DNA of 64,000 nucleotides from Clostridiales bacterium (GTDB lineage: Bacteria > Bacillota > Clostridia > Oscillospirales > Acutalibacteraceae), in assembly GCA_022793315.1 (NCBI GenBank), contig JAAWCO010000084.1, forward strand, positions 3,364-67,363, in the 5' to 3' direction. Both the position numbers and the translations under genes were made by a program. The notes beneath the pieces were generated by a model, which saw only the letters and a list, made by a program, of their open reading frames with translations, searched no databases and was not told where the DNA came from. Below, piece by piece: positions 1 to 64,000 of this stretch. Positions within the stretch are counted from its first letter, which is position 1, and each line of letters starts with the position of its first letter.

Positions 1-272
1 CGCCGGCTTCTTTGAGCAGGTAGTGTATCCGCTCGCCTGACAGCCGCCGGAACGCCGGTAAAATCCCCGGACGGGAATAACAGGAAAGCAGGCGCGGCGG
101 AGAGGAATCCCGTCGCGCCTTCTGTGCGGCAGGACGCATGATAAAAGAGCCTTCGCATCAGAGGAAAAGAAGGCCGGTCCTCATCGGGCCTCCTTTGGAC
201 GGCGTGATGACGGCTGTACAGATACCGAAATTTTTCCTGAGCAATGGAAACGGAAAGGTGGCCAATAAAAGG

Positions 273-1103
273 ATGCGATTGCTGTTCAAACGGGCGGCTG
301 TCATCGCCGCCATCCTGCTGTGCGGAACGGGCTGCGGCATCTCCCCTGCGGATGAAGCTCCAAACTCTTCCGTCCCCTCCGGACCGCCAGGAGAAAGCAT
401 CACCGGGAAAGCCCCATCCCCGCTGTCCGACGCGCTGCTGGAACAGGTGCGGGACGCCCTCCGGCAGCAGGGGGAAGCCGTCGGGGCCGTTGCCTGTACC
501 GGCGGCGGAAGGGATTACGCCGTGGATACGGGGGAGAAATTTCTGCCGCTGCTCCGGCTGGAGGAGTGGGAGCCGGGGGACGGCCGCGCCTTCCCCTCCG
601 GCGGCGAGAGCCTGCGCTTTTCACTGGGAAAGGCGTTCCGGCTGACCCTTTCGGACGATACCTCTCTGGCAAAGGTGGAACAGGGCGAATGGAACGAAAC
701 GACGCGGATTTACCGGCTGCCGTCGGGAACGGTCAGGGCCGTCCGGCAGTATGCCGAAGAGCACAGCTGTCTGGACGAACAGGCGGCCCTCTCCCGCTGT
801 GAATCGCTGACACTCCTGCCCGTCACCGGCGTGGAGGGCGGGGACGCCGTCCGGGTCACCGGGGAGCTTCGCGCACTGTGGGAGGCGGCCCCGTGGCATT
901 ATCTGGACAACAACGCCCTGCTGCAACCGTCGGGTTCTGCCTTTGAGCTGGTCCCGCCGGAGGGCCTCACCATCGCATTTTATCCCGACACTGGCACGGC
1001 TGTCCTCTCCCATGCGGCGGGGGGAAGCGCCCGTTACCAGTGGTCGGCCGAGGCGATGAACGCCCTGCGCGCTTATGTGCAGGAGCACTCTCAGGAGGGC
1101 TGA
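273..1103 (+). CDS. putative lipoprotein, function unknown
   Basis: ORF 138..1103. The in-frame ATG at 273 gives MRLLFKRAAVIAAILLCGTGCG (signal peptide plus lipobox Cys). No catalytic motif recognised. Confidence 0.55.
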   Translation: MRLLFKRAAVIAAILLCGTGCGISPADEAPNSSVPSGPPGESITGKAPSPLSDALLEQVRDALRQQGEAVGAVACTGGGRDYAVDTGEKFLPLLRLEEWEPGDGRAFPSGGESLRFSLGKAFRLTLSDDTSLAKVEQGEWNETTRIYRLPSGTVRAVRQYAEEHSCLDEQAALSRCESLTLLPVTGVEGGDAVRVTGELRALWEAAPWHYLDNNALLQPSGSAFELVPPEGLTIAFYPDTGTAVLSHAAGGSARYQWSAEAMNALRAYVQEHSQEG

Positions 1104-1186
1104 CTTTCCCCCTCCCGCCTTTCCTCCTCAGTCGGGTTCCGCACCTTTTTTATCGGTAAAATCTCCCCTTTTTAAGCCATATTTAA

Positions 1187-1222
1187 GGACCGGCAGGCAC
1201 TTTGTGCCTGCCGGTCCCTTTG
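1187..1222 (+). terminator. rho-independent terminator hairpin
   Basis: GGACCGGCAGGCA-CTTTG-TGCCTGCCGGTCC perfect 13-bp stem followed by CTTTG, downstream of the 273..1103 CDS. Confidence 0.6.
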
Positions 1223-1566
1223 ACCTTCCGGAATACGGCCTGTCGGACGGTCCGCTGCTCCCGGATCAAAACTACGGCTGACCGGGAAAAGTCGAAAATC
1301 CGTTCACGCCCGCTTTATTCCTGTAAACAGTTCCGTTTCCCATTCCTCGTTTTCATATGATCTAACAGCCAAAAGGGAACCGGCTTGAACATCACATAAA
1401 ACCCATATCCAGGCATCCCGCCAATCCCATTCGTCATAAAATTGGTGTGAAAATTTTCCTGTGTCAAAAGAGACAAAAATCAGGGGAAAAGCATTGCTTT
1501 TTATTGCCGGACGGTGTAGGATGATTGCAGAATATTTACTTTTTTTAAGAGTGAGGAGGATTTTAC

Positions 1567-2457
1567 ATGAAATTGGCAGGAAAAGCGGGCTCACTGGTGG
1601 CTGCCGTCTGTCTGACAGCGCTTTTGAGCGGCTGCGGAGTACGGGCCGTCACGCCGCCGCCTTCCTCTCCGCCGCCGGCTGAACCACAGCAGAAAACCGC
1701 CTATCAGTGGGTAACTGAAGTACGGGAAAAGGAGAACAGGGTACAGGATCTCGACGCGGAATATACCATTAAAATGGAAATGGGAGACGACTCCTCCTCG
1801 ATCGCCTTTGGAATGAATGGGAACATCCGGGCAAAAGCGCGGGAGGGACAGCCGGAGATGCTGATGGACATGACCATCAGCATCTTGGGACAGAAGCAGT
1901 CGATGTCCCTCTATTATCTCGATGGGCAGTGCTATATGGACAGCAACGGTATGAAATTCCGGACGGCCACACCGGCGCAGGAGGTAAAATCTCAGTTTTC
2001 AACCGGCCTGCAGAGCAGCTTTCAGGAAAATGAGATTCGTTCCTCGGAGGTTCGCACAGAGGACGGCGAGACGGTCGTTTCGATGGTTCTGGATGGAAAA
2101 GCCTTTACTGATCTGGTTCAGCAGACCATGGGCAATATGATGGGCGGGGAAACCGAAATGAACGTGTCGGAAATGATTCTTTTCTCCGACGCGGAGATGG
2201 AGCTGCGGGTTGACGCAGAGGGGAATCCCCTGTCGGAAAAAGTGGCGCTGGAGGCACGGTTTGACCCCGACAGGCTGAAGGGGAACGAAGAAGCGGCCGG
2301 CAATGGGATCTTTGAAAATCTGGACGGCATGACCATTCGGGTCACGAAGGAAATGTCCTTCCGCTCCTTCGGCCAGCCGGTCTCCATCATCCCGCCGGCC
2401 GACCTGGACGCTTATGTCGATGCCACCGGTATGACGGGCGTCGGCGGAGCGCTGTAG
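1567..2457 (+). CDS. lipoprotein, possibly LolA-like fold (hypothetical)
   Basis: GAGGAGGA RBS 6 nt before the ATG. MKLAGKAGSLVAAVCLTALLSGCG is a signal peptide plus lipobox. The fold guess comes only from general sequence character. Confidence 0.6.
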   Translation: MKLAGKAGSLVAAVCLTALLSGCGVRAVTPPPSSPPPAEPQQKTAYQWVTEVREKENRVQDLDAEYTIKMEMGDDSSSIAFGMNGNIRAKAREGQPEMLMDMTISILGQKQSMSLYYLDGQCYMDSNGMKFRTATPAQEVKSQFSTGLQSSFQENEIRSSEVRTEDGETVVSMVLDGKAFTDLVQQTMGNMMGGETEMNVSEMILFSDAEMELRVDAEGNPLSEKVALEARFDPDRLKGNEEAAGNGIFENLDGMTIRVTKEMSFRSFGQPVSIIPPADLDAYVDATGMTGVGGAL

Positions 2458-2458
2458 G

Positions 2459-3388
2459 GTGGGCGCGGGTATCCGCCGCCTGCTGGCAACGGCAGCGATG
2501 CTGTGCCTGACGGCATCGCTCACCGGCTGCCTCTCCCGTCTGCCTGATCCTTCGGCAGAACGCGGCGGCTCCACCGCCGGAGAAGGCAGCACAGCAGCGA
2601 CAGAGGCCTCCCCCACCGAGCTTATCGAGCCGGGGACTGACCCCAAATCCCTCTGTGATCTGGTGAGCCGCGCCGCCAAAAATACGCCCCACGGATGGGA
2701 AATGAATGCACAGACCGATGTGCAGGTATCCATGCGCGGCGATTGGGGCGGTATGGGATATCGATGGCAGGGACCACTCATGACCGACGCGACAGGCAGT
2801 CGCAATCGCTATTATTATGAGCGGAATTATACTTTTTGGTCAGATTCCAACAGCCGTTATCATTATCAGGACAGCTCCTGGCGGTGGACAGAGTATTCCG
2901 ACGGCTTTCAGCGGTATGAGAACAACAACGGGGACAAAATCAGAGAACGGATAGAGTATGCCGACATAGCCCATATTACGCAGGGAATAGCCCCGTTGGC
3001 ATTTTCCTACTGGTGGCTCGTGGAAACCGCGGAGGTGGAAGGCTCCGGAGGCGCCTATCTGGTGAAGATGACCCTTGATCCCGAGACTTCCGCAGGGAGT
3101 TTGCACTATCTTATTGACGAATTGGGAGACCCCGGCGAGCGTATGGAATTTTTGTCCATGAAGCTGGAATTCCTTATCCGGCCGGAGGGTTATCTGAAAA
3201 GCCAGATGATAACCGTGACCGCCCGCGGCCGTCAGACCTTCGGCGCTCCTGAGGACCTGTGCCCTCAGGAGGAGGTGGAATACACCGCGATCTATGCAAC
3301 CACCTATGCGCCAAAGGAGGAGAAGCCGGCGATTGTGCCGCCCTCCGATCTGGAGACCTATCGGGAGGCGGATGACGATACGGTATAA
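2459..3388 (+). CDS. lipoprotein (hypothetical), co-transcribed with 1567..2457
   Basis: GTG start 1 nt after the preceding stop. MGAGIRRLLATAAMLCLTASLTGC is a lipoprotein signal. Coding-like composition throughout. Confidence 0.55.
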   Translation: MGAGIRRLLATAAMLCLTASLTGCLSRLPDPSAERGGSTAGEGSTAATEASPTELIEPGTDPKSLCDLVSRAAKNTPHGWEMNAQTDVQVSMRGDWGGMGYRWQGPLMTDATGSRNRYYYERNYTFWSDSNSRYHYQDSSWRWTEYSDGFQRYENNNGDKIRERIEYADIAHITQGIAPLAFSYWWLVETAEVEGSGGAYLVKMTLDPETSAGSLHYLIDELGDPGERMEFLSMKLEFLIRPEGYLKSQMITVTARGRQTFGAPEDLCPQEEVEYTAIYATTYAPKEEKPAIVPPSDLETYREADDDTV

Positions 3389-3523
3389 AGCGGCACGGGA
3401 GGCCCCTTTCCCGCCGGTTTCTGCGGCGCCGGCGGGTCATCCTTCCCTGGGTGCAGGGACATCCGCTGCGCCACGGCATAGGGATGCCGGTGCCCCACGC
3501 TTTCCCCTGACGGTGCTCCGGAA

Positions 3524-3556
3524 AAAAGCCCCTCCTTGAAATAAGGAGGGGCTTTT
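3524..3556. terminator. bidirectional terminator between convergent genes
   Basis: AAAAGCCCCTCCTT-GAAAT-AAGGAGGGGCTTTT, a perfect 14-bp stem flanked by an A-run and a T-run. Confidence 0.75.
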
Positions 3557-3745
3557 ACCATAAGTATATCAATCATAAAAATATACTAAATTTTATAACC
3601 AGGAAACCCTCCGCAGGGGCAGCCGCCTCCTCTTTTGTTCTGTCGTCAGGTCCTGAGGGACAGGAGAAGAAAAGGAAAGCACTGGCAGGACGGACGAGAG
3701 CGCCGGGCTGACGCCTGACCATGCGGACAGCGCCGCCGGCTCCGG

Positions 3746-4096
3746 TTAATCGGGAACAATCGACAGCTTTCTGCCCCTTTTGTTCTTCGGGTACTCTCTG
3801 ATTCGGATGACAAAGTCCAGATTGACAGCTTCCATGCCGCCACGGTTTTCGATTAAAATGGCGCTGTCACTGACCTCCCTGATCGTTCCCGCGAACTGAT
3901 GGCTGCTGTCAAATGAAGAGATCAGGCATTCTTTTCCGATAAATCTTTTGGCAAGTTCAATCATTTCCGGTTTATCCTCCCGCTTCCTCTTTTGCATTGC
4001 CTTCTTTGCTGTTACGGCTTTTCGGTTCCGTAAGGTTATCCACAACAGCAAAAACACAAGCAGTATTAGCATGTAGTGCATGGACGCCAGACTCAC
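3746..4096 (-). CDS. small membrane-anchored protein (hypothetical)
   Basis: 116-aa ORF with an N-terminal TM segment (MLILLVFLLLWITL), a basic linker and a compact C-terminal domain (ECLISSFDSSHQFAGTIREVSDSAILIENRGG). Start is uncertain: GTG 4096 or ATG 4081. Confidence 0.5.
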   Translation of the reverse strand: MSLASMHYMLILLVFLLLWITLRNRKAVTAKKAMQKRKREDKPEMIELAKRFIGKECLISSFDSSHQFAGTIREVSDSAILIENRGGMEAVNLDFVIRIREYPKNKRGRKLSIVPD

Positions 4097-4220
4097 ACCC
4101 TCCCTGCAGAAAATTTCAGCGCTCAGCTTCTGATTTCCCCTTCGATTATAGCATGAAATTTGAGCCGGCTCAAACCGTTTTCGAGAAACCGCGGGAGCAG
4201 GGCTGGGGAAAGCAATCAGA

Positions 4221-4251
4221 CAGCGGGCCCGGAAAAATTCCGGACCCGCTG
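4221..4251 (-). terminator. hairpin downstream of cassette-1 enzyme gene
   Basis: CAGCGGGCCCGG-AAAAATT-CCGGACCCGCTG with one mismatch. Homologous hairpins occur at 8129 and 12076. The U-tract is weak. Confidence 0.45.
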
Positions 4252-4290
4252 CTTAAAATGAGGGAGGAAAAACCAGAAAGAACCGCGCGG

Positions 4291-6978
4291 TTATTTCCCG
4301 TGCTTTCTGCGGCACCAGACCAGCACCGATGCGGAGACTGCCATCAGAGTACCGGCCGCCAGAGGCAGGCCCGCGCCGGTGGAGGGATTCGTACCGGGCT
4401 TCTGACCGGAAGCGGACGGGGTTGACGGCCCCGCAGTCGTCGGATTCGCTGAGGGATCAGACGAGGGGGAGGTTGACGGACCCGCAGAAGGATCAGCGGA
4501 GGGATCCGTTGACGGGTCGGACGGCGTCTGAGCGGAGGATACCAGAGCAAACTGGCCCAATATAACCGGCGTCAGGGCAGTACCGGCCGCGTAAACGCGC
4601 ATGCCGGTAATCGTGACCTTGCTGTCCTGAATCCACTCTTCTTTCAGATCCAGGTCGGACAGGCGGAGATAACCGCTGTGCCGCTTTCCATCGCCCACGA
4701 TATCGCCGGAGCCGGCATTGTAGCTCACGCCGGGGATATACGAGTTGAGCGTCAGGGCGTCATCGCTGTTCATGGGTGTGTCCCCGTTGCCGAAATAGAC
4801 GATCAGAGAGGTATCTACCCCCTGCTCCACCCGGAAATCGTACCAGATTTGCGCGCTGTCCACCGCTGCTGTCAGGGGGATGTCCAGCTCGTGATCCGCT
4901 TTGGGCCAGAGGCCATCCACATTCTGAAGGGTCAGACAGCCGTTGTCGTCGGGTGCGATGATCATATTGCCCTCCCCCGACCAGTCGTAAGGATTCAGGC
5001 TGAACAGCGGCTGCACCTGAGCGCCTTCTACCGCCGGCAGGTCCGGAGAGGGAACCGTCCCCGGGCTGCTGTCGGCGCCGGCCTCATACACCTCCAGCTC
5101 CGCACAGGAAATGAAGTATTCGCTGCCGCCGGGGACACCGCAGAGCCGGATGCCGGTGCCAGTCTCATTATTCAGCTGGAAATAGAAGGTTTCAAAGGGA
5201 TCGCCGAAATCGGAAAAGCTGTTGGAGACTGGATAGGTGCTGCCGCTGCATTCCACATCCACCCACTGTCCGCCGCGCTGCACCTGAATGCGCAGGCCGT
5301 TGGCAAACCAGCCGCCATTATTAAAGTGTTTGCCTTCCTGGAACACCACCATGCCGAAGGTGTGCTCCTCTTCAAAAGTATAGCCAATCCACTGCTCTTC
5401 GGCGGTGGCGTCCCAGTGATAAGTATCAAACTGATCCTGATCACCGCCGCTGCCTGCATCGGGTTTGATACCATCCGCAATGACCCCGATATCCGGATTG
5501 CCGCCTCCGCCCTGAGGCATGTGGGAGGCGCCTGCCGTTCCCTGTGAGGCGATATTGCGTCCGGAGACCCATTCCCTGGTGCGGGTATAGGTTTCGCCGT
5601 CAACGGAGGTGATCGTACAGGTGACCGTGTACAGGCCGCTGCTCTGATACTGGTGGGAGACGCGCAGTCCCTCCGCGTTCGACCCGTCGCCAAAATCCCA
5701 TGCCACTGACCGGATCATGGATTCATCATAGACACGAAGGTTGAAGGTGACGGTGGAGCCCGACGGTGCCGTCTGAATGGACAGGGGACAGATTTCGGGA
5801 AGCTGCTCCAGCGGGGGAGGAACAATCTCTTCTCCGGCTGGAATGGTCCAGCTGTCGCCGTTAATGGAGCCGCCGTATTTGACAAAGGCTTCCTCTGCCA
5901 GCGCCAGATTCATATCGACAATGTCCTGAAAATCGTATTCAGTATAGCTGAATTTTGTACCGGTGAGTTCCAGACCGCTTTTCCACTTATCCGGGATGGC
6001 CTCATAACCCATCCAGTTGCCCAGAATGGAGGCCGCGGTGGATGGATTGCAGTCACTGTCCTGCCCGCACATCATGGAGATTTTCATACTCTGCTCAAAA
6101 TCACCCTGGCCGTAGAGAAGGCCGATCAGTACATAGGCGGCGTTGAGCTTGGCATCGATGTTGAAGGAGATGCCGGCCCCCTCTATGCAGTGATCCGCTT
6201 CTCCCCAGTTGTCCTCGATAACCTGCCAGGTCTGCTGCCAGGTCATCCCCTGATCATAGCAGCGGTAGACATCCTCAATCGCCTCGCGGAACAGGCTGCC
6301 CTCCGGCACCGACTGGCGTCCCGCCTCCAGGATCTCGTCCAGTGTGTCGGCCGTAAAGGCCCGGGCATGCATGGCCGAAACGTAGACGCCGCCGTAGACA
6401 CCGTCGCCGTAGTTCATGATATGCCCCAGCTCCCACGCCCGGCTGATGGCGGCGTTGGTAAGGCCCGGCAGCATTTGGCCCACAAAATCAGCCTCAATCT
6501 GCCAGTCAATGTCATCGCTGTGGTCGTTATAGAGGTAATGGCCCGACAGGGGGGCGTGAATACCCGCTCGAAGATTGAGACGGGCCGCCAGATTGGCATG
6601 AAACAGAGCAAAGGAGGTGTCGCGGAAATATTCTCCTACTGTTTTCACATCACAGTCCACACCGTGATCGGCCAGCGCCTGCATCAGCGGAATTTCGGCA
6701 TACAGGTCATCCTGCCAGAAGCCTCCATTGACCATGGAGGGGGTCCATTCCGGTATCTCGTCCTCTGTCAGCATACGGCCCTTGGCCTGAAATTCTGTTG
6801 GCGCGGCCCAGGCCACGCCGGCCATCTGGCCGGCCCAGCCGCCCAGAATTTTGTCATATACCTCCTGCCGGCTTAAAACAACCGGGCCAGCTGCCGCCTT
6901 GGCGGGCAGAACGCCCCCAACAGCCCCCGCCAGAAGAGCGGCGCTCAGGAGCCATCCTGCGAAACGCTTGACCTTCAT
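4291..6978 (-). CDS. secreted, wall-anchored multidomain ADP-ribosylglycohydrolase-family protein (cassette 1)
   Basis: 895-aa ORF with an AAGGAGGA RBS and a signal peptide (MKVKRFAGWLLSAALLAGAVGGVLPAKAAA). ARH-family motifs are AAPTEF, WQDDLY and GQDSDCNPST. It also has a PKD-like block (WDFGDGS...SGLYTVTCTI), a discoidin/CBM-like block, an uncharacterised beta-rich module, a DPS-repeat stalk, and NPSTG followed by a hydrophobic helix and RRKHGK. Confidence 0.85.
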   Translation of the reverse strand: MKVKRFAGWLLSAALLAGAVGGVLPAKAAAGPVVLSRQEVYDKILGGWAGQMAGVAWAAPTEFQAKGRMLTEDEIPEWTPSMVNGGFWQDDLYAEIPLMQALADHGVDCDVKTVGEYFRDTSFALFHANLAARLNLRAGIHAPLSGHYLYNDHSDDIDWQIEADFVGQMLPGLTNAAISRAWELGHIMNYGDGVYGGVYVSAMHARAFTADTLDEILEAGRQSVPEGSLFREAIEDVYRCYDQGMTWQQTWQVIEDNWGEADHCIEGAGISFNIDAKLNAAYVLIGLLYGQGDFEQSMKISMMCGQDSDCNPSTAASILGNWMGYEAIPDKWKSGLELTGTKFSYTEYDFQDIVDMNLALAEEAFVKYGGSINGDSWTIPAGEEIVPPPLEQLPEICPLSIQTAPSGSTVTFNLRVYDESMIRSVAWDFGDGSNAEGLRVSHQYQSSGLYTVTCTITSVDGETYTRTREWVSGRNIASQGTAGASHMPQGGGGNPDIGVIADGIKPDAGSGGDQDQFDTYHWDATAEEQWIGYTFEEEHTFGMVVFQEGKHFNNGGWFANGLRIQVQRGGQWVDVECSGSTYPVSNSFSDFGDPFETFYFQLNNETGTGIRLCGVPGGSEYFISCAELEVYEAGADSSPGTVPSPDLPAVEGAQVQPLFSLNPYDWSGEGNMIIAPDDNGCLTLQNVDGLWPKADHELDIPLTAAVDSAQIWYDFRVEQGVDTSLIVYFGNGDTPMNSDDALTLNSYIPGVSYNAGSGDIVGDGKRHSGYLRLSDLDLKEEWIQDSKVTITGMRVYAAGTALTPVILGQFALVSSAQTPSDPSTDPSADPSAGPSTSPSSDPSANPTTAGPSTPSASGQKPGTNPSTGAGLPLAAGTLMAVSASVLVWCRRKHGK
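4375..4389 (-). other. NPSTG sortase-type cell-wall sorting motif (cassette 1)
   Basis: Encodes N-P-S-T-G, followed by 20 hydrophobic residues and a C-terminal RRKHGK tail. Confidence 0.6.
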
Positions 6979-7079
6979 GAAATGATCCTCCTTATTTTTT
7001 GTTTTACCCTGAAAAGTTCTTCTTGCTTTTACTGTTAGGTTATCGTATATTTATAATAAATACAACGCATTAACAGACC

Positions 7080-7094
7080 ATTATTTATGCAAAT
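7080..7094. promoter_or_regulatory. conserved ATTTG-NN-CAAAT box in the divergent promoter (cassette 1)
   Basis: ATTATTTATGCAAAT. The same box is at 11030 and 14274 in equivalent positions. Confidence 0.35.
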
Positions 7095-7146
7095 CCAATC
7101 AGGTTGACGATAAGAGGACGGATTGACACCTGGCAGGAGAAGGAGT

Positions 7147-8064
7147 ATGCAAAATCAATTCATGTCTTCCCTCCGTATGGAGCCCTTTCTATTCCATTTC
7201 ACCCGGGAATGTCCGCTGGATGAAAGCATTCTTCGACAGCGGCCTCTTCCCAATGACCTTCAGTCCCTGCACTATCACGATGCGTTTGAGCTGGGTTATT
7301 GTTACAGCGGCGAGGGGCTTTTTCTCATTGATGGCGAGATTATGCCGTTTCAGGAGGGGGCGGCCGTCATGATCTATCGCGGACAGCTTCACAAAGCACA
7401 AAGCGCCTCTGCCGAAGGAAGCGAGTGGGTGTTTTTATCCGCTGACCTTGCTCTGACGCTGTCCGATATTGACCCCAGCCGGCTGAATGGGCTGCTCGTT
7501 CCGCCGGAAGGCTTTTCTCCCGCCGACTGCCTGCTGACGGAACAGAAGGATCCCGTTATTCCTCTTCTGATCCGCACGGTTATTGAGGAGCTTGACCGCA
7601 AGGAGGAGGGGTATCGCGGCACGGTCCGCGCTCTGCTGTGGGCAGCTCTTTCCCGTCATCATCGTCTGATGCGGGATCACTGTATGGAGGATACCGGAAC
7701 CCCCGATTTGCTGCTGGAGATTGATCCTGCCATTCACTATCTCACCGCCCATTTTACCGAGGAGGTACGTATCGCAGAGCTGGCAGCGCTCTGTCATCTC
7801 AGTGAAGCGACCCTCCGCCGCCGGTTCCGGGAACGGCTGGGTCTGTCGCCTCAGGATTATCTGCATCAGCTGCGCGTTCGAGACGCCGCCATGAGGCTGA
7901 TGACCTCCGACTGTTCGGTGTCAGAGGCGGCCTATCAGGCGGGCTACAATACACTGTCCTGCTTCTTTCGCCAATTCTGCCGGCTGTACGGGATTTCCCC
8001 CACCGCCTGGCGGAAAGAGCGTCGGAAACATTCTTTTCAGGCAGAGGAAGAGGCCGCCTTCTGA
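7147..8064 (+). CDS. AraC family transcriptional regulator with N-terminal cupin sensor (cassette 1)
   Basis: ATG 7147 follows GGAGAAGGAG. Cupin-like LHYHDAFELGYCYSGEGLFLIDGE. C-terminal AraC HTH (LSEATLRRRFRERLGLSPQDYLHQLRVRDAAMRL, YNTLSCFFRQF). Confidence 0.85.
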   Translation: MQNQFMSSLRMEPFLFHFTRECPLDESILRQRPLPNDLQSLHYHDAFELGYCYSGEGLFLIDGEIMPFQEGAAVMIYRGQLHKAQSASAEGSEWVFLSADLALTLSDIDPSRLNGLLVPPEGFSPADCLLTEQKDPVIPLLIRTVIEELDRKEEGYRGTVRALLWAALSRHHRLMRDHCMEDTGTPDLLLEIDPAIHYLTAHFTEEVRIAELAALCHLSEATLRRRFRERLGLSPQDYLHQLRVRDAAMRLMTSDCSVSEAAYQAGYNTLSCFFRQFCRLYGISPTAWRKERRKHSFQAEEEAAF

Positions 8065-8128
8065 AACGAGATGGTTTTTTATGCTTCCCGCCGGCAGAGG
8101 CAGGCGCACGAAAACCGGTTACAGTAAA

Positions 8129-8164
8129 GCAGCAGGTCCGGAAAATTCCGGACCCGCTGCTTTT
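8129..8164. terminator. bidirectional terminator between AraC-1 and the cassette-2 enzyme
   Basis: GCAGCAGGTCCGG-AAAATT-CCGGACCCGCTGC followed by TTTT. Confidence 0.6.
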
Positions 8165-8200
8165 AAAAATGAGGAAGGAAAATGAGAGAGAACGGTACGG

Positions 8201-10933
8201 TTATTTCCCGTGCTTTCTGCGGCACCAGACCAGCGCTGACGCGGAGACCGCCATCAGTGCACCGGCCGCCAGAGGCAGGCCCGCGCCGGTGGAGGGATTC
8301 GTACCAGGCTTCTGGCCGGAAGCGGACGGGGTTGACGGCGCCGTAGCCGTCGGATCTGTTGAGGGATCCGATGAGGGGGTTGACGACGGATCCGCAGACG
8401 GATCAGATGAGGGGGCGGTTGACGGACCAGCAGACGGATCGGTGGAGGGATCCGTTGACGGGTCGGGCAGAGTCGGGTCAGCGGATACCAGAGCAAATTG
8501 CCCCAATATAACCGGCGTCAGCTCTGCCCCCGCGGCATAGGCGCGGAAGCCCGTGATGGCCGCCTTTCCATCGGTGATCCATGCCGGGTCCAATCCCATA
8601 TTGGCCAGATCGAGATAACCGGAATACCGCTTGTCATTGCCCACAATATCACCGGAGCCGGGTTCGATGACAGCGCCGGGAATCAGGGAGTTCAGGCTGA
8701 CGCTCCGCTCGTTGTCCAGGGGATTGCCTTCGTCCCCAAAGAAAACGATCAGACTGGTGTTGACACTGGAGGACACCTTGAAATCATACCAGAGGCGTGT
8801 TTTACCGATTTCCGCCGTCAGGGGTGTGGCCGGCACATAATCCGCTTTAGGCCATTTGCCGTTCATATTTTGCAGAATCAGGCAGCCATTATTATCTGGG
8901 GTGATGACCAGATCCTGCTCCCAGGTCCAGTCGTAGTTGCTCATGCTGAACAGCGGATGGACCTCTCCATTTTCCACCACGGGGAGAGACGGTGAGGGGG
9001 AATCCGGGTCCTGTATCGCGGCGCCCTCCTCATACACCTCCAGCTCCGCACAGGAGATAAAATAGCTGCTGCCGCCGGCGCTGCCATACAGGCGGATGCC
9101 GGTGCCGGTTTCGTTATTGAGATAGAAGCAGAAGGTTTCAAAGGACTCGCCAAAGGCCTCCCGGTCGGAGGCTACCGGATATTTGTCCCCGGTATAGGAC
9201 ACATCGACCCATTGCCCATCGCGCTGTACCTGAATATGCAGGCCGTTTTTGAACCAGCCGCCATCGACAAAGTGCTCGCCCTCCTGGAACACAACCATAC
9301 CAAAGGTATGCTCCTCGTCAAAGGTATAGCCAATCCACTGCTGGAGGTTGGGGTTCGCCATCTGGAAGGTATCAAACTGCTGCATCAGCGTCGCCTCCCC
9401 CTGAATCGGGCGGACGCCATCCGCAATAACACCAATATCCATATTGCCGCCGCCGCCCTCCGGCTGATGGGAGACTACCGGCGTCCCCTGTGAGGCGATA
9501 TTGCGTCCGGATATGCAGGCTTTTTCGCGGGTGAACACTTCGCCCTCATGGGAGGTGATGGTACATTTGACCGTATAATAGCCGCTGGCGCTGTAGCTGT
9601 GGGTCGCACGGATGCCCTCACCGGTGCTGCCGTCGCCGAAATCCCACGCCACCGACTGGATCATGGAATCGTCATAGGCGCGCAGATAGAAGGTGAAGGA
9701 GGAGGCAGATTCCGCTATCTGGATGTCCAGCGGGCAAATTTCAGGCAGCTGCTCCAGCGGAGGAGGAACAACAGCCTCCGCCGCCAGGCTGGCCGGAATG
9801 GCCCAGGTATCGCCGCTGATCGAACCGCCGTATTTGACAAAGGCTTCCTCTGCCAGCGACAGATTATTTTCGACCGCCGTATTAAAATCGTAATCGGTGA
9901 AGGCAAACGGGGACCCGGTCCGCTGCAGCGCGCTCTTCCACTTATCCGGAATCCAGTCATACCCCTTCCAGCTGCCCAGAATAGCACCGACGGTGGAGGG
10001 ATTACAGTCGCTGTCCTGACCGCACATCATGGAGATTTTCATGCTCTCCTCAAAATCTCCCCTGCCGTACAGAAGGCCCATCAGCACATAGGCAGAGTTG
10101 AGTTTGGCGTCAATGTTAAAGGGGATATCCTTTCCGTAAATACAGTGATCTTTGTCCCACCATTTATCATTGACGACCTGCCAGGTCTGCTGCCAGGTCA
10201 TCCCCTTGTCATAGCAGCTGTAGACATCCTCAATGACCTCCCGGAACAGGCTGCCTTCCGGCACCGACTGGCGTCCTGCCTCCAGAATTTCGTCCAATGT
10301 ATCGGCGGTGAAGGCGCGGGACTGCATGGCCGCCACATAAACGCCGCCATAGACCCCGTCGCCGTAGCAGACGATATGCCCCAGCTCCCAGGACTTGTTG
10401 ATGGCGGCGTTGACCAGTCCAGGCAGCATTTGTCCCACAAAATTGGACTCGATCTGCCAGTCGAGATCATCGGTGTGATTGCTGTACAGATAATGACCCG
10501 ACATCGGTGCGCTGATGCCGGCGCGCAGGTTGACACGCGCCGCCAGATTGGCCTCGCACAGCGGGAAAGAGGTGTCGCGGAAATATTCGCCCACCGTTTT
10601 GACATCGCAGTCCACACCATGGTCAAGCAATGCCTGAATAAAAGGGATTTCCACAAACAGATCGTCCTGAGCAAAGCCGGCATTGATTTCGCTGGGCTTC
10701 CAGACAGGAACATCCGACTCCGCCAGCATGCAGTCGTTAAACTGGAATTCGGTGGGCTGGCCCCAGGTCGCACCGGCCATCTGGCCCACCCAGCTGCCTG
10801 CAATTTTATCGTATACCTCCTGACGGCTCAGGGTCACGCCGCCTCCCGCTGCCCGGGCGGGTAGAACACCACCGGCGGCCCCTGCCAGAAGGGCGGCGCT
10901 CAGAAGCCAGCCGGTAAAACGCTTGGCCTTCAT
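8201..10933 (-). CDS. secreted, wall-anchored multidomain ADP-ribosylglycohydrolase-family protein (cassette 2, paralog)
   Basis: 910-aa ORF, colinear with 4291..6978 and identical at most aligned positions by eye. Same motifs (GQPTEF, AQDDLF, GQDSDCNPST, WDFGDGS) and the same stalk and NPSTG anchor. Confidence 0.85.
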   Translation of the reverse strand: MKAKRFTGWLLSAALLAGAAGGVLPARAAGGGVTLSRQEVYDKIAGSWVGQMAGATWGQPTEFQFNDCMLAESDVPVWKPSEINAGFAQDDLFVEIPFIQALLDHGVDCDVKTVGEYFRDTSFPLCEANLAARVNLRAGISAPMSGHYLYSNHTDDLDWQIESNFVGQMLPGLVNAAINKSWELGHIVCYGDGVYGGVYVAAMQSRAFTADTLDEILEAGRQSVPEGSLFREVIEDVYSCYDKGMTWQQTWQVVNDKWWDKDHCIYGKDIPFNIDAKLNSAYVLMGLLYGRGDFEESMKISMMCGQDSDCNPSTVGAILGSWKGYDWIPDKWKSALQRTGSPFAFTDYDFNTAVENNLSLAEEAFVKYGGSISGDTWAIPASLAAEAVVPPPLEQLPEICPLDIQIAESASSFTFYLRAYDDSMIQSVAWDFGDGSTGEGIRATHSYSASGYYTVKCTITSHEGEVFTREKACISGRNIASQGTPVVSHQPEGGGGNMDIGVIADGVRPIQGEATLMQQFDTFQMANPNLQQWIGYTFDEEHTFGMVVFQEGEHFVDGGWFKNGLHIQVQRDGQWVDVSYTGDKYPVASDREAFGESFETFCFYLNNETGTGIRLYGSAGGSSYFISCAELEVYEEGAAIQDPDSPSPSLPVVENGEVHPLFSMSNYDWTWEQDLVITPDNNGCLILQNMNGKWPKADYVPATPLTAEIGKTRLWYDFKVSSSVNTSLIVFFGDEGNPLDNERSVSLNSLIPGAVIEPGSGDIVGNDKRYSGYLDLANMGLDPAWITDGKAAITGFRAYAAGAELTPVILGQFALVSADPTLPDPSTDPSTDPSAGPSTAPSSDPSADPSSTPSSDPSTDPTATAPSTPSASGQKPGTNPSTGAGLPLAAGALMAVSASALVWCRRKHGK
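8285..8299 (-). other. NPSTG sorting motif (cassette 2)
   Basis: N-P-S-T-G, then AGLPLAAGALMAVSASALVW, then CRRKHGK. Confidence 0.6.
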
Positions 10934-11029
10934 GAAATTTCCTCCTTTTTCTCTTTTGAATAAAAAATCCTCTTGCTTTTACGGTTAGATTATCGTATAT
11001 TTACTACAAATACAATCTCTGCATTAGAT

Positions 11030-11044
11030 ATTATTTGTGCAAAT
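11030..11044. promoter_or_regulatory. conserved ATTTG-NN-CAAAT box (cassette 2)
   Basis: ATTATTTGTGCAAAT. A second GTGCAAAA direct repeat lies at 11087-11094. Confidence 0.35.
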
Positions 11045-11097
11045 ACAATCAGCATTTTTCATCGAACATCATCTTCGTGCAAAAGAGGTAAGATATC

Positions 11098-12015
11098 ATG
11101 CAAAATCGCTCAATTTCCTCCTCCCGTGTGGAGCCCTATCTGCTGCACTTTACCCGGGAATCCCCCATGGATGAAAATATTATTCGTCAGACGCCCCTGC
11201 CGGAGGAGTGCCCTTCGCTGCATTATCACAATGTGTTTGAGCTGGGCTACTGCTACAGCGGGACAGGACAGTTTCTGATTGACGGCGAGATGGTGCCCTT
11301 TCAGGAGGGAACGGCGGTGATGATCTACCGCGGACAGCTCCACCGGGCGCAGAGCACGCCCAACGAATGGAGCGAATGGGTATTTTTATATGCGGACCTT
11401 CCACTGGTACTCTCCGATGTCGACCCCAGTCGGCTGAATGGCCTGCTTGCCCCGCCGGAGGGCTTTTCTCCGGCAGATTGCCTGCTGACGGAGCAGAAGG
11501 ACCCCCTTCTGCCCGGCCTGATCCGCGCCATCATTGAGGAAATCGACTGCAAGGATGAGGGATATCGCAGCTCGGTTTGCGGCCTTCTATGGACGGCTCT
11601 TTCCCGCCACCACCGCCTGATGCAGCAGCATCGCACAGAGACGATGGGAACCCCTGACTCGCTGCTGGAGATTGACGCCGCCGTCTATTATCTTTCTCAC
11701 CATTTTACAGAAGAGGTACATATTTCCCAGCTGGCGGAGCTTTGTCATCTCAGTGAAGCGACCCTCCGCCGCCGGTTTCGGGAGCGGCTGGGACTGTCGC
11801 CTCAGGATTATTTGCACCAGCTGCGTGTTCATGACGCGGCCATGCGGCTGATGACCACCGACTGTTCCGTATCGGAGGCAGCCTATAAGGCAGGATATAA
11901 CACCCTATCCTGTTTCTTTCGCCAGTTTGACAGGCTGTATGGGATGTCGCCCACTGTCTGGCGGAAGGAGCACCGCGAAGGCTCTTTCCCAGCGGGGGGA
12001 AAAGATGCTTCCTGA
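11098..12015 (+). CDS. AraC family transcriptional regulator with cupin sensor (cassette 2, paralog)
   Basis: 305-aa ORF, colinear with 7147..8064. The HTH region is almost identical (LSEATLRRRFRERLGLSPQDYLHQLRVHDAAMRL). Confidence 0.85.
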   Translation: MQNRSISSSRVEPYLLHFTRESPMDENIIRQTPLPEECPSLHYHNVFELGYCYSGTGQFLIDGEMVPFQEGTAVMIYRGQLHRAQSTPNEWSEWVFLYADLPLVLSDVDPSRLNGLLAPPEGFSPADCLLTEQKDPLLPGLIRAIIEEIDCKDEGYRSSVCGLLWTALSRHHRLMQQHRTETMGTPDSLLEIDAAVYYLSHHFTEEVHISQLAELCHLSEATLRRRFRERLGLSPQDYLHQLRVHDAAMRLMTTDCSVSEAAYKAGYNTLSCFFRQFDRLYGMSPTVWRKEHREGSFPAGGKDAS

Positions 12016-12075
12016 ACTGTGGGTGACCTTTTCGGCAGGCGCCCGCCAATCTCTGGCGGATGGCGCGCACGGTCA

Positions 12076-12115
12076 AACGGCGGGCCCGGGAAAATATTCC
12101 TGGGCCCGCCGTTTT
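12076..12115. terminator. bidirectional terminator between AraC-2 and the cassette-3 enzyme
   Basis: AACGGCGGGCCCGGG-AAAATATT-CCTGGGCCCGCCGTT followed by TTTAAAAA. Confidence 0.6.
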
Positions 12116-12148
12116 AAAAAGGAGGAAAATCAGGGAATATATCGGCGG

Positions 12149-14173
12149 TTACTGCCCGCGCTTTTTTCGGCACCAGCCCAGAGCCGCCGCGGAGACCGCC
12201 AGCAGTGTCCCAGCCGCCAGGGGGAGACCCACGCCGGTGGAGGGGCTTGTACCGGGCTTCTGGCCAGAGGCGGACGGAGTGGTCGAAGGGGCAGTCGATG
12301 GGTCCGCCGACGGGCCGGCAGAAGGATCAGACGAGGGATCTGCTGATGGATCAGTGGAGGGATCTGTTGACGGATCAGATGACGGGCTGGTGGAGGGATT
12401 AGTGGATGGGTTGTCTGAAGGAGCTGAGGACGGAGCGGTGGAGGGCTCCGGAGCCTGATCCATTTGTCCTACAGAAAGATCGTTCCATGTCAGTGTCGCT
12501 GTCGGAGACCCGTAATCTGACAAGAGGATTTGTGTCACGGTGATGGTCCCGGAGGTTCCCAGCACCGTCGGCAGATGGATGTATTTATCAACAGGGCTTT
12601 CGATATTGATATCGGTGATCCCCTTGCCATACATCATTTCAGCAAAGGTTTTGCGCTGCTCCTGCCCCGCCCCGTCGATATAGTCGAAAAAGCCATTGGC
12701 GGCTCCGGTATCCGGCGTGACGCGGAAATGAATATAGGGGGTTGCCGACAGATCAATGGTCTGGTTCAGAGAATAGGATACGGCAAACCAGCCGGAGCTT
12801 TTCTGGCACAGCGTCAGACTGCCATCCTGGTTGATGGTGGAAACAATCCCGTCACCGGTCAGACTGTCGATGCTTTGCGGCAGCAGAGAGCTCGCTTTTT
12901 GATAGCTGGGCTTTTCCGGAACCGGCTGGTCAGTGGTCACGCTGAACTCGCGCAGCACTGTCGGCCGGCTGTTGGCGCCTATGAAATGCAATTTGACGCC
13001 GGAGAATAAAACATTGCCGTTTTCATCCGCAAAGCTCTCCGGGACGCCCAGATCGGTGAGAAGGAAGGATCCTTTAATTGTCTGCCCGGCCTGAAGATTG
13101 CCGGTGGCATCCAATTTCAGATCGGGATAAAGGCCGCTGAGAGCAAGCGGAAGAGATATATAGGTGGTATCATAATTGTGTGTGGGAGTAACACCGTTAA
13201 AATACAAAAGGATGTTGGTAACCGTTCCGTCAATGGTGAGATCAAGATTCAGTTCGGTGCCCTCCAGCGGAACACAGACCCCTTTATCCACCGGGGGCGA
13301 ATAGTGGTACTCCGCCCCCCAGACGCTGGTATTGGAAATGCGCAGAGACTGATTCAGCTTTTGCACCTTTATTGTGCCGATCAGCGGTTCAGTCCAGTCG
13401 GCCGGGTCCAGAGAGATCAGGCTTTGGGTACCTTTTACAGGTACTGTAGGAATCTGGGGATACTCAACGCGGGGGGCATTGGCATCCTGACGGAAACGCT
13501 CCTGCATATAGGCGACAAGCGTTTCCGCATACCTTTCCTGGCCGTAGGGGGAGAGATGGACGCCGTCGATTTGAAGGAAATCATAAATGTCGTGCTGATT
13601 GCACATCTCCCGCATATCCACCAGATCCACATCCTGCTCAGCGGCGATTTCCCGGATGACACGGTTGTAGACATCAATGCTGTCGGTAAGGGTGTCTTCC
13701 CCATCGGGATAGGTGCCGACATTTTTCATCCAGGCGTCGTCCCGCACATACGGAGCGGTGAACAGGAGGGGAGTCGCGCCCAGCTTCTGAACCCGGCTGA
13801 CCAGCGTGCTCATGTTCTGGCGATAGTTATCAGGAGTAACCACCGGATCGGTGCCCCAGCGGACAAAGTCGTTTGTACCAAAGGCGATTACCACATAGTC
13901 CGGCTTCGCCGCCGCTACATCCCTGTCAAAGCGGGCCAGACCGTCCGCTGAGGTATGGCCGCCGATACCGGCATTCACCAATTTCATGTTAAGCTCTTTT
14001 GACGCCATCTCCGCCCAGTTGCTTTGGGCGGTAAGACTGTCGCCCAGGGTGACAAGGGTTTTCCCATCCAATATGGGGGCATCCGGCGCCGGGGCCGCCG
14101 CTGCGGATACGGCGCCCGCCGCCAGGGCAGCGCTTAAGACCAGAGAAAAAAACCTCTTTCCTATCCTGCTCAT
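12149..14173 (-). CDS. secreted, wall-anchored SGNH/GDSL hydrolase with two beta-rich accessory modules (cassette 3)
   Basis: 674-aa ORF with a signal peptide (MSRIGKRFFSLVLSAALAAGAVSAAAA). SGNH blocks are GDSLT, GIGGHT, FGTNDF and DGVHLSPYG. It has a DPS-repeat stalk and SPSTG followed by a hydrophobic helix and CRKKRGQ. Confidence 0.8.
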   Translation of the reverse strand: MSRIGKRFFSLVLSAALAAGAVSAAAAPAPDAPILDGKTLVTLGDSLTAQSNWAEMASKELNMKLVNAGIGGHTSADGLARFDRDVAAAKPDYVVIAFGTNDFVRWGTDPVVTPDNYRQNMSTLVSRVQKLGATPLLFTAPYVRDDAWMKNVGTYPDGEDTLTDSIDVYNRVIREIAAEQDVDLVDMREMCNQHDIYDFLQIDGVHLSPYGQERYAETLVAYMQERFRQDANAPRVEYPQIPTVPVKGTQSLISLDPADWTEPLIGTIKVQKLNQSLRISNTSVWGAEYHYSPPVDKGVCVPLEGTELNLDLTIDGTVTNILLYFNGVTPTHNYDTTYISLPLALSGLYPDLKLDATGNLQAGQTIKGSFLLTDLGVPESFADENGNVLFSGVKLHFIGANSRPTVLREFSVTTDQPVPEKPSYQKASSLLPQSIDSLTGDGIVSTINQDGSLTLCQKSSGWFAVSYSLNQTIDLSATPYIHFRVTPDTGAANGFFDYIDGAGQEQRKTFAEMMYGKGITDINIESPVDKYIHLPTVLGTSGTITVTQILLSDYGSPTATLTWNDLSVGQMDQAPEPSTAPSSAPSDNPSTNPSTSPSSDPSTDPSTDPSADPSSDPSAGPSADPSTAPSTTPSASGQKPGTSPSTGVGLPLAAGTLLAVSAAALGWCRKKRGQ
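12233..12247 (-). other. SPSTG sorting motif (cassette 3)
   Basis: S-P-S-T-G, then VGLPLAAGTLLAVSAAALGW, then CRKKRGQ. Confidence 0.6.
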
Positions 14174-14273
14174 GGAAGGTCCTCCTTCTTACATTTACCT
14201 CAAAATTGTGTTCTGCCTGATTTTATTACCAGCTTATCGCACATTCGCAATAAAGACAATTCCCTTATTTAAT

Positions 14274-14288
14274 ATTATTTGTGCGAAT
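14274..14288. promoter_or_regulatory. conserved ATTTG-NN-CAAAT box (cassette 3)
   Basis: ATTATTTGTGCGAAT, followed by CATCATTTCGTGCAAAAA at 14312-14329, which matches CATCATCTTCGTGCAAAAG in cassette 2. Confidence 0.35.
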
Positions 14289-14342
14289 CTGATCAACTTT
14301 TTGAGGAGAAGCATCATTTCGTGCAAAAACAGATGAAATCTT

Positions 14343-14357
14343 ACGCAGAATCGCTCA
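14343..14357 (+). pseudogene. stub of a third AraC regulator gene (start codon ATG to ACG, body missing)
   Basis: ACGCAGAATCGCTCA aligns with ATGCAAAATCGCTCA, the first codons of AraC-2 at 11098. Similarity stops after this point. Confidence 0.5.
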
Positions 14358-15000
14358 GGCAGTACGGCCATAAAAGCATAACGACGGTTTCCCATAAGGG
14401 AGCCTATTCTCCGGAGGTGTCAAACAGACAGCTAATGGATGACAACCGTCTCAAATCCTTCGCGCCAATAGAGATGATACGTAAATTTCAGCCACATTCG
14501 GGCCGCCTTTTTTATCCCGAAGCCATCCGGAATAATCGCAAAGTCCCGGATGGGTGTGCAGAGCTCCTGCATAAGAAAAGGGGACTTTTTCACAGGGGGC
14601 TTCTGTCCTTTTGCGGATTTCAGGGCAGCCCTCTCCGGCATGGGAAAGCGCGAAAATCGTATACCATTTGCTGTTTTTCAGATGGCTTATCAACGTATGT
14701 ATCCTGTATTTACAAAACACGATGTGCGAACAGGAGCAAAGCAGAACCGTTTTCCATGAAACGCGCGCCTGCAGGCCCTGTTTGTCCAGGTGCAAACAGG
14801 AGCAGCAGAAAGGAAACGTTTAATCCGACCCCGACCAGAATACCAGGAATATGTCCTGCGCCTGAGCGAGCTGATACCCCGGCAGCAGGGACAGCGCTGC
14901 CAGCCTCTGTTTTTACCCCGAAAAATCAGGTCTTTCCCTGTCAACAGACGGTTTTGTTACAGAAAAGAAAATTTTTTATGAACAAATCCTGGCAAAATCA
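14358..15000. other. about 0.65 kb lower-GC segment with no convincing ORF (degenerate or non-coding)
   Basis: All six frames are broken. The listed ORFs (14279..15127, 14451..14795 and others) have Cys/Arg-rich, non-protein-like composition. Confidence 0.4.
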
Positions 15001-15105
15001 TTGCTTTTTGGGGCCTGTCCGACTATACTTATTCCATTATTTCAGCTCGGGGAGCGAACCGCACGCCCTCCAAAGCTGCGAACGAAATGCAAAAGGAGGA
15101 GAAAC

Positions 15106-16497
15106 ATGGAAAAACTGTTCAAGCTGAAGGCGCATGGAACCACCGTGAGAACCGAAATCATGGCGGGTATCACCACCTTTCTGACCATGGCGTACATTCT
15201 GGCCGTCAATCCCGGCATGCTTTCCGGCGCTTCCCTGGGCTTCAGCACCGGTATGAACGCGGGCGCCGTCTTTACCGCTACGGCGCTGGCGGCGGCCATC
15301 GGCTGCCTGCTCATGGCCTTTCTGTCCAACTATCCGGTGGCGCTGGCCTCCGGCATGGGGCTCAACGCCTATTTCGCCGTGGTATGCATGAATCTGATGG
15401 GCGAAGGGGTGGAGAATCCCTGGAAGGTCGCGCTGACCGCCGTTCTGGTAGAGGGCGTCATCTTCATCCTGCTGTCCATCTTCAAATTCCGGGAAACGCT
15501 GGTCAACACCGTGCCGCAGAACCTGAAGCTCGGGATTACGGCTGGTATCGGCCTGTTTATTGCCATCATCGGTCTGAAGGGCGCCGGCATTGCGGTCGCC
15601 AGTCCCTCCACGCTGGTGGACCTGGGCGACGTGTCCTCCCCCGGCTTTGTGCTGGCCTTTGTGGGCCTGATCGCGATTGGCGTCCTCTCCCATTTCAAGG
15701 TACGCGGCGCGATTCTGTGGGGGATTCTGGGCACCTGGCTCCTCGGCATTGTGGCCGAACTCGGCGGATGGTATCAGGTGGACCCCGCCGCCGGCATGTA
15801 TTCTCTGATCCCGGACTTTTCCGCCGGCGTGAAAAGCCTGATTCCTGCGGCGCCTCATGTTCTTCAGTTTGACTTCGGCTATGTGGCATCCAACCTCACC
15901 AATTTTATTGTTGTCGTGTTTTCCTTCCTGTTTGTGGACCTGTTTGATACGGTGGGCACCCTGATCGGCGTCGCCAGTAAGGGCAATCTGCTCGATGAGG
16001 AGGGCAAGCTGCCGAAGGTCGGCCGCGCACTGATGGCCGATGCCATCGGCACCGTGGCGGGCGCCTGTCTGGGCACCTCCACCGTCACCAGCTATGTGGA
16101 GAGCACCGCCGGCGTGGCGGAGGGCGGCCGCACCGGTCTGACCGCCGTCACCACTGCCGCGCTGTTTATTCTGGCTCTCTTCTTCGGCCCTGTCTTTACG
16201 GCGATTCCCGGTTTTGCCACGGCGCCCGCACTGGTTTATGTCGGCCTGCTGATGATGTCGGCTGTGCTGAAAATGAAGTTTGAGGGCGATATGGCCGATG
16301 TGCTGGGCGGCTTTATGGCGATTATCATGATGCCGTTCACCTATTCCATCGCCAATGGCATCATGTTCGGCATCCTGACCTGGTTCATCATCAAGCTGAT
16401 CACCGGCAAGATCCGCGAAATTCATCCGGTAATGTATGTGGTGGCCGCACTTTTCATCCTCCGTCTCGTCACACTGGTCATACCGGCCTTTTCCTGA
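15106..16497 (+). CDS. NCS2/AzgA-type purine (adenine/guanine/hypoxanthine) permease
   Basis: ATG 15106 follows AAAGGAGGAG. MEKLFKLKAHGTTVRTEIMAGITTFLTMAYILAVNPGML is a typical N-terminus for this family. Multi-TM throughout. Confidence 0.85.
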   Translation: MEKLFKLKAHGTTVRTEIMAGITTFLTMAYILAVNPGMLSGASLGFSTGMNAGAVFTATALAAAIGCLLMAFLSNYPVALASGMGLNAYFAVVCMNLMGEGVENPWKVALTAVLVEGVIFILLSIFKFRETLVNTVPQNLKLGITAGIGLFIAIIGLKGAGIAVASPSTLVDLGDVSSPGFVLAFVGLIAIGVLSHFKVRGAILWGILGTWLLGIVAELGGWYQVDPAAGMYSLIPDFSAGVKSLIPAAPHVLQFDFGYVASNLTNFIVVVFSFLFVDLFDTVGTLIGVASKGNLLDEEGKLPKVGRALMADAIGTVAGACLGTSTVTSYVESTAGVAEGGRTGLTAVTTAALFILALFFGPVFTAIPGFATAPALVYVGLLMMSAVLKMKFEGDMADVLGGFMAIIMMPFTYSIANGIMFGILTWFIIKLITGKIREIHPVMYVVAALFILRLVTLVIPAFS

Positions 16498-16572
16498 GAC
16501 GGTCTTTTTTGCTGTAAGTTAGAGAAGGGTTTCCATAACGAACGCCTGTCGGGCGGTTCGACAGGCGCAGAA

Positions 16573-16614
16573 AACGCTCCCGAAGAAAATCTTTCGATTT
16601 TCTTCGGGAGCGTT
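16573..16614. terminator. bidirectional terminator (permease / spoVT convergent)
   Basis: AACGCTCCCGAAGAAAAT-CTTTCG-ATTTTCTTCGGGAGCGTT, a perfect 18-bp stem. Confidence 0.75.
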
Positions 16615-16639
16615 CTGTCTTCGGAAACGCCCTGCGGCG

Positions 16640-17182
16640 CTATTCCTCCATCTGCCGGCCCAGAAAAGCGGCGGCGACCTGAATCAGCTTGACATCGCCC
16701 TCACCGGGTACCGCCCCGCTCTCGGGCAGAATCAGACAGACCGTACCAATCACATCGCCGGAGGCCAAAATCGGCACCGCTACCGAGGCATAGCGTTCAA
16801 TCCCCTCCACCGGCTGCAGGCGTTTCTGATCCCCCGCCTTGGCGATATGAGTCCGACGCTGCTCCATCAGCTCCTCCATCTGTCCGCTGATACGGCGCTC
16901 GAGAAATTCCTTTTTGGAGACCCCGGCTGCTGCCACGACATGATCCCGGTCACAGATGAGCACGGGCAGTCCGCAGGCGCGGGACATAACGTCGGCATAC
17001 TGCAGCGCGAAGGGGGACATCTCCCCCACCGGAGAGTATTTTTTGAAGACCACTTCCCCATCGTTATCGGTGAAAATTTCCAGAGGGTCGCCCTCCCGTA
17101 TTCTCATGGTACGCCGGATTTCTTTCGGTATGACAACACGACCAAGGTCGTCGATTCTCCGAACAATTCCTGTTGCTTTCAT
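16640..17182 (-). CDS. spoVT: stage V sporulation protein T (AbrB-type N-terminal domain plus GAF-like C-terminal domain)
   Basis: MKATGIVRRIDDLGRVVIPKEIRRTMRIREGDPLEIF is the SpoVT/AbrB swapped-hairpin motif. The 180-aa length fits SpoVT. Confidence 0.85.
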   Translation of the reverse strand: MKATGIVRRIDDLGRVVIPKEIRRTMRIREGDPLEIFTDNDGEVVFKKYSPVGEMSPFALQYADVMSRACGLPVLICDRDHVVAAAGVSKKEFLERRISGQMEELMEQRRTHIAKAGDQKRLQPVEGIERYASVAVPILASGDVIGTVCLILPESGAVPGEGDVKLIQVAAAFLGRQMEE

Positions 17183-17499
17183 GCTCCTGCATCCTCCTGT
17201 TATTTTTTCAACGGCTTTCGTGTGTCCGGCTCCTGCATGCCGGGCACGGCGAAGCGCGGAAATCTTGACAGGGCTAGTATCTGTTCTCCGTCGGGCTTTA
17301 TGCGATAAAAATCGGAAATTTTCCTGTCAGAATCTGCCTGATCATTTTTTCTTCAGCGGCAGGTGATTTCTCTGCACCGTTATTTTTCCCATTTTTAGAC
17401 GACAAAATACGGAATAAATGACATTGTATAAACTGTTGGGATTTGCTATGATAAGCAGGTATTCTTTCGTATTTTTTACCCGTGAAGGAGGATTTGCCC

Positions 17500-19272
17500 G
17501 TGATAAAAAAAGCGGCGCTGTGTATCAGCGCGCTGGCGCTGTTGACAACGCTGCTGGTAACCGCCATGGACCAGGCTTCCCGATATCCCACGACCCTGTA
17601 TGCAAAGCCGGCCAGAATAGCGGAAATCCGAAGCACCCGGCAGGAAACACCCGCCGCCGACGGCACGGAGGAGCTGCCAGTCCCCGATCTTCGGATCAAT
17701 GGCACGGCGTTGTTTTACGACCGGCTCAGCGCCACCTTTTATTATTCTCTGACCGACGACCGGAAAAGCTGGCCCGATTTCACCTTCACACTGGAGGGGG
17801 TGCAGCCTGAAGGACGTCTGTGCTTTACACGCGATTTCATGCAGGAAAGCCGGTCGGAGGTATTAGAGGCCAGCAGCCGGATTCCCTTTCTGATCTACGA
17901 CAATGAGACCTATCAGAGCTATTACCTGACCTTTTCCACCCTGCCGCTGATGCAGATCCGTCTCCATGAGCTGCCGGAGGAGGTCCGCATTCACGAAACG
18001 CTGAAGGACGGCGACGACACGACCCGCCTGCCCCAGGACGTACTTCTGGATTATGACGTTCTGCTGGCGGAGGATGCACCCATCCGGCGGGAGGATTCGT
18101 ACGCCACGGTGACTCTTTTTGATCCGCGCGGAGAGGAGGACGACCGGAAATACGGCGAGGTGTTCCTCTCCGAGGCACGCCTGCATGTGCGCGGACGCAG
18201 CAGCGTCAACTATCCGAAAAACAGCTTTCGGATGGAGCTGCTGGTCCCCGATGAAAAGGACCCCTCCCTGCTGATTGAAAACAAGGTGCCCCTGCTGGGG
18301 ATGCGGAAGGACGGGGACTGGGTGCTGAATGCCCTGTACGCTGAACCCACCAAAATCCGGGAAAAGCTGGCCGCTGAAGTGTGGATGGCCATGAACGAGG
18401 ATGTGGAAACCGTCGGAGAAGCGGCAGGCTACCGGGTGGAATATATCGAGGTCTTTATTGACGACACCTATTGGGGGCTGTACGGTCTGTCCGAGCGGGT
18501 TGATGCGAAAATGCTGGGGCTGACCTCCTCAGAGAATCCCGCCGGCTCCGACCTCCTTTATTGGAGCATCGCCGACAAGGATCAGGAATGGACCGGCTAC
18601 AGCCAGCCGGAAACCCCTTATTACAGCGGCGGTTATGAGCTTCGGTTCCCTGATATTATCAGCGAACCGTCTGCGGACTGGTGGCGCCCCTTCGGGCAGC
18701 TGGTGCGTGCCGCACGGGAGAAGGAGCTGGACGACCGGGCTGTTGAATTCAGCGCCATTGCCGATGTGAACAGCGCGATCAACTACTACCTGTTTATTCA
18801 GGCGGTCAGCGGCGTGGATAATGTGATACAGAACACCTATTTCCTCTATCGGGCGGAGACCGGAAAATTCACCTTTCTGCCATGGGATCTGGACCAGACC
18901 TTCGGCAATGTGTGGCAGGGTGAAATGCCCCGTCTGACGGGAGAGGATTACAACACCGTGGACTGGTTCCGCCCGTGGTGGGTCACTCAGGAGATGTTCG
19001 ACGAGAACGCCGGGGAGATGCTGTCCCTGCTGCGCAACCGTCTGCGAACCCTGCGCCGGGGCGTGCTGGACGAGAAGGCAATGGTCCGGCGTATTGATGC
19101 GATTGAAAAACAGCTGGACGCCTCCGGCGTTCTGACACGGGAGGGAAACCGCTGGCCGCAGGGCGGCCACAACTCCCATACCGGCGCGCTGCGTCAGTTT
19201 GTGGTGGCGCGGCTGATCCGTCTGGATTCGCAGGTCCGCAGGATGGCGTGGGAAGGGGGATGGCAGTCTTGA
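17500..19272 (+). CDS. cotH: CotH family protein kinase-like protein, membrane or signal anchored
   Basis: GTG 17500 follows GAAGGAGG. N-terminal hydrophobic segment. CotH-like blocks are HVRGRSSVNYPKNSFRMEL, DGDWVLNALYAEPTKIREKLA and YIEVFIDDTYWGLYGLSERVD. Confidence 0.8.
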   Translation: MIKKAALCISALALLTTLLVTAMDQASRYPTTLYAKPARIAEIRSTRQETPAADGTEELPVPDLRINGTALFYDRLSATFYYSLTDDRKSWPDFTFTLEGVQPEGRLCFTRDFMQESRSEVLEASSRIPFLIYDNETYQSYYLTFSTLPLMQIRLHELPEEVRIHETLKDGDDTTRLPQDVLLDYDVLLAEDAPIRREDSYATVTLFDPRGEEDDRKYGEVFLSEARLHVRGRSSVNYPKNSFRMELLVPDEKDPSLLIENKVPLLGMRKDGDWVLNALYAEPTKIREKLAAEVWMAMNEDVETVGEAAGYRVEYIEVFIDDTYWGLYGLSERVDAKMLGLTSSENPAGSDLLYWSIADKDQEWTGYSQPETPYYSGGYELRFPDIISEPSADWWRPFGQLVRAAREKELDDRAVEFSAIADVNSAINYYLFIQAVSGVDNVIQNTYFLYRAETGKFTFLPWDLDQTFGNVWQGEMPRLTGEDYNTVDWFRPWWVTQEMFDENAGEMLSLLRNRLRTLRRGVLDEKAMVRRIDAIEKQLDASGVLTREGNRWPQGGHNSHTGALRQFVVARLIRLDSQVRRMAWEGGWQS

Positions 19273-20024
19273 CGTTTCCATCATCCCTTCACAACCCGCT
19301 CCCCCAGCTCCTCCGGCCGGAGGAGGGGCGTCTGCGCCATGAGCTGAAGGCGCTGTGCGGCGCACAGGAGCTGGCGATCCTCCGTAGCCGTCTGACCGGC
19401 CTGATGGCCGCCGATTCCCACGCGGATGAAAACGGCCGTTACCGGGTACGCAGCCTGTATTTTGACGATATGGACAACACCTGTATGCGGGAAAACGAGG
19501 CGGGCGTGGACGACCGGCGGAAATACCGCCTTCGTCTGTACAACGGCAGCGCCGACCGGATCACGCTGGAAATCAAGAGCAAGGTGAAGGGACTGACCGG
19601 CAAGCGCGGCTGTGCCCTCACCCGCGAGCAATGCGAGCTGCTGATGCGGGGCCGTCCCCCTGCTCTGGCAGAGGGAACCGCGCCGGAGCTGCGGCGGCTG
19701 TGCCTGCTGATGCGAACCCGCCGGATGCGTCCTGCCGTCATCGTGGAATACGAGCGCACCGTTTTTCTTGCCGGGGCAGGCAATGTGCGGGTCACACTGG
19801 ATGAGAATATCGGCGGGACCAGCCGGGTGGACCGCTTTCTCAACAGCCGGCTCTCCCTGTTTCCTGTCCTGCCGCCGGGGCAGCATATTCTGGAGGTGAA
19901 ATATGACGGCTTCCTGCCCGATGTGATCGCAGATACCCTGCAGCTGGGACGGCTGAGCCGCACCTCCTTTTCCAAATACTATCTGTGCCGCACCAACGCG
20001 CCGCTGACGCGGCCAACATACTGA
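19260..20024 (+). CDS. VTC-domain (polyphosphate polymerase-like, CYTH-type) protein
   Basis: ATG 19260 follows GGAAGGGGG and overlaps the cotH stop by 13 nt. RHELK...YRVRSLYFDD...RRKYRLRLY...ITLEIKSK resembles the VTC/CYTH beta-tunnel pattern. Confidence 0.7.
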   Translation: MAVLTFPSSLHNPLPQLLRPEEGRLRHELKALCGAQELAILRSRLTGLMAADSHADENGRYRVRSLYFDDMDNTCMRENEAGVDDRRKYRLRLYNGSADRITLEIKSKVKGLTGKRGCALTREQCELLMRGRPPALAEGTAPELRRLCLLMRTRRMRPAVIVEYERTVFLAGAGNVRVTLDENIGGTSRVDRFLNSRLSLFPVLPPGQHILEVKYDGFLPDVIADTLQLGRLSRTSFSKYYLCRTNAPLTRPTY

Positions 20025-20043
20025 CGGAAGGCTGGTAAAACAT

Positions 20044-20718
20044 ATGAATTTCGGCGATATCATTAAAAAATCGGTGCTGGAGGGTTTTGCAGACAATGAA
20101 GTCACCACCCCTAAAGTTATCGTAACACTGGGGATTACCTTCCTGATTGCGCTGTATATCTTCCTGGTTTACCGCATGACCACCAAAAATGTCTTTTATT
20201 CCAAAGGCTTTGCTATCTCCATGACGGTGATTTCAGTGGTGACGGCCGGCATTATTCTGGCGATGCAGTCCAACATTGTGATCTCTCTCGGTATGGTGGG
20301 CGCGCTGTCCATCGTCCGTTTCCGTACCGCGATCAAGGACCCGATGGACCTGCTCTTCCTCTTCTGGTCCATCGGCACCGGCATCATCTGCGGGGCAAGC
20401 CTGTACGGCGTGGCCGCGATCTGCGCCCTGGCTGTGACCGTCGCTCTGCTGCTGCTCTCGATTATCCCGTTGGCCCGCGCGCCCTATCTGCTGGTGATCA
20501 GCGGCCGTGACGCCTCGCTGGAGTCGTCGCTGATCGAAGTGGTCAAAAAATATTCCCACGCCTATCAGGTAAAATCCCGCAATCTCTCCCGCGACCACAT
20601 GGACATGGTGATTCAGCTCCGTGTACAGGACGGGGCCTCCCTGCTGAAGGAGGCCGCCGCTCTGGAGGGAGTGGAGGATGCTTCGCTCCTGTCCCACGAC
20701 GGAGAAACCGCTCTGTAA
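20044..20718 (+). CDS. DUF4956-type multi-pass membrane protein
   Basis: 224-aa ORF with several TM helices. In my recollection it is the usual partner of bacterial VTC-domain genes. Confidence 0.65.
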   Translation: MNFGDIIKKSVLEGFADNEVTTPKVIVTLGITFLIALYIFLVYRMTTKNVFYSKGFAISMTVISVVTAGIILAMQSNIVISLGMVGALSIVRFRTAIKDPMDLLFLFWSIGTGIICGASLYGVAAICALAVTVALLLLSIIPLARAPYLLVISGRDASLESSLIEVVKKYSHAYQVKSRNLSRDHMDMVIQLRVQDGASLLKEAAALEGVEDASLLSHDGETAL

Positions 20719-20753
20719 AGGAACCGTCTCCAAAAAACGAACCGTATCCCGAC

Positions 20754-20791
20754 AAAAAGGCGGTAAGCACCAAAAGTGCTTACCGCCTTTT
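20754..20791. terminator. bidirectional terminator
   Basis: AAAAAGGCGGTAAGCAC-CAAAA-GTGCTTACCGCCTTTT. Confidence 0.75.
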
Positions 20792-20845
20792 GAAAATATG
20801 CCGTGGGAAGCTGCTGAGGCCTCCCCGACCCGCGAAGGAGAGGCC

Positions 20846-22399
20846 TTATCCAACCGGCAGCGTAACGCTCGACCGCTCCAAAACAATGGTGTTGCGGGCG
20901 ACACGGGCCGTTTTCTGTATCGAATACAGCCCTCTGTTGTTAGTGTGCCGCACATAATGCGGAAAGGCGGAGGAGGAGATATCCACCCGGATTTTTTCGC
21001 CCTTGTGTATCACAAAAGCGTGCTCGTCAAACGAAAAATCCATCTCGACCTCCTGCCCTGGAACATACTCCCGGCAAAAACAGGAAATCTGGTTGATATC
21101 GTCTCTCAGCCCGTAGTCGCCTTCTTCCCTGACCAGACTCAGGCGGACATAAAAGCAGGTGTCCTCGCAGTCCGATTTGACGCACAGCTTCGCTTTGATC
21201 TTTCCCTTTATCCAGGTATCCTCGGTACATTCCGGGGAAAAGAAGGTCAAAATATCGTAGCGGGAGTGAGGCGGGTCCTGCCAGGCATTTCCGCCGAAAT
21301 TTGCCGAAAGCCCACCCTGAAAAGAGGCGGGAGCATACGGATTGTACACATAGGTCCGTTCACCGCAGCCCAGCGGGAAGGTCCATTGCTTTTCCGGCGG
21401 CTCAAAGCCATCCGTGTACCACCGGCCGGAAAACAGCCGGTAATAGGTAACCTGTCCCGTCTGAAAGGGGGCGGTATCCTGACCCCGTATAAATTCCAGC
21501 CACCGGATGATGTAATCACCGAAGGCTTCCTTCAGAGAGCCGCCGGCAAATGGAACAGGCTGGTCATCCGGAGTGCCCGAATGATCATACGGGTGAACCA
21601 GCAGCGCCGACTGCGACCGGGTTTCTTCATCCAGACCATTCCACATATCGAAAATGCCGCCGGTGTAAATGTCGTAAAACCCTGTCACAAGCAGCAGGGG
21701 AAGGTGAGCCTGCCGAACGGCGTCATGCGCTTCTCCGCCCCCCTGTCGGGTGCTCCAGAAAGCGTCCTCCCTGTCGGGGTGCAACAGAATTTCATCAAAA
21801 TCCGACGCGCTTTCTCCAAAAACGGTTTGAGAAAAATCGGTCAGCGGCAGCAGGTGATAGCTTTCGGTTGTATAATTTTTGGCGGGCAGACTCTTGTGCT
21901 TATACATATCCACATACCAGCCGCCGTGCAGGCCGATTTTATAAAAGCCGTTGCGATAATTACAGTTGTACCGCTCGCAGTCCTGAACCTGAAGCACCGC
22001 CCCCCGGATATCCGGGGCAAAGGGAGCGGTGACAAAATGGACAGATGCCGTATAGCTGGAGCCCACCAGATACAGCTCCCCGTTATAAAACGGCTGGCGG
22101 CGGACCCAGTCCTGTAAGGCCAGCCCGTCCTCCCTCTCGTAAATATACGGCACGCAGTCGCCGCTGCTTTTTCCCCGGCCGCGGCAGTGCTGATAAACCA
22201 CCGCATACCCTTTATTCAGCCAGCCTCTGTGCTCGCTCAGAATCCTGTCGGCAACCTCCTGCTCCGGCCGGTCCTGGCTGTCATCCACATAGGGTGAACG
22301 CATCACAATCGTGGGAAAAACCGCTGGGGCAGACGGAAGGCAGGCCACCGTAAACAGCTCCGCATCTCCGGCAGCCAGCCAGGTATACTCGCTATGCAT
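20846..22399 (-). CDS. CocE/NonD (X-Pro dipeptidyl-peptidase S15) family alpha/beta hydrolase
   Basis: ATG 22399 (MHSEYTW) follows GAGGGTG. Family-like blocks are RSPYVDD, HCRGRGKSSG and LVGSSYTA, plus a beta-sandwich C-terminus. Confidence 0.75.
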   Translation of the reverse strand: MHSEYTWLAAGDAELFTVACLPSAPAVFPTIVMRSPYVDDSQDRPEQEVADRILSEHRGWLNKGYAVVYQHCRGRGKSSGDCVPYIYEREDGLALQDWVRRQPFYNGELYLVGSSYTASVHFVTAPFAPDIRGAVLQVQDCERYNCNYRNGFYKIGLHGGWYVDMYKHKSLPAKNYTTESYHLLPLTDFSQTVFGESASDFDEILLHPDREDAFWSTRQGGGEAHDAVRQAHLPLLLVTGFYDIYTGGIFDMWNGLDEETRSQSALLVHPYDHSGTPDDQPVPFAGGSLKEAFGDYIIRWLEFIRGQDTAPFQTGQVTYYRLFSGRWYTDGFEPPEKQWTFPLGCGERTYVYNPYAPASFQGGLSANFGGNAWQDPPHSRYDILTFFSPECTEDTWIKGKIKAKLCVKSDCEDTCFYVRLSLVREEGDYGLRDDINQISCFCREYVPGQEVEMDFSFDEHAFVIHKGEKIRVDISSSAFPHYVRHTNNRGLYSIQKTARVARNTIVLERSSVTLPVG

Positions 22400-22770
22400 C
22401 AACAACACCCTCATCTCTCGCATTGGCGCGTGATTTTCCCGAAGGGCGGACCCCATCACCGCATCGCATGGGTTATCATCATTTCCGCCATTTCAGATTC
22501 GGCACCTTCATACAGGAGCCTGTGTATTCCATATTCTCCTGTTCCAGCGTTCCATACGCTCAAAAAACCGTTTCGTCCTTTACGATCAGCGGCGCCTGAA
22601 ACAGTTTCCGGCTTTTATTTTCCGTACAGGGCCTTCCATTCAGCCGCAAGAGGCCTTCAAAGCAGAGCTCCACTCCGCTTTACCAGCCAGGGCTGTCAAA
22701 ACGCGTGTGCAGCTGCCGCCGGCCATACGCCTCTTCATAAGCATATGTTCAAGATCCCCGGCGATGAGCG

Positions 22771-23703
22771 TCAGCTACCGTCCGCTTCGTCGAGCAGAAT
22801 CACCGGTCCAGAGGCGAGCGGACGGCAGAGGAAAACCGAGCGTTCCGCGTCCTGGGGCAGGCCGGAGCAGGACAGAGCGGCGGCGCAGTCCTCCGCGTCC
22901 GCGGGCCGGTCGAAGAGGGCGAAAACAGCGGAACCGCTGCCGGTCATCAGACAGCCCAGCGGGTGGAAACGGGACATCAGATTTTTGACGGCGCACACCT
23001 CTTCCGGGGCGGCGGTCTCCTCAAACACATTGCAGAGCTCCCGGCCCACCGCAGCCAGGTCTCCTGCATTCATCGCCTCAAGGAGACGGGAGGTGTGCGG
23101 CCGCCGGACGCTGGACGCTTTGCCGTCGGCCAGCGCGGCATCCGCCGCCCGGTATGCCTCCGCTGTGGAGACCGCGGCAGAGGGCTTCACCACCACAATC
23201 CGGCAGTCGGGCAGACTGGGCAAGGGGGTGAGCACGGTGCCGATTCCGGTCGCCAGCGCCGCTCCTCCCAGCAGGCAGAAGGGAACATCCGCCCCAATCT
23301 GCTCCCCGATCCGGCGCAGCTCCTCCGGCGGCAGATTCACGCCGGTCAGCCGGTCCAGCGCGGCCAGCACACCGGCCGCGTCGGCGCTTCCTCCGGCCAT
23401 TCCAGCAGCAAAGGGAATGCGCTTGTCTATCTGAAGGGAAAAGGCGGGACGAATTCCCGCCGCCCGGCAGAAAGCCTCCGCCGCCCGAAAGGCGGTGTTG
23501 CTTTCGTCAGCAGGCAGCGTCTCTGCGCCCATCCCGGCCAGGGTGAGATGGATGCCGTCGTCCTCTATCTCCCGCACCGTGACAGTATCATACAGGCTGA
23601 CGGCCTGCATGACCGTTTCAATGAGATGATATCCATCGTCCCGCCGCGCGCCGATGTCCAGCGATAAATTGATTTTAGCGGGCGCTTTGACCGTGATGGA
23701 CAT
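22771..23703 (-). CDS. ispE: 4-diphosphocytidyl-2-C-methyl-D-erythritol kinase
   Basis: MSITVKAPAKINLSLDIGARRDDGYHLIETVMQAVSLYDTV, plus the GHMP kinase motif IPFAAGMAGGSADAA. Confidence 0.85.
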   Translation of the reverse strand: MSITVKAPAKINLSLDIGARRDDGYHLIETVMQAVSLYDTVTVREIEDDGIHLTLAGMGAETLPADESNTAFRAAEAFCRAAGIRPAFSLQIDKRIPFAAGMAGGSADAAGVLAALDRLTGVNLPPEELRRIGEQIGADVPFCLLGGAALATGIGTVLTPLPSLPDCRIVVVKPSAAVSTAEAYRAADAALADGKASSVRRPHTSRLLEAMNAGDLAAVGRELCNVFEETAAPEEVCAVKNLMSRFHPLGCLMTGSGSAVFALFDRPADAEDCAAALSCSGLPQDAERSVFLCRPLASGPVILLDEADGS

Positions 23704-23721
23704 GCCAATCCCTCCGTTCGG

Positions 23722-24930
23722 TCAGGGCCGGGGGAAGCCGGCGCTGTTTTCCAGAAATTCCGCGATGCGCTTCATCGCCTCGGTAATGTGGCTGAGAGAA
23801 TAGCAGTAGGAGACCCGCACAAAGCCTTCTCCGCTGTCGCCAAAGGCGGTCCCTGGTACCACGGCCACATGCTTTTCTCTCAGCAGCCGCTGGCAGAATT
23901 CCTCCGAGCTCAGGCCGGTGGAACGAATGCAGGGAAAAACGTAAAACGCGCCTTCCGGCTCAAAGCAGGTCAGACCCATACGATTGAATTCTTCCACAAT
24001 GAAGCGGCGGCGGGTATCGTATTCTGAACGCATGCGGGCAATATCGTCATCCCCGCTGCGCATGGCCTCAATCGCCGCGTATTGAGCGGTGGTGGGCGCA
24101 CACATCAGGGCATATTGATGCAGCTTGACAATCTGCTTCATCACCGGGGCAGGTGCGCAGGCATACCCGAGACGCCAGCCGGTCATGGCAAAGGCCTTGG
24201 AAAATCCGTTGATCAGCAGGGTGCGGGACTGCATGCCGGGCAGGGAAGCGATGCTGACATGAGGCTCAGCGCCATAGGTCAGGGCGCTGTAAATTTCATC
24301 CGACAGCACAAACAGATCGTGTTCCCGCACCACCTCTGCGATGGCCTCCAGATGGGGACGCCGCAGGACACCGCCAGTAGGATTGTTGGGATAGGGCAGA
24401 ATCAGCAGCCTGGAGCGGGGGGTAACAGCGGCGCGAAGAGCCTCCGGCGTCAGGCGGAAGGCATCCTCCTCCCGGGTGACCAGCGGCACCGGCACACCGC
24501 CCGCCATATGGGTCAGCGGCGCATAGCAGACAAAGCTCGGTTCAGGAATCAGAACCTCGTCGCCCGGCCGCAGCAGGGCACGCAGCCCCAGATCAATGGC
24601 CTCGCTGCCGCCCACCGTGACCAGAACCTCTGTTTTAGGATCATAGGCTATCTGAATATGTCGGCGGGTAAATTCAACAATGGCCTCCCGCAGCTGCAAA
24701 AGGCCGGCGTTGGAGGTATACCAGGTATGTCCCCGCTCCAGCGAATGGATCCCCTCCTCGCGGATATGCCAGGGGGTGGTAAAGTCCGGCTCGCCAATGG
24801 ACAGGGTGATCACATCCTCCATCTCGCTGGCGATATCAAAAAAGCGGCGGATACCCGACGGCTTGAGATCAACCAGGGCGGGATTGAGAAACCGGTCATA
24901 GGAGATGTCTTGATCGTTCATGGGATTCAC
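23722..24930 (-). CDS. PLP-dependent class I/II aminotransferase
   Basis: 402-aa ORF with LSIGEPDFTTP, YPNNPTGG and NGFSKAFAMTGWRLGY (PLP lysine motif). Start overlaps the stop of the Lrp gene. Confidence 0.85.
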   Translation of the reverse strand: MNPMNDQDISYDRFLNPALVDLKPSGIRRFFDIASEMEDVITLSIGEPDFTTPWHIREEGIHSLERGHTWYTSNAGLLQLREAIVEFTRRHIQIAYDPKTEVLVTVGGSEAIDLGLRALLRPGDEVLIPEPSFVCYAPLTHMAGGVPVPLVTREEDAFRLTPEALRAAVTPRSRLLILPYPNNPTGGVLRRPHLEAIAEVVREHDLFVLSDEIYSALTYGAEPHVSIASLPGMQSRTLLINGFSKAFAMTGWRLGYACAPAPVMKQIVKLHQYALMCAPTTAQYAAIEAMRSGDDDIARMRSEYDTRRRFIVEEFNRMGLTCFEPEGAFYVFPCIRSTGLSSEEFCQRLLREKHVAVVPGTAFGDSGEGFVRVSYCYSLSHITEAMKRIAEFLENSAGFPRP

Positions 24931-25400
24931 TGGGCTCCTCTCATATCCGCCTCTCCGCCGAGAAGCATGGTGCCATTGTCCTTATAGCGGCGCAGCACAA
25001 AGTGGGTGGCGGTAGAGATCACCGAGTCCAGAGTGGACAGCCGCCGGGCCACAAACAGGGCCACATCGCGGAAGGTCCGTCCGCACACCGTAACCGCCAG
25101 GTCATAGCCGCCCGACATCAGATAGACGCTCTCCACCTCATCGAACTGCATCACCTGCTCGGCAATGCTTTCAAAGCCCGAATCGCGCTTCGGCGTCACC
25201 CGCAGTTCAATCAGCGCGGTGACATATTCCCTGTCGGTCTTTTCCCAGTTGATCACCGCCTTATAGCCGCGGACCACCCCGCTGTGCTCCAGCTCACTCA
25301 GCTGAGACTGCACTTCCGCCTCGGTGCGGCCCAGCATGGCGGCCAGCTGCGCATTGGTAAGCCGTGCATTGGTATCCAGCAATTGAAGCAGTTGATTCAT
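24927..25400 (-). CDS. Lrp/AsnC family transcriptional regulator
   Basis: ATG 25400 follows AAAGGGAGGAA. MNQLLQLLDTNARLTNAQLAAMLGRTEAEVQSQLSELEHSGVVRGY is the HTH, followed by a RAM-type C-terminus. Confidence 0.8.
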   Translation of the reverse strand: MNQLLQLLDTNARLTNAQLAAMLGRTEAEVQSQLSELEHSGVVRGYKAVINWEKTDREYVTALIELRVTPKRDSGFESIAEQVMQFDEVESVYLMSGGYDLAVTVCGRTFRDVALFVARRLSTLDSVISTATHFVLRRYKDNGTMLLGGEADMRGAQ

Positions 25401-25610
25401 ATCGGTTCCTCCCTTTACCATTATATCATTACGCCCCGTCCAGGAGCTTCCCCCCTGATAAGCCGAAGCGCTTCCCATCCAAAGGGTAGTTTCTCACACG
25501 CCTGAAAAGGTATCTCGCCGGGGAATGTCCTCTGCGGCTTTCTGCACCGGGCTTTTCCCTGCGCCTATTGTATCACAGTTACCTTCAAAAAAGAAGGGAC
25601 GTGCCGTACT

Positions 25611-26411
25611 TCAGCTAATGGGGTGCAAAACCGGCTGCCGGTTCACAAAGACGGCATAAGAGGGAAAGCCCGCTTCAAACGCGGCACGGAGTCCCTCCCG
25701 GAGCGGAACACCCACGTCCTGCGGGGTGTGTGCATCAGAGCCGACGGTGACCAGCTGTCCCCCCACCTCACGGAATCGTCGAAGCAGACCGGCCTCCGGC
25801 AGGAGAAACGGTTCCGGGCCGCGCAAACCGGATACATTGATCTCCAGCGCCAGCCCCCTCTCTGCTGCCGACTTCAGCACCGCGTCGATAGCGTCCCCCC
25901 AGCGGGCGGCCCCCGCCTCACGCTGCTCTCTGGGAACATAGCGGAAGGGGTAGGTGAGATGGGCGAGGGAGTCGAAGCGGCCCCATTTGGTCATCTTCAG
26001 CAGCTCGGCAAAATAAAGGTCCATCAGCCTCTCCACGTCCGCCTCACGGTAATCCAGATAATAAAAATCGTCCATCCCCGGCAAATTGTGCAGCGAACCC
26101 AGCACAAAGTCATAGGCGTGACGATCCAGCAGCGCACCTGCGGCGTCAGGGTCCTCCAGCGGCTCGCCCAGCTCCACCCCCCGTAAGACCAGAAGGCGGC
26201 CCTCATACCGTTCGGCAAACCGGCCGGTCTCGTCAAAGGAGGCGTCGGCCGCCCGATCATAGCCGTCCTCCTCATAACCACTCATCTCGACATGGTCGGT
26301 GACGGTCAGCGCGGACAGACCGGCGCGCAGGGCCGCCTCACAGATGTCACGGAGGCCGGATTCCGAGTCGGGGGAATGATGGGTATGCAGATGGCAGTCG
26401 GCAAGATACAT
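25611..26411 (-). CDS. PHP-domain phosphoesterase (HisJ-type histidinol-phosphatase family)
   Basis: ATG 26411 gives MYLADCHLHTHHSPDS (PHP metal motif), with later DHVEM, GSLH and GSDAH blocks. Confidence 0.75.
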   Translation of the reverse strand: MYLADCHLHTHHSPDSESGLRDICEAALRAGLSALTVTDHVEMSGYEEDGYDRAADASFDETGRFAERYEGRLLVLRGVELGEPLEDPDAAGALLDRHAYDFVLGSLHNLPGMDDFYYLDYREADVERLMDLYFAELLKMTKWGRFDSLAHLTYPFRYVPREQREAGAARWGDAIDAVLKSAAERGLALEINVSGLRGPEPFLLPEAGLLRRFREVGGQLVTVGSDAHTPQDVGVPLREGLRAAFEAGFPSYAVFVNRQPVLHPIS

Positions 26412-26514
26412 GAGCAGGTCTCCCTTTCCGGCGGACAGCCGCACAAGCGACCGGTACGACTGGCGCCTTCACGTTTCTTCTTTCAGTTTATATTAAAAAA
26501 CAGAAGCAGCGCTG

Positions 26515-26999
26515 TCAAGAGAAGCCGGCCGGAAAGCCCGCTGAAACGGCGCGTGCAATATCCCGCCGCACGCGGACAGGCGGTTTCAACAGAGGATTCC
26601 GTTCATCCAAAGCAATTGAACAGAATATCACCATCCCATAGGTCATATACAGAATATGGTTTGTCCAATAAGAAAAAATCCGGATCCCCTTCTGTTGCTC
26701 CTCTTCCCGTATGCTTTTGACAGGGTATTTTTGGGGCAGTTCAGCCATAAGTGTTTGATAGGCCATATCGATCTTTTCAATTTTTTCGCTTCGCACAGGG
26801 TCAGATAAATGCCAAATACGGCACAAATGATCCCCGCTGTGGAGTACACCCAAACCGGCAGCTGGACAATCGCTGTTCCGGAAATTCCGATCCTCTCCAC
26901 CAGATGGGGCAGAAAGGTGATGATCAGGGACAACGAGACAAACCGAAAACGAAGAAAAGAGATATTTATCATAATATTTCTATTATTTACAACAAACAA
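26515..26999 (-). pseudogene. small multi-TM membrane protein gene split between two frames at an A6 run (or two overlapping small genes)
   Basis: The ORF 26643..26999 is membrane-like only up to ...YLTLCEAKK. The ORF 26515..26853 in another frame continues plausibly (IEKIDMAYQTLMAELPQKYPVKS...ILYMTYGMVIFCSIAL). The switch point is GCGAAAAAATTG (minus strand) near 26780. Confidence 0.35.
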
Positions 27000-27360
27000 C
27001 CATCAGCGTCAGCAGATTTTCGTCATTTTCCATTCTATGTTTTTCCCCTTTTCCCCGCGATTTTTCTTTGTTTTCAGTATACGGGTTTACCGGTCCGGCT
27101 GTCAAGATATACCACATTGGTCGCAGAGATACCTCCGCTTTCAAAGTCCTCACTCTCCGGGCAGAAAGACAACCCCTCCGGAAAAAACTCACTCTGGCTT
27201 TTTGTGTTCAGTGTCCCCGTCAGAAAAATTTACCGCTCTTCCGCCGGCATATCCCCACCAGGTGCGGTCACACTAAAGGTGTGTATTTCGCACGAGTTGT
27301 CAGATTCTCTGTATGACGCACCCCGTTGATCATCTGTCAGCAAATAAGGAGGCATCCCTC

Positions 27361-28716
27361 ATGGAGAAAAGGAAGGTATTTCACCGTCGTTCCCTGATTC
27401 GGGCCGTCAGCTTTGCCGCCGCCGTCATGGTGGCCCTGTCGGCGGCGGCAATCAGCGGTTACGCCGCCGCCCGGAAAAATCGAAACGCTATGGAGTACAG
27501 CTATCAGCGCGCGCTCAGCGAGCTGAATGAATACGTCAGCAACATCACTGTCGCACTGGATAAAGGCAAGTACGCCGCCACGCCCAAGCAGCTGCAAAGC
27601 CTGTCCGGCAAGCTGTGGCGGGAAACCGGCAGCGCCAAAAGCGCCCTGAGCCAGCTCCCGGTTGCCGGCGAGGAAATGGCCGCCACCTATAAATTCCTGT
27701 CCCAGCTGGGGAGCTTCTGTGTCACCCTCTCCAACCGGGTGGCTGACGGCGGTAGCATTACCGAGGAGGAGGCCGCTCTCTTCCGCCAATTGTCCCAATA
27801 TGCGGAGGAGGTTTCCGACCGTCTGGCCCTGATGGAAAGCCAGGTGGAAAACGGGAGTCTGGAGCTGGGCGAGGTGCAGGCCGCCATGCAGACCACCGGC
27901 GACGCTCCGGCGGAAAGGATCTCCGGTCTGGACGAAGGGTTCCGTGAAATGGAGGAGGGCTTTGAGGATTATCCCACGCTGATCTACGACGGTCCCTTTT
28001 CCGACCATGTGCTGCAACAGCGGTCAAAACTTCTTGACGGTATGGAGGAGATGGGGATGGAGCCGGCCCTGGCCCTGGCAGAGAAGCTCACCGGCGTATC
28101 CGGTCTGCGTTACGCCGGCGAAACCGGCGGGAATCTTCCCTGTCACCGCTTTGAAACGGACGGCTTCACGGTCAGCATGACCAAAGCGGGCGGCGCGCTC
28201 GATTACTTCCTCAACTCCCGCGAGATCGGTGAAGCCACTCTCACCCCCGGCCAGGCGCAGTCCCTCGCGGTCAAAGCGCTGTCCCGCTATCTGGAGGGGG
28301 AATTCAAACCCTCCTACTACAGCATCAACGGCGGCGTGCTCACCGCCAATTTTGCCGCCGTTCAGGACGACGTGACCCTGTATCCCGACCTGGTCAAGGT
28401 AGGGGTCGCCATGGATACCGGCGACATCGTCTCGTATGACGGGCGCGGCTATCTGATGAACCACACCGTCCGTTCTCTTCCGGCCCCCTCCCTCAGCCGG
28501 GAACAGGCCCGCGAAACGGTCAGCCCTCTGTTGAGCGTTACGGGCGAAGGGCTGGCGGTGGTTCCCGGCGACGGCCTTTCTGAAAAGCTGTGCTATGAGT
28601 TCGCCTGTACCGGCGAGGAGGGGGAAAATGTGCTGGTCTATATTGATGTTCAGACCGGCATGGAGGAGCAGATTCTGATCCTGCTGGAGGACGAAGGCGG
28701 TACACTGGTGATCTGA
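27361..28716 (+). CDS. ypeB: germination protein YpeB
   Basis: ATG 27361 follows AATAAGGAGG. It has an N-terminal TM, then YSYQRALSELNEYVSNITVALDKGKYA...LSGKLWRETGSAKSALSQLPV, and C-terminal PepSY-like repeats. Confidence 0.8.
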   Translation: MEKRKVFHRRSLIRAVSFAAAVMVALSAAAISGYAAARKNRNAMEYSYQRALSELNEYVSNITVALDKGKYAATPKQLQSLSGKLWRETGSAKSALSQLPVAGEEMAATYKFLSQLGSFCVTLSNRVADGGSITEEEAALFRQLSQYAEEVSDRLALMESQVENGSLELGEVQAAMQTTGDAPAERISGLDEGFREMEEGFEDYPTLIYDGPFSDHVLQQRSKLLDGMEEMGMEPALALAEKLTGVSGLRYAGETGGNLPCHRFETDGFTVSMTKAGGALDYFLNSREIGEATLTPGQAQSLAVKALSRYLEGEFKPSYYSINGGVLTANFAAVQDDVTLYPDLVKVGVAMDTGDIVSYDGRGYLMNHTVRSLPAPSLSREQARETVSPLLSVTGEGLAVVPGDGLSEKLCYEFACTGEEGENVLVYIDVQTGMEEQILILLEDEGGTLVI

Positions 28717-28831
28717 AAAACCGTCATCCGGCAATGGGACGGAAAGCCGGGGGAATTTCCCCGCTCCCCCGGCTTCGAGCGTTTTCGCCCTCTTCCGGGG
28801 GTATGATAGGGCCGCCGGAAATGGCGCGCCG

Positions 28832-28867
28832 AAAAAACGCGCCTCTGTCACAAGAGGCGCGTTTTTT
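28832..28867. terminator. bidirectional terminator
   Basis: AAAAAACGCGCCTCT-GTCACA-AGAGGCGCGTTTTTT. Confidence 0.8.
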
Positions 28868-28921
28868 CTGTTGGGAAGGCGCTGGAGGACGAGATTGTCC
28901 CGCAGAGAGAAAAGGGAGCGG

Positions 28922-29266
28922 TCAGCTGGTGTAATCCTCCAGCAGCATGGCCAGCTCCCCCTCGCCGGCGGCGAAAACGCCCTCTGCCAGACGCTGTTGC
29001 TCCTCCTCCGGCAGGGTGGCGATATACACATCGTATACCTGGCTCGGCGCAGAGTCGCCCTTGATAAACACCGCCAGCCGCCCCTCCCAGGCGCCGACAA
29101 TATATCCCGCAGCTGCCGGCGCCGCTTTAGCCCCCGGAGCGGATTCTGCCGTATGGATGGGTTCCCGCGCCGGGTTCTTCGGCTGGTCAGCCAGACAAAC
29201 CGCCGCCGCGGCCAGTGTCAGAAGCCCCACTCCCGCCGTCAGCATCCACCCTTCTTTTTTCATCAT
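28922..29266 (-). CDS. small membrane-anchored protein with a BofC-C-terminal-like motif (hypothetical)
   Basis: ATG 29266 follows GGAGGGGG. It has a TM, then YIVGAWEGRLAVFIKGDSAPSQVYDVYIATLPEEEQQRLAEGVFAAGEGELAMLLEDYTS. The domain assignment is from memory only. Confidence 0.5.
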   Translation of the reverse strand: MMKKEGWMLTAGVGLLTLAAAAVCLADQPKNPAREPIHTAESAPGAKAAPAAAGYIVGAWEGRLAVFIKGDSAPSQVYDVYIATLPEEEQQRLAEGVFAAGEGELAMLLEDYTS

Positions 29267-29698
29267 CACACCGCCCCCTCCGGCCGCAAAGCCCTGCAAA
29301 ATGTTTCTCTTTTATAGGATGGACCGGTTGCCGCGAAAATATCCCTGCCCGGTGAAATCTTACAACTTTGACATTTGACATTTGCAGGACCCTGCTATAA
29401 GATAGGGATGCCTTCAATGAACGGGGGGAACCACGCCTGATGGCGGTCAAAAAGGGCGCTGCCTTCATGGCCGCCCTGTCAGTCCATCTGTTGTTTCGCC
29501 GTCAGCTCCCCCGGCGTTTTTCAGGTAAAAAAGAACCGGCAAAGCGGACGAAACCGCCGGACTGACGCTCAGCCACAAGGACGACGCCAGCTCCTGTTTT
29601 TTCTGAAAAACGGGGCGGCCCCTGTCAATTGATGGCACCTTACCGTTTTTCACCAGCCGGACCGTTTCCGCCGGACAACACCAAAGGAGGATGACCGG

Positions 29699-32209
29699 AT
29701 GAAAAAAACGCAGGAGCGGGCAGAAAGCGCCCCGCGCCGGAGAGATGCTCTGCGGGCATGGCTGAAAAAGCCGCCCGTCCGCTATTCTCTCAAGGCGATT
29801 TCCGCTGTTTTCAAATGTCTGCTGACCATTGTCCTGATCGGCACCATCACCGCCAGCATCGTCGGCTGTGTCATGGTGGTCTATGTCGTGCAGAGCTTCC
29901 GCAGCGATACAGGCATTCCCAATCTGGACAACATTTCCCTGAATGAAACCAGTATCGTCTATATCAAAAATCCCGAAACCGGCCAGTTTCAGGAGCATCA
30001 GCGGCTGGAGGGCACCAAAGCCATCTGGACCGATCTGGAAAATATCCCGCTCAATATGCAGAACGCCATTATCGCCATCGAGGACAAGCGTTTCTACGAT
30101 CACGACGGGGTGGACTGGAAACGGACGGTTTCCGCCTTTGCCAATTTGCTGCTCCATTTTTCTTCACAGGAATACGGCGGTTCCACCATCACCCAGCAGC
30201 TGATCAAGGTGCTTACCAAGGAAAATGACCACAAAATTGAACGGAAGATCACGGAAATCCTCCGCGCTATTGAGATGGAGCGCAATTATTATACCAAGGA
30301 TGAGATTCTGGAGGCCTATCTCAATGTATTGCCGCTGTCCAGCAATGTGGTCGGGGTGGGCGCCGCCGCCAACTACTATTTCGGTAAGGATATCGGAGAC
30401 CTCTCTCTGGCTGAGTGCGCCCTCATCGCCGGCATCACACAGAACCCTTCCCGGTACAATCCTTATACCCATCCTGAAAACATCCGGCAACGGCAGCGGC
30501 TGGTGCTGCGCAGCATGTATGAGCAGGGACATATCACGGCCGACGAGTACCGGCAGGCCTACGGCGAGGAGCTGGTGTTCCAAAGCAGCATTCGCCATGT
30601 GGATGTACAGGATTATTACGCCGATCTGCTGATTCAGGACGTAATCGACGACCTGATGGACAAATACGGATACAGCGAAACCTATGCCACCAACATGGTA
30701 TATTTCGGCGGTCTGCGGATCGAATCGGCGGAGGTGCTTTCCCAGCAGGAAAAAATTGAAAGCATCTATGCAAACGATGCCAACTTCCCCTCCCCGCTGA
30801 AAAACGACAAGGAAAACCCGCAGGGCGCCATTCTGATCATGGAATATGATGGGCGGGTGGTGGCCACTGCCGGCGGACGCGGCCAGAAGGAGGCGAACCG
30901 AATCGCCAACCGGGCCACCCAATCAACACGGCAGCCCGGCTCCTCCATGAAGCCGATTGGGGTATACGGTCCGGCAGTGGAAATGAACCTGATCCATTTT
31001 TCCTCGCTGTATAATGATACCCCAATCACCTATGACGGAATCAAATGGCCGCCCAACTACAGCAATATTGATGGAAATAAGGCCTGGACCTACCGCGGCT
31101 ATACCATCTCGGAGGCGCTGCAGCGCTCGCTGAACACCGTTCCCGCCCAGATTATCACCGAGGAGCTGACGCTGAAAACCAGCTTCGATTTTCTCTCCAA
31201 TAAGTTTCATCTTTCCACGCTGGTCACCGCCCGGCAGGTTCCCGTGGCGGGCGGTTACAACACCGTCACCGACCTGACGCCGTCAGCGCTGGCGCTGGGG
31301 GGGACGACCGATGGCGTCAAATGTATTGACATGGCCGCCGCCTATCAGGCCTTCGGCAACGGCGGCATCTACAACAAACCCTATACCTATTATACCGTGA
31401 GGCGGGGCAACGAGCTCCTGCTGGAAAATGTGCCCACCAATGAGCGGGCCATCAGCGAAAGCACCGCTTATGTGATGAACCGCCTGCTGCAAAACGTCGT
31501 TCGTGGCCCTGTCGGTACCGGTAAACGGGCGGCCTTCGGCGAATGGCCGATTTTTGCCAAAACCGGCACCACCGACAATAATAACGATGTGTATTTTGCC
31601 GGCGGCACCCCCTATTTTGTCGCCGCCAGCTGGTTCGGCTACGACCATAACAAGGAGATGAACAGCTCCCAGACCGGCTACGCGCTCAACCTGTGGAAGC
31701 AATGTATGCAGGCCCTCCATGAGGGGCTGGAGCTCAGGGACTTTGATAAAACCGGTAACACGGTGGAGTACACCTTCTGTCTGACATCCGGCCAGCTGGC
31801 AAACAGCGGCTGTCCGGATACCGCTGTGGGTGTCTATAAGCCGGAAAACATCCCGGGCAACTGTGCCAGCCACGACGGTACTCCCCTGCATCCTTCGGAC
31901 GACGGCCAGGGCAGCTCCGAACCGACCACAGAACCAACACCTGAGACCACCACAACGACTGCTGCGGTCCCTGCGACCACAACGACCGCCACGGCTCCCA
32001 CCACCAAACCAACACAGGGGACAACTGACCCGCCGATCCGGGTCCCCACCACAACATCAGCAAAGGTTCCCTCGACTGCGCCAACCGATCCGTCAACCTC
32101 GGCCCCTTCTGAGCCCTCTGCCTCCTCCCCCTCCCATAGCACACAGGATGAGCCCCCTCAAAACGCCGCAGAGAATGGAGCCGACACAGAGGTAACCAAC
32201 GGCTTGTAA
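29699..32209 (+). CDS. class A penicillin-binding protein (GT51 transglycosylase plus transpeptidase) with a Thr/Pro-rich tail
   Basis: EDKRFYDHDGVD, GGSTITQQLIK and RKITE are GT51 motifs. SSMKP (SxxK) and KTGTT are transpeptidase motifs. The C-terminal ~110 aa are low-complexity T/P/S. Confidence 0.9.
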   Translation: MKKTQERAESAPRRRDALRAWLKKPPVRYSLKAISAVFKCLLTIVLIGTITASIVGCVMVVYVVQSFRSDTGIPNLDNISLNETSIVYIKNPETGQFQEHQRLEGTKAIWTDLENIPLNMQNAIIAIEDKRFYDHDGVDWKRTVSAFANLLLHFSSQEYGGSTITQQLIKVLTKENDHKIERKITEILRAIEMERNYYTKDEILEAYLNVLPLSSNVVGVGAAANYYFGKDIGDLSLAECALIAGITQNPSRYNPYTHPENIRQRQRLVLRSMYEQGHITADEYRQAYGEELVFQSSIRHVDVQDYYADLLIQDVIDDLMDKYGYSETYATNMVYFGGLRIESAEVLSQQEKIESIYANDANFPSPLKNDKENPQGAILIMEYDGRVVATAGGRGQKEANRIANRATQSTRQPGSSMKPIGVYGPAVEMNLIHFSSLYNDTPITYDGIKWPPNYSNIDGNKAWTYRGYTISEALQRSLNTVPAQIITEELTLKTSFDFLSNKFHLSTLVTARQVPVAGGYNTVTDLTPSALALGGTTDGVKCIDMAAAYQAFGNGGIYNKPYTYYTVRRGNELLLENVPTNERAISESTAYVMNRLLQNVVRGPVGTGKRAAFGEWPIFAKTGTTDNNNDVYFAGGTPYFVAASWFGYDHNKEMNSSQTGYALNLWKQCMQALHEGLELRDFDKTGNTVEYTFCLTSGQLANSGCPDTAVGVYKPENIPGNCASHDGTPLHPSDDGQGSSEPTTEPTPETTTTTAAVPATTTTATAPTTKPTQGTTDPPIRVPTTTSAKVPSTAPTDPSTSAPSEPSASSPSHSTQDEPPQNAAENGADTEVTNGL

Positions 32210-32223
32210 AAAGGAGATACAGC

Positions 32224-32460
32224 ATGAAAAGGATCATTCGCAAAAAGGTATACGATACCGAAACGGCCTCCCCGGCGGCGACCCGCAACCACAGCTTTTT
32301 CGGCGATCCGGCAGGGTATAGCGAAACTCTGTATCAGACGCCCGACGGCTTCTTCTTTCTCCATGGCCGCGGTGGTCCCGATTCCCCCTATGCCGTCGAA
32401 AATATCCGTGCCCTTTCCAAAACAAAGGCAGAGCTGTGGAGAGCTCAACCGGAAAACTGA
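32224..32460 (+). CDS. small conserved-looking hypothetical protein
   Basis: 78-aa ORF 14 nt after the PBP stop, behind an AAAGGAGA RBS, and followed by a strong terminator. Confidence 0.5.
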   Translation: MKRIIRKKVYDTETASPAATRNHSFFGDPAGYSETLYQTPDGFFFLHGRGGPDSPYAVENIRALSKTKAELWRAQPEN

Positions 32461-32485
32461 GCGTACCCTGTAATGTTGCCTTTTG

Positions 32486-32530
32486 CCCCCTCAGAAGAGC
32501 TGCGGTCGCCGCTCTTCTGAGGGGGTTTTA
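32486..32530 (+). terminator. rho-independent terminator
   Basis: CCCCCTCAGAAGAGC-TGCGGTCGCC-GCTCTTCTGAGGGGG followed by TTTTATT. Confidence 0.85.
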
Positions 32531-32620
32531 TTGAGCCGCCATCTTTCGTCACGGTGAAAATTTTGGTCCTTTATCCGCCTCTCCCTTCTTCAGAAGAGAT
32601 TTGTCTTGCTCATACCCCGA

Positions 32621-32667
32621 CCCCGGGCCTTTCCGTTGTCAATTACGTTACCTTTTGCGGCCCGGGG
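32621..32667 (+). repeat. hairpin element A1
   Basis: CCCCGGGCC / GGCCCGGGG stem. The 29-nt loop contains TTTCCGTT and TTACGTTA. Confidence 0.6.
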
Positions 32668-32712
32668 CCAGGAGCTTTCCCTGACGGGAAATCTCCCCCT
32701 CCGGCAGGGCGA

Positions 32713-32760
32713 CCAGGCCGGGCCTTTCCGTTTCGGTTTACTTTACGTAAGGTGGCCTGG
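32713..32760 (+). repeat. hairpin element A2
   Basis: CCAGGCC / GGCCTGG stem. The 34-nt loop contains TTTCCGTT and TTACGTAA. Confidence 0.6.
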
Positions 32761-32823
32761 CGCTACATCTGTAACGATGCCGCAACGGGGATTCTTCTGG
32801 GGTGGGTGCTCATCTTGATGGGT

Positions 32824-32873
32824 AGACCACGGCCCAACATTTCTGCTCACGTAACGCCCGGTGGCCGTGGTCT
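32824..32873 (+). repeat. hairpin element A3
   Basis: AGACCACGGCC / GGCCGTGGTCT stem. The 28-nt loop contains TTTCTGCT and CACGTAAC. Confidence 0.6.
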
Positions 32874-32907
32874 CGAAAATACCCCGCTGGCATTTTCCCT
32901 CACTTCA

Positions 32908-33084
32908 TGTTATAATAAGCGCAGGGAAAATCCCAAAGGGATTTTCGGGAGCGCCGCCATAAAGCGTCAGTATACAGAAGGGCTGGGCGGCGCTTCTATA
33001 ATAAGCGCAGGGAAAATCCAAAAGAAATTTTCAGGAGCGCCGCCGGGAACGGGACAGGCTGCCGTCATCAGAAAGGAAGATATT
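32908..33084 (+). promoter_or_regulatory. extended -10 promoter plus structured leader with an 86-nt tandem duplication, upstream of the MBL hydrolase gene
   Basis: TGTTATAAT at 32908-32916. The 48-nt block TATAATAAGCGCAGGGAAAATCC.AAAG..ATTTTC.GGAGCGCCGCC occurs at 32911 and 32997. There is an internal hairpin GAAAATCCC-AAA-GGGATTTTC and a 9-bp stem AGCGCCGCC/GGCGGCGCT (32950-32994). Confidence 0.5.
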
Positions 33085-33921
33085 ATGAAGCTGCAATACC
33101 TTGGCACTGCCGCTGCGGAGGCTTTTCCCGCGATTTTCTGCCATTGCGACGCCTGCCGGCGCGCCCGCCAGGCTGGAGGAAAAAATATCCGGATGCGGTC
33201 CGGGCTCGTCCTGAACGACACTGTCCTGATTGATCTGCCCCCCGACATCTATGCCCTCTCTCTGCGGCTTGGTTTGGATCTGGGCGAGGTGACCGATCTG
33301 TTCGTCACCCACTCCCACTCGGATCATTTTGCGTTTCAGGATCTGGCCATGCGCCGGAACGGCTGCTTCTGCCATATCGGGGAAAACGATTCCGCCCCCG
33401 CTCTCCATGTGCATGGAAACGACGGTGTGGAGGCGCTGATAAATGCCATGCCGGAAGAGGACCGCTGCGATAAGGACATTCATCTGACGCGGATTTCGTA
33501 TTTTGAAACCCACACGGCAGCGAACGGCCTGCGCTTTACTTACCTGCCCGCTCATCACAAGCCGGATGAACAAAGCGGCTTCTATATGATAGAGGGTGAG
33601 GGAAAACGGCTGATTTATGCGCAGGATACCGGTCTCTTCCCCGCGGAAACGCTGGATTATCTGGCGGGCAAGCCGCTGGATTTCCTGAGCCTCGACTGCT
33701 GCTTTGGCCGGCGTTCCTCCGGCGGATGGGGACATATGGGGCTGCCTGACAACCGGGAAATGGTGGCAGCCCTGAGAAAAAGCGGCGCCGTAACCGACAA
33801 TACCATTGTTGTGGTCAATCACTTCTCCCACAACTGCGGTCAGCTGCATGAGGAGCTGGAGGCCGAAGCAAAGCCCGACGGCTTTGCCGTCGCCTATGAC
33901 GGCATGATTGTCGAGCTGTGA
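33085..33921 (+). CDS. MBL-fold metallo-hydrolase, PhnP-like (N-terminal Cys cluster)
   Basis: ATG 33085 follows GAAAGGAAG. MKLQYLGTAAAEAFPAIFCHCDACRRA is the Cys cluster and THSHSDH is the HxHxDH motif. Confidence 0.8.
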   Translation: MKLQYLGTAAAEAFPAIFCHCDACRRARQAGGKNIRMRSGLVLNDTVLIDLPPDIYALSLRLGLDLGEVTDLFVTHSHSDHFAFQDLAMRRNGCFCHIGENDSAPALHVHGNDGVEALINAMPEEDRCDKDIHLTRISYFETHTAANGLRFTYLPAHHKPDEQSGFYMIEGEGKRLIYAQDTGLFPAETLDYLAGKPLDFLSLDCCFGRRSSGGWGHMGLPDNREMVAALRKSGAVTDNTIVVVNHFSHNCGQLHEELEAEAKPDGFAVAYDGMIVEL

Positions 33922-34760
33922 GCAAAGCTCGCTCGACTGCCGGCGAACACCGCCCTTCCCGGAGCCGCGCCGGAGACCGGGAACCTCTGCGCATTCACCT
34001 GATGGATGAGCTGCGTGGGCTGGATATTCTGCTGATGGTCGCTTACCATACCTTTTACATGGCAGGATGGGTCTTCGGATGGGAATGGGGGAAAACGCTC
34101 TTTTTCTTTTTCATGCCGGTTGCGCCCTTCTTTGCCGGAATTTTCATCTTTATCTGCGGCGTTTCCTGCCGCCTGTCCCACAATAACTGGAAAAGAGGCG
34201 GTCTGCTGGCCCTGCTGGCGGCAGGCGTGTCGCTGGTTATGTGGCTGGCCGATCTGACACAGATCGTCCCCGGTCAGGCCATCTGGTTCGGCATTCTGCA
34301 TTTCCTCGCGGCGGCTATCCTGCTGTTCGCTTTGATACGGCCTCTGCTGGATCGCCTTTCTCCCTGGTGGGCTATTCCGGCATGCGTGCTTCTGTTCGTC
34401 CTCACCTGCCACGTTCCCGTACAGGAGGGCGGTTATCTGGGCCTGTCCGGTCTTTGGGAATATCCAATCCCCTCTTTTCTCACCGACAGGGTCTGGCTCT
34501 ATCCGCTGGGCTTTGGCTCTGTACCCAGCTCCGACTATTTTCCGCTGATTCCGTGGATTTTCTGCTTTCTGACGGGAAGCTTTGTGGGAAGGTGGGCGGA
34601 GCAGCAGCGTCTTCCCCGGTGGCTGTACCGCCGACGGGTGCCCTTTTTCTCCTTTGTAGGAAAACACACCCTGCTGATCTATCTTTTTCATCAGCCCGTC
34701 GCCTATGCGCTGTGCTTTGCTGTCACAGGGGCGCTTTCCCTGTTTGCGGGTCAGCCATGA
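33918..34760 (+). CDS. DUF1624 / heparan-alpha-glucosaminide N-acetyltransferase-like membrane acyltransferase
   Basis: GTG start overlaps the previous stop (GTGA). RIHLMDELRGLDILLMVAYH is the family N-terminal motif. Multi-TM. Confidence 0.7.
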   Translation: MSKARSTAGEHRPSRSRAGDREPLRIHLMDELRGLDILLMVAYHTFYMAGWVFGWEWGKTLFFFFMPVAPFFAGIFIFICGVSCRLSHNNWKRGGLLALLAAGVSLVMWLADLTQIVPGQAIWFGILHFLAAAILLFALIRPLLDRLSPWWAIPACVLLFVLTCHVPVQEGGYLGLSGLWEYPIPSFLTDRVWLYPLGFGSVPSSDYFPLIPWIFCFLTGSFVGRWAEQQRLPRWLYRRRVPFFSFVGKHTLLIYLFHQPVAYALCFAVTGALSLFAGQP

Positions 34761-34780
34761 CGCCTTCCATTCCCGGTATT

Positions 34781-34818
34781 GGAAAGAGGCCGCCTTTTGC
34801 AGAAGGCGGCCTCTTTCC
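34781..34818. terminator. bidirectional terminator
   Basis: GGAAAGAGGCCGCCTT-TTGCAG-AAGGCGGCCTCTTTCC, a perfect 16-bp stem. Confidence 0.8.
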
Positions 34819-34836
34819 AACGAGACGTTAGGCATT

Positions 34837-35379
34837 TTATCCGGCACGGCGGCGGAACAGCGCATTGGCGGCGCCCGAACGGTACAGCGCGGTATGCAGC
34901 AGCAGGCCGCAGCCGGTACAGGCGACCAGCTGACCCGCGCCGACGCACAAAATATTGAACCACACCAGCGGCAGGGTCACCGGGGAGTAATAGGCAACCG
35001 CCAGCTCCGGCCCCACCACCGCTGCGTTGATAAGCACTGGCGGAAGGGTGGACAGAAGCGGTACTCCCTTTACCGTGATTCCGCGCAGCCGCCGCGTAAG
35101 GACGGCAGCTGCCAGAGTGGCCAGCGGACCGAGCAGTAAATCCAGCGCTCCCGCAGGATTGGCGCCGGACATCAACCCAAACAGATTGGAAACCAGACAG
35201 CCCACCGCCAGCCCGGGAACCGCGGCCGGCGTGAAAACAGGCAGAATGGTCAGCATTTCCGAGAGGCGGAGCTGTATGGGGCCAAAGGCCGCCGGCGCAA
35301 TCGCTACCGTCAGGGCCACATACAGGGCCGCGATCAGGCCGCCCTCCACCAGCAAGCGCAGGGAATATTTTTCTTTCAT
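34837..35379 (-). CDS. queT: queuosine precursor transporter QueT
   Basis: MKEKYSLRLLVEGGLIAALYVALTVAIAPAAFGPIQLRLSEMLTILP is a typical QueT N-terminus. 180 aa, multi-TM. Confidence 0.8.
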   Translation of the reverse strand: MKEKYSLRLLVEGGLIAALYVALTVAIAPAAFGPIQLRLSEMLTILPVFTPAAVPGLAVGCLVSNLFGLMSGANPAGALDLLLGPLATLAAAVLTRRLRGITVKGVPLLSTLPPVLINAAVVGPELAVAYYSPVTLPLVWFNILCVGAGQLVACTGCGLLLHTALYRSGAANALFRRRAG

Positions 35380-35382
35380 GCT

Positions 35383-35466
35383 ATTCTCTCCTTAGTTTTG
35401 ATTGGCGCGGCAAAGCCGGCCGGTCAGGATGGTTACGAACTGACCAGAGTCTCTGCAAAGACTCCG
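35383..35466 (-). promoter_or_regulatory. candidate preQ1 riboswitch (class I-like core with an inserted hairpin) in the queT leader
   Basis: The minus strand reads GGUCAG-UUCGUAACCAUC-CUGACC, then GGCCGGCUUUGCCGCGCC, then AAUCAAAACUAAGGAG-N8-AUG. The loop and A-rich tail resemble known preQ1-I aptamers and the tail sequesters the RBS. Confidence 0.5.
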
Positions 35467-35471
35467 CCTGT

Positions 35472-35501
35472 ATCATACACCCGACGGACGACAGCGGTCA
35501 A
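35472..35501 (-). promoter_or_regulatory. putative queT promoter
   Basis: Minus strand TTGACC-N18-TATGAT. Confidence 0.4.
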
Positions 35502-35514
35502 GCCAATTTGGCGC

Positions 35515-35543
35515 TTTACGGGAACGCTGCTTTGTACTATAAT
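35515..35543 (+). promoter_or_regulatory. putative promoter of the MNT/HEPN pair
   Basis: TTTACG-N17-TATAAT, about 40 nt upstream of ATG 35581. Confidence 0.4.
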
Positions 35544-35580
35544 AAAAAGACAACCATCCCATTCAAAGGAGCGGTGCCTC

Positions 35581-35883
35581 ATGCCGGAGCAGGAGCTGGA
35601 CGAGCTGCGGGACGCAGTAGCGGCCTGTGCGCATCCCGACCGAATTTTTTTATTTAATGAAAAGCGCGGACTGGACGGCCGCCTTTCGTCGGTAAAGCTA
35701 TGTGTCGTGGCGCCGTGCGCTTCCCCCCGGGAGCTGGAACGCTCCCTCTACCTCCAGATCGAGTCTTCCCTTCCCTTTGATGTGCTGTGCTACCGGCCGG
35801 AGGACTGGGAGCGTCTGTGCGCGGACGGGGACAGCTTTGCCGCCCGTATCTGCCGGTCGGGGAGGCTGCTGTATGAGAAATAG
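35581..35883 (+). CDS. minimal nucleotidyltransferase (MNT)-like protein, putative antitoxin partner of HEPN
   Basis: ATG 35581 follows AAGGAG. 100 aa. IFLFNEKRGLDGRLSSVKLCVVAP sits where the GS..RG....D.D NTase motif is expected. Overlaps the HEPN gene by 11 nt. Confidence 0.6.
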   Translation: MPEQELDELRDAVAACAHPDRIFLFNEKRGLDGRLSSVKLCVVAPCASPRELERSLYLQIESSLPFDVLCYRPEDWERLCADGDSFAARICRSGRLLYEK

Positions 35884-36301
35884 CCGCCATTCGGAGGACA
35901 GCCGCCTGTATTTCGACTGGCTGGAAATCGCCGCCTCGGATCTGCTGGCGGCCCGGCTGCTGACCGGGAAAAAGCAGTGCCTGGAAATCGCCGGCTTTCA
36001 CTGCCAGCAATGCATGGAAAAGGCCTTTAAGGCCTATCTGATGTTTACCGGCTCAGGACTGGTGGACGGGCACAACCTGACCTGGCTGTGCCGCCAGGCG
36101 ATACGGCGCGACGACGGTTTTTCCTCATTTATGGATATCTGTGCCGGTATGAACCGATTATATATTGAGACCCGCTATCCCTCCGACGATGGGGAACGGC
36201 TGGAGCCGCCGGAGGCGGAACACTTCTGCCGCGCAGCGGGAGAGCTGTATGATTTTATCTGTGACCGTGTGTACCGCCACGCGGACATGGAAGCGGACTG
36301 A
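35873..36301 (+). CDS. HEPN domain protein
   Basis: ATG 35873. ASDLLAARLL...FHCQQCMEKAFKAYL...DGHNLTWL...YIETRYPSD is the classic HEPN (PF05168-like) pattern. Confidence 0.7.
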   Translation: MRNSRHSEDSRLYFDWLEIAASDLLAARLLTGKKQCLEIAGFHCQQCMEKAFKAYLMFTGSGLVDGHNLTWLCRQAIRRDDGFSSFMDICAGMNRLYIETRYPSDDGERLEPPEAEHFCRAAGELYDFICDRVYRHADMEAD

Positions 36302-36374
36302 CTTTTTGCCCGCCGTCCCCGCTCCCTGCCGATACCCGGGAGGGCGGGCATCTGTTTGAAAGGACGAGACCTTT

Positions 36375-37436
36375 ATGCTTCTTCGACACAAAACAGCGGC
36401 GCTTCTGACCGGCGCCATCCTTCTGACATCCCTTTCTTCCTGCAAAAACCCCTCGCCGGTCCCCGACCCGGGTCCGCAGAACGTCACGACCACTACCACC
36501 GAAGGGACGGCTGCCACGGAGCCCTCCGCCCCGGAGAAAGACCGCAATCCCCTCACCGGCGAAGCGGGATATACCGGTCCGGAAAACGGGCGTCCTGTCG
36601 CCATCATGATACCCAACGACAAAACCGCACGTCCTCAGGTGGGGCTGGAGCAGGCCGACCTCTATGTGGAGGCAGAAACCGAGGGGGGGATTACCCGGAT
36701 TATGGCGGTGTTCCCTGATGTGTCCCGCGTACCCGACCGACTGGCTCCCATCCGCAGCGCCCGCACCCCCTTCCTGATGCTGGCTCAGTCTCTGGATGCT
36801 CTCTATGTCCACTGGGGCGACAGCGTCGCTGCCCGTGACCGCTTTAATACCACCGGCATGGATCACATTGACGCCATGCGCGTGAACGACGGCACCTTCT
36901 GGCGGGACGCCGAGCTGAAACGCACCCGCGATACCGAACACAGCTCCATGACCGGAGGGCCGAAGCTCGCCGCCCACATCGCCAAAAAAGGGCTGCGCAG
37001 CACGACCGCCGTCCCCTCCCCCTTTTCCTTTGGGGAAAGGGAGGGAACCGGGGCCGGTCAGCGTGTCCAGGTCAATGTTTCCCCCTCCCGCCCTGTCGTG
37101 TTTGAATACGATGCGGAACAGGGCGTCTATCGAAAGTACAACGGTACACTGGATAACCGGGAATCGCACAGCACCACGGCAGGTATTCAATTGGCAGCGG
37201 CCAATGTCCTGCTGATGAAAGCGGAAAAATATCAGGAAAACGATGTGACCATCGGCTTTCGCCTGACAGCGGGCGACGCGGTGATGTGCTCACGCGGCGC
37301 CAGCCGCCCTGTTCGATGGACCCGCACCGATAACCAGCTGAGCTTTACCGAGGCAGACGGCTCCCCTCTGCTTTCAGCGGAAGGGAAAACCTATATCTGC
37401 CTGATCTCCCTGGACAGTCGCATCATTCTGGAATAA
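36375..37436 (+). CDS. DUF3048-family lipoprotein
   Basis: MLLRHKTAALLTGAILLTSLSSC is a lipobox. RPVAIMIPNDKTARPQVGLEQADLYVEAETEGGITRIMAVF is typical of DUF3048. Confidence 0.7.
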   Translation: MLLRHKTAALLTGAILLTSLSSCKNPSPVPDPGPQNVTTTTTEGTAATEPSAPEKDRNPLTGEAGYTGPENGRPVAIMIPNDKTARPQVGLEQADLYVEAETEGGITRIMAVFPDVSRVPDRLAPIRSARTPFLMLAQSLDALYVHWGDSVAARDRFNTTGMDHIDAMRVNDGTFWRDAELKRTRDTEHSSMTGGPKLAAHIAKKGLRSTTAVPSPFSFGEREGTGAGQRVQVNVSPSRPVVFEYDAEQGVYRKYNGTLDNRESHSTTAGIQLAAANVLLMKAEKYQENDVTIGFRLTAGDAVMCSRGASRPVRWTRTDNQLSFTEADGSPLLSAEGKTYICLISLDSRIILE

Positions 37437-37508
37437 CCACGGCCGTCTGTATGAGAAGGGCTCCCGGCAGAAATGCCGGGAGCCCTGATAAAAAAGACCT
37501 TCCTGTTT

Positions 37509-38375
37509 TCAGACCTCGGTCTGCCTGGTCATGAATAATACTCCAAGAGTGCCCGGGCCGCAGTGGGCAGAAATGGTGCAGCCTGCACGGGTGACGAAAA
37601 TCTCCCGAAAATCTGCCAGCTCCTCCACCAGCCTCCTGACCATGGCAATGCGCTCCTCGGAGATACCCGAATGAGTGATAAAAACCCGGTCGTTTTTCAA
37701 ATCGCCGCGCCCGGTCAGCTTATCCCTCACATATTGCTCCAGCGCCTTGTCCAGCGACCCACGGTATTTTTTCCCTACGCTCATCGTTCCATCGGCGTTG
37801 TTCACCTCAATGCAGGGCTTGAGCTGCAGGAGGTTCGCACCCAGCCGGGCAAGCGCGGAGCAGCGGCCGCCCTTATGGAGAAATTCCAGCGTGTCGATCA
37901 CAAAGCTGGCGTGACAGCGCGCGGTCAGCTCCTGCACCTCCTGCGCAATCTGTGCCGCCGGCATGCCCGCTGCGATGCGTTCTGCCGCCTCAATCACCGC
38001 CAGACCGGAGCCAGTGGACAGATTGCGGCTGTCAATGGCGTAAACACCCGTCATGCTCTCCGCTGCCATACGGCAGTTCTGATAGGCCGCGGACAGCCCT
38101 GACCCCAGTGTCAGGTGGATGACCTCATATCCCTGGCTGGTCCACTGGCTGAAATATTCGGTATACTCGGCGGCGTTGATGGCGGCGGTTTTGGGCAGAA
38201 TTTTTCTTTCCCGGTACACCTCATAAATACGGTCGGGCGTCAGATCCACTCCATCGCCATACTGCCGGCCATCCAGAATCACATGGAACGGGTAATACTG
38301 CACATCGTAGCGCGCCCGCAGCTCGTCGCCCAGATCACAGGTACTGTCGGCGCTCAAAATGATACGGCTGCTCAA
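37509..38375 (-). CDS. DegV family fatty-acid-binding protein
   Basis: ILSADSTCDLGDEL N-terminus, 288 aa, DegV-like layout. Confidence 0.8.
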   Translation of the reverse strand: MSSRIILSADSTCDLGDELRARYDVQYYPFHVILDGRQYGDGVDLTPDRIYEVYRERKILPKTAAINAAEYTEYFSQWTSQGYEVIHLTLGSGLSAAYQNCRMAAESMTGVYAIDSRNLSTGSGLAVIEAAERIAAGMPAAQIAQEVQELTARCHASFVIDTLEFLHKGGRCSALARLGANLLQLKPCIEVNNADGTMSVGKKYRGSLDKALEQYVRDKLTGRGDLKNDRVFITHSGISEERIAMVRRLVEELADFREIFVTRAGCTISAHCGPGTLGVLFMTRQTEV

Positions 38376-38902
38376 AGCTCTTCCCCCTTTTCTTGTCGAT
38401 GGTACCCCTGATGAAAATCCCCGTCCTTGGCTTTGTCAGGGGATGATTATATGTTAGGATAGCACAGGCCGCCGTCTTTTTCAACAGCGAATCGGCGGCC
38501 GGAGTCCGGCGGAAACCCTGTCAGACCCGCCGGCAAAAACGGACAGTCTGTTCCTCCATGGATATTTTCTCTGCCCGGCAGCCGCATTCGATCCATTCCT
38601 TTTTGTCTTTCAGGAAAGAGCGAGCAAAGGGCGGCGTACTGGCTCATGTCTCCCTCCCATTCCCTGATCAATCGTTTAATTGGCAGCGCTTACCCTGCAG
38701 GGCGTTTCAGGACAAAAGGGGGGCTTATCCCCTGACGCTGCTGCGATATTTCGGCAGACGAAGACTTCGTAAAAAAGCCTCCGGTCCCTTCTGAGAGACC
38801 TTTGGCTTTCCTCGTCTCATGGCCCGAGCTCGTGGGGAGAGCCGGGTCATGCCTCATCCTTCCCCAGCTCCTGCCTGAGCGGGAGAAAGGAGGCTCCATT
38901 CC

Positions 38903-40813
38903 ATGAAGGATGGTTTTCTTCGCGTGGCGGCGGCAACGCCCCATATCCGGGTTGCCGACTGCGAATACAATGCCACCCAGGTCCGGCAGCTGGTACAGGA
39001 GGCGCCGGCGGATACCACCCTGCTGGTGTTCCCGGAGCTGTGCCTGACCGGCTATACCTGTGGTGATCTCTTTTTCCAGCCCGCTCTGCTGAAGGGCGCA
39101 GAGCAGGCGCTTCAGCAGCTGCTGGCCGCCACGGTAGGCGTGGATGCCGTGCTGGTGATCGGCCTGCCGGTGGCTGCGCCGGCTGCCACCGGTACAGGCA
39201 AGCTGTACAACTGTGCCGCGGTATGCCAGCGCGGCGTCCTTCTGGGGCTTGTCCCCAAAACCCTCATCCCCAATTACGCCGAGTTTTACGAAGGACGGTA
39301 TTTCTCCCCTGCACCGGAGAGGACGGAAACGATTCCCTTTGCCGGGCAGGAAGCACCGATGGGCGCCGGGCTGCTGTTTTCCTGCCGGACCCTCCCCGAT
39401 TTTGTGCTGGGGGTGGAAATCTGTGAGGACCTGTGGGGGCTGGATCAGCCCTCCCGCCGGCTGGCGGAGGCGGGAGCCACCGTTGTCGCCAATCTCTCTG
39501 CCAGCGATGAGAGCATCGGCAAGGGTGAATACCGGCGGCAGCTGGTTTCCACCCAGTCGGCGCGCCTGCTCTGCGGCTATGTGTACGCCGACGCAGGGGC
39601 AGGGGAATCCTCCACCGACCTGGTTTTTTCAGGGCACAACCTCATTGCAGAGAACGGCGTTGTACTGGCGGAAAGCGACCGCTTCACCACCGGCCTGACC
39701 GCCGTCACCGAGCTGGATCTCTCCCGGCTGGTCTATGACCGGCGGCGGATCAATACCTTCCGTGGCGCTCCACCCCCACAGACGGTCTCCTTCGATCTGC
39801 CGCTTCATGAGCTGACGCTTACCCGCCCGATGTCCCCTCTCCCCTTTGTCCCGGCGGATACCGCCGCCCAGGCGCGGCGATGTGAGGAGGTGCTGACCAT
39901 CCAGGCGGCCGGGCTGGAGCAGCGGCTGCGATGCACCGGCAGCCGCGCTGTGATTGGACTGTCAGGCGGGCTGGATTCCGCGCTCGCCCTGCTGGCGACA
40001 GTGCGGGCCTATAACCGCATGGCGCTGCCCCTGGCGGAAATTCAGGCGGTGACCATGCCCTGCTTTGGCACCACCGGCCGAACCCTGAACAACGCCCGCG
40101 CACTGGCGGCTGCCTGCGGCGTGTCTCTGACCGAGATCGTCATCGGAGACAGCGTGACCCGGCATCTGGCCGATATCGGCCACAGCGGTGCACCGGATGT
40201 CACCTATGAAAATGCACAGGCGCGGGAGCGCACCCAGGTGCTGATGGATATGGCCAACCAGTCGGGGGCGCTGGTGGTGGGAACCGGCGACCTGTCGGAG
40301 CTGGCGCTGGGCTGGGCCACCTATAACGGCGACCACATGTCCATGTATGGGGTAAACGCTGCGGTGCCCAAAACCCTGGTGCGGCATCTGGTGAAATATG
40401 AGGCGGAACGCTGCGGCGGGGCGCTGGCCGCCGCCCTGAACGATATCCTCGACACACCGGTGAGTCCGGAGCTGCTGCCGCCGGAAAACGGTGTCATCTC
40501 CCAGAAAACCGAGCAGCTGGTTGGCCCGTACGAGCTGCATGACTTCTTCCTGTATCACATGCTGCGTTTCGGCGCAGGGCCGTCCCGTCTGTACCGTCTG
40601 GCCAGACACGCCTTTGCCGGAAAATTTCCGCCGGAAGAGATCAAAGGATGGCTGCTGACCTTTCTCCGCCGTTTTTTCACCCAACAGTTTAAGCGCTCCT
40701 GTCTCCCTGACGGCCCCCGCGTGGGCAGCGTGTCCCTGTCGCCGCGTGGCGACTGGCGCATGCCCTCCGACGCAAGCGCCGCATTGTGGCTGGCTGAAGC
40801 GGAGGCTTTATAG
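38903..40813 (+). CDS. nadE: glutamine-dependent NAD+ synthetase
   Basis: 636 aa. N-terminal nitrilase-like domain (FPELCLTGYTCGDLF, EICEDLW). The C-terminal synthetase has the GLSGGLDS P-loop. Confidence 0.9.
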   Translation: MKDGFLRVAAATPHIRVADCEYNATQVRQLVQEAPADTTLLVFPELCLTGYTCGDLFFQPALLKGAEQALQQLLAATVGVDAVLVIGLPVAAPAATGTGKLYNCAAVCQRGVLLGLVPKTLIPNYAEFYEGRYFSPAPERTETIPFAGQEAPMGAGLLFSCRTLPDFVLGVEICEDLWGLDQPSRRLAEAGATVVANLSASDESIGKGEYRRQLVSTQSARLLCGYVYADAGAGESSTDLVFSGHNLIAENGVVLAESDRFTTGLTAVTELDLSRLVYDRRRINTFRGAPPPQTVSFDLPLHELTLTRPMSPLPFVPADTAAQARRCEEVLTIQAAGLEQRLRCTGSRAVIGLSGGLDSALALLATVRAYNRMALPLAEIQAVTMPCFGTTGRTLNNARALAAACGVSLTEIVIGDSVTRHLADIGHSGAPDVTYENAQARERTQVLMDMANQSGALVVGTGDLSELALGWATYNGDHMSMYGVNAAVPKTLVRHLVKYEAERCGGALAAALNDILDTPVSPELLPPENGVISQKTEQLVGPYELHDFFLYHMLRFGAGPSRLYRLARHAFAGKFPPEEIKGWLLTFLRRFFTQQFKRSCLPDGPRVGSVSLSPRGDWRMPSDASAALWLAEAEAL

Positions 40814-40867
40814 GCACATGTCTCTGCGTTCACCTGCCGCCTGAAAAACGATGAATATGGGGCCAAA

Positions 40868-40920
40868 ACGCCCCTCCCTCTTCTCTGGGCTACAGCCCGG
40901 ACAGAGGGAGGGGCGTCTGT
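40868..40920 (+). terminator. terminator after nadE
   Basis: ACGCCCCTCCCTCT / AGAGGGAGGGGCGT 14-bp stem (21-nt loop) followed by CTGTTTCTG. Confidence 0.6.
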
Positions 40921-41033
40921 TTCTGACTGACGGGGATTCCCCTGATCCCATCGGCGGCAGAGCAGGCCTGCTACCGATGATCAAAAGAGCGGTTTGCCGC
41001 CTTTCCGCCGCCTGTGGCAGGCATCGGGGAAGC

Positions 41034-42638
41034 TCAGCGCCCCTTTTTGTTTTCCACCGCCGCGCCGATCAGGCCGGCAAACAGCGGATGGGGGCGGTTG
41101 GGCCGGGATTTGAATTCGGGGTGGAACTGGCAGGCGACAAACCAGGGATGCTCCGGAAGCTCCACCATCTCCACAATATGCTTATCGGGCGAGATACCGG
41201 CCAGCAGCAGACCGGCGTGCTCCAGTTCGTCGCGGAAATCGTTATTGAACTCATAGCGGTGGCGGTGGCGCTCATAAATCAGCTCCTCACCGTAAAGCTG
41301 ATAGGCCTTTGACCGGATATCCAGCATACAGGGATAACGGCCCAGCCTCATGGTGCCGCCCAGCTGATCCACCGCCCGCTGGTCTGACATCAGATCAATC
41401 ACGGGATGCGCCGTGGAGGAATCAATTTCCGATGAATGAGCGTCCGCATAGCCCAGCACATGGCGGGCAAATTCGATCACCGCCACCTGCATACCCAGGC
41501 AGATGCCCAGATAGGGGATTTGATTTTCGCGGGCATAGCGGGCGGCCTCGATCTTGCCGTCCACCCCCCGGGTCCCAAAGCCGCCGGGCACCAATATTCC
41601 GTTAACGCCGTCCAGCAGCGGGCCAGCAGTGGCGGGAGTGATGTCCTCCGCGTCGATCCAGCGGATCTCCACCTCTGCCCCGGAGGGAATGCCGCCGTGC
41701 TTGAGCGCCTCGGCGACGCTGAGATAGGCGTCGTGAAGCTCCACATACTTGCCGACCAGCGCAATGGTCACACAGATCGACGGATGGCGCAGACGCTCCA
41801 CCATCTCGGTCCAGGCCGTCAGGTCGGGGACACGGCCCTCCAGGTCAAATTCCCGGCAGACGATATCCGCCAGCCCCTGCTCCTCCAGCGCCAGCGGGGC
41901 CTCGTACAGAAGAGGAACGTCGCAGTTCTCAATCACACAGTCCCGTTTCACATTGCAGAACAGGGCAATTTTTTCCTTCAGCTCGCGGCTGAGGGGCTGT
42001 TCCGCCCGGCAAACGATGATGTCCGGCTGAATCCCCAGGGACAGCAGTTCCTTGACCGAATGCTGGGTGGGCTTGGTCTTCATCTCCTGGGACGCGGCAA
42101 TATAGGGAACCAGCGTCACATGCAAAAACAGACAGTTGCGGCGGCCGTTTTCAATCGCAAACTGCCGGATCGCTTCCAGAAACGGCAGCCCCTCAATGTC
42201 GCCCACTGTGCCGCCGATTTCCACAATATGGACATCGTACTTGTCTGCGTCCAGCGCGATGCGGCGCTTGATTTCATCGGTGATGTGCGGAATCACCTGT
42301 ACGGTGCCTCCGTTATAATCCCCCTGACGTTCCTTTTGCAGCACATTCCAGTACACCTTTCCCGATGTAACTGAGCTGTTCTGGCTGAGGCTGACATCAA
42401 TAAAGCGCTCATAATGGCCCAGGTCCAGATCGGTCTCCGCGCCGTCCTCCGTCACAAATACCTCGCCATGCTGGATCGGATTCATCGTACCCGGATCCAC
42501 ATTCAGGTACGGGTCCAGCTTTTTAACCGAGACGGTCAGCCCCCGACTTTTGAGAAGACGGCCAAGGGAAGCCGCTGTGATCCCCTTCCCCAGCCCCGAT
42601 ACCACGCCGCCGGTGACAAACACATATTTCGCAGCCAT
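41034..42638 (-). CDS. pyrG: CTP synthase
   Basis: [31 protein letters not shown]-terminus. GICLGMQ glutaminase motif. 534 aa. Confidence 0.95.
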
Positions 42639-42674
42639 CGTTTACCCTCCTATACATCCTGGGACATTGGCAGC

Positions 42675-43445
42675 TCATCGGCGCACGGGAATCCCCCGCT
42701 GCGCCAGAAACTCCTTCAGCTCGCCAATGTCAATCTCATGATAATGGAACAGGGACGCCGCCAGCACCGCGTCGGCCCGCCCCTGTGTAAAGGCGTCGGC
42801 AAAATGCGCCATGGTCCCCGCGCCGCCCGATGCGATGACCGGGATACCCGCGCCGCCGGAAACCGCGGCGGTCAGCGCCAGATCGTAGCCCTGTTTGGTT
42901 CCGTCACAGTCCATGCTGGTCAGCAGCAGCTCCCCCGCGCCCAAAGCCTCGGCGCGTGCCGCCCATTCCAGCGCATCCAGCCCTGTATTGAGGCGGCCGC
43001 CGTGCTTGTACACATCCCAACCGGAGCCATCGGCACGGCGGCGGGCATCAATGGCCACCACCACGCATTGGCTGCCGAAGCGTTCCGCCGCCTCGGCAAT
43101 CAGCTCCGGCCGGTCGATGGCCGCCGAATTGACCGCCACCTTATCCGCGCCCTGCCGCAGAATCGCGCGGAAATCCTCCACACAGCGGATACCCCCGCCC
43201 ACCGTGAAGGGGATGGACAGCTGCTCCGCCACCCTCCCGGCCAGCGCCGCCGCTGTGGCGCGCCCTTCATGGGAGGCGTTGATATCAAGGAAAACCAGCT
43301 CGTCGGCGCCGGAGGATGAATAGGCGGCAGCGGTCTCCACCGGATCACCCGCATCCCGCAGACCGAGAAAGTTAACCCCCTTGACCACCCGGCCGTCCTT
43401 GATATCCAGGCAGGGGATAATGCGCTTTGCGTACAGGGAAACCAC
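42675..43445 (-). CDS. hisF: imidazole glycerol phosphate synthase cyclase subunit
   Basis: [21 protein letters not shown] near the N-terminus. A GTG start at 43445 is chosen because the upstream part of the ORF is non-protein-like. Confidence 0.85.
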
Positions 43446-43479
43446 CGCCTTTTGCAGAATGAAATGGAAAAAATCCGTT

Positions 43480-44085
43480 CTATTGGGCCATCGCCGCAAA
43501 ATTCCGCAGCAGCCGCTGGCCGTCCGCACCCGATTTTTCCGGGTGAAACTGTACCCCCATCACGGCGCCGCGCTGCACCATGGAGTGAAAGGGGACGCCG
43601 TATTCCGTCACGGCGAGCACATCCTCCTGTGCAGCCTCACAGGCATAGGAGTGGACAAAATAGGCATAGGGCTCCGTCGGAAGTCCCTCAAGCAGAGGGC
43701 TGTCCTTCCGGGGCTCCAGACTGTTCCAGCCCATATGGGGGACTTTCAGGCCGCAGTCGGGCAGACGGCGGACCCGGCCAGGGATCAGGCCCAGCCCCTC
43801 AATCCCCCTGCCCTCCTCGCTGCCGTCAAAAAGCGCCTGCATCCCCAGACAAATGCCCAAAAAGGGGCGGCCCGACCCCGCAAAGGCGCGAATGGCGGGA
43901 ATCAGGCCGCTGTGCGCCATAGCCTCCATCGCACCGGCAAAAGCGCCCACACCAGGAAGCACCGCCCCCTGAGCGGCGGCAATTACAGCGGGGTCGCCGG
44001 TGATCCTGGCCGGTATGCCAAGCCGGGCAAACGCGAGCTCCACACTGCGCAGATTGCCCGCCTGATAATCAATAATGGCGATCAC
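43480..44085 (-). CDS. hisH: imidazole glycerol phosphate synthase glutaminase subunit
   Basis: [26 protein letters not shown] and VQFHPEKS. Confidence 0.9.
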
Positions 44086-44116
44086 GGCGTCTCCCCCTTC
44101 TGTCAGCTTTCAAGCA

Positions 44117-44144
44117 AAACGGCGCGGCAGGAACCGCGCCTTTT
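44117..44144 (-). terminator. hairpin between 44237..45181 and hisH
   Basis: GGCGCGG-CAGGAA-CCGCGCC flanked by A/T runs. Confidence 0.45.
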
Positions 44145-44236
44145 CTATTCTATCATACCATCCGCAGGCAGGCGGGTCAAGAGCCGCCGCCAATTTTTCG
44201 GCAATTTCCGCCGTTTCTCCGGAGGACCGGCCACGG

Positions 44237-45181
44237 CTATGAGGCCCGCTTCCGTTTCCTCCACACAGCGCGTACTGCCGCCGCTGCGCCGATCACAATC
44301 AGCAGGGCTCCCGCTGCACACAGCAGGGAAGCCATCAGCGGGTCGCTCCAGAAGGAAGGGCGCTCCGGAATGACCGTGTAGGATGAGGAGGCAGAAAACC
44401 GCCAGGGTATGGGCATGGCCAGCAGCGCCGCGTCTCCCTCAAAGGTAAAGTCGCACTGAAGCGTGACCGTATATTCCCGAACCTCCCCGGGCTGCATGTT
44501 GGGGATCTCTATTTTCAGACCGTCTTCATCCGCGATATGGCTGTAAGCGCCGTCGTAAAGGATTCTCTCAGCGGGCGGTTCGGCCGGGGGAACTTCATCC
44601 GCCGCGGCAACCGTCGGCTCAGGGGATACCGCGTCCCCTGCCGCATCGGCGGGCGCGGGCTCCGCCGGGTCGGCCGAAGCGGAAGTCCCTTCTCCCGAAG
44701 AATCTCCGCCAGCCGTCTCCTCCCCGGTGATCCCGCTGCCGGGTTCCTCTTCGGTGGAGTTTCCTTCGGCGGGAACGCTGCTCTCCGTCTCTTCCGTAGC
44801 GGCCGCGGTGGAAAGAAGGGCGGCGATATCCTCCGCCGAAGCGGTCGCCCGTTCCCGCTCCGCCACGGTGATGCGCACATGACCGAGATAGGCCAGCAGC
44901 TCGTCATTGCCGTAGGGCAGGGCGATTTCCGTGAGAGACATCGAAGCGGTCCTCTCACCGTGATTGACCAGCCGCAGAATGCCGCCGGTCCGCCGCTGCC
45001 CCGCAGGAAGCTGCGGGTATTCCCAAAAGGCCGGTTCCTCCGGAACGGTCTGTGTCATTCCCACCTCCCCTTCGGTTATCAGAACAAAGGCACGCTGATC
45101 GTTGGGCTGGGCGGCGGCATGACCGCCCAGCAGGCAAAACAGGGAAAGAAGTGCCGCCAGACGAACCGCTGCTTTTCTCAC
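44237..45181 (-). CDS. secreted, C-terminally membrane-anchored protein with an acidic low-complexity insert (hypothetical)
   Basis: GTG start overlaps the stop of 45178..46413 (GTGA). It has a signal peptide, a central E/S/T/A/P-rich region, and a C-terminal TM plus RKRKRAS. Confidence 0.6.
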   Translation of the reverse strand: MRKAAVRLAALLSLFCLLGGHAAAQPNDQRAFVLITEGEVGMTQTVPEEPAFWEYPQLPAGQRRTGGILRLVNHGERTASMSLTEIALPYGNDELLAYLGHVRITVAERERATASAEDIAALLSTAAATEETESSVPAEGNSTEEEPGSGITGEETAGGDSSGEGTSASADPAEPAPADAAGDAVSPEPTVAAADEVPPAEPPAERILYDGAYSHIADEDGLKIEIPNMQPGEVREYTVTLQCDFTFEGDAALLAMPIPWRFSASSSYTVIPERPSFWSDPLMASLLCAAGALLIVIGAAAAVRAVWRKRKRAS

Positions 45182-46413
45182 TGGTCTTCCTCCCCCTTTT
45201 CCTTCGCATTCCGCTCTTCGCCGGCGGACCCAGCATCAGCTTCACCGGCGGAGCCTCCTGCCGCTTCATCAGCAGGTGCCTCAACGGGGCGGTCCGCTCC
45301 CTCGTCAGCAGCTTCACCGGCGGCTTCTCCGACAGGGTCCTCAGCCGTTTCGTCCGGAGGATCATCCTCTCCCGGCGGTCTTCTCCGCCGGTTTTCGTAC
45401 ACATTGCTCACCGCCGTCAGTCCCACAAACACGACGATCAGCCCTCCCAGGGTATACACTCCCCAATAGGGCAGACCCATCAGCGTCCCCGTTCCCGCAG
45501 CGGTGGTTGCCGTGGCAGACGGCGGGGCAGTAGTATAGGAGGGCGCGGTGGGAAGATAGGGCTCGGCCGGGGCGGGAAGCGCCGCCCCTTCGGCCAGCGG
45601 GTCCACGCCACCCGCCAGCATACGCACCTGATCGGCCGACAGAGCGAAATCGTACAGCGCCGCGTCGTCAATCAGTCCATGGAACATGCCGCCCTCCCAC
45701 AGGGAACCGTTGCCGATGATAAACCGGCTGGAGAGAAGCTCGTTGGCTCCCATCAGAAGGCCCTGCCGGAACCAGACCCTGCCGTCCAGATAGACCAGCA
45801 GCTCCTCCGCCGTGAAGACAAGGGCGACATGATGCCACTCATTGAGGGGAATGCCATAAGACTCGCTGTCCTGGACGGCGGGATTAAACAGCTGAATTTT
45901 CAGGCCGTCGCCGCCATCCTTATAAAAGTCGAGATAGACGCCGTCGAGAATCCTCCCCTCCTCATCGGGGGCGCTGTCATCGCGGGCGTGAGGCGCCAGA
46001 CTGACCCAGGAGGTTCCCCGCCGGTTGGTCATGGTAAACAGACGCTGGGCATGAAAGGAGGAATCGACCCCCTCCACCGGCCCCTTCCAGTACATCCAGG
46101 TGGCAAAGCTCAGCTGCGGGCTGGACAGCTGCATGGTGTCCCCCACCTGCAAATACTGCGATTTCCCATCCAGCGCTACCGCCTTGCCGCTGCGCCCCTC
46201 ATCGGTCCAGGTCAGCTCCGACAGCGCTTTTTCCTCCCCGCCGTCATAATAGGCCACATAGGGCGACGGCGGGGCGTCCGGCTCCGATACCACCGACAGA
46301 CGGCCGTTCGTATACCCCTCCAGCGCTGCGGCGGGCGGAGCAGTGGTCAGGATCAGCGCGGCAAAAGCGGCGGCTGTCAAAAGCCCGCGGCTTACCCGCA
46401 GGTGCTGCTTCAT
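45178..46413 (-). CDS. LamG/concanavalin-A-like lectin domain protein, single-pass membrane, acidic cytoplasmic tail
   Basis: Signal peptide. GKAVALDGKSQYLQVGD...LSFATWMYWKG...WHHVALVF...LYLDG...FIIGN...GLIDDAALYDFALS is a LamG jelly-roll pattern. It also has a TM and a D/E/A-rich tail. Confidence 0.7.
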   Translation of the reverse strand: MKQHLRVSRGLLTAAAFAALILTTAPPAAALEGYTNGRLSVVSEPDAPPSPYVAYYDGGEEKALSELTWTDEGRSGKAVALDGKSQYLQVGDTMQLSSPQLSFATWMYWKGPVEGVDSSFHAQRLFTMTNRRGTSWVSLAPHARDDSAPDEEGRILDGVYLDFYKDGGDGLKIQLFNPAVQDSESYGIPLNEWHHVALVFTAEELLVYLDGRVWFRQGLLMGANELLSSRFIIGNGSLWEGGMFHGLIDDAALYDFALSADQVRMLAGGVDPLAEGAALPAPAEPYLPTAPSYTTAPPSATATTAAGTGTLMGLPYWGVYTLGGLIVVFVGLTAVSNVYENRRRRPPGEDDPPDETAEDPVGEAAGEAADEGADRPVEAPADEAAGGSAGEADAGSAGEERNAKEKGEEDQ

Positions 46414-46529
46414 CGGTCTCCATCCTTCCTACCATTGATTGACAGGGAAAAAACGCGCCTGCCGGCGTTTTCGGCGATATCCTGCGGCCCTGCCGCCCGC
46501 GGCCTTCCCCCGCTGCGTGAACGTCCGCG

Positions 46530-47297
46530 TCACAGGTTTCCGGTCAGGGTCATCAGCGCCGCCAGCGCCGCCAGCGGGGCCGTCTCACAGCGCAGAATCC
46601 GTTTGCCCAGGGTCGCCGCGCGCGCGCCGCGTTCCTTCAGCGCCTCCACCTCTTCCGGCTCAAACCCGCCCTCCGGCCCGATAAACAGCGACAGGCCCCG
46701 CGTCTGAGGGGTCACCAGCGCGGACAGTGGCTCCCCTCCGCCCTCGTAGCACACGATGGAGGGCAGTCCGGCCGCCGTCATATCCTCCAGCGCCCGCCGC
46801 CAGTCAAGCGGAGAATGGACAGGCGGCAGCATTCCGCGGCCGCACTGGCCGGCCGCCTCATCAGCGATCCGCTGCCACCGGGCCTGCTTTTTTTCCTCCC
46901 GGCCGGACAGACGCGCCACACAGCGGGCGGTTTCCACCGGCACAATCCGGGAAACCCCCAGCTCCACCGCCTTTTGGATGATCCACTCCATTTTATCCGC
47001 CTTGGGAAGTCCCTGGTAAAGGGTGATTTTCACCGTGGGCTCGCATACCGTGGGCGTGCGGTAAAGCACCCGGAGCTCCACCAGCTCCTCACCAAAGCCG
47101 GTGATCTCGCAGAAATAATCGTTCCCCGCCCCATCGCACAGGGTCAGGCGGTCGCCGCACCGCATCCGCAGGGCCCCGCGAATGTGGCGGGCGTCAGCCC
47201 CCGTGACCGGCACGCGGGCCGGAGTCGCCTGTTCTCCCTGAACGGGGGCCGCCGTCGCCAGAAGGGCGAGGTCCAGAAAAAAGCGCGGCATGTTCAT
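46530..47297 (-). CDS. rsmE: 16S rRNA (uracil1498-N3)-methyltransferase
   Basis: MNMPRFF start (ATGA overlap with the tcdA stop). SPOUT C-terminal block LFIGPEGGFEPEEV...LGKRILRCETA. Confidence 0.85.
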   Translation of the reverse strand: MNMPRFFLDLALLATAAPVQGEQATPARVPVTGADARHIRGALRMRCGDRLTLCDGAGNDYFCEITGFGEELVELRVLYRTPTVCEPTVKITLYQGLPKADKMEWIIQKAVELGVSRIVPVETARCVARLSGREEKKQARWQRIADEAAGQCGRGMLPPVHSPLDWRRALEDMTAAGLPSIVCYEGGGEPLSALVTPQTRGLSLFIGPEGGFEPEEVEALKERGARAATLGKRILRCETAPLAALAALMTLTGNL

Positions 47298-48058
47298 CCT
47301 CCTGTTTCCGGTTGGATTTCACCGGCGGCAAGCAGGTCCTTCACAATCTCGGCCGCCAGCAGCAGTCCCGCCGCCGCGGGGACAAAGGAGACACTGCCCG
47401 GAACCGGCCTCGTCCCCGGTGCAGAGGCTGGTTCCGGCGTCGAGGTCAGGGCCGGTTCATCGGAGCAGACCACCTTCATCCCCGGCAGATGGCGGCGGCG
47501 CAGCTCCCGACGCATGACACGGCACAGCCCACAGCCCTCCGTGTCGAAAATGTCCTTCACCCGAAAGCGGGAGGGGTCCAGCCGGTTGCCGCAGCCCATC
47601 GCACTGATGAGCGGAATGCTCTCCTGTACACATTCCTCCCGCAGCGCCAGCTTGGAGGAGACCATATCAATACAATCGGCTACGTAATCACAGCCGCAAA
47701 TCAGGCCGGCGCCCTCCCCTTCTGTACCGCCGGGGGCGGCAGGACGATAGAACAGCGTCTCCGCCCGCACCTCACACTCAGGGCAGATATCCCGCACCCG
47801 CCCGGCCATCACCTCCGCCTTGGAACGGCCCAGTGTAGAGCGGAGGGCGACCAGCTGCCGGTTGAGATTGGTAACATCCACTGTATCTCCGTCCACCAGT
47901 ACCAGACGGCCGATCCCGGCGCGGGCCAGCGCCTCCGCCGCCCAGGAGCCGACGCCGCCCAGCCCAAACACCGCCACCGCCTTCCGACTCAGGAGAGAAA
48001 CGCCCTCCTCCCCCAGCAGCAGGGCGGTCCGCGCCGTCCAGCGTTCTTCCGCTTGCAC
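47294..48058 (-). CDS. tcdA: tRNA threonylcarbamoyladenosine dehydratase (ThiF/E1-like)
   Basis: GTG 48058 follows GGGGGAGGG. VAVFGLGGVGSWAAEALARAGIGRLVLVDGDTVDVTNLNRQ. Confidence 0.75.
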   Translation of the reverse strand: MQAEERWTARTALLLGEEGVSLLSRKAVAVFGLGGVGSWAAEALARAGIGRLVLVDGDTVDVTNLNRQLVALRSTLGRSKAEVMAGRVRDICPECEVRAETLFYRPAAPGGTEGEGAGLICGCDYVADCIDMVSSKLALREECVQESIPLISAMGCGNRLDPSRFRVKDIFDTEGCGLCRVMRRELRRRHLPGMKVVCSDEPALTSTPEPASAPGTRPVPGSVSFVPAAAGLLLAAEIVKDLLAAGEIQPETGG

Positions 48059-48123
48059 GAAATCCCTCCCCCTCTCTGCCGGCCGCCGTTTTGCCCCGGC
48101 GGCCTGGCTTTCTGTCCAATCGA

Positions 48124-49056
48124 CTATTCTTCTCCCCGCTGCCGGGCAGTCAGACACAGCCAGCCGCCATGCTCCCGCCGGGCCGTGACCGTAAAGCCGC
48201 AGGCCGACAGAACGCCGATTACCTCGTCCTCCCTCGTGTCGATAATGCCGGACACAATATACGTCCCCCCGGGCCGGAGAAGACGTGGTATGCCGGGGGA
48301 AAGGCTCACAATGGCATCCGCCACAATGTTCGCGGCCACCATATCAAACGTCCCCTGCACCGCTGTCGCCAGATCCCCCTGAAGCACAGTAAAGCGGGGC
48401 GGCTCAAAACCGTTGAGAGCGCCGTTTTCTGCCGCGGTTTTGACCGCCAGCGGGTCGATGTCCACTCCCACCGCCCTGCCGGCTCCCAGCAGGAGGGCGG
48501 CGATGGACAGAATGCCGCTGCCACAGCCCACATCCAGCAGAGAGAGGCCGGGGCGCACCTGCTCCTCCAGCGTTTCCAGCACCAGTCGGGTGGTATCGTG
48601 CCCGCCGGTGCCGAAGGCCATGCCCGGATCAATGGACAACACCTGTCTGCCGCCGGGATCCCCTGCCGGTTCCCAGGTGGGGCGGATCAGCAGGCGCTCT
48701 CCCACTGGCAGAGGCTTGAAATACTTTTTCCAGTTGTTGGCCCAGTCGGATTCCCGCACCGCATTCGCCGCCAGCTCGTGACCGATTCCCTCTGCCGCAA
48801 GACGTTCCCGCAGATAGGCCATCGCCTCTGCGGGGTTGTCCTCCGGACTGATATACAGATGAATCAGAGAACGGGTGCGATCCCGCGCCAGCAGCTCTTC
48901 GTCAATCAGGTCAATGTGGGCGATCTCCCGCGCGCCCTCCTCCAGGTCGCTGTAGTCCTCAATATAAATGCCATAGGGCACCGCCATATTGGCGATAGCC
49001 GCCGCCCGCTCGGTGTCGGCGGCGGGCACCGTGATACACAGCTCGGTCCAGTCCAT
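48124..49056 (-). CDS. prmA: ribosomal protein L11 methyltransferase
   Basis: ATG 49056 gives MDWTELCITV. FGTGGHDTT and LDVGCGSGILSIAA SAM motifs. Confidence 0.85.
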   Translation of the reverse strand: MDWTELCITVPAADTERAAAIANMAVPYGIYIEDYSDLEEGAREIAHIDLIDEELLARDRTRSLIHLYISPEDNPAEAMAYLRERLAAEGIGHELAANAVRESDWANNWKKYFKPLPVGERLLIRPTWEPAGDPGGRQVLSIDPGMAFGTGGHDTTRLVLETLEEQVRPGLSLLDVGCGSGILSIAALLLGAGRAVGVDIDPLAVKTAAENGALNGFEPPRFTVLQGDLATAVQGTFDMVAANIVADAIVSLSPGIPRLLRPGGTYIVSGIIDTREDEVIGVLSACGFTVTARREHGGWLCLTARQRGEE

Positions 49057-49097
49057 CTTTCTTCTCCCCCTGCATGAAGCGGAAGCCTCCGTCCCGC

Positions 49098-50618
49098 TTA
49101 TTCCCCGGCCAGATACCCTTCCAGCGCCGACCGGTCCAGACCCTCCCACCGGGTCATAAAGCCTGCCAGCAGTCCGGCAATGCGGCGGCAGCCACCTGCC
49201 TGGTCGCTTTCAATGTTCAGCGGCATCACCGGATCATGGACGCTCAGCCGTAGCAGCAGCCAGCCGTCGCCGTCCGCCGGGCCAAAAGAGAGGCGCACCC
49301 CTTCCCGGCTGTCGTCGGCCACCTCCCAGCCCCGCTCCCGCGCATAGCTCTCCAGTCCGGCGATGACGGCGTTGCCGCAGGCGGCAAAATCCGGCTCCCG
49401 GATGGGGAAACGCAGTTCAACGCCCTCGGCCGGTTCGGCCAGCGCGTCGATCAGGCTGTCCAGCGTCCGCCCCTCTTTCCGCAGCCGGGCGGCCCGGATA
49501 ATCAGCCTGGTGGCGAGATAGGCGCCGTCATCGAGAAAATAATTGTCCCGCAGCGCCGCATGACCGGAGGTTTCAATGGCGAGCGGACAGCTTTCGCCGG
49601 CGGCGTTGAGGCGGATTCCCTCGTCGATTACATTTTTATAGCCGCGCTTAAAGCGGCAGTGACGGCCTCCCAGCGTCTCTTCAATAAAGGCCTTCAGCCC
49701 GCGGGAGGTGACCGAATCGGTCACAATGGTGCCGCCGGGGACATCCTCCAGCGCGACGGCGGCGGCGAGAGCGACCAGCCGGTTGCGGTTGATCTCCCGT
49801 CCGTCGGGCCCCACCAGCCCCGCACGGTCCACATCGGTATCAAAAATAACGCCCAGATCCGCCCCGTGCCGCCGGACCGCCTCACAGACGGAGTCCATCG
49901 CTTCCGGGTCCTCCGGGTTGGGGATATGGTTCGGAAAACGGCCGTCCGGCTCCAAAAACTGACTGCCGGTCACCTCTGCGCCAAGAGGCTCCAGCACCTG
50001 TCCGGCATAAAAGCCGCCTGCGCCGTTGCCTGCATCTACCACAATATGGAAGCCGTCCAGGGGACGCTCGCCAGCCCCCACCCCCTCCACAATCAGGGTA
50101 CGCAGCCGGGCGGCATAGCGGGACATGTATTCCACTTCCTCCACCCTGCCGGCCGCAGCGGGCGGGGCGGCAGACTCCTGTGCATGGGTCAGAATCGCTT
50201 CAATGTCCGCGCCCTCCAGCCCCCCCTCCGGCACAAAGAATTTCAAGCCGTTGCGCTGCCAGGGATGGTGGCTGGCCGTGATCTGTACCGCTCCGTCGCA
50301 GCCGAGGTCCACGGTGGTCATAAACATGGCGGGGGTGGAGGCCATCCCGCAGTCCAGAACATGCGCTCCCCCCGCCGTCAGGGCGTGGACGACGGCGTCC
50401 CGGATACGGGGGCCGGAAAGGCGGCTGTCCCGTCCCACTGAGACGGTCAGCTCACCGGCGGCACAGCCGCGGCGCTCCGACAGCCAGAGCAGAAATCCGG
50501 ACGCCATCCGTTCCACCGCCTGATCGGTCAGGGTCACCGGCTCCCCCGCCGCCCCCTCCATCGCGCAGCCGCGGATGTCGGTGCCGCTTCGGAAGGCCTT
50601 CCATTCAGCATTCAGCAT
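49098..50618 (-). CDS. alpha-D-phosphohexomutase family enzyme (phosphomannomutase/phosphoglucomutase type)
   Basis: GTDIRG, ITASHHP (active-site Ser loop), FDTDVDR (metal loop) and ETSGH. Confidence 0.85.
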   Translation of the reverse strand: MLNAEWKAFRSGTDIRGCAMEGAAGEPVTLTDQAVERMASGFLLWLSERRGCAAGELTVSVGRDSRLSGPRIRDAVVHALTAGGAHVLDCGMASTPAMFMTTVDLGCDGAVQITASHHPWQRNGLKFFVPEGGLEGADIEAILTHAQESAAPPAAAGRVEEVEYMSRYAARLRTLIVEGVGAGERPLDGFHIVVDAGNGAGGFYAGQVLEPLGAEVTGSQFLEPDGRFPNHIPNPEDPEAMDSVCEAVRRHGADLGVIFDTDVDRAGLVGPDGREINRNRLVALAAAVALEDVPGGTIVTDSVTSRGLKAFIEETLGGRHCRFKRGYKNVIDEGIRLNAAGESCPLAIETSGHAALRDNYFLDDGAYLATRLIIRAARLRKEGRTLDSLIDALAEPAEGVELRFPIREPDFAACGNAVIAGLESYARERGWEVADDSREGVRLSFGPADGDGWLLLRLSVHDPVMPLNIESDQAGGCRRIAGLLAGFMTRWEGLDRSALEGYLAGE

Positions 50619-50908
50619 ATTGACAACGTCCTCCGTTTTTGTTAAGGTCAAGGTACATTATACCGGCTGGACAGGGCTTTGTCATCTTTTTCTCTTCGCC
50701 GCATTGTAAATATTTTGTGTCTTTTCAGCCTGGGAACGACCAAAAAGGACGCCGGAGGGTGGAGAGGACGGGAAAAGGGAAAATTTTTGTCTCTATAAAA
50801 AATTAGCGGTTGCTTTTTTTCGGAAGGAATGCTATTATAATAGACACGTTCCTGCTTCGGCGCCCTTGTACCGGAGCAGCGGGCAGGATGAGCAGAGGAG
50901 GTGTGACC

Positions 50909-51163
50909 ATGCCCAATATCAAATCCGCCAAAAAGCGCGTCAAGGTCATCGCTGTCAAAACAGCCCGGAACAAAGCGGTTCGTTCCGCTCTGAGGACCGA
51001 CATTAAAAAGGCGAACATCGCGATTGAGTCCGGCGCAGCGGACAAAGAAGAAGCCGTGAGGATCGCCATTAAAAAAATCGATCAGGCTGTGGCGAAGGGA
51101 CTCCTGCATAAGAATACCGCCGCCAGGAGAAAGTCCGCCCTCGCTAAAAAAGCCCGCGCATAA
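50909..51163 (+). CDS. rpsT: 30S ribosomal protein S20
   Basis: ATG 50909 follows [21 protein letters not shown]... 84 aa, basic. Confidence 0.9.
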
Positions 51164-51282
51164 AACGGCTGGCAGACGCGACGATGCAAAGACTTGGAGG
51201 ATGACGCTGTGCGTCTGTCCTTTCGGGTCTTTTTTCGTTATACGACCTCCCGGCCCGCTTTATCGAGAGGAGAGATGACCCT

Positions 51283-51708
51283 ATGGCCGACACCACCATT
51301 AAAAAAGGCCGCATGGGCTGGATTCTGGCAGGCGGCCTCGGCCTGCTTCTGCTGGCCCTCCTGGCGGCGTCCGTCATCCTGTGGAGACAGTTGGAGGAAT
51401 CCCGGCAGCGCGAATATATAGCGGAGGGCCGCACTGCTCTGGTGGCCGCACAAACCATCGCCGCCAGAGAATTCGCTCTCACCGGCGAAACGGAGGGGAT
51501 CGAGGCTGCGATTCAGCATTCCTTTCGTCAGGTGGCCGGCGACGGTGTGCAGGTCGTCCGGATTGAGAGTGCCATGCCTGACGAAAACGGCCGCCTCACC
51601 CGCTTTGTCTGTCAGGTGAGCAGGAGCTCCGGCCGCCTTTACCGGGTCACCATCAACCCCGTAAGCGGCGACGCCGTCTGTGAACGGGAAACGGCTTCAG
51701 CCGAATGA
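51283..51708 (+). CDS. membrane-anchored hypothetical protein
   Basis: 141-aa ORF with an N-terminal TM (WILAGGLGLLLLALLAASVILW) and coding-like composition. Confidence 0.5.
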   Translation: MADTTIKKGRMGWILAGGLGLLLLALLAASVILWRQLEESRQREYIAEGRTALVAAQTIAAREFALTGETEGIEAAIQHSFRQVAGDGVQVVRIESAMPDENGRLTRFVCQVSRSSGRLYRVTINPVSGDAVCERETASAE

Positions 51709-51846
51709 TCCTCATCATAAAGGGCCGCAGGAAGCTCTTACAGAAGGACTCTGCATATCTTTCCGGGTTGTCCTCCGCCTTTCATCAGCGAAAGAACGCG
51801 GGAAAGCCCGTCAAAAATTTCAATGGACCGGGGAGAAACGATTTTC

Positions 51847-52488
51847 ATGCTGGAAAAAGGTAAATTTATTGTATTTGAAGGTCTGGACGGCTGCGGAAAA
51901 ACGACGCAGCTGAAGCTGCTTCAGGAGCGGATGTCCACCATCTGCCGCGAGCGCAAATGCTTTGAAACCCGTGAGCCCAGTGATAGCGTCCCCGGCCTGA
52001 TCTGTCGGGGAATCAGCAAGGAATCTATTTTTGTCGAGCCGGAGACAGAGGCCCTTCTGTATGCCGCCGACCGCAACGAGCATGTCCTGAAAGAGCTTCT
52101 CCCCCAGCTGAACAGGGGCAACCATGTGCTGTGCGACCGCTATTATTTTTCCAATTTTGCCTATCAGACGCTGTCCTCCGACATGGAGCGTCTGCTGGCG
52201 TATAACCAGCCGGCCATGGAACGGCTGAGAGCTGACGTCACCATTTTCATCGACGTTTCTCCGGAGGAATGCGAGAAGCGCCGTTCGCTGAAGCGGGCCT
52301 CCAAGGAGCTGTATGAAAAGGTAGAACAGGCGAAAATTATTCGGGAAAACTATTTTGCCGCTTTTGAGCGGCTGAAGGATAGCGAGCGGGTGGAGGTGAT
52401 CAACGGCGAGGGCAGCGTCAGTCAGATTTTTGAAAATATCTGGCTGAGACTGGTAAAAGATGTATTTGACCAGGATGATCTGCTGTGA
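51847..52488 (+). CDS. tmk: dTMP (thymidylate) kinase
   Basis: ATG 51847 follows GGGGAGAAA. GKFIVFEGLDGCGKTT P-loop and DRYYFS motif. Confidence 0.85.
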   Translation: MLEKGKFIVFEGLDGCGKTTQLKLLQERMSTICRERKCFETREPSDSVPGLICRGISKESIFVEPETEALLYAADRNEHVLKELLPQLNRGNHVLCDRYYFSNFAYQTLSSDMERLLAYNQPAMERLRADVTIFIDVSPEECEKRRSLKRASKELYEKVEQAKIIRENYFAAFERLKDSERVEVINGEGSVSQIFENIWLRLVKDVFDQDDLL

Positions 52489-52542
52489 AGAACCACGAAA
52501 ACCGGGTAGCAAAAATTTTGCCGGTATTTCTATAAACCAACA

Positions 52543-52929
52543 ATGGCAGCCCTGGCTTTTGGGGATAAAAACAGGGACGCGTTCTCGTCTGCCTTTGTCT
52601 CCCTCTGTCGAAAAGCGCCGAAGGACCTGACAGCGGAACGCCTGAAAAGGGCCGGCGCCGATGTTCGCTATTTCGGCGCTCTCCTTTCCGATTCTGCCGA
52701 CAGCATCATCAAAAGCCGGTTTACCATCATCCAATGGGATTCCCATTCCGCCCGCCTGACCTATCCCAAGGAAGATCAGGTCTATCACTATAATTGGGAG
52801 TACGCCGCCGGAGACCCTGCGACAGACCTGGCGCAGGATTTGATCCGCCTGCTGATCAAACTGGTGCCCGAGGAGAACCGCAAGCTTCATCCGGCAGAGC
52901 AGCCCCAGCCTCTTTTGCCAAATACATAA
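52543..52929 (+). CDS. hypothetical protein
   Basis: 128-aa ORF followed by a strong terminator. No motif recognised. Confidence 0.4.
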   Translation: MAALAFGDKNRDAFSSAFVSLCRKAPKDLTAERLKRAGADVRYFGALLSDSADSIIKSRFTIIQWDSHSARLTYPKEDQVYHYNWEYAAGDPATDLAQDLIRLLIKLVPEENRKLHPAEQPQPLLPNT

Positions 52930-52932
52930 AAA

Positions 52933-52973
52933 GGGAGAACCGCCCACCGGATATCCGGCGGGCGGTTCTCCCC
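52933..52973. terminator. bidirectional terminator
   Basis: GGGAGAACCGCCCACCGG-ATAT-CCGGCGGGCGGTTCTCCC. Confidence 0.75.
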
Positions 52974-53051
52974 TTATCGGCGCCAATGCCCTCATCTCAG
53001 AGACGGGCAGCCGCAGACCGGCGCAGAAAGGCCTCGCTTTTCCGAAGCTTT

Positions 53052-53621
53052 TCAATGGGACCCGGCTTCGCCCCGGCTTTCCATCCGCAGTAAAATGGGA
53101 CGGAGCTTTTTCGCCAAAAAGGCAGCCGCTGCCATTTTAATAAAGTCGCCGGGCAGAAAGGGAATCACGCAGGCCATCAGCGCACGCCAGAGCCCCACAT
53201 GCACCGATACCATATACCAGGCCGTTCCCAGGATAAAATAGGTAAGCATCCCCGCCAGCATGGCGGCAAAATACAGAAGAATTTTGTTATTTCGGTTGAA
53301 TTTTTCAATCAGCAGGCCGGTGATAAACGCCGCCGGTATGTAGCCAATAATATAGCCGCCAGTCGGACCGAACAGCGCGCCGAGCCCGCCCCGGAATCCG
53401 GCAAAAACGGGAACACCGACGGCCCCCAGAACCGCCCACACGGCAAAGCTCAGCGGGCTGAGCTTTGATCCCAGCAGCGCCCCGGCGCAAAACACAGCGA
53501 AGGTGGCCAGATTGATCGGAACCAGCCCCAGACCGATCGGTATACTGATCTGCGAAAGGACAGCGGTCAGTGCCGCGAACAGAGCGCACAGCACCATTTT
53601 ACGTATGGTTGTTTTTTGCAT
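53052..53621 (-). CDS. bioY: biotin transporter, ECF S-component
   Basis: MQKTTIRKMVLCALFAALTAVLSQISIPIGLGLVPINLATFAVFCAGALLG. 189 aa, multi-TM. Confidence 0.85.
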   Translation of the reverse strand: MQKTTIRKMVLCALFAALTAVLSQISIPIGLGLVPINLATFAVFCAGALLGSKLSPLSFAVWAVLGAVGVPVFAGFRGGLGALFGPTGGYIIGYIPAAFITGLLIEKFNRNNKILLYFAAMLAGMLTYFILGTAWYMVSVHVGLWRALMACVIPFLPGDFIKMAAAAFLAKKLRPILLRMESRGEAGSH

Positions 53622-53738
53622 GGCAACAGCCTCCAGACAAATTGTGTGACCTCCATACCGTTACCGCGCCGCATCATCCGTCTTTTCGCCGGTCTTTTGC
53701 GGAGAGGAAAACAGGTCTAATGGAAAAGCCCGGAGATC

Positions 53739-53766
53739 AGTATACCATAAACAGCACGAATTGTCA
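53739..53766 (-). promoter_or_regulatory. putative bioY promoter
   Basis: Minus strand TGACAA-N16-TATACT, with TG two bases upstream of the -10. The -35 lies inside the operator half-site. Confidence 0.45.
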
Positions 53767-53797
53767 CCTATTTTTTAAAAAATAGGTGACAATTCGT
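53756..53797. promoter_or_regulatory. BirA operator (bioO) palindrome
   Basis: A perfect 21+21 nt inverted repeat, ACGAATTGTCACCTATTTTTT/AAAAAATAGGTGACAATTCGT. Half-sites TTGTCACC/GGTGACAA resemble the Firmicute TGT.A.C BirA box. Confidence 0.65.
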
Positions 53798-54797
53798 TTT
53801 TTCTGTCAACAAATGTTGGACTGATGCTGACCTCGCCTGACGAAAGTGTTTGCTTTTTGCCGTCCGGTGTCTGAACAATCAAGCTCCCTTTTTCGGTAAT
53901 ATTCAGGGCCGTTGCTTCATACTGATCCCTGCCCTGTTTGACGATAATCCTCTGCCCCAGTATGAAAAGCCGCTCTTTGTATCGCCTGAAAAGCTCCTTC
54001 CCCTCCCCTGCCCCGGAGAAGAGAACCCGGTTTAAAATTTCAGCTGCCAGCCGGTTTCTTGTCACGGGTGCGCCGCCCTCCGGATAAAGAGAACCGGCCG
54101 TTTCTCTCAGCTCCTCCGGAAAATCCTCCTGTCTGGTGCAAACATTGAGGCCAATGCCAAGAATGATCTCTGACAAACTGCGGCTTTCCAGATCGGTGAT
54201 TGCCTCTGTGAGGATGCCGCCGACCTTTTTCCCTTCTAAAAAGAGATCATTGACCCATTTAATAGCCAGCTTTAGTCCGTACAGACTCTCAACCGCCTCA
54301 CAGACACACACGGCGGCATGGAAGGTAATATCGGTCGGGCTGCTGAAATTCATCTCTTCAGCGCGCAGGACAATGCTCAGGTAGAGGCCGCTGCCCGGAG
54401 GAGAGAAAAAGGCCCGCCCCTGCCGTCCTCTTCCGCCGGTCTGGCCGTCGGAAAGGATTACCGTTCCATGGACGGCCCGGTTAACCGCCTGCGCTTTTGC
54501 CTCCCGGTTGGTGGAATCCATGGTGGGGTACACATAAATATTTTCCGCTGCGTCAGCAAACAGCAGAAACGGTTTGATCCCCTCAGCAGAGAGAATATCA
54601 TTCTCTCCGGTGAGACGATATCCCCTTTTGGTGACCGCCTCGATCTGGTAGCCCTCTTCCCGCAGCTCCCGGATTGCCCTCCAGATCATATTGCGGGAAA
54701 GGTGCAGCGCTCCGGCAATCTCTTCCCCTGATATACTGTTTCCTCTGTTCTTTTCCAAAACCTCCAAAACCAGCCGTTTGGTTGACATGGCATTCAT
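53775..54797 (-). CDS. birA: bifunctional biotin-[acetyl-CoA-carboxylase] ligase / repressor
   Basis: N-terminal wHTH (ISGEEIAGALHLSRNMIWRAIRELREEGYQIEAVTKRGYRL). GRGRQGR biotin-binding loop. 340 aa. Confidence 0.9.
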   Translation of the reverse strand: MNAMSTKRLVLEVLEKNRGNSISGEEIAGALHLSRNMIWRAIRELREEGYQIEAVTKRGYRLTGENDILSAEGIKPFLLFADAAENIYVYPTMDSTNREAKAQAVNRAVHGTVILSDGQTGGRGRQGRAFFSPPGSGLYLSIVLRAEEMNFSSPTDITFHAAVCVCEAVESLYGLKLAIKWVNDLFLEGKKVGGILTEAITDLESRSLSEIILGIGLNVCTRQEDFPEELRETAGSLYPEGGAPVTRNRLAAEILNRVLFSGAGEGKELFRRYKERLFILGQRIIVKQGRDQYEATALNITEKGSLIVQTPDGKKQTLSSGEVSISPTFVDRKNELSPIF

Positions 54798-55137
54798 CCT
54801 CGTTTTTTCTGAATTATACCGCCTGAGGCATGCGTCTGTGTTCTGAAACGCCCCTGCCCTGGGTCTGTTATCGCCGGAACTTCCTTTGGCAAAAAAGACA
54901 GGCCTTTCGTTTTAACCTATCATACCCACCAGCAATTTTCAAGAGGTCTTTGATAAAATCGGGCCTTCCCCCTTTCGTGCCGGATGCCGCTTAAGTCCCC
55001 GCATGCAGAGCGAAACAGACCTCTGTGCTGCCTGTTCTTGAAAAGGAACACAAAAGCTGGTATATTAGTTGTATCAAAAATCGGCGGCAAAGGCCGCGGG
55101 AAATCTGCCGGAGAGTTTGGGACGGAGGATGGAGACC

Positions 55138-56654
55138 ATGGAGGAAAAAGTCAACGCTCAGGAAAAGCGTGGAAGGAAATGGTATTGGCTGCTGGTTCTG
55201 CTTCCCGTCCTTCTGATTTTGGCCGGTGCGGCGGTATGGGCGGCAGGGACGTTTTTCGGTCTTTCCCGCCTTCCGGTCCCGAATAACGTATCGGCCGAGA
55301 ATGTCGGCTTGCATGAGCTCCGGATTTCCTGGGACAGCTCCCCCAAAATTCAACAGTATCAGGTGATTCTGTCAACGGAAGAATTCACCCGGGAAAAACT
55401 GATCGAAAACGGCTGGCAGGATGGGCCCTATGACGTTTCCATCGTTGAAAATGCCGCCGAAATCACCATTCATTCGCTCCTGCCGGATACGGATTACTAC
55501 ATTGCCGTCGCTGCCTGCCGCGAGGGAAAGGAGAAAATCACCTGCTCAGATCCCAGCGAAACGGTAAAAATTCACACTTCGTCATTGGAGGTGGGAAGAG
55601 TAGCGGATTTAACCGCAGAGGAAGTAACGGACCGGCAAATAAAATTAAAATGGACGGATTGGACCACCAGCGAAAAAAATCAGGATCATACGGATATTGA
55701 CATCACCTATACCCTGCTCTGTACAGCGCTGCCGACGGAAAATTCGACAGAAGCGGATAGGACAATCATCCAGGAAGCTCTCCGGGAGCCGGCATACATC
55801 ATCACCGACGCCGCCCCTTTCACCCGATATGCTTATACGGTGGTGGCAAACGCCCTGATAGACGGAAAAGCGGTCAGCGGGGAAAGCAGCGAAGTACTGG
55901 AGGTGCTGACAAAGCCGGAGGCCGTTGCCGGCCTTGACGCCAGGGCCGACGGAACCTCCTCCCTGGCCGTCACATGGAAGCCATACGAGCTGAACCCGGG
56001 GACAGAGGCGGTCGTTACCTATTCCCTCTATGGCTCTGACCAGGAGGATGCCGAATTTACCCTGCTGGAAGAGAATATGACCGATACCGCCTATACAGAA
56101 ACCGGGCTGACAGGAAATCAGACCAGGTATTATTACGTCGTCGCCCATATCCTTCTGGAAGGTGAAAAATACGCCGGTATGGCCTGCCAGCCCGTATCCG
56201 CGACAACAAATCCACCTGTTACAGCGCCCCCCTCCCCGCCGGCGCCCCCCCATCCTCCGGAAACAGTTCACCGTCCGGCGGCGCCACTGAAGGCAAATAC
56301 GCTCAGGCCCGAACGGTCTCACAGCAAATCGCTGCCGGTATCACCGGGAACAGCGATCTCGAAAAAATATCCCAGGCCGCCAGCGCCGTTGCTGGATACT
56401 GTGCAAACGCCTCCTATACCACCAATGGTTCAGACTATGCGACGGCCTATGGCGTCTTTATCAAGGGGGAATATTCCTGCGCGGGAGCAACGCGCGCGCT
56501 GGGTATGGTATTGGAGTGCATGGGTTATTCCTGGCAGCACGCCAATGAAAATCAATGGACGCATCAATGGGTGATTGTGACGATGGATGGAGAGCCGGGA
56601 TGGGGCGACGGACAGATCGGCTGGGCCGGCTATGGAACGCATCCCCTCGCCTGA
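55138..56654 (+). pseudogene. membrane-anchored FN3-repeat protein with a C-terminal transglutaminase-like (Cys-His-Asp) domain, frame broken at a poly-C tract
   Basis: ATG 55138 follows GGAGG. It has a TM and FN3-like repeats. After the C7 run at 56245-56251 the listed frame becomes junk, while the -1 frame, open from 56166 to the stop at 56652-56654, reads GKYAQARTVSQQIAAG...GEYSCAGATRALGMVLECMGYSWQHANENQWTHQWVIVTMDGEPGWGDGQ. Confidence 0.6.
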
Positions 56655-56760
56655 TACCGCCCCGATACATTCTTTCCCCTTCCGCCGATTTCTCCGCCAG
56701 CCTGGTGTTCTGTCTCCTACCGTCTGTTTCCGGCTTCAAAATAGGCCCGCCGGTCCAAAG

Positions 56761-56810
56761 GCACCGGATGTTCCCTCGCCGACAGGCGAAAGAACATCCG
56801 GTGTTTGTTT
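56761..56810. terminator. terminator between convergent genes
   Basis: GCACCGGATGTTC / GAACATCCGGTG stem followed by TTTGTTTG. Confidence 0.6.
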
Positions 56811-56828
56811 GATAGGGGAACTCCAGGT

Positions 56829-58259
56829 TCACTCCGACTCCGTCAGCAGCCTTTGCAGCAGCACAGCGATGACACGGGGATTTCCCTGTCCGCCGCTTTC
56901 CCGGATGGTCAAACCAATCAGCTGCTGAAGGGCCTGTGTTTTTCCCCGACGATAGTCAGCGGCTGCCGCGGGCTGCGCGTCCAGCGTCTTTCGGACGGCG
57001 GGGAGCAGACTGGCCTCGTCGCTGATCTGCCACAGACGCCCCTCTTCAATCAGGCGGTCGGGATCTCCATCCTTCTCCCACAGGCGGGCCACCAGCTTCT
57101 TGGCCGTTCCAGCGTGAATCCGCTCCTCTGCCAGCAGGTCGGCCAGCCGTCCCAGCCGCGCGGGCGCAATGGCAATCGGTTCCTCGTCGGAGGTCCGGAG
57201 ACGAAAGACCTCCGTGAACAGCAGATTGACCACCTGCCGGGGATGCGCGGAGGCAGCGGCCGCCGCCTCAAAATAATCCGCGACCGCCCGGTCGGCGGTG
57301 AGTTGCTCCGCTTCCCGCGCCGTCAGGCCGTATCGGGCGATATATTCCTGCTTGCGCTGATCAGGAAGGGGCGGAATGGCGGCACGCAGCCGCTCAATAT
57401 CCGCCTCCTCCAGCACAATGGGGGGCAGATCGGGGTCGGGAAAATAGCGGTAATCATCCGCATTTTCCTTGGAGCGCATGGAAAAGGTTTTTCCGCTGGC
57501 CTGATCAAAGCGGCGGGTCTCCTGTACAATCCGGCCGCCGCTTTCCAGCGTTTCCACCTGCCGACGAAATTCGTATTCAATCGCCTTGGCAATAAACTGG
57601 AAGGCGTTCAGATTTTTCATCTCGGTGCGGGTGCCAAACGCCCGCTCCCCCTTTTTGCGCACCGACAGATTGACATCGCAGCGCAGCGAGCCCTCCTGCA
57701 TGCGGCAGTCGGATACCCCCGTGTACAGCAAAACCGCCCGCAGCTTCCGGACATAGGCCTTCGCCTCCTCTGCACTGCGGATATCCGGCTCGGACACGAT
57801 CTCGATCAGCGGCACCCCGCAGCGGTTGTAATCGCACAGAGTCCCGCCTCCCTCCAGATGCAGGAGCTTTCCGGCATCCTCCTCGATGTGAATGCGGGTG
57901 ATCCCAATGCGCCTGCTTCCCGCTTCGGTTTCGATATCCAGATACCCATTGCGGCACAGCGGCAGGTCGTATTGAGAGATCTGATACGCCTTGGGTAAAT
58001 CGGGGTAAAAATAATTTTTCCGGTCCATCTTGGAATAGCGCGCAATTTCGCAGCCGGTCGCCAGACCGGCCATTACGGCATATTCCACCACCTGACGGTT
58101 GAGCACCGGCAGGGAGCCGGGCAGCCCCATACAGACCGGACAGCATTGGGTATTGGGCTCCGCCCCAAAAGCGGTGGAACAGCCGCAGAAAATCTTGGCC
58201 CGGGTTTTCAGCTCACAGTGGACCTCCAGCCCGATCACCATCTCATAATCCTTCAGCAT
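56829..58259 (-). CDS. gatB: Asp-tRNA(Asn)/Glu-tRNA(Gln) amidotransferase subunit B
   Basis: MLKDYEMVIGLEVHCELKTRAKIFCGCSTAFGAEPNTQCCPVCMGLPGSLPVLN. Confidence 0.95.
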   Translation of the reverse strand: MLKDYEMVIGLEVHCELKTRAKIFCGCSTAFGAEPNTQCCPVCMGLPGSLPVLNRQVVEYAVMAGLATGCEIARYSKMDRKNYFYPDLPKAYQISQYDLPLCRNGYLDIETEAGSRRIGITRIHIEEDAGKLLHLEGGGTLCDYNRCGVPLIEIVSEPDIRSAEEAKAYVRKLRAVLLYTGVSDCRMQEGSLRCDVNLSVRKKGERAFGTRTEMKNLNAFQFIAKAIEYEFRRQVETLESGGRIVQETRRFDQASGKTFSMRSKENADDYRYFPDPDLPPIVLEEADIERLRAAIPPLPDQRKQEYIARYGLTAREAEQLTADRAVADYFEAAAAASAHPRQVVNLLFTEVFRLRTSDEEPIAIAPARLGRLADLLAEERIHAGTAKKLVARLWEKDGDPDRLIEEGRLWQISDEASLLPAVRKTLDAQPAAAADYRRGKTQALQQLIGLTIRESGGQGNPRVIAVLLQRLLTESE

Positions 58260-59698
58260 ACGGATTCAGCCTCCTTTTCCAGCGCACGGCCAATGCGGTA
58301 CAGCTCCGGCTCGGAGAAGGCCGGACCAATCAGCTGCACGCCGATGGGCATCCCCTCCGCGTCCTTCCCGCAGGGCAGGGAGAGCGCGGGCAGGCCGGCG
58401 ATATTGACCGGCACGGTGTAGATATCCCCCAGATACATGGCAAGGGGGTCGGCTGTCTGGGAGCCGAGCGGGTAAGCGGTGGTGGGGGCCACCGGCGACA
58501 GCACGGCGTCACAGGACTCAAACAGATGGGCAAAGTCCTGCGCCACCAGGGTGCGGACCTGCAGCGCCTTTTTGTAATAAGCGTCGTAGTAGCCGGCGCT
58601 GAGCGCAAAGGAGCCCATCAGAATCCGTCGTCTGACCTCCCGGCCAAAGCCCTCACTCCGGGTCTTCTGATACAGCCCGGCGACGCTCTCCTCCCCCTCC
58701 GCACGATAACCGTACCTGACCCCATCAAACCGCGCCAGATTGGAGGAGGCCTCCGCGCTGGACAGCAGGTAATAGGCAGACAGAGCGCCTGACAGGGTAG
58801 GCATCGACGCCTCCAGCAGATGGGCGCCCTGCCGCTCCAGCCGGCGGGCCGCCGCCTCCACCGCTGCTTTGACCTGTGGGTCAAGCCCCTCGCCGAAATA
58901 CTCCCGCGGCAGAGCGATCCGCATCCCCTTCACCCCGTCCTCCAGCCGGGCGGCGTAATCGGATACCCGGCGGTCCACCGACGTGGCGTCCCGACGGTCG
59001 CGCCCCGCAATGGTGTTCATCACCAGGGCGGAATCGGTGACATCCCGTGTCAGGGGGCCAATCTGGTCAAGAGAGGAGGCAAAAGCGACCAGACCGTATC
59101 GGGAAACGGTACCGTAGGTGGGCTTCATCCCCACCACCCCGCAGAAGGCGGCGGGCTGGCGGATGGAGCCGCCGGTATCTGAACCAAGGGTGAAGGCCGC
59201 CTCATGGGCAGCCACCGCCGCCGCGCTGCCGCCGGAGGAACCGCCGGGCACCCGTTCGGGGTTCCGGGGATTGCGGGTGGGGTGAAAATACGAGCTTTCG
59301 GTGGTAGAGCCCATGGCAAACTCATCCATATTCAGCTTGCCCAGCAAAACGGCCCCAGCGGTATCCAGCACCTCCGCCACCCCGGCGCTGTAGGGCGGAA
59401 CATATTGCGCCAGCATACGGGAAGCGCAGGTGGTTTGAATACCTTTTGTACAAATATTATCTTTTAATCCCATTGGTATACCGGCCAGCTCCGGCAGCTC
59501 TTCTCCCTGCCCCCGACGGCGGTCTATCTCCTTCGCCTGTTCCAAAGCCCGCTCTTCTGTCACGGTGAGATAGGCGCCGGTTTCCGATTCTCTCCGGCGG
59601 ATTTCTGTCAGGTAAGCCTCCGCGGTCTCCCGCGCTGATATTTCACGCCGCTGCAGGGCGTCCCTCAGATCAGCAGCGGTTAACTCAATGATCTGCAT
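58253..59698 (-). CDS. gatA: Asp-tRNA(Asn)/Glu-tRNA(Gln) amidotransferase subunit A
   Basis: ATG 59698 follows GGAGAGGAGGGA. GIPMGLKDNICTKG and the amidase signature GGSSGGSAAAVA. Confidence 0.95.
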   Translation of the reverse strand: MQIIELTAADLRDALQRREISARETAEAYLTEIRRRESETGAYLTVTEERALEQAKEIDRRRGQGEELPELAGIPMGLKDNICTKGIQTTCASRMLAQYVPPYSAGVAEVLDTAGAVLLGKLNMDEFAMGSTTESSYFHPTRNPRNPERVPGGSSGGSAAAVAAHEAAFTLGSDTGGSIRQPAAFCGVVGMKPTYGTVSRYGLVAFASSLDQIGPLTRDVTDSALVMNTIAGRDRRDATSVDRRVSDYAARLEDGVKGMRIALPREYFGEGLDPQVKAAVEAAARRLERQGAHLLEASMPTLSGALSAYYLLSSAEASSNLARFDGVRYGYRAEGEESVAGLYQKTRSEGFGREVRRRILMGSFALSAGYYDAYYKKALQVRTLVAQDFAHLFESCDAVLSPVAPTTAYPLGSQTADPLAMYLGDIYTVPVNIAGLPALSLPCGKDAEGMPIGVQLIGPAFSEPELYRIGRALEKEAESVC

Positions 59699-59715
59699 AA
59701 CGGTTCCCTCCTCTC

Positions 59716-59988
59716 CTATTCCACGGTGCGGGGGACGGCAAAACAACCCGCCTCTGTCCGTGGGGCGCCAGCCAGCAACGCGCTGCGGGGGAAGCTCTCC
59801 TCTGCTGTATCCTCCCGCAGGACATTGTACACCGGCAGGACATGGGCGGTCGGCTCCACCCCGTCGGTGTCCAGCGACTCGATCTGCCCGGCAAAGGCGA
59901 TCATACCAGACAGCTCCCGCCGGACATTTTCCTTCTCCTTCCCGGTCAGGGTAAGCATGGACAGCTGCGCGATTCGCTCCACATCCAT
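59716..59988 (-). CDS. gatC: GatC module (possible independent start at ATG 59988, weak RBS)
   Basis: MDVERIAQLSMLTLTGKEKENVRRELSGMIAFAGQIESLDTDGVEPTAHV... 90 aa, typical GatC. It is in the same frame as aspS with no stop between them. Confidence 0.6.
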   Translation of the reverse strand: MDVERIAQLSMLTLTGKEKENVRRELSGMIAFAGQIESLDTDGVEPTAHVLPVYNVLREDTAEESFPRSALLAGAPRTEAGCFAVPRTVE

Positions 59989-61797
59989 ATCGCGGGGAAC
60001 GCCCCGCTCTGCGGCCGGCCGATCAGGGGCAGAAACGCCTTTCAGCGTCAGCCCCAGCAGCGACAGCTGGGACTCCTCCACCCGGCCCGGCGCGCCGGTG
60101 AGCGGGCAGGCGCCGTCCCGCAGCTTCGGAAAGGCAATCACCTCGCGCAGGGAGTCCGCTCCGGCCAGCAGCATAACCAGACGGTCCAGCCCGAAGGCAA
60201 AGCCTCCGTGAGGCGGCGCACCGTACCGGAAAGCATTCACGAAAAAGCCGAACCGCCGTTCGATCTCCTCCTCGGAAAAGCCCAGCGCCTGAAACATCGC
60301 CTGCTGAATATCCCGGCAATGGATACGCATGCTCCCGCTTCCCAGCTCCACGCCATTGAGCACGGCGTCAAAGGCCTGGGAGCGCACCCGTTCGGGGTCG
60401 GCGGTCAAATAGGGAATGTCCTCAGCACAGGGCATGGTAAAGGGATGATGAGCAGACACCCAGCGCCCTTCCTCCTCCGCGTATTCAAAGGCGGGAAAAT
60501 CGGTGACAAATAGGAAGGAATATGCCTCCTTCCGCCGCAGCCCCAGCCGGTCGCCCAGATGGAGGCGAAGGCCTCCCAGCACCCGGCGAACCACCGGCAG
60601 ACTGTCGGCGCAGAAAAGGAGAAAGTCGCCGGGCTGCCCGTCCAGGGTGTGAAGCAGCGCCTCCATATCTCCCACAGAGAAATACTTGGTCAGGACCGAA
60701 TACAGCTCGCCGTCCGGGCGAATCGCGATCCAGGCCATCCCCTTTGCACCGAGTGAAAGAGCCTGCCCGGTCAGCTCCTCAATATCCGACCGGGTAAAGG
60801 AGGCGCCGCCCTTCACATTGATGGCACGGACCACGCCGCCTGCCTCCACCGCGTGGTGAAAGACCGAGAAGCCGCATCGCCCGGCAACATCCGTAACATC
60901 GACAATCGGCAGCTCAAAGCGCAGATCGGGCTTGTCGCTGCCGTAACGGTCCATCGCCTCCCGCCAGGTGAGACGGGGTGCCGGATCAGGAAGCTCTATC
61001 CCCTTCACCTCACGCAGCAGGCGGCGGAACAGCGATTCCAGAAATTGCAGGATATCCTCCTGCTCCACGAAGGACAGCTCCATATCCACCTGAGTGAATT
61101 CCGGCTGGCGGTCGGCGCGCAGGTCCTCATCCCGGTAGCAGCGGGCGATTTGATAATATCGGTCAACGCCGCCCACCATCAGCAGCTGCTTGAACAGCTG
61201 GGGCGACTGGGGCAGCGCATAAAAGGACCCTGGGGAAACCCGGCTGGGTACCAGATAGTCGCGCGCTCCCTCCGGTGTGCTCTGAGTCAGGGTAGGGGTC
61301 TCCACCTCCCAAAAGCCGTCCTCCTCCAGCAGACGGCGGACCGTCCGCGCTGTCTCATGCCGCAGGCGCAGGTTACGCTGCATCTGCTCCCGGCGCAGGT
61401 CGAGATAACGGTAGCGGAGCCGCAGCTCCTCCCGTACGGCTCCCGCTTCCTCCGGCGGAAAGGGCGGTGTGTCCGCCGCACACAGCAGCTCCAGTCTGTC
61501 GGCCCGCAGCTCCACCGTGCCGGTGGGCAATCGGGGATTGTAGGTCTCCTCATCCCGGATGGCAACCTGTCCGCGGACAGCGACCACCGACTCATTACGC
61601 AGTGTCTCCGCTGTGTGAAAATCCGCGGCGGACAGGCGGTTGGCGCTGCACACCACCTGTAAAATGCCCGCCCGGTCCCTCAGGTCAAGAAAGATCACGC
61701 CTCCCATATCCCGGCGTCTCTCCACCCAGCCGGCGGCCCACGCCATGCTTCCCACATGATTTTCGCGAAAATCCCCACAATAGGCTGTCCGTTTCAT
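59716..61797 (-). CDS. aspS: aspartate--tRNA ligase continuing in frame into GatC (693-codon ORF)
   Basis: ATG 61797 (MKRTAYCGDF) follows AAAGGGTGA. Class II AspRS blocks are FLDLRDRAGILQVV, YYQIARCYRDEDLRADRQPEFTQVD and GGFAFGLDRLVM. After ...SQLSLLGLTLK there is a ~20-aa linker and then the GatC sequence, with no stop codon. Confidence 0.8.
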   Translation of the reverse strand: MKRTAYCGDFRENHVGSMAWAAGWVERRRDMGGVIFLDLRDRAGILQVVCSANRLSAADFHTAETLRNESVVAVRGQVAIRDEETYNPRLPTGTVELRADRLELLCAADTPPFPPEEAGAVREELRLRYRYLDLRREQMQRNLRLRHETARTVRRLLEEDGFWEVETPTLTQSTPEGARDYLVPSRVSPGSFYALPQSPQLFKQLLMVGGVDRYYQIARCYRDEDLRADRQPEFTQVDMELSFVEQEDILQFLESLFRRLLREVKGIELPDPAPRLTWREAMDRYGSDKPDLRFELPIVDVTDVAGRCGFSVFHHAVEAGGVVRAINVKGGASFTRSDIEELTGQALSLGAKGMAWIAIRPDGELYSVLTKYFSVGDMEALLHTLDGQPGDFLLFCADSLPVVRRVLGGLRLHLGDRLGLRRKEAYSFLFVTDFPAFEYAEEEGRWVSAHHPFTMPCAEDIPYLTADPERVRSQAFDAVLNGVELGSGSMRIHCRDIQQAMFQALGFSEEEIERRFGFFVNAFRYGAPPHGGFAFGLDRLVMLLAGADSLREVIAFPKLRDGACPLTGAPGRVEESQLSLLGLTLKGVSAPDRPAAERGVPRDMDVERIAQLSMLTLTGKEKENVRRELSGMIAFAGQIESLDTDGVEPTAHVLPVYNVLREDTAEESFPRSALLAGAPRTEAGCFAVPRTVE

Positions 61798-62152
61798 TGT
61801 TTTCACCCTTTCTGACAGATCTCTGTACCGCAGCCTGGAAGCCGGTTTCCCTTGGAAAGCCAATAAAAAAAGGCCATTCGTCCCCCTGATAAGGGACGAA
61901 AAGCCTTGCTTTCCGCGGTACCACCCATTGTAACCGCCCCATTGCGGTTCTCTTTCGGCACACGGTTGGATACCCGGATGCCTAACCGGCTGTAACGTGC
62001 CGCCCACGGCTGAGTCTACTCGGCGATGCACAGCATCCCTTTCGGTCAGCGACTCCTGGCTGTTCTTCCGCTGGCAATCTGTACCGGGCTTCCACCTGCC
62101 CCGGCTCTCTGTGACGACCCTGCCAGCGTACTCGTCCAATCAACGTCTGTCT
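61798..62152 (-). promoter_or_regulatory. T-box riboswitch leader of aspS-gatCAB, probable Asn (AAC) specifier
   Basis: The minus strand carries the T-box AATGGGTGGTACCGCG (61914-61929) and stem I elements GAGTA, AGAGAG and GGTGGAA. GGAAG-AAC-A sits in the specifier position (AAC = 62062-62064). Terminator GGCTTTTCGTCCC...GGGGACGAATGGCC followed by TTTTTTT (61864-61907). Confidence 0.8.
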
Positions 62153-62158
62153 GCTTTT

Positions 62159-62186
62159 ATTATATTCGCCCTCTGTGAAAAATCAA
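62159..62186 (-). promoter_or_regulatory. putative promoter of the T-box leader
   Basis: Minus strand TTGATT-N16-TATAAT. Confidence 0.5.
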
Positions 62187-62284
62187 GGGGGAAGAACCAT
62201 AAATTTTTTGTTTGATGCCGCCCAAAACCGTCCGGATTGTATATTTGAATCTGTATATACAATCAGTAATCGATTTAACCGGGT

Positions 62285-62668
62285 TTAAAAAGGATAAAAC
62301 GGTAAATTTCGCAAAATGCCAAATAGCAAAAGCAGGACAGTCGTCAATATCAGCAGCACCGATTCCCATCGCCGGGGCCGTGTATCGCCGGTCCGCAGAT
62401 ACCGAATCAGCAGGGAAAAAGCTACCGCCGCAAAAAGAGGCAGCAGCAGCAGCAGGGCCGCGTTCGCCCGAAAGGCGGCGGCAAAATCCAGCCGAAGCAG
62501 CGCCAGACACAGACGGGAAATACCGCAGCCGGGACAATCCAGCCCGGTCAGCAAATGAAAAAAGCAGGGGATTCCCCAGCCGGTCAGGGTACAAAAAAGA
62601 GCGTACCCTGATCCGACAAGGCAGATCAGGGCCGCTTTTTTCAGCAAATAAAACGCGCGCGCCTTCAT
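62285..62668 (-). CDS. DUF2752-type membrane protein (CPxCG motif)
   Basis: 127 aa, with LDCPGCGISR and several TM helices. Confidence 0.65.
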   Translation of the reverse strand: MKARAFYLLKKAALICLVGSGYALFCTLTGWGIPCFFHLLTGLDCPGCGISRLCLALLRLDFAAAFRANAALLLLLPLFAAVAFSLLIRYLRTGDTRPRRWESVLLILTTVLLLLFGILRNLPFYPF

Positions 62669-62676
62669 CCAACGAA

Positions 62677-63027
62677 TCAGGCAGCAGGATTGACCATGCT
62701 GTTGATCTCATTCTGGATCAGGGCGAGGGTGACAAAGCTGAGGCCGACAAGGTGCAGGACCAGGTACAGGATGCCGTTGTTGCTGGACGGAATATTCCGC
62801 TGCTGCTTGGCCTGATCGACCTTTTCGCCCATCTTGAAGGCCCAGTACAGGCCGTAAATGTTGCAGGTAACCACAGTCAAAACAAAGGACAGTCCGCCGG
62901 ACGGAGCGCCGCTCTGATTGGAGAGCTGATTCATCTCATTGGTAACACAGATGAACCAGTAGATGTAGTAGATACCGCAGGTGACGATGGACAAGACGAC
63001 GGCTAACGGGATGTTTCTCTGTTGCAT
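62677..63027 (-). CDS. DUF4234-type small membrane protein
   Basis: 116 aa with the duplicated motif CGIYYIYW / CNIYGLYW. GGAGGAA RBS. Confidence 0.65.
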   Translation of the reverse strand: MQQRNIPLAVVLSIVTCGIYYIYWFICVTNEMNQLSNQSGAPSGGLSFVLTVVTCNIYGLYWAFKMGEKVDQAKQQRNIPSSNNGILYLVLHLVGLSFVTLALIQNEINSMVNPAA

Positions 63028-63432
63028 GACAATTCCTCCTTTAATTTTACCACGTCTAACTGTGGTTTATTATACGAAAAAACAGGTTTCTTGTCAATTC
63101 CCCTGTAACGGAAATCTGTTTTTTTTCGATACAGGCGTCATCTGTTCTTATATATGCAGAAACAAAAAAAATTATGTTATGCTTTATGTATAAAACGCCC
63201 CATCAGCGGAACACCTTCGAGCCGGAGCCCGCCGGGTCTGCCGCCCGAAAAGCAGAGGGGCTTTCGTTTTTCCGCTATACTTTTATCTGTATGTCACATA
63301 TATCGTCTTGCCGTAGAAAAGGATAGGCTGTCCCTCCCTTCCTGTCTCCCTCCCTTCTCAGGCCAGCTTCGGAAACCGCCTGCTATCACCAAAGAAAAAG
63401 GACTCCAGGGCTCCTGCTCCGCCTTCTTAAAT

Positions 63433-63473
63433 TGAGAAAAGGGCCGTTCCCCGCCAGCTGCGGGGAACGGCCC
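63433..63473 (-). terminator. rho-independent terminator after the coat-F-like gene
   Basis: Minus strand GGGCCGTTCCCCG-CAGCTGG-CGGGGAACGGCCC followed by TTTTCTCAATTT. Confidence 0.75.
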
Positions 63474-63481
63474 TTCAGGCT

Positions 63482-63727
63482 TTACTGTGCGCTGAACTTC
63501 TGCTTGACGGTATTTACCCGGGTCTGATCTACCTGCTCGCTGGGATACCAGCCCTTGGCTGCCATCTTGCTGTAAAGGGTATCCTGCATGCAGAGTGAAT
63601 CATTCAGCGCCGTGCTGAAGGCCTGATGCACATTGGCGGTCGGCGATTCAATCGTACCGTGCATAAACAGGTCACAGGCGCCCTTCTCCAGAAGAAGAAT
63701 GTTTTCCATCAAATTTTTGTCGTCCAT
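63482..63727 (-). CDS. spore coat protein F-like (ferritin-like coat F domain) protein
   Basis: ATG 63727 follows GGGAGGAA. MDDKNLMENILLLEKGACDLFMHGTIESPTANVHQAFSTALNDSLCMQDTLYSKM. Confidence 0.65.
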   Translation of the reverse strand: MDDKNLMENILLLEKGACDLFMHGTIESPTANVHQAFSTALNDSLCMQDTLYSKMAAKGWYPSEQVDQTRVNTVKQKFSAQ

Positions 63728-63747
63728 GCTGATTCCTCCCAACACCG

Positions 63748-63921
63748 TTAAAGTAAGCCGTAAAAGCTCTGGAAAATCTGCTGATGCTTCTGCGCCATCT
63801 GCTCGACGCAGGATTTCAGCTCCGCATCCTGGATCTGGTTCATCGTCTCCTGACACTTGGTCTGAAAGTACTGTTCATGGCTCAGCGCGTCCTCAACGTA
63901 CAGCAGCTCCTTTGTGGTCAT
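63748..63921 (-). CDS. small partner protein of the coat-F-like gene (hypothetical, 57 aa)
   Basis: Not in the ORF track because it is under 60 aa. ATG 63921 follows AGGAGGG. It reads MTTKELLYVEDALSHEQYFQTKCQETMNQIQDAELKSCVEQMAQKHQQIFQSFYGLL, with the stop 20 nt before the next start. Confidence 0.5.
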   Translation of the reverse strand: MTTKELLYVEDALSHEQYFQTKCQETMNQIQDAELKSCVEQMAQKHQQIFQSFYGLL

Positions 63922-64000
63922 TGGCAAATCCCTCCTGAATTAGAATCTGCCTGTAGTATGCGTGCGGCACAGAAAAATATACCCCCTTGACCGGCCAGGT

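What the first reader, a model, noticed from the sequence alone, without database searches (positions are those of the whole stretch)
4215..14357. Tandem array of three 'wall-anchored exo-enzyme + AraC sensor' cassettes
Seen directly: modules 4215-8128 and 8129-12075 are colinear paralogs. Each has a hairpin terminator, a ~900-aa minus-strand secreted enzyme, a ~150-nt divergent promoter region and a ~310-aa plus-strand AraC/cupin regulator. The enzyme 3' ends (4291-4400 vs 8201-8310) and promoter-proximal stretches (TCTTGCTTTTAC.GTTAG.TTATCGTATATTTA at 7021 and 10971) are nearly identical at nucleotide level. The catalytic parts are more diverged. This points to duplication followed by divergence and/or gene conversion of the ends. 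Module 3 (12076-14357) keeps the terminator, stalk/anchor and promoter motifs, but its catalytic head is an SGNH/GDSL hydrolase and its regulator is reduced to a stub. Inference: a modular, diversifying locus of small-molecule-induced surface enzymes acting on an unknown extracellular substrate. I know of no characterised system of wall-anchored ARH-fold enzymes under dedicated AraC control.
Basis: partly seen in the sequence, partly recalled or inferred. Interest (0 to 1): 0.75.

Follow-up and report, generated by a model that had tools for sequence, protein, structure and literature searches.

The report
Duplicated surface-enzyme and AraC regulator cassettes
A gut Clostridia chromosome carries a tandem duplication of a gene pair (a secreted, probably wall-anchored enzyme with an ADP-ribosylhydrolase-type fold plus its own AraC-type regulator), followed by an esterase that shares the same anchor and promoter; the gene arrangement is ordinary, but the enzyme family is widespread and has never been characterised.

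Summary
Modules 4221-8020 and 8130-11971 are colinear paralogs (73.7% nt; enzymes 68% aa, regulators 76% aa). All three units share a GC-rich hairpin, a Pro/Ser stalk with an NPSTG/hydrophobic/basic tail, and promoter motifs found nowhere else in the 64 kb.

Synonymous divergence is about 0.9 overall but 0.19 in the last 55 codons, so the anchor end was homogenised by gene conversion.

E1 and E2 are signal peptide + ARH fold + PKD + CBM32-like + a rare beta-sandwich. E3 is an SGNH esterase with two CBM22-like sandwiches.

Refinements:
- The ARH+PKD+CBM32-like core is very widespread (at least 592 species genomes carry the catalytic subfamily), and some members carry a dockerin instead of the anchor.
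- The dedicated AraC is confined to a small subclade.
- The three-unit array was found only here.
- Module 3 is better read as part of a conserved R2-E3-promoter unit, present on its own in a related MAG.

Best reading: sugar-induced, sortase-anchored glycan- or ribosyl-directed hydrolases. The substrate is unknown. It is a new variant of a known kind, of moderate interest.

The parts
4218..4253 (.). GC-rich hairpin T1, a bidirectional terminator candidate downstream of E1
   Evidence: Folds at -25.2 kcal/mol on the plus strand and -30.6 on the minus strand, z -4.4 and -4.9. Conserved in all three modules.
4291..6978 (-). E1, 895 aa. Domains: Sec signal peptide; ARH-fold catalytic domain (about residues 33-367); PKD (399-472); CBM32-like (480-632); rare beta-sandwich (650-815); Pro/Ser stalk; NPSTG + hydrophobic segment + RRKHGK tail.
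   Evidence: Pfam; translation; AF2 model with pLDDT 81; Foldseek hits to DraG/ARH3 with TM 0.69-0.76 and to CBM32 with TM 0.77.
6979..7146 (.). Divergent promoter region P1. Contains TTGCTT-17-TATATT reading toward R1 (7023-7051) and box ATTATTTATGCAAAT at 7080-7094.
   Evidence: Alignments. Each motif occurs only three times in the 64 kb, once per promoter region.
7147..8064 (+). R1, an AraC/XylS regulator with an N-terminal cupin (RhaS-like), 305 aa counted from the ATG at 7147
   Evidence: Pfam HTH_18, HTH_AraC, AraC_binding and Cupin_2. NCBIfam RhaS model matched over its whole length but below cut-off. 76% identical to R2.
8126..8163 (.). Hairpin T2 between the convergent genes R1 and E2
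   Evidence: Folds at -28.6 and -33.1 kcal/mol, z -6.8 and -9.5.
8201..10933 (-). E2, 910 aa, a paralog of E1 with the same architecture. The stalk is 36 nt longer through 12-nt repeats.
   Evidence: 68% aa identity to E1; Pfam; tandem repeats at 8352-8461.
10934..11097 (.). Divergent promoter region P2, with two GTGCAAA boxes 40 bp apart (11034-11044 and 11074-11084)
   Evidence: The same boxes occur only in orthologous promoters among the 92 fetched loci.
11098..12015 (+). R2, an AraC/cupin regulator of 305 aa. It is divergent from E2 and convergent with E3.
   Evidence: Pfam. A 94% identical ortholog lies next to the E3 ortholog in GCA_022800315.1.
12075..12114 (.). Hairpin T3 between the convergent genes R2 and E3
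   Evidence: Folds at -37.0 and -34.4 kcal/mol, z -5.9 and -5.8.
12149..14173 (-). E3, 674 aa. Domains: signal peptide; SGNH/GDSL esterase (40-220); two CBM22-like beta-sandwiches (about 245-415 and 425-572); Pro/Ser stalk; SPSTG-type tail.
   Evidence: Pfam; AF2 model; Foldseek hits to Axe2, acylhydrolases and tandem CBM22. The SGNH catalytic blocks are invariant in the family alignment.
14174..14358 (.). Promoter region P3. It has the same motifs (14234-14245, 14274-14288, 14318-14328) and a 16-nt relic of a regulator 5' end (14343-14358, ATG changed to ACG).
   Evidence: The breakpoint is the same in L083.

Best explanation
An ancient tandem duplication produced two copies of a divergently transcribed pair. 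Each pair encodes a Sec-secreted, sortase-type anchored hydrolase with an ARH-fold catalytic head followed by PKD, CBM32-like and a rare beta-sandwich module, together with a RhaS-like AraC/cupin regulator.

The duplicated pairs abut a pre-existing unit in which regulator R2 sits convergent to a similarly anchored SGNH esterase, E3. The E3 promoter is a copy of the cassette promoter.

Shown directly:
- The paralogy.
- Purifying selection on all copies.
- Homogenisation of the anchor-encoding 3' ends.
- The domain architectures.
- Promoter motifs that occur only in these three regions and in orthologous cassettes.

Inferred:
- The enzymes are displayed on the cell wall through an (S/N)PxTG signal.
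- Their non-catalytic modules bind a glycan.
- The ARH-fold head removes a ribosyl-like or other furanosyl unit from an extracellular glycoconjugate, while E3 removes acyl groups from the same material.
- A released sugar enters the cell and binds the cupin domains of R1 and R2, which then act at the GTGCAAA boxes to activate P1, P2 and, in trans, P3.
- The two diverged enzyme-regulator pairs have probably split specificity. The highest dN is in the CBM32-like and C-terminal modules.
For: Duplication and selection: (dS 0.88, dN/dS 0.25 for the enzymes and 0.14 for the regulators; dS 0.19 in the last 55 codons; dN peaks at 0.37-0.45 in the binding modules).

Secretion and anchoring: the N-terminal signal sequences and the NPSTG tail are visible in the translations. 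An (S/N/T)PxTG + hydrophobic + basic tail is conserved in E1 and E3 homologs while the linkers vary. In other homologs it is replaced by a dockerin.

Active enzyme: the Pfam ARH match covers the whole profile. The fold matches DraG and ARH3. The acidic motifs QDD(89-91) and GQDSD(305-309), plus E62, align with WTDD, GGDxD and the Glu of solved ARHs, and they are invariant in the family.

Glycan targeting: the model shows a CBM32-like fold and the same catalytic + Ig + CBM32 layout as the Micromonospora sialidase. E3 has tandem CBM22-like folds and an Axe2-like esterase head. The rare C-terminal module co-occurs with SGNH, dockerin, cohesin, CE2_N and NAGPA.

Ribose-type link: 17 of about 71 surveyed loci carrying this catalytic subfamily have a directly adjacent PfkB kinase, RbsB/RbsC-like ABC component, RbsU/GlcU-like permease or LacI regulator. 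Two Oscillospiraceae loci have a PfkB-AraC-HTH fusion upstream of the enzyme. ADP-ribosylglycohydrolases are also listed among the enzymes of Bacteroidetes ribose-utilisation loci (10.1101/574913).

Regulation: a divergent AraC ortholog accompanies the closest enzyme homologs (L001, L082, L088, L091, and more distantly L022 and L011). The R2-E3 pairing is conserved in L083-L086, and a non-orthologous AraC is convergent to a 47% identical E3 homolog in L089. The motifs are restricted to the three promoters and to orthologous cassettes.
Against: - No substrate is known for any member of this subfamily.
- Two of the Thr metal ligands of ARH3-type enzymes are replaced (Gln89, Cys310), so the chemistry could differ.
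- The F5/8-C match is below Pfam's threshold.
- No sortase, transporter or catabolic gene lies in the cassette or in the window.
- Most Clostridia homologs have no AraC neighbour and no conserved neighbourhood.
- The ribose-type association holds for a minority of loci and was not tested against a background.
- P1 lacks the second GTGCAAA box.
- The regulator tree does not mirror the enzyme tree (NJ tree, no support values).
Confidence: 0.55

Rival explanations
1. E1 and E2 are genuine ADP-ribosyl hydrolases that work outside the cell. They would remove ADP-ribose from ADP-ribosylated proteins on bacterial or host surfaces, or break down extracellular NAD-derived ADP-ribose conjugates for scavenging. 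The beta-sandwich modules would then serve only for positioning.
For: The Pfam ARH match covers the full profile at 109-119 bits. The fold is closest to DraG and ARH3. Five of the seven positions that align with ARH metal ligands are kept. Ribose-uptake and kinase neighbours would also fit scavenging of ADP-ribose. A nucleobase permease lies 0.9 kb downstream of module 3.
Against: Identity to characterised ARHs is only 13-20%, and the subfamily has its own invariant signature (QDD, GQDSDCNPS). The CBM32-like and CBM22-like modules, the dockerin variants and the partnership with a carbohydrate-esterase-like SGNH enzyme are typical of glycan-active enzymes. The subfamily is abundant in soil Acidobacteriota and Planctomycetota, where a protein-ADP-ribose substrate is not obvious.
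Confidence: 0.2
2. The array has no joint function. It is a neutral by-product of duplication and rearrangement. Each regulator controls only its own divergent enzyme, E3 is regulated independently, and the shared tail and promoter pieces reflect recombination between paralogous ends rather than co-regulation.
For: The three-unit array was found only in this genome. Relatives carry single modules or the R2-E3 unit in unrelated contexts. The duplication is old (dS about 0.9). No transporter or catabolic genes tie the units together.
Against: P3 keeps the same motifs as P1 and P2 at 71% identity, although flanking non-coding DNA is unrelated. In L083 the R2 ortholog has no local target other than E3. 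An SGNH + AraC neighbourhood recurs with a non-orthologous AraC. E1, E2 and E3 share a rare module found in only 61 cluster representatives out of 1.8 billion.
Confidence: 0.15
3. E1 and E2 are non-catalytic surface adhesins or lectins in which the ARH fold is a pseudo-enzyme scaffold, as in crystallin J1.
For: Two canonical Thr metal ligands are substituted, and several binding-type modules are present.
Against: The acidic metal-binding motifs and about 60 further catalytic-domain positions are invariant across 29 sequences that share 37-75% identity. The catalytic domain has the lowest dN of the protein (0.07-0.24).
Confidence: 0.05

Closest known systems
ARH3 / DraG / ARH1 (ADP-ribosyl-acceptor hydrolases, Pfam PF03747)
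   Same: All-helical ARH fold (Foldseek TM 0.69-0.76). The Glu and the two Asp-rich motifs are aligned and conserved.
   Different: Identity is 13-20%. The Thr ligands are replaced by Gln and Cys. The protein is secreted and fused to PKD, CBM32-like and beta-sandwich modules plus an anchor. The known ARHs are intracellular, single-domain enzymes acting on ADP-ribosylated proteins.
Micromonospora viridifaciens sialidase, large form (catalytic domain + Ig-like linker + galactose-binding CBM32), and Clostridium perfringens CBM32-bearing glycosidases
   Same: The same accessory layout, an Ig/PKD linker followed by a CBM32-like module behind a secreted exo-acting catalytic domain.
   Different: The catalytic fold is ARH rather than a beta-propeller or TIM barrel. 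Sugar binding by the module is untested.
Bacteroidetes ribose-utilisation systems (rus loci) that include ADP-ribosylglycohydrolases (10.1101/574913)
   Same: An ARH-family enzyme is linked with ribokinase-family kinases, sugar transporters and a dedicated regulator. Similar neighbours are seen for this subfamily in 17 loci.
   Different: This cassette has no SusC/D, kinase or transporter. The regulator is AraC-type rather than RusR or LacI. The host is Gram-positive and the enzyme is wall-anchored.
RhaS/RhaR/AraC sugar-responsive activators with divergent target genes
   Same: Cupin + double-HTH architecture, full-length similarity to RhaS, and divergent promoters with repeated boxes.
   Different: The match is below the NCBIfam equivalog cut-offs. 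The only apparent targets are single extracellular enzyme genes rather than a catabolic operon.
Clostridioides difficile SrtB-type sorting signals, (S/P)PxTG (established knowledge, not retrieved here)
   Same: An (S/N/T)PxTG motif, then about 20 hydrophobic residues, then a basic tail. The pattern is conserved across homologs.
   Different: No sortase is present in the window and cleavage is untested.
Axe2-type SGNH acetyl-xylo-oligosaccharide esterases and cellulosomal carbohydrate esterases
   Same: The E3 head matches Axe2 and other SGNH esterases (TM 0.66-0.80), it has tandem CBM22-like modules, and some homologs carry a dockerin.
   Different: Identity is 22-26%. E3 is wall-anchored and its substrate is unknown.

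Membership tests
ADP-ribosylglycohydrolase family (PF03747) | Profile match above the curated threshold over the whole domain | tested here: met
   119.2 and 109.4 bits against a cut-off of 26.2, covering profile positions 1-286 of 287.
ADP-ribosylglycohydrolase family (PF03747) | All-alpha ARH fold | tested here: met
   AF2 pLDDT is mostly above 90 for residues 33-367. Foldseek TM normalised to the target is 0.69-0.76 for DraG, ARH3 and Thermus ARH.
ADP-ribosylglycohydrolase family (PF03747) | Binuclear metal site: a Glu, a T-D-D motif and a D-x-D-T motif | tested here: inconclusive
   E62, D90, D91, D307 and D309 align and are invariant. The two Thr positions are Gln89 and Cys310. The mapping rests on sequence alignment only.
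ADP-ribosylglycohydrolase family (PF03747) | Hydrolysis of an ADP-ribosyl linkage | not testable with these tools
   Needs an enzyme assay.
AraC/XylS regulators (RhaS-like) | C-terminal double helix-turn-helix | tested here: met
   HTH_18 at 78-83 bits and HTH_AraC at 54 bits.
AraC/XylS regulators (RhaS-like) | N-terminal cupin ligand-binding domain | tested here: met
   AraC_binding at 34-36 bits (cut-off 21.1) and Cupin_2 at 28-29 bits (cut-off 27.2).
AraC/XylS regulators (RhaS-like) | Equivalog-level match to RhaS or any other named regulator | tested here: not met
   The best match is RhaS at 72 bits against a cut-off of 288. TIGR04094 (YSIRK-adjacent AraC) scores 57 bits against 200.
Sortase-anchored surface protein | N-terminal signal peptide plus a C-terminal xPxTG motif, hydrophobic stretch and basic tail | tested here: met
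   Seen in the translations. The motif is conserved in homologs.
Sortase-anchored surface protein | A cognate sortase encoded in the genome | not testable with these tools
   No TLxTC-type sortase ORF is present in the 64-kb window. The rest of the genome is not available.
SGNH/GDSL hydrolase (E3) | Profile match and the four catalytic blocks (GDS, G, GxND, DxxH) | tested here: met
   Lipase_GDSL_2 at 90.9 bits against 32.9. S46, G71, N101, D203 and H206 are invariant in 19 homologs.
CBM32 / F5-8 type C | Profile match above threshold | tested here: not met
   20.2 bits against 28.2 for E1, and no hit for E2.
CBM32 / F5-8 type C | Beta-sandwich fold superposable on CBM32 | tested here: met
   CpGH89 CBM32-5 (4a41) gives TM 0.77 normalised to the target and rmsd 3.3 A. 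There are also sialidase CBM32 hits.
Gram-positive polysaccharide utilisation locus | A regulator, degradative enzymes and a transporter encoded together | tested here: not met
   There is no sugar transporter or catabolic gene between 1 and 17 kb. The only transporter nearby is an NCS2 nucleobase permease.
Anti-phage defence system | Match to a PADLOC model | tested here: not met
   No hits for E1, E2, E3, R1 or R2.

The most novel reading that the evidence does not exclude
The ARH-fold subfamily defined by the invariant QDD and GQDSDCNPS motifs may be an unrecognised family of extracellular glycoside hydrolases. It would act on a ribofuranosyl or other furanosyl decoration of polysaccharides or glycoconjugates rather than on ADP-ribosylated proteins. 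It is deployed with CBMs, sortase anchors or dockerins in Clostridia, and as a periplasmic or secreted enzyme next to ribose-type uptake genes in Acidobacteriota, Planctomycetota and Bacteroidota. This locus would then show two diverged specificities plus a companion esterase, each wired to a product-sensing AraC regulator.
Probability: 0.35. Interest if true: 0.75.

Novelty: new variant of a known kind. Interest (0 to 1): 0.5.

Why it matters
The gene organisation is ordinary: a divergent AraC regulator next to a secreted enzyme, then tandem duplication, divergence and gene conversion.

The value lies in the enzyme. This is a large, phylogenetically broad subfamily of secreted ARH-fold proteins, found in at least 592 species-level genomes. 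No member has a solved close structure, a curated family name or a known substrate. Its accessory modules and neighbours suggest carbohydrate chemistry that current CAZyme catalogues would miss.

This locus gives a compact entry point for experiments. It offers two diverged paralogs, a companion esterase, dedicated regulators whose ligand should report the product, and a short, well-defined operator region.

Tried and rejected
- Literature: eight full-text searches combined ADP-ribosylglycohydrolase with secreted, CBM32, dockerin, PUL, CAZyme, Clostridia and secretome terms. No characterised secreted ARH + CBM enzyme turned up. The only relevant item was the Bacteroidetes rus preprint.
- Curated families: NCBIfam has no model for E1 or E2, and PADLOC gives no hits.
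- PDB by sequence: the catalytic domain gets only marginal ARH hits.
- Mobile-element idea: there is no plasmid match and no transposase. The window is core chromosome, with SpoVT, YpeB, PBP1 and CTP synthase.
- Riboswitch or other RNA in or next to the array: nothing at the Rfam gathering threshold in the whole window. In 14300-15200 there was only a sub-threshold chance hit.
- A hidden third regulator or a decayed gene in 14358-15105: no AraC remnant, no remnant of the membrane protein that flanks E3 in L083, and the 282-aa ORF at 14279-15127 has no Pfam hit and a junk-like translation.
- Exact look-up of E1 in the assembly index found nothing.
- A metagenome scan with E2 alone found nothing. 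The scan with the clade alignment gave only two single-module loci.
- Co-phylogeny of enzymes and regulators: the NJ trees disagree, so I make no co-duplication claim beyond the window.

Full report
**1. What is in the sequence**

The region holds five genes in alternating orientation:
- E1: 4291-6978, minus strand, 895 aa
- R1: 7147-8064, plus strand
- E2: 8201-10933, minus strand, 910 aa
- R2: 11098-12015, plus strand
- E3: 12149-14173, minus strand, 674 aa

blastn aligns 4221-8020 with 8130-11971 colinearly at 73.7% identity. E1 and E2 are 68% identical and R1 and R2 are 76% identical.

Each convergent junction carries a strong GC-rich hairpin: 4218-4253, 8126-8163 and 12075-12114. They fold at -25 to -37 kcal/mol with z-scores of -4.4 to -9.5, and they fold equally well on both strands.

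Module 3 shares only two pieces with the other modules. One is the hairpin plus 3' tail (about 310-350 nt at 72-74%). The other is 128 nt of promoter (71%), which ends 16 nt into a regulator 5' end whose ATG has become ACG. No other AraC remnant exists.

**2. Age and mode of the duplication**

A codon-wise Nei-Gojobori calculation gives dS 0.88 and dN/dS 0.25 for E1/E2, and dS 1.04 and dN/dS 0.14 for R1/R2. This is an old duplication, and both copies of both genes are under purifying selection.

The last 55 codons (stalk end, sorting signal and membrane segment) have dS 0.19. Nucleotide identity there is 93 of 100. A drop at synonymous sites means recent sequence exchange rather than just protein constraint, so gene conversion of the anchor end is supported.

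dN is highest in the CBM32-like and C-terminal modules (0.37-0.45) and lowest in the catalytic domain (0.07-0.24).

The Pro/Ser stalks are encoded by 12-nt repeats, and these account for the length differences between the proteins.

**3. The proteins**

E1 and E2:
- The Pfam ARH match covers the whole profile. PKD is also matched, and E1 has a sub-threshold F5/8-C match.
- The AF2 model of E1 (pLDDT 81) resolves five parts: an all-helical domain (33-367), a PKD domain (399-472), a beta-sandwich (480-632), a second beta-sandwich (650-815) and a disordered stalk ending in a helix.
- Foldseek places the head with DraG, ARH3 and a Thermus ARH (TM 0.69-0.76, 13-20% identity). It places the middle with CBM32 modules (TM 0.77) and with the Ig + CBM32 part of the Micromonospora sialidase.
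- Sequence alignment to solved ARHs maps E62, QDD(89-91) and GQDSDC(305-310) onto the conserved Glu, the WTDD motif and the GGDxDT motif. The acidic residues are kept, and the two Thr positions are Gln and Cys.
- All of these positions are invariant in 29 homologs. The head therefore looks catalytically competent, but it is a distinct subfamily.

E3:
- It is an SGNH esterase with all catalytic blocks invariant.
- Structurally it is closest to Axe2-type acetyl esterases and is followed by two CBM22-like sandwiches.
- Its first sandwich is homologous to the E1/E2 C-terminal module (25% identity, E 5e-10).

Features shared by all three enzymes:
- A Sec-type signal sequence at the N-terminus.
- A C-terminal (S/N)PSTG motif followed by about 20 hydrophobic residues and a basic tail.
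- The (S/N/T)PxTG pattern is conserved in E1 and E3 homologs although the linkers vary. In other homologs it is replaced by a dockerin.

R1 and R2 are cupin + double-HTH AraC proteins. They are most similar over their full length to RhaS, but below every equivalog cut-off.

**4. Relatives elsewhere**

- E1 itself is on record as a protein of a Clostridiales MAG.
- The catalytic signature (GDGVYGGV[FY], GQDSDCNP) was found in at least 592 GTDB species genomes.
- In Clostridia the ARH + PKD + CBM32-like core is conserved at 40-55% identity. In Acidobacteriota, Planctomycetota, Bacteroidota and other phyla only the catalytic domain is matched, at 43-49%.
- The closest relative is Candidatus Avimonas narfia (L001, 72% over the full length). 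It has a single enzyme with a divergent AraC that is 76% identical to R1, in unrelated flanks.
- The same divergent pairing occurs in L082, L088 and L091, and more distantly in L022 and L011.
- About 20 other Clostridia loci have no AraC and no conserved neighbourhood. Their commonest neighbour is another ARH paralog.
- The dedicated AraC is therefore a subclade trait. The two-module array plus E3 was seen only in this window.

**5. Module 3 re-read**

The E3 ortholog (85% aa) in GCA_022800315.1 lies next to an R2 ortholog (94% aa) in the same convergent arrangement. No ARH enzyme is present there.

Nucleotide homology between that locus and the window runs from window position 14358 to 11027 at 84%. 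This covers the stub, P3, E3, R2 and the regulator-proximal 70 nt of P2. The flanks differ completely.

The truncation that left the stub is therefore older than the split of the two genomes, and R2 + E3 + P3 behaves as a unit. A 47% identical E3 homolog in another genome also has a convergent AraC, though a non-orthologous one.

P3 keeps the cassette motifs. TTATCG(Y)A(Y)ATT and ATTATTTRTGCRAAT each occur exactly three times in the 64 kb, once per promoter. The TTnGTGCAAAw box occurs only in orthologous promoters among the 92 fetched loci.

I infer that R2, and possibly R1, controls E3 in trans.

**6. Promoter anatomy (inference from alignment)**

Across P1-P3 and the orthologs, a TTGACT/TTGCTT-17-TATATT element reads toward the regulator. 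A possible opposing TTGTAT-17-TAAyCT element reads toward the enzyme. Two GTGCAAA boxes 40 bp apart lie between these elements and the regulator start. P1 has lost the second box. None of this has been tested experimentally.

**7. What the enzymes may do**

No member of the subfamily is characterised. NCBIfam has no model for it, there is no close PDB entry, and eight literature searches found nothing.

Three indirect lines bear on function:
- The accessory modules and dockerin variants are those of glycan-active extracellular enzymes.
- The rare C-terminal module has only 61 cluster representatives among 1.8 billion. It travels with SGNH esterases, dockerin and cohesin, Metallophos, NAGPA phosphodiester glycosidase and CE2_N.
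- Seventeen of about 71 surveyed loci have an immediately adjacent PfkB kinase, RbsB/RbsC-like ABC component, RbsU/GlcU-like permease or LacI regulator. Two Oscillospiraceae loci have a PfkB-AraC-HTH fusion upstream of the enzyme.

ADP-ribosylglycohydrolases are also listed among the variable enzymes of Bacteroidetes ribose-utilisation loci (10.1101/574913).

Together these favour an exo-acting hydrolase that releases ribose or a similar sugar from an extracellular glycoconjugate, with E3 removing acyl groups. Confidence is low to moderate. The main rival is a true extracellular ADP-ribosyl hydrolase.

**8. Verdict**

The organisation is a familiar one. The catalytic family is an uncharacterised, widespread variant of the ARH fold in a carbohydrate-enzyme-like setting. 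I classify it as a new variant of a known kind, with interest 0.5.

Noticed in passing
window 14358-15105: About 750 nt with no credible ORF and no Rfam match lie between the module-3 stub and an NCS2/AzgA-type nucleobase permease (15106-16497, plus strand). GC content is lower here (about 49-52%) than in the surroundings (about 58%). It may be decayed DNA left by the rearrangement that truncated the third regulator copy.
   Followed up: partly
L009:6427-7710 and L025:4165-5409: In two Oscillospiraceae MAGs a single ORF fuses a PfkB sugar-kinase domain (residues 11-293) to an AraC HTH_18 domain (339-417). It lies directly upstream of two ARH paralogs. This could be a kinase-fold sensor regulator for the same enzyme family.
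   Followed up: partly
L037, L047, L073, L076 and nine other loci: Thirteen of 82 loci carry two or three ARH-family paralogs within 10 kb. Often an E1-like copy (45-55% identity) sits beside a distant one (25-30% identity). Clustering of paralogs is a general trait of this family.
   Followed up: partly
L001:3081-3624: In Candidatus Avimonas narfia the enzyme-regulator intergenic region has an insertion of about 380 nt between the conserved promoter motifs and the regulator start.
   Followed up: no
L091:535-2431: The P0004 locus has two AraC genes in tandem upstream of the ARH enzyme. One is orthologous to R1/R2 (56-58% identity). The other is related only in the HTH domain.
   Followed up: no
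window 16640-20718: A run of sporulation and spore-coat-type genes: SpoVT (16640-17182, minus strand), then a CotH kinase (17482-19272), a VTC-domain protein (19248-20024) and a DUF4956 protein (20044-20718) on the plus strand. These are adjacent genes and I did not examine them further.
   Followed up: no
L088:8140-10691: The enzyme homolog in this metagenome contig matches in several reading frames. It is either a frameshifted pseudogene or an assembly error. It lies next to an intact divergent AraC (54-57% identical to R1/R2).
   Followed up: no
window 1567-3388: Upstream of the array lie a DUF6612/SCO4651-type lipoprotein gene (1567-2457) and a 309-aa ORF (2459-3388) with no family match. 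Neither gene has a counterpart at the related loci.
   Followed up: no

Follow-up and report, generated by a model that had tools for sequence, protein, structure and literature searches.

Two paralogous genes, A and B, of a Clostridiales genome appear to encode extracellular, wall-anchored enzymes built on the ADP-ribosylglycohydrolase (ARH) fold, and the reading favoured here is that both are catalytically competent glycosidases which hydrolyse a ribosyl (ribofuranosyl) linkage of an extracellular glycan or glycoconjugate. The probability of this reading is put at about 50%. Both proteins fall in a clade of the ARH superfamily, here named ARH1, most of whose members are predicted to be secreted. 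The initial annotation had suggested that they act like glycosidases on a surface or host polymer, or else on extracellular ribosyl conjugates; the fusions of clade members to carbohydrate-active enzymes and the ribose-gene neighbourhoods of six phyla would point the same way.

The genes lie in a 64,000-nt stretch of DNA (the window, i.e. the whole stretch that was analysed), and both ORFs were found on the minus strand exactly where the initial annotation had placed a pair of ARH-fold paralogs with a signal peptide and a wall anchor. Their features are as follows.

4291..6978, minus strand: gene A, a predicted secreted, wall-anchored ARH-fold enzyme of 895 aa (ORF, translation, Pfam PF03747 and PKD)
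6892..6978, minus strand: A residues 1-29, Sec-type signal peptide (read from the sequence)
5788..6891, minus strand: A residues 30-397, ARH-fold putative catalytic domain (AlphaFold, Foldseek, conservation counts, motif alignments)
5569..5787, minus strand: A residues 398-470, PKD domain, WDFGDGS (Pfam)
5083..5568, minus strand: A residues 471-632, CBM32/discoidin-like β-sandwich, the "GGWF" module (AlphaFold and Foldseek)
4489..5082, minus strand: A residues 633-830, second β-sandwich (BLASTP to the GDSL esterase, AlphaFold)
4291..4488, minus strand: A residues 831-895, Pro/Ser/Thr/Asp linker, NPSTG, hydrophobic segment and RRKHGK (read from the sequence)
8201..10933, minus strand: gene B, a paralog of 910 aa with the architecture of A (ORF, translation, Pfam)
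10847..10933, minus strand: B signal peptide
9734..10846, minus strand: B ARH domain
9515..9733, minus strand: B PKD domain
9029..9514, minus strand: B CBM32-like module
8435..9028, minus strand: B second β-sandwich
8201..8434, minus strand: B linker and NPSTG anchor

The product of gene A is an exact match to NCBI protein MCI8554356.1, named "PKD domain-containing protein". A and B are 68% identical overall and 74% identical within the ARH domain, and the order of modules is the same in both: signal peptide, ARH domain, PKD domain, CBM32/discoidin-like β-sandwich, second β-sandwich, Pro/Ser linker and NPSTG signal. B departs from its relatives at only 4 of the 74 clade positions that are conserved at 85% or more, and all four changes are conservative (V55A, Y93F, I157L, D164N).

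Several features indicate that A and B are secreted and anchored at the cell wall by sortase, in agreement with the architecture that had been proposed for them from the letters alone. The N-terminal letters, MKVKRFAGWLLSAALLAGAVGGVLPAKA/AAG, follow the n/h/c pattern typical of Sec signal peptides (MKVKR, a hydrophobic core and AKA/AAG), and a hydrophobic N-terminal segment is found in about 86-90% of clade members; the same segment was looked for in the clostridial ARH2 paralogs and none was found. At the other end, both proteins carry, after a Pro/Ser-rich linker, a tripartite sorting signal of the form NPSTG-AGLPLAAGTLMAVSASVLVW-CRRKHGK. Such C-terminal ends occur in only three ORFs of the window, namely A, B and a neighbouring GDSL esterase in which the motif is SPSTG, and relatives have SPATG, TPTTG, TPKTG or NPGTG. 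The NCBIfam model NF033846 (Rumino_NPXTG) scored below its 23.5-bit cut-off for A and B (16.4 and 18.8 bits), and no sortase was found among the approximately 40 scanned ORFs of the window.

The assignment of the N-terminal domain to the ARH fold, proposed earlier, proved sound, and profile searching did not move it to another family. PF03747 (ADP_ribosyl_GH) was matched over residues 46-330, model positions 1-286 of 287 and so in full length, with 119.2 bits for A and 109.4 bits for B against a cut-off of 26.2. The AlphaFold model of the ARH domain of A is all-α (pLDDT 95.2, pTM 0.95), and comparison with known structures supported the predicted fold: the best Foldseek matches in the PDB were DraG, ARH3 and 2cwc with TM scores of 0.55-0.75, and the top 30 PDB matches were all DraG, ARH3, Tri1 or ARH-related proteins. 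Identity to characterised ARHs is only 12-19%. The domain nevertheless shares with DraG, ARH3, ARH1 and Tri1 the five acidic residues of the binuclear metal site, here found in the motifs E62, Q89-D90-D91 and D307-S-D309-C310-N311. In the HMMER alignment to the Thermus thermophilus ARH 2cwc, QDD and DSDC stand opposite TDD and DADT, respectively, and E62 opposite the Glu of the family, and hhalign pairs D307/D309/C310 with D314/D316/T317 of human ARH3 (hARH3), so that E62, D90, D91, D307 and D309 align to hARH3 E41, D77, D78, D314 and D316. The initial annotation had described these acids as retained and the flanking threonines of TDD and D.DT as replaced by Gln and Cys, and both halves of that statement are borne out by the alignments and by counts over 240 diverse domains: E62 is present in 239, D90 in all 240, D91 in 236, D307 in 239 and D309 in 239, whilst the former Thr positions hold C310 in 232 and Q89 in 200. 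This conservation of the ligands is far above chance expectation.

An important consideration is whether such a domain is an enzyme at all, since jellyfish crystallin J1 offers a precedent for an ARH-like domain that has degenerated. The replacement of both Thr metal ligands, together with an architecture of PKD, discoidin-like and sortase-anchor elements that is reminiscent of adhesins, would suit a non-catalytic binding module or adhesin. Around 50 further clade-specific polar or aromatic positions are, however, conserved at 90% or more in the 240 divergent domains, and this, with the five near-invariant acidic ligands, is the pattern expected of an enzyme and not of a binding module. The near-absolute conservation of dozens of pocket residues across phyla and the repeated fusion to other enzymes make a non-catalytic role very hard to credit.

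The chemistry is probably that of the characterised family, in which ribose is held by its diol at the metals and a Glu activates water; in ARH3 the 1'' and 2'' oxygens of the substrate chelate MgII and Glu41 activates the water (PMC8319183). What appears to have changed is the recognition of ADP. Functional ARHs bind adenosine and diphosphate with a loop that in hARH3 comprises F143, S148, Y149 and G150 and carries the motif SYGNGGAMR, and the mutation G150E cripples ARH3 (PMC8319183). No direct profile alignment of the hARH3 Gly-rich loop to the clade was found, but a transitive alignment by way of ARH2 places hARH3 S148-Y149-G150-N151-G152-G153-A154-M155-R156 opposite S154-D155-D156-I157-D158-W159-Q160-I161-E162, with D156 facing G150; the hhalign probability was 100% for the ARH1-ARH2 step and only 34% for the ARH2-hARH3 step, and the hARH3 query sequence was confirmed solely at those residues that PMC8319183 cites by number. 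Read in this way, the Gly-rich ADP-binding loop appears to be replaced by the acidic motif DDIDWQIE (D155-E162), and ADP binding would have been lost in the ARH1 clade.

These results bear directly on the possibility that A and B are extracellular (ADP-ribosyl)hydrolases acting on proteins, poly(ADP-ribose), O-acetyl-ADP-ribose or NAD-derived compounds from lysed cells, whether for nutrition or in defence against secreted ADP-ribosylating toxins. Membership of PF03747 with the acidic metal ligands fully retained is what such an enzyme would show, as is the finding that the closest of the solved structures are without exception ADP-ribosyl hydrolases; two relatives carry fused Exo_endo_phos nuclease/phosphatase domains, the adjoining esterase could deacetylate O-acetyl-ADP-ribose, and Bacteroides thetaiotaomicron uses ADP-ribose via its rus locus (10.1101/574913). 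On the other hand, the identity to characterised ARHs is very low, both Thr ligands are replaced, D34 of ARH3 is not kept in the alignment of A and B, and the acidic motif that apparently takes the place of the Gly-rich loop would repel a diphosphate. The annotated neighbours, both in the window and at seven related loci, included no ADP-ribosyltransferase domain, and the repeated fusions to CAZymes and CBMs are hard to square with a protein or nucleotide substrate. An (ADP-ribosyl)hydrolase is considered improbable.

The A/B pair is not peculiar to this genome, but is part of a very large uncharacterised clade that was found in at least 588 species genomes of many phyla. Its members are fused to glycoside hydrolases (GH5, GH26, GH32N, GH43 twice, GH84-like, GH92 and GH106), to binding modules (CBM3, CBM6, CBM96 and LamG) and to GDSL and α/β esterases, dockerins, choline-binding repeats and T9SS C-terminal domains. 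The variety of the fused GH families singles out no one polymer. The commonest neighbours across 78 loci were a second ARH (13), ribokinase (10), LacI (6), an RbsC-like permease (5) and a GlcU/RhaT-like symporter (5), and the loci with ribose genes came from the six phyla mentioned above, represented by Clostridia, Acidobacteriota, Hydrogenedentota, Verrucomicrobiota, Planctomycetota and Bacteroidota. Within 3 kb of the gene, ribokinases reached a density of 19 per Mb, compared with 2.9 per Mb farther away, and the ribokinase-like neighbours score 294.5 bits with TIGR02152, almost at the equivalog cut-off of 299.65. At two loci (L006 and L020) a ribokinase domain is fused to an AraC HTH just upstream of an ARH2-ARH1 pair. 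The link to ribose was seen in only about 13% of the sampled loci, and several relatives (P0038, P0090 and P0036) have unrelated neighbourhoods. Within the 64,000-nt window no ribokinase or ribose transporter was found, and the link of A and B to ribose is therefore borrowed from their relatives. Ribose would be the product of A and B under the favoured reading, although the frequent co-transcription of a cytoplasmic ARH2 with the ARH1-clade gene suggests that a ribosyl fragment, and not free ribose, may be released.

The same material can be read in terms of a sugar other than ribose that presents a cis-diol, such as apiose, another furanoside or a pyranoside side chain, in which case A and B would be accessory debranching enzymes working with esterases on plant, host or microbial polysaccharides. 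A window devoid of ribose genes would then be unsurprising, as would the fusions to many GH families, CBMs, esterases and dockerins, the wall-anchored GDSL esterase that adjoins A and B and has a module in common with them, and the neighbours of some Bacteroidota members (a hybrid two-component regulator with GH5 at L041, SusD at L077). This alternative is nonetheless judged unlikely, because no catabolic neighbours other than ribokinase, RbsC-like and GlcU-like proteins turn up repeatedly in different phyla, the ribokinase-like proteins being nearly at the cut-off for true ribokinase, and because the ligand set that is kept is the ribose-binding set of every characterised ARH.

The accessory modules are in keeping with a surface enzyme that handles a polymer. 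The PKD module of the initial annotation scored above threshold in both paralogs, with 49.8 (A) and 44.3 (B) bits for PKD_4 (PF18911; cut-off 27) and 39.6 and 34.3 bits for PKD (PF00801; cut-off 23.5), and a family profile also matches the PKD domains of the collagenases ColH and ColG. Its discoidin/CBM32-like module fell below threshold with F5_F8_type_C in A and B (20.2-24 bits against 28.2; E 4.4e-5 for A), but the AlphaFold model of this "GGWF" module (pLDDT around 90) confirms, at the level of predicted structure, a galactose-binding-domain-like β-sandwich. Foldseek matched it to CBM32-5 of CpGH89 (TMt 0.76, rmsd 3.3 Å), a chitosan-binding CBM32 (TMt 0.71), the ZmpB CBM32-1/2 tandem and neuropilin b1b2. 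Of 341 relatives, 176 have the module in one to six copies, and these all fall in the Clostridia/CPR branch. The β-rich module that had been listed as unknown has no Pfam match and is rare in databases; it is all-β in the AlphaFold model (pLDDT 54-95), the whole model aligns in Foldseek with tandem two-β-sandwich (CBM32/discoidin) structures, and the module is shared with residues 236-423 of the neighbouring GDSL esterase (BLASTP E 6e-11). The esterase and the regulatory features of the two genes are located thus.

12149..14173, minus strand: predicted wall-anchored GDSL/SGNH esterase, 674 aa (PF13472 90.9 bits, translation)
7123..8064, plus strand: AraC1, AraC family (cupin/AraC_binding and HTH_18), divergent from A (Pfam; likely start ATG 7147)
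11098..12015, plus strand: AraC2, AraC family, divergent from B (Pfam)
6979..7122, no strand: A/AraC1 divergent intergenic control region
10934..11097, no strand: B/AraC2 divergent intergenic control region, homologous to 6979..7122

The esterase has a signal peptide, two β-rich modules, of which the first is the homologue of the second β-sandwich of A, a Pro/Ser linker like that of A and B, and the sorting signal described above. GDSL domains are fused to the ARH1-clade domain itself in three relatives (P0168, P0178 and P0247), and the esterase is probably a functional partner with which A and B would cooperate. A xanthine/uracil permease gene (15001..16497) lies 0.8 kb past the esterase gene on the other strand.

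AraC1 and AraC2 are 76% identical to one another. In Ca. Avimonas narfia the one ARH gene likewise faces a divergent regulator, which shares 76% identity with AraC1; for the corresponding UMGS1307 regulator the figure is 35%. The two intergenic regions are 79% identical, with the conserved blocks CTTGCTTTTAC.GTTAG.TTATCGTATATTTA and ATTATTT.TGCAAAT.CAATCAG; a σ70-like site at 7028-7057 between A and AraC1 was not above chance. A and B are each half of a duplicated, divergent AraC-ARH module, and both are likely to be under AraC control.

The permease, with the ribokinase and ribose-transporter neighbourhoods of relatives, could also be taken to indicate an extracellular N-ribosidase, an analogue of nucleoside hydrolases that would act at the cell surface on nucleosides from RNA breakdown, the ribose and the base so released being taken up by ribose and nucleobase transporters. 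Characterised ARH1 and DraG do cleave N-glycosidic bonds, and Glowacki et al. class ADP-ribosylglycohydrolases (ADP-RGH) with "nucleoside cleaving enzymes" (10.1101/574913). Nucleosides are, however, β-ribosides, whereas characterised ARHs take α-linkages and chelate O1'' and O2'' (PMC8319183); small soluble substrates leave the CBM32-like repeats, dockerins and GH fusions unexplained; and a permease at that distance on the opposite strand is a weak linkage. An N-ribosidase is regarded as decidedly improbable.

Comparison with known systems helps to place the favoured ribosyl glycosidase. DraG, ARH3, ARH1 and Tri1 are cytoplasmic or nuclear, whereas A and B would be surface proteins with about 70 extra residues in the domain and further modules, Gln and Cys for the Thr ligands, no D34 and apparently DDIDWQIE for the Gly-rich loop, and their clade is linked to ribose catabolism and CAZyme genes, with no ADP-ribosyltransferase partner among the neighbours annotated in the window and at seven related loci. 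In overall design they resemble clostridial surface CAZymes such as GH89 and ZmpB of Clostridium perfringens, to whose CBM32 modules A is matched by Foldseek: a signal peptide, a catalytic domain, Ig-like and CBM32-like β-sandwiches and a wall anchor. They differ in having an ARH fold as catalytic domain and a CBM32-like module below the Pfam threshold; to our knowledge the ARH fold occurs in no known glycoside hydrolase family. IUNH nucleoside hydrolases use a cluster of Asp residues to hold a divalent metal that binds the 2',3'-diol of ribose and activates water. The likeness to A and B is one of functional analogy only, as the IUNH enzymes have an unrelated fold, are specific for β-N-ribosides and do not usually take the form of multidomain surface proteins. 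Comparable ribose loci also carry enzymes of this type (10.1101/574913). The ribose-utilisation (rus) loci of Bacteroidetes include ADP-ribosylglycohydrolases among their variable enzymes (Glowacki et al., bioRxiv 10.1101/574913), and the surface-located RusGH of B. theta has a weak, divalent-cation-dependent activity on pNP-ribofuranoside, but no ADP-RGH was characterised in that study (10.1101/574913). Common to both is the idea that enzymes at the surface or in the periplasm free ribose for ribokinase-dependent catabolism, and Bacteroidota members of the ARH1 clade adjoin RbsK and SusD. A and B, unlike these, belong to a Gram-positive Clostridia genome, have no SusC/D, ribokinase or transporter gene in their vicinity, and would be sortase-anchored, equipped with PKD and CBM32-like modules and AraC-regulated.

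Under the favoured reading the ARH scaffold would have been redeployed as an extracellular, metal-dependent glycosidase that keeps the binuclear metal centre gripping the cis-diol of ribose and no longer has the loop for ADP recognition. The three accessory modules (PKD, CBM32-like and second β-sandwich) would tether the enzyme at the cell surface or act as spacers there, and would probably bind the polymer as well. The GDSL esterase would probably strip acyl groups off the same substrate, and expression of each enzyme gene would be activated by the AraC-type sugar sensor encoded divergently from it. The ribosyl bond would be cut outside the cell, and the ribose or ribosyl fragment would serve as food. 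We know of no extracellular α-D-ribofuranosides abundant enough to feed on, and the ribose-containing bacterial glycans known so far are mostly β-linked.

More tentatively, the ARH1 clade as a whole may be an unrecognised glycoside hydrolase family on the ADP-ribosylhydrolase fold. Its members would be extracellular, metal-dependent ribofuranosidases that remove branches from, or depolymerise, glycans containing ribose, and these glycans are, because of the partner esterases, possibly O-acylated. If so, the family would be present in hundreds of species of gut, rumen, soil and sediment, an overlooked pool of ribose-bearing polymers would serve as a carbon source, and the missing natural function of the ADP-RGH genes in ribose-utilisation loci would be supplied.

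ORF calling recovered both of the long minus-strand reading frames that the initial annotation had described as secreted ADP-ribosylglycohydrolase (ARH)-fold paralogs, here A and B, at the coordinates claimed for them. Each is paired with a divergent gene for an AraC-family regulator and a predicted wall-anchored GDSL esterase lies directly beyond the two AraC-ARH modules:

4291..6978, minus strand: A, open reading frame of 895 aa
7123..8064, plus strand: AraC1, AraC-family regulator (Pfam), divergent from A
8201..10933, minus strand: B, open reading frame of 910 aa
11098..12015, plus strand: AraC2, AraC-family regulator (Pfam), divergent from B
12149..14173, minus strand: GDSL/SGNH esterase, 674 aa, with a signal peptide, a linker as in A and B and an SPSTG anchor

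A and B are 68% identical overall, the figure being 74% for the catalytic domain and 55% for the last globular module. Their assignment to the ARH family was upheld, PF03747 matching residues 46-330 of both along the entire model with 119 and 109 bits for A and B respectively (Pfam cut-off 26). The PKD and discoidin-like modules that had been proposed were also borne out: a PKD domain comes next after the ARH domain, over the Pfam threshold in both proteins, and the module after it, which scored under threshold as F5/8 type C in both, has a CBM32-type fold according to AlphaFold and Foldseek. In the model, residues 470-835 form two β-sandwiches (mean pLDDT 82, with ~90 for the first), matched by the CBM32 tandem of C. 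perfringens ZmpB and the neuropilin b1b2 pair, and CBM32-5 of CpGH89 was a single-module match (TMt 0.76). A word-indexed search yielded just two fragments homologous to the second β-sandwich, so it is either rare or was missed by the word index. Export and wall attachment, likewise claimed, are predicted from both sequences: the N-terminus has a Sec layout (MKVKR, a hydrophobic core and AKA/AAG) and the C-terminus a Pro/Ser/Thr/Asp linker, NPSTG, a hydrophobic stretch and RRKHGK, scoring slightly under the cut-off of the NCBIfam NPXTG model. Such a linker and xPSTG-type ending occur in only three ORFs of the window, namely A, B and the esterase. A collection of 15 billion proteins includes A (MCI8554356.1) and, encoded on the same 78-kb contig, the esterase (MCI8554359.1), but no exact copy of B; ORF B is intact in the window and the public record may annotate it as a pseudogene or with a different start.

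The ARH domain (residues 30-397 of A) was modelled with a pLDDT of 95.2 and a pTM of 0.95, and a Foldseek comparison returned only ARH-family proteins as best PDB matches (DraG, ARH3, T. thermophilus 2cwc and Tri1), at TM-scores of 0.55-0.75 and identities of just 12-19%. No closer solved relative was among the Foldseek PDB matches, and searches of PDB sequences with the single sequence and the family profile found distant ARHs only, the part alignable with the profile being confined to the C-terminal motif. Alignments with HMMER and hhalign supported the proposed metal ligands, E62 aligning with the family Glu, Q89-D90-D91 with T-D-D and D307-S-D309-C310 with D-x-D-T, together with the replacement of Thr by Gln at Q89 and by Cys at C310. 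In an alignment of 240 domains that came from the two protein searches, conservation is 98-100% for the acidic residues, 97% for C310 and 83% for Q89, and ~50 more positions reach at least 90%, including N129, R133, N135, D156-x-D158-W-Q-I-E162, the YGDGVYGG motif and N279; B departs from the consensus in four positions only, all conservatively. The binding modules and wall anchor would also suit a non-catalytic adhesin, a reading that is hardly credible because this pattern of conservation is one that suits a working enzyme and not a degenerate module for binding. The evidence supports a secreted ARH-fold hydrolase that is predicted to be catalytically active.

In ARH3, MgII is chelated by the 1'' and 2'' oxygens of the substrate, Thr317 is a ligand, water is activated by Glu41, and F143L, S148A and G150E, substitutions in the loop that binds adenosine, leave the enzyme severely impaired (PMC8319183). 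The clade profile gave no global hhalign alignment with human ARH3, the local one being confined to helix 1 and the D.D(T/C) motif, so ARH2, a paralogous cytoplasmic family of clostridial relatives, was used as a bridge (100% probability to the A/B clade, 34% to human ARH3 over the full length). With a human ARH3 query verified at just those residues that are numbered in PMC8319183, S148-Y-G-N-G-G-A-M-R156 of ARH3 falls on S154-D-D-I-D-W-Q-I-E162. The alignment is no more than suggestive of a phosphate/adenine-binding Gly-rich loop having given way to an acidic, Trp-containing motif in the clade; if it is right, a diphosphate would not be welcome there. That A and B are true extracellular ADP-ribosylhydrolases, as family membership and the retained metal ligands might lead one to expect, is improbable.

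AraC1 and AraC2 are 76% identical and the A/AraC1 and B/AraC2 intergenic regions 79% identical, with long conserved blocks, whilst Candidatus Avimonas narfia, the closest public genome among the matches listed, has a single AraC-ARH module with 72-76% identical proteins, so that the window carries the two-gene module as a tandem duplication. The same arrangement occurs in a more distant Clostridiales MAG. The last globular module of A and B has a homolog inside the esterase (BLASTP E 6e-11); none of 78 loci of clade relatives had a GDSL esterase as neighbour (jackhmmer), so the partnership was dropped as a clade-wide rule and treated as local, with a few fusions besides. The remainder of the window holds housekeeping and sporulation genes, and window-wide there is no homolog of ribokinase, RbsC, GlcU or LacI, no Rfam family reaching its gathering score and no excess over chance of promoter or terminator motifs. 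A perfect 8-bp GC-rich hairpin (GGTCCGGAAAATTCCGGACC) at 8135..8154, where AraC1 and B converge, is likely to be a bidirectional terminator, although terminator-like motifs are no commoner in the region than in shuffled sequence. A gene for a xanthine/uracil-family nucleobase permease (15001..16497, plus strand) lies 0.8 kb past the esterase gene, which may be coincidence or a weak hint of nucleoside-derived substrates; that A and B are nucleosidases is improbable, set beside their CBM32-type modules and the company kept by their relatives.

Elsewhere in the window, CotH kinase-like and YpeB genes (17482..19272 and 27313..28716, both plus strand) indicate a spore-forming Clostridia host. A long ORF at 59716..62139 (minus strand) encodes an aspartyl-tRNA synthetase with all its domains (OB fold, tRNA-synt_2, GAD) and, C-terminal to them, a GatC domain (residues 731-802). 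This may be an AspRS-GatC fusion, unless the start was placed too far upstream or two genes were taken for one. Between 42000 and 50000 the G+C content is 62-66%, compared with ~57% elsewhere, and the long ORFs at 43381..44373, 45052..46707 and 47312..48382 have no Pfam match.

The clade is widespread. More than 7,500 matches at E < 1e-5 were obtained by the word-indexed search, the best 120 of which all have ARH and PKD domains, with or without the discoidin-like module, and come mostly from Clostridia/Oscillospiraceae MAGs; an exhaustive search gave 342 clusters (50% identity) at E < 1e-30, the ARH domain usually starting at residue 25-50. Scanning one genome per species found at least 600 stretches, 588 of them confirmed, placing the clade in at least 588 species genomes. 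Among the matches listed were Clostridia, Planctomycetota, Acidobacteriota, Bacteroidota, Verrucomicrobiota, Hydrogenedentota, Omnitrophota, Aminicenantes and one CPR bacterium. An N-terminal hydrophobic segment is found in ~86-90% of members, the PKD and CBM32-like extension is limited to the Clostridia/CPR branch, Gram-negative members having 420-630 aa, and database labels read only 'ADP-ribosylglycohydrolase family protein' or 'PKD domain-containing protein'. The CPR member, from Candidatus Nealsonbacteria DGGOD1a (1.16-Mb genome), has 926 aa (L001/L002:10001-12781) and a Cys-rich C-terminal region without a wall anchor, and lies among type IV pilus/T2SS-like genes.

Fusions and gene neighbours support a carbohydrate-active setting. 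Clade members are fused to dockerins, choline-binding repeats and T9SS C-terminal domains, to LamG, CBM3, CBM6 and CBM96, to GDSL and α/β esterases, and to GH5, GH26, GH32N, GH43, GH84-like, GH92 and GH106. When every ORF within 6 kb was clustered, the top neighbour was a second, divergent ARH (13 of 78 loci), followed by ribokinase in 10 (294.5 bits, under the equivalog cut-off of 299.65), LacI in six and RbsC-like permeases and GlcU/RhaT-like sugar symporters in five each; these recurrent neighbours are mostly adjacent and co-oriented, and span six phyla. Ribokinase density is 19 per Mb up to 3 kb from the ARH gene vs 2.9 per Mb beyond. Several other recurrent clusters were discarded, being either housekeeping synteny of closely related genomes or spurious ORFs where the G+C content is high, other relatives have neighbourhoods of unrelated content, and a mobile-element or defence explanation found no support in the neighbourhoods. 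In L006 and L020, both clostridial, the regulator is a ribokinase-domain::AraC-HTH fusion and is followed by ARH2 and then the secreted enzyme, the ARH pair of the former occupying L006:5343-6599 and L006:6596-7978.

ARH2, of ~460 aa with a ~100-aa N-terminal extension, a DTDCNG motif and no signal peptide, also precedes the secreted ARH in L007, L009, L017, L022 and L046, an arrangement suggestive of a pathway in two steps, the first outside the cell and the second inside. Bacteroidota contexts comprise either a hybrid two-component regulator with GH5 (in L041:5840-12767 the regulator comes first, then ARH and GH5) or a SusD locus with ribokinase. In the Bacteroidales locus L077:986-12694 the order is SusD, DUF362, SBF transporter, KdgK-like kinase, KDPG aldolase, YhcH/DUF386, ribokinase, ARH and sugar symporter, which ties the enzyme to keto-deoxy sugar-acid catabolism besides ribose. 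A glycosidase for some other sugar would sit well with the GH5 and SusD neighbours and the range of GH fusions and is an unlikely alternative deserving some weight; with the ribokinase and RbsC-like neighbours in mind, the product is likely to be ribose.

The reading preferred here, to which a probability of about one half is given, is that A and B are extracellular ribosyl (ribofuranoside) hydrolases that scavenge ribose. They would cut it from glycans or glycoconjugates outside the cell, the co-anchored GDSL esterase would assist and the AraC sensors would induce them. This is consistent with the rus (ribose-utilisation system) concept of the Bacteroidetes, in which ADP-ribosylglycohydrolase genes are among the variable enzymes of the loci and RusGH, an enzyme of the cell surface, cleaves pNP-ribofuranoside only weakly and in a metal-dependent manner, its natural substrate not being known (10.1101/574913).

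That preprint was the sole relevant paper in a full-text literature search, which found no characterised secreted or CAZyme-like ARH and no description of a secreted ARH-fold glycosidase; structure and PDB sequence searches found no characterised clade member. The term 'ribofuranosidase' was absent from the literature searched, and the predicted activity would thus be a new one in itself. To our knowledge, research on ARH-fold enzymes has been almost wholly concerned with erasing intracellular ADP-ribosylation. The clade is a new form of a known fold family and not a categorically new system. If the reading is true, a secreted, CBM/dockerin-bearing, GH-fused and ribokinase-linked clade would extend the ARH fold into extracellular carbohydrate catabolism and probably constitute a new CAZy family. 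It would bear, too, on the question, raised by ribose utilisation in Bacteroides, of which ribose-containing nutrients occur in gut and soils and which enzymes release the ribose. With its pair of paralogs, the regulator of each and an esterase as probable partner, the window is a compact test case.
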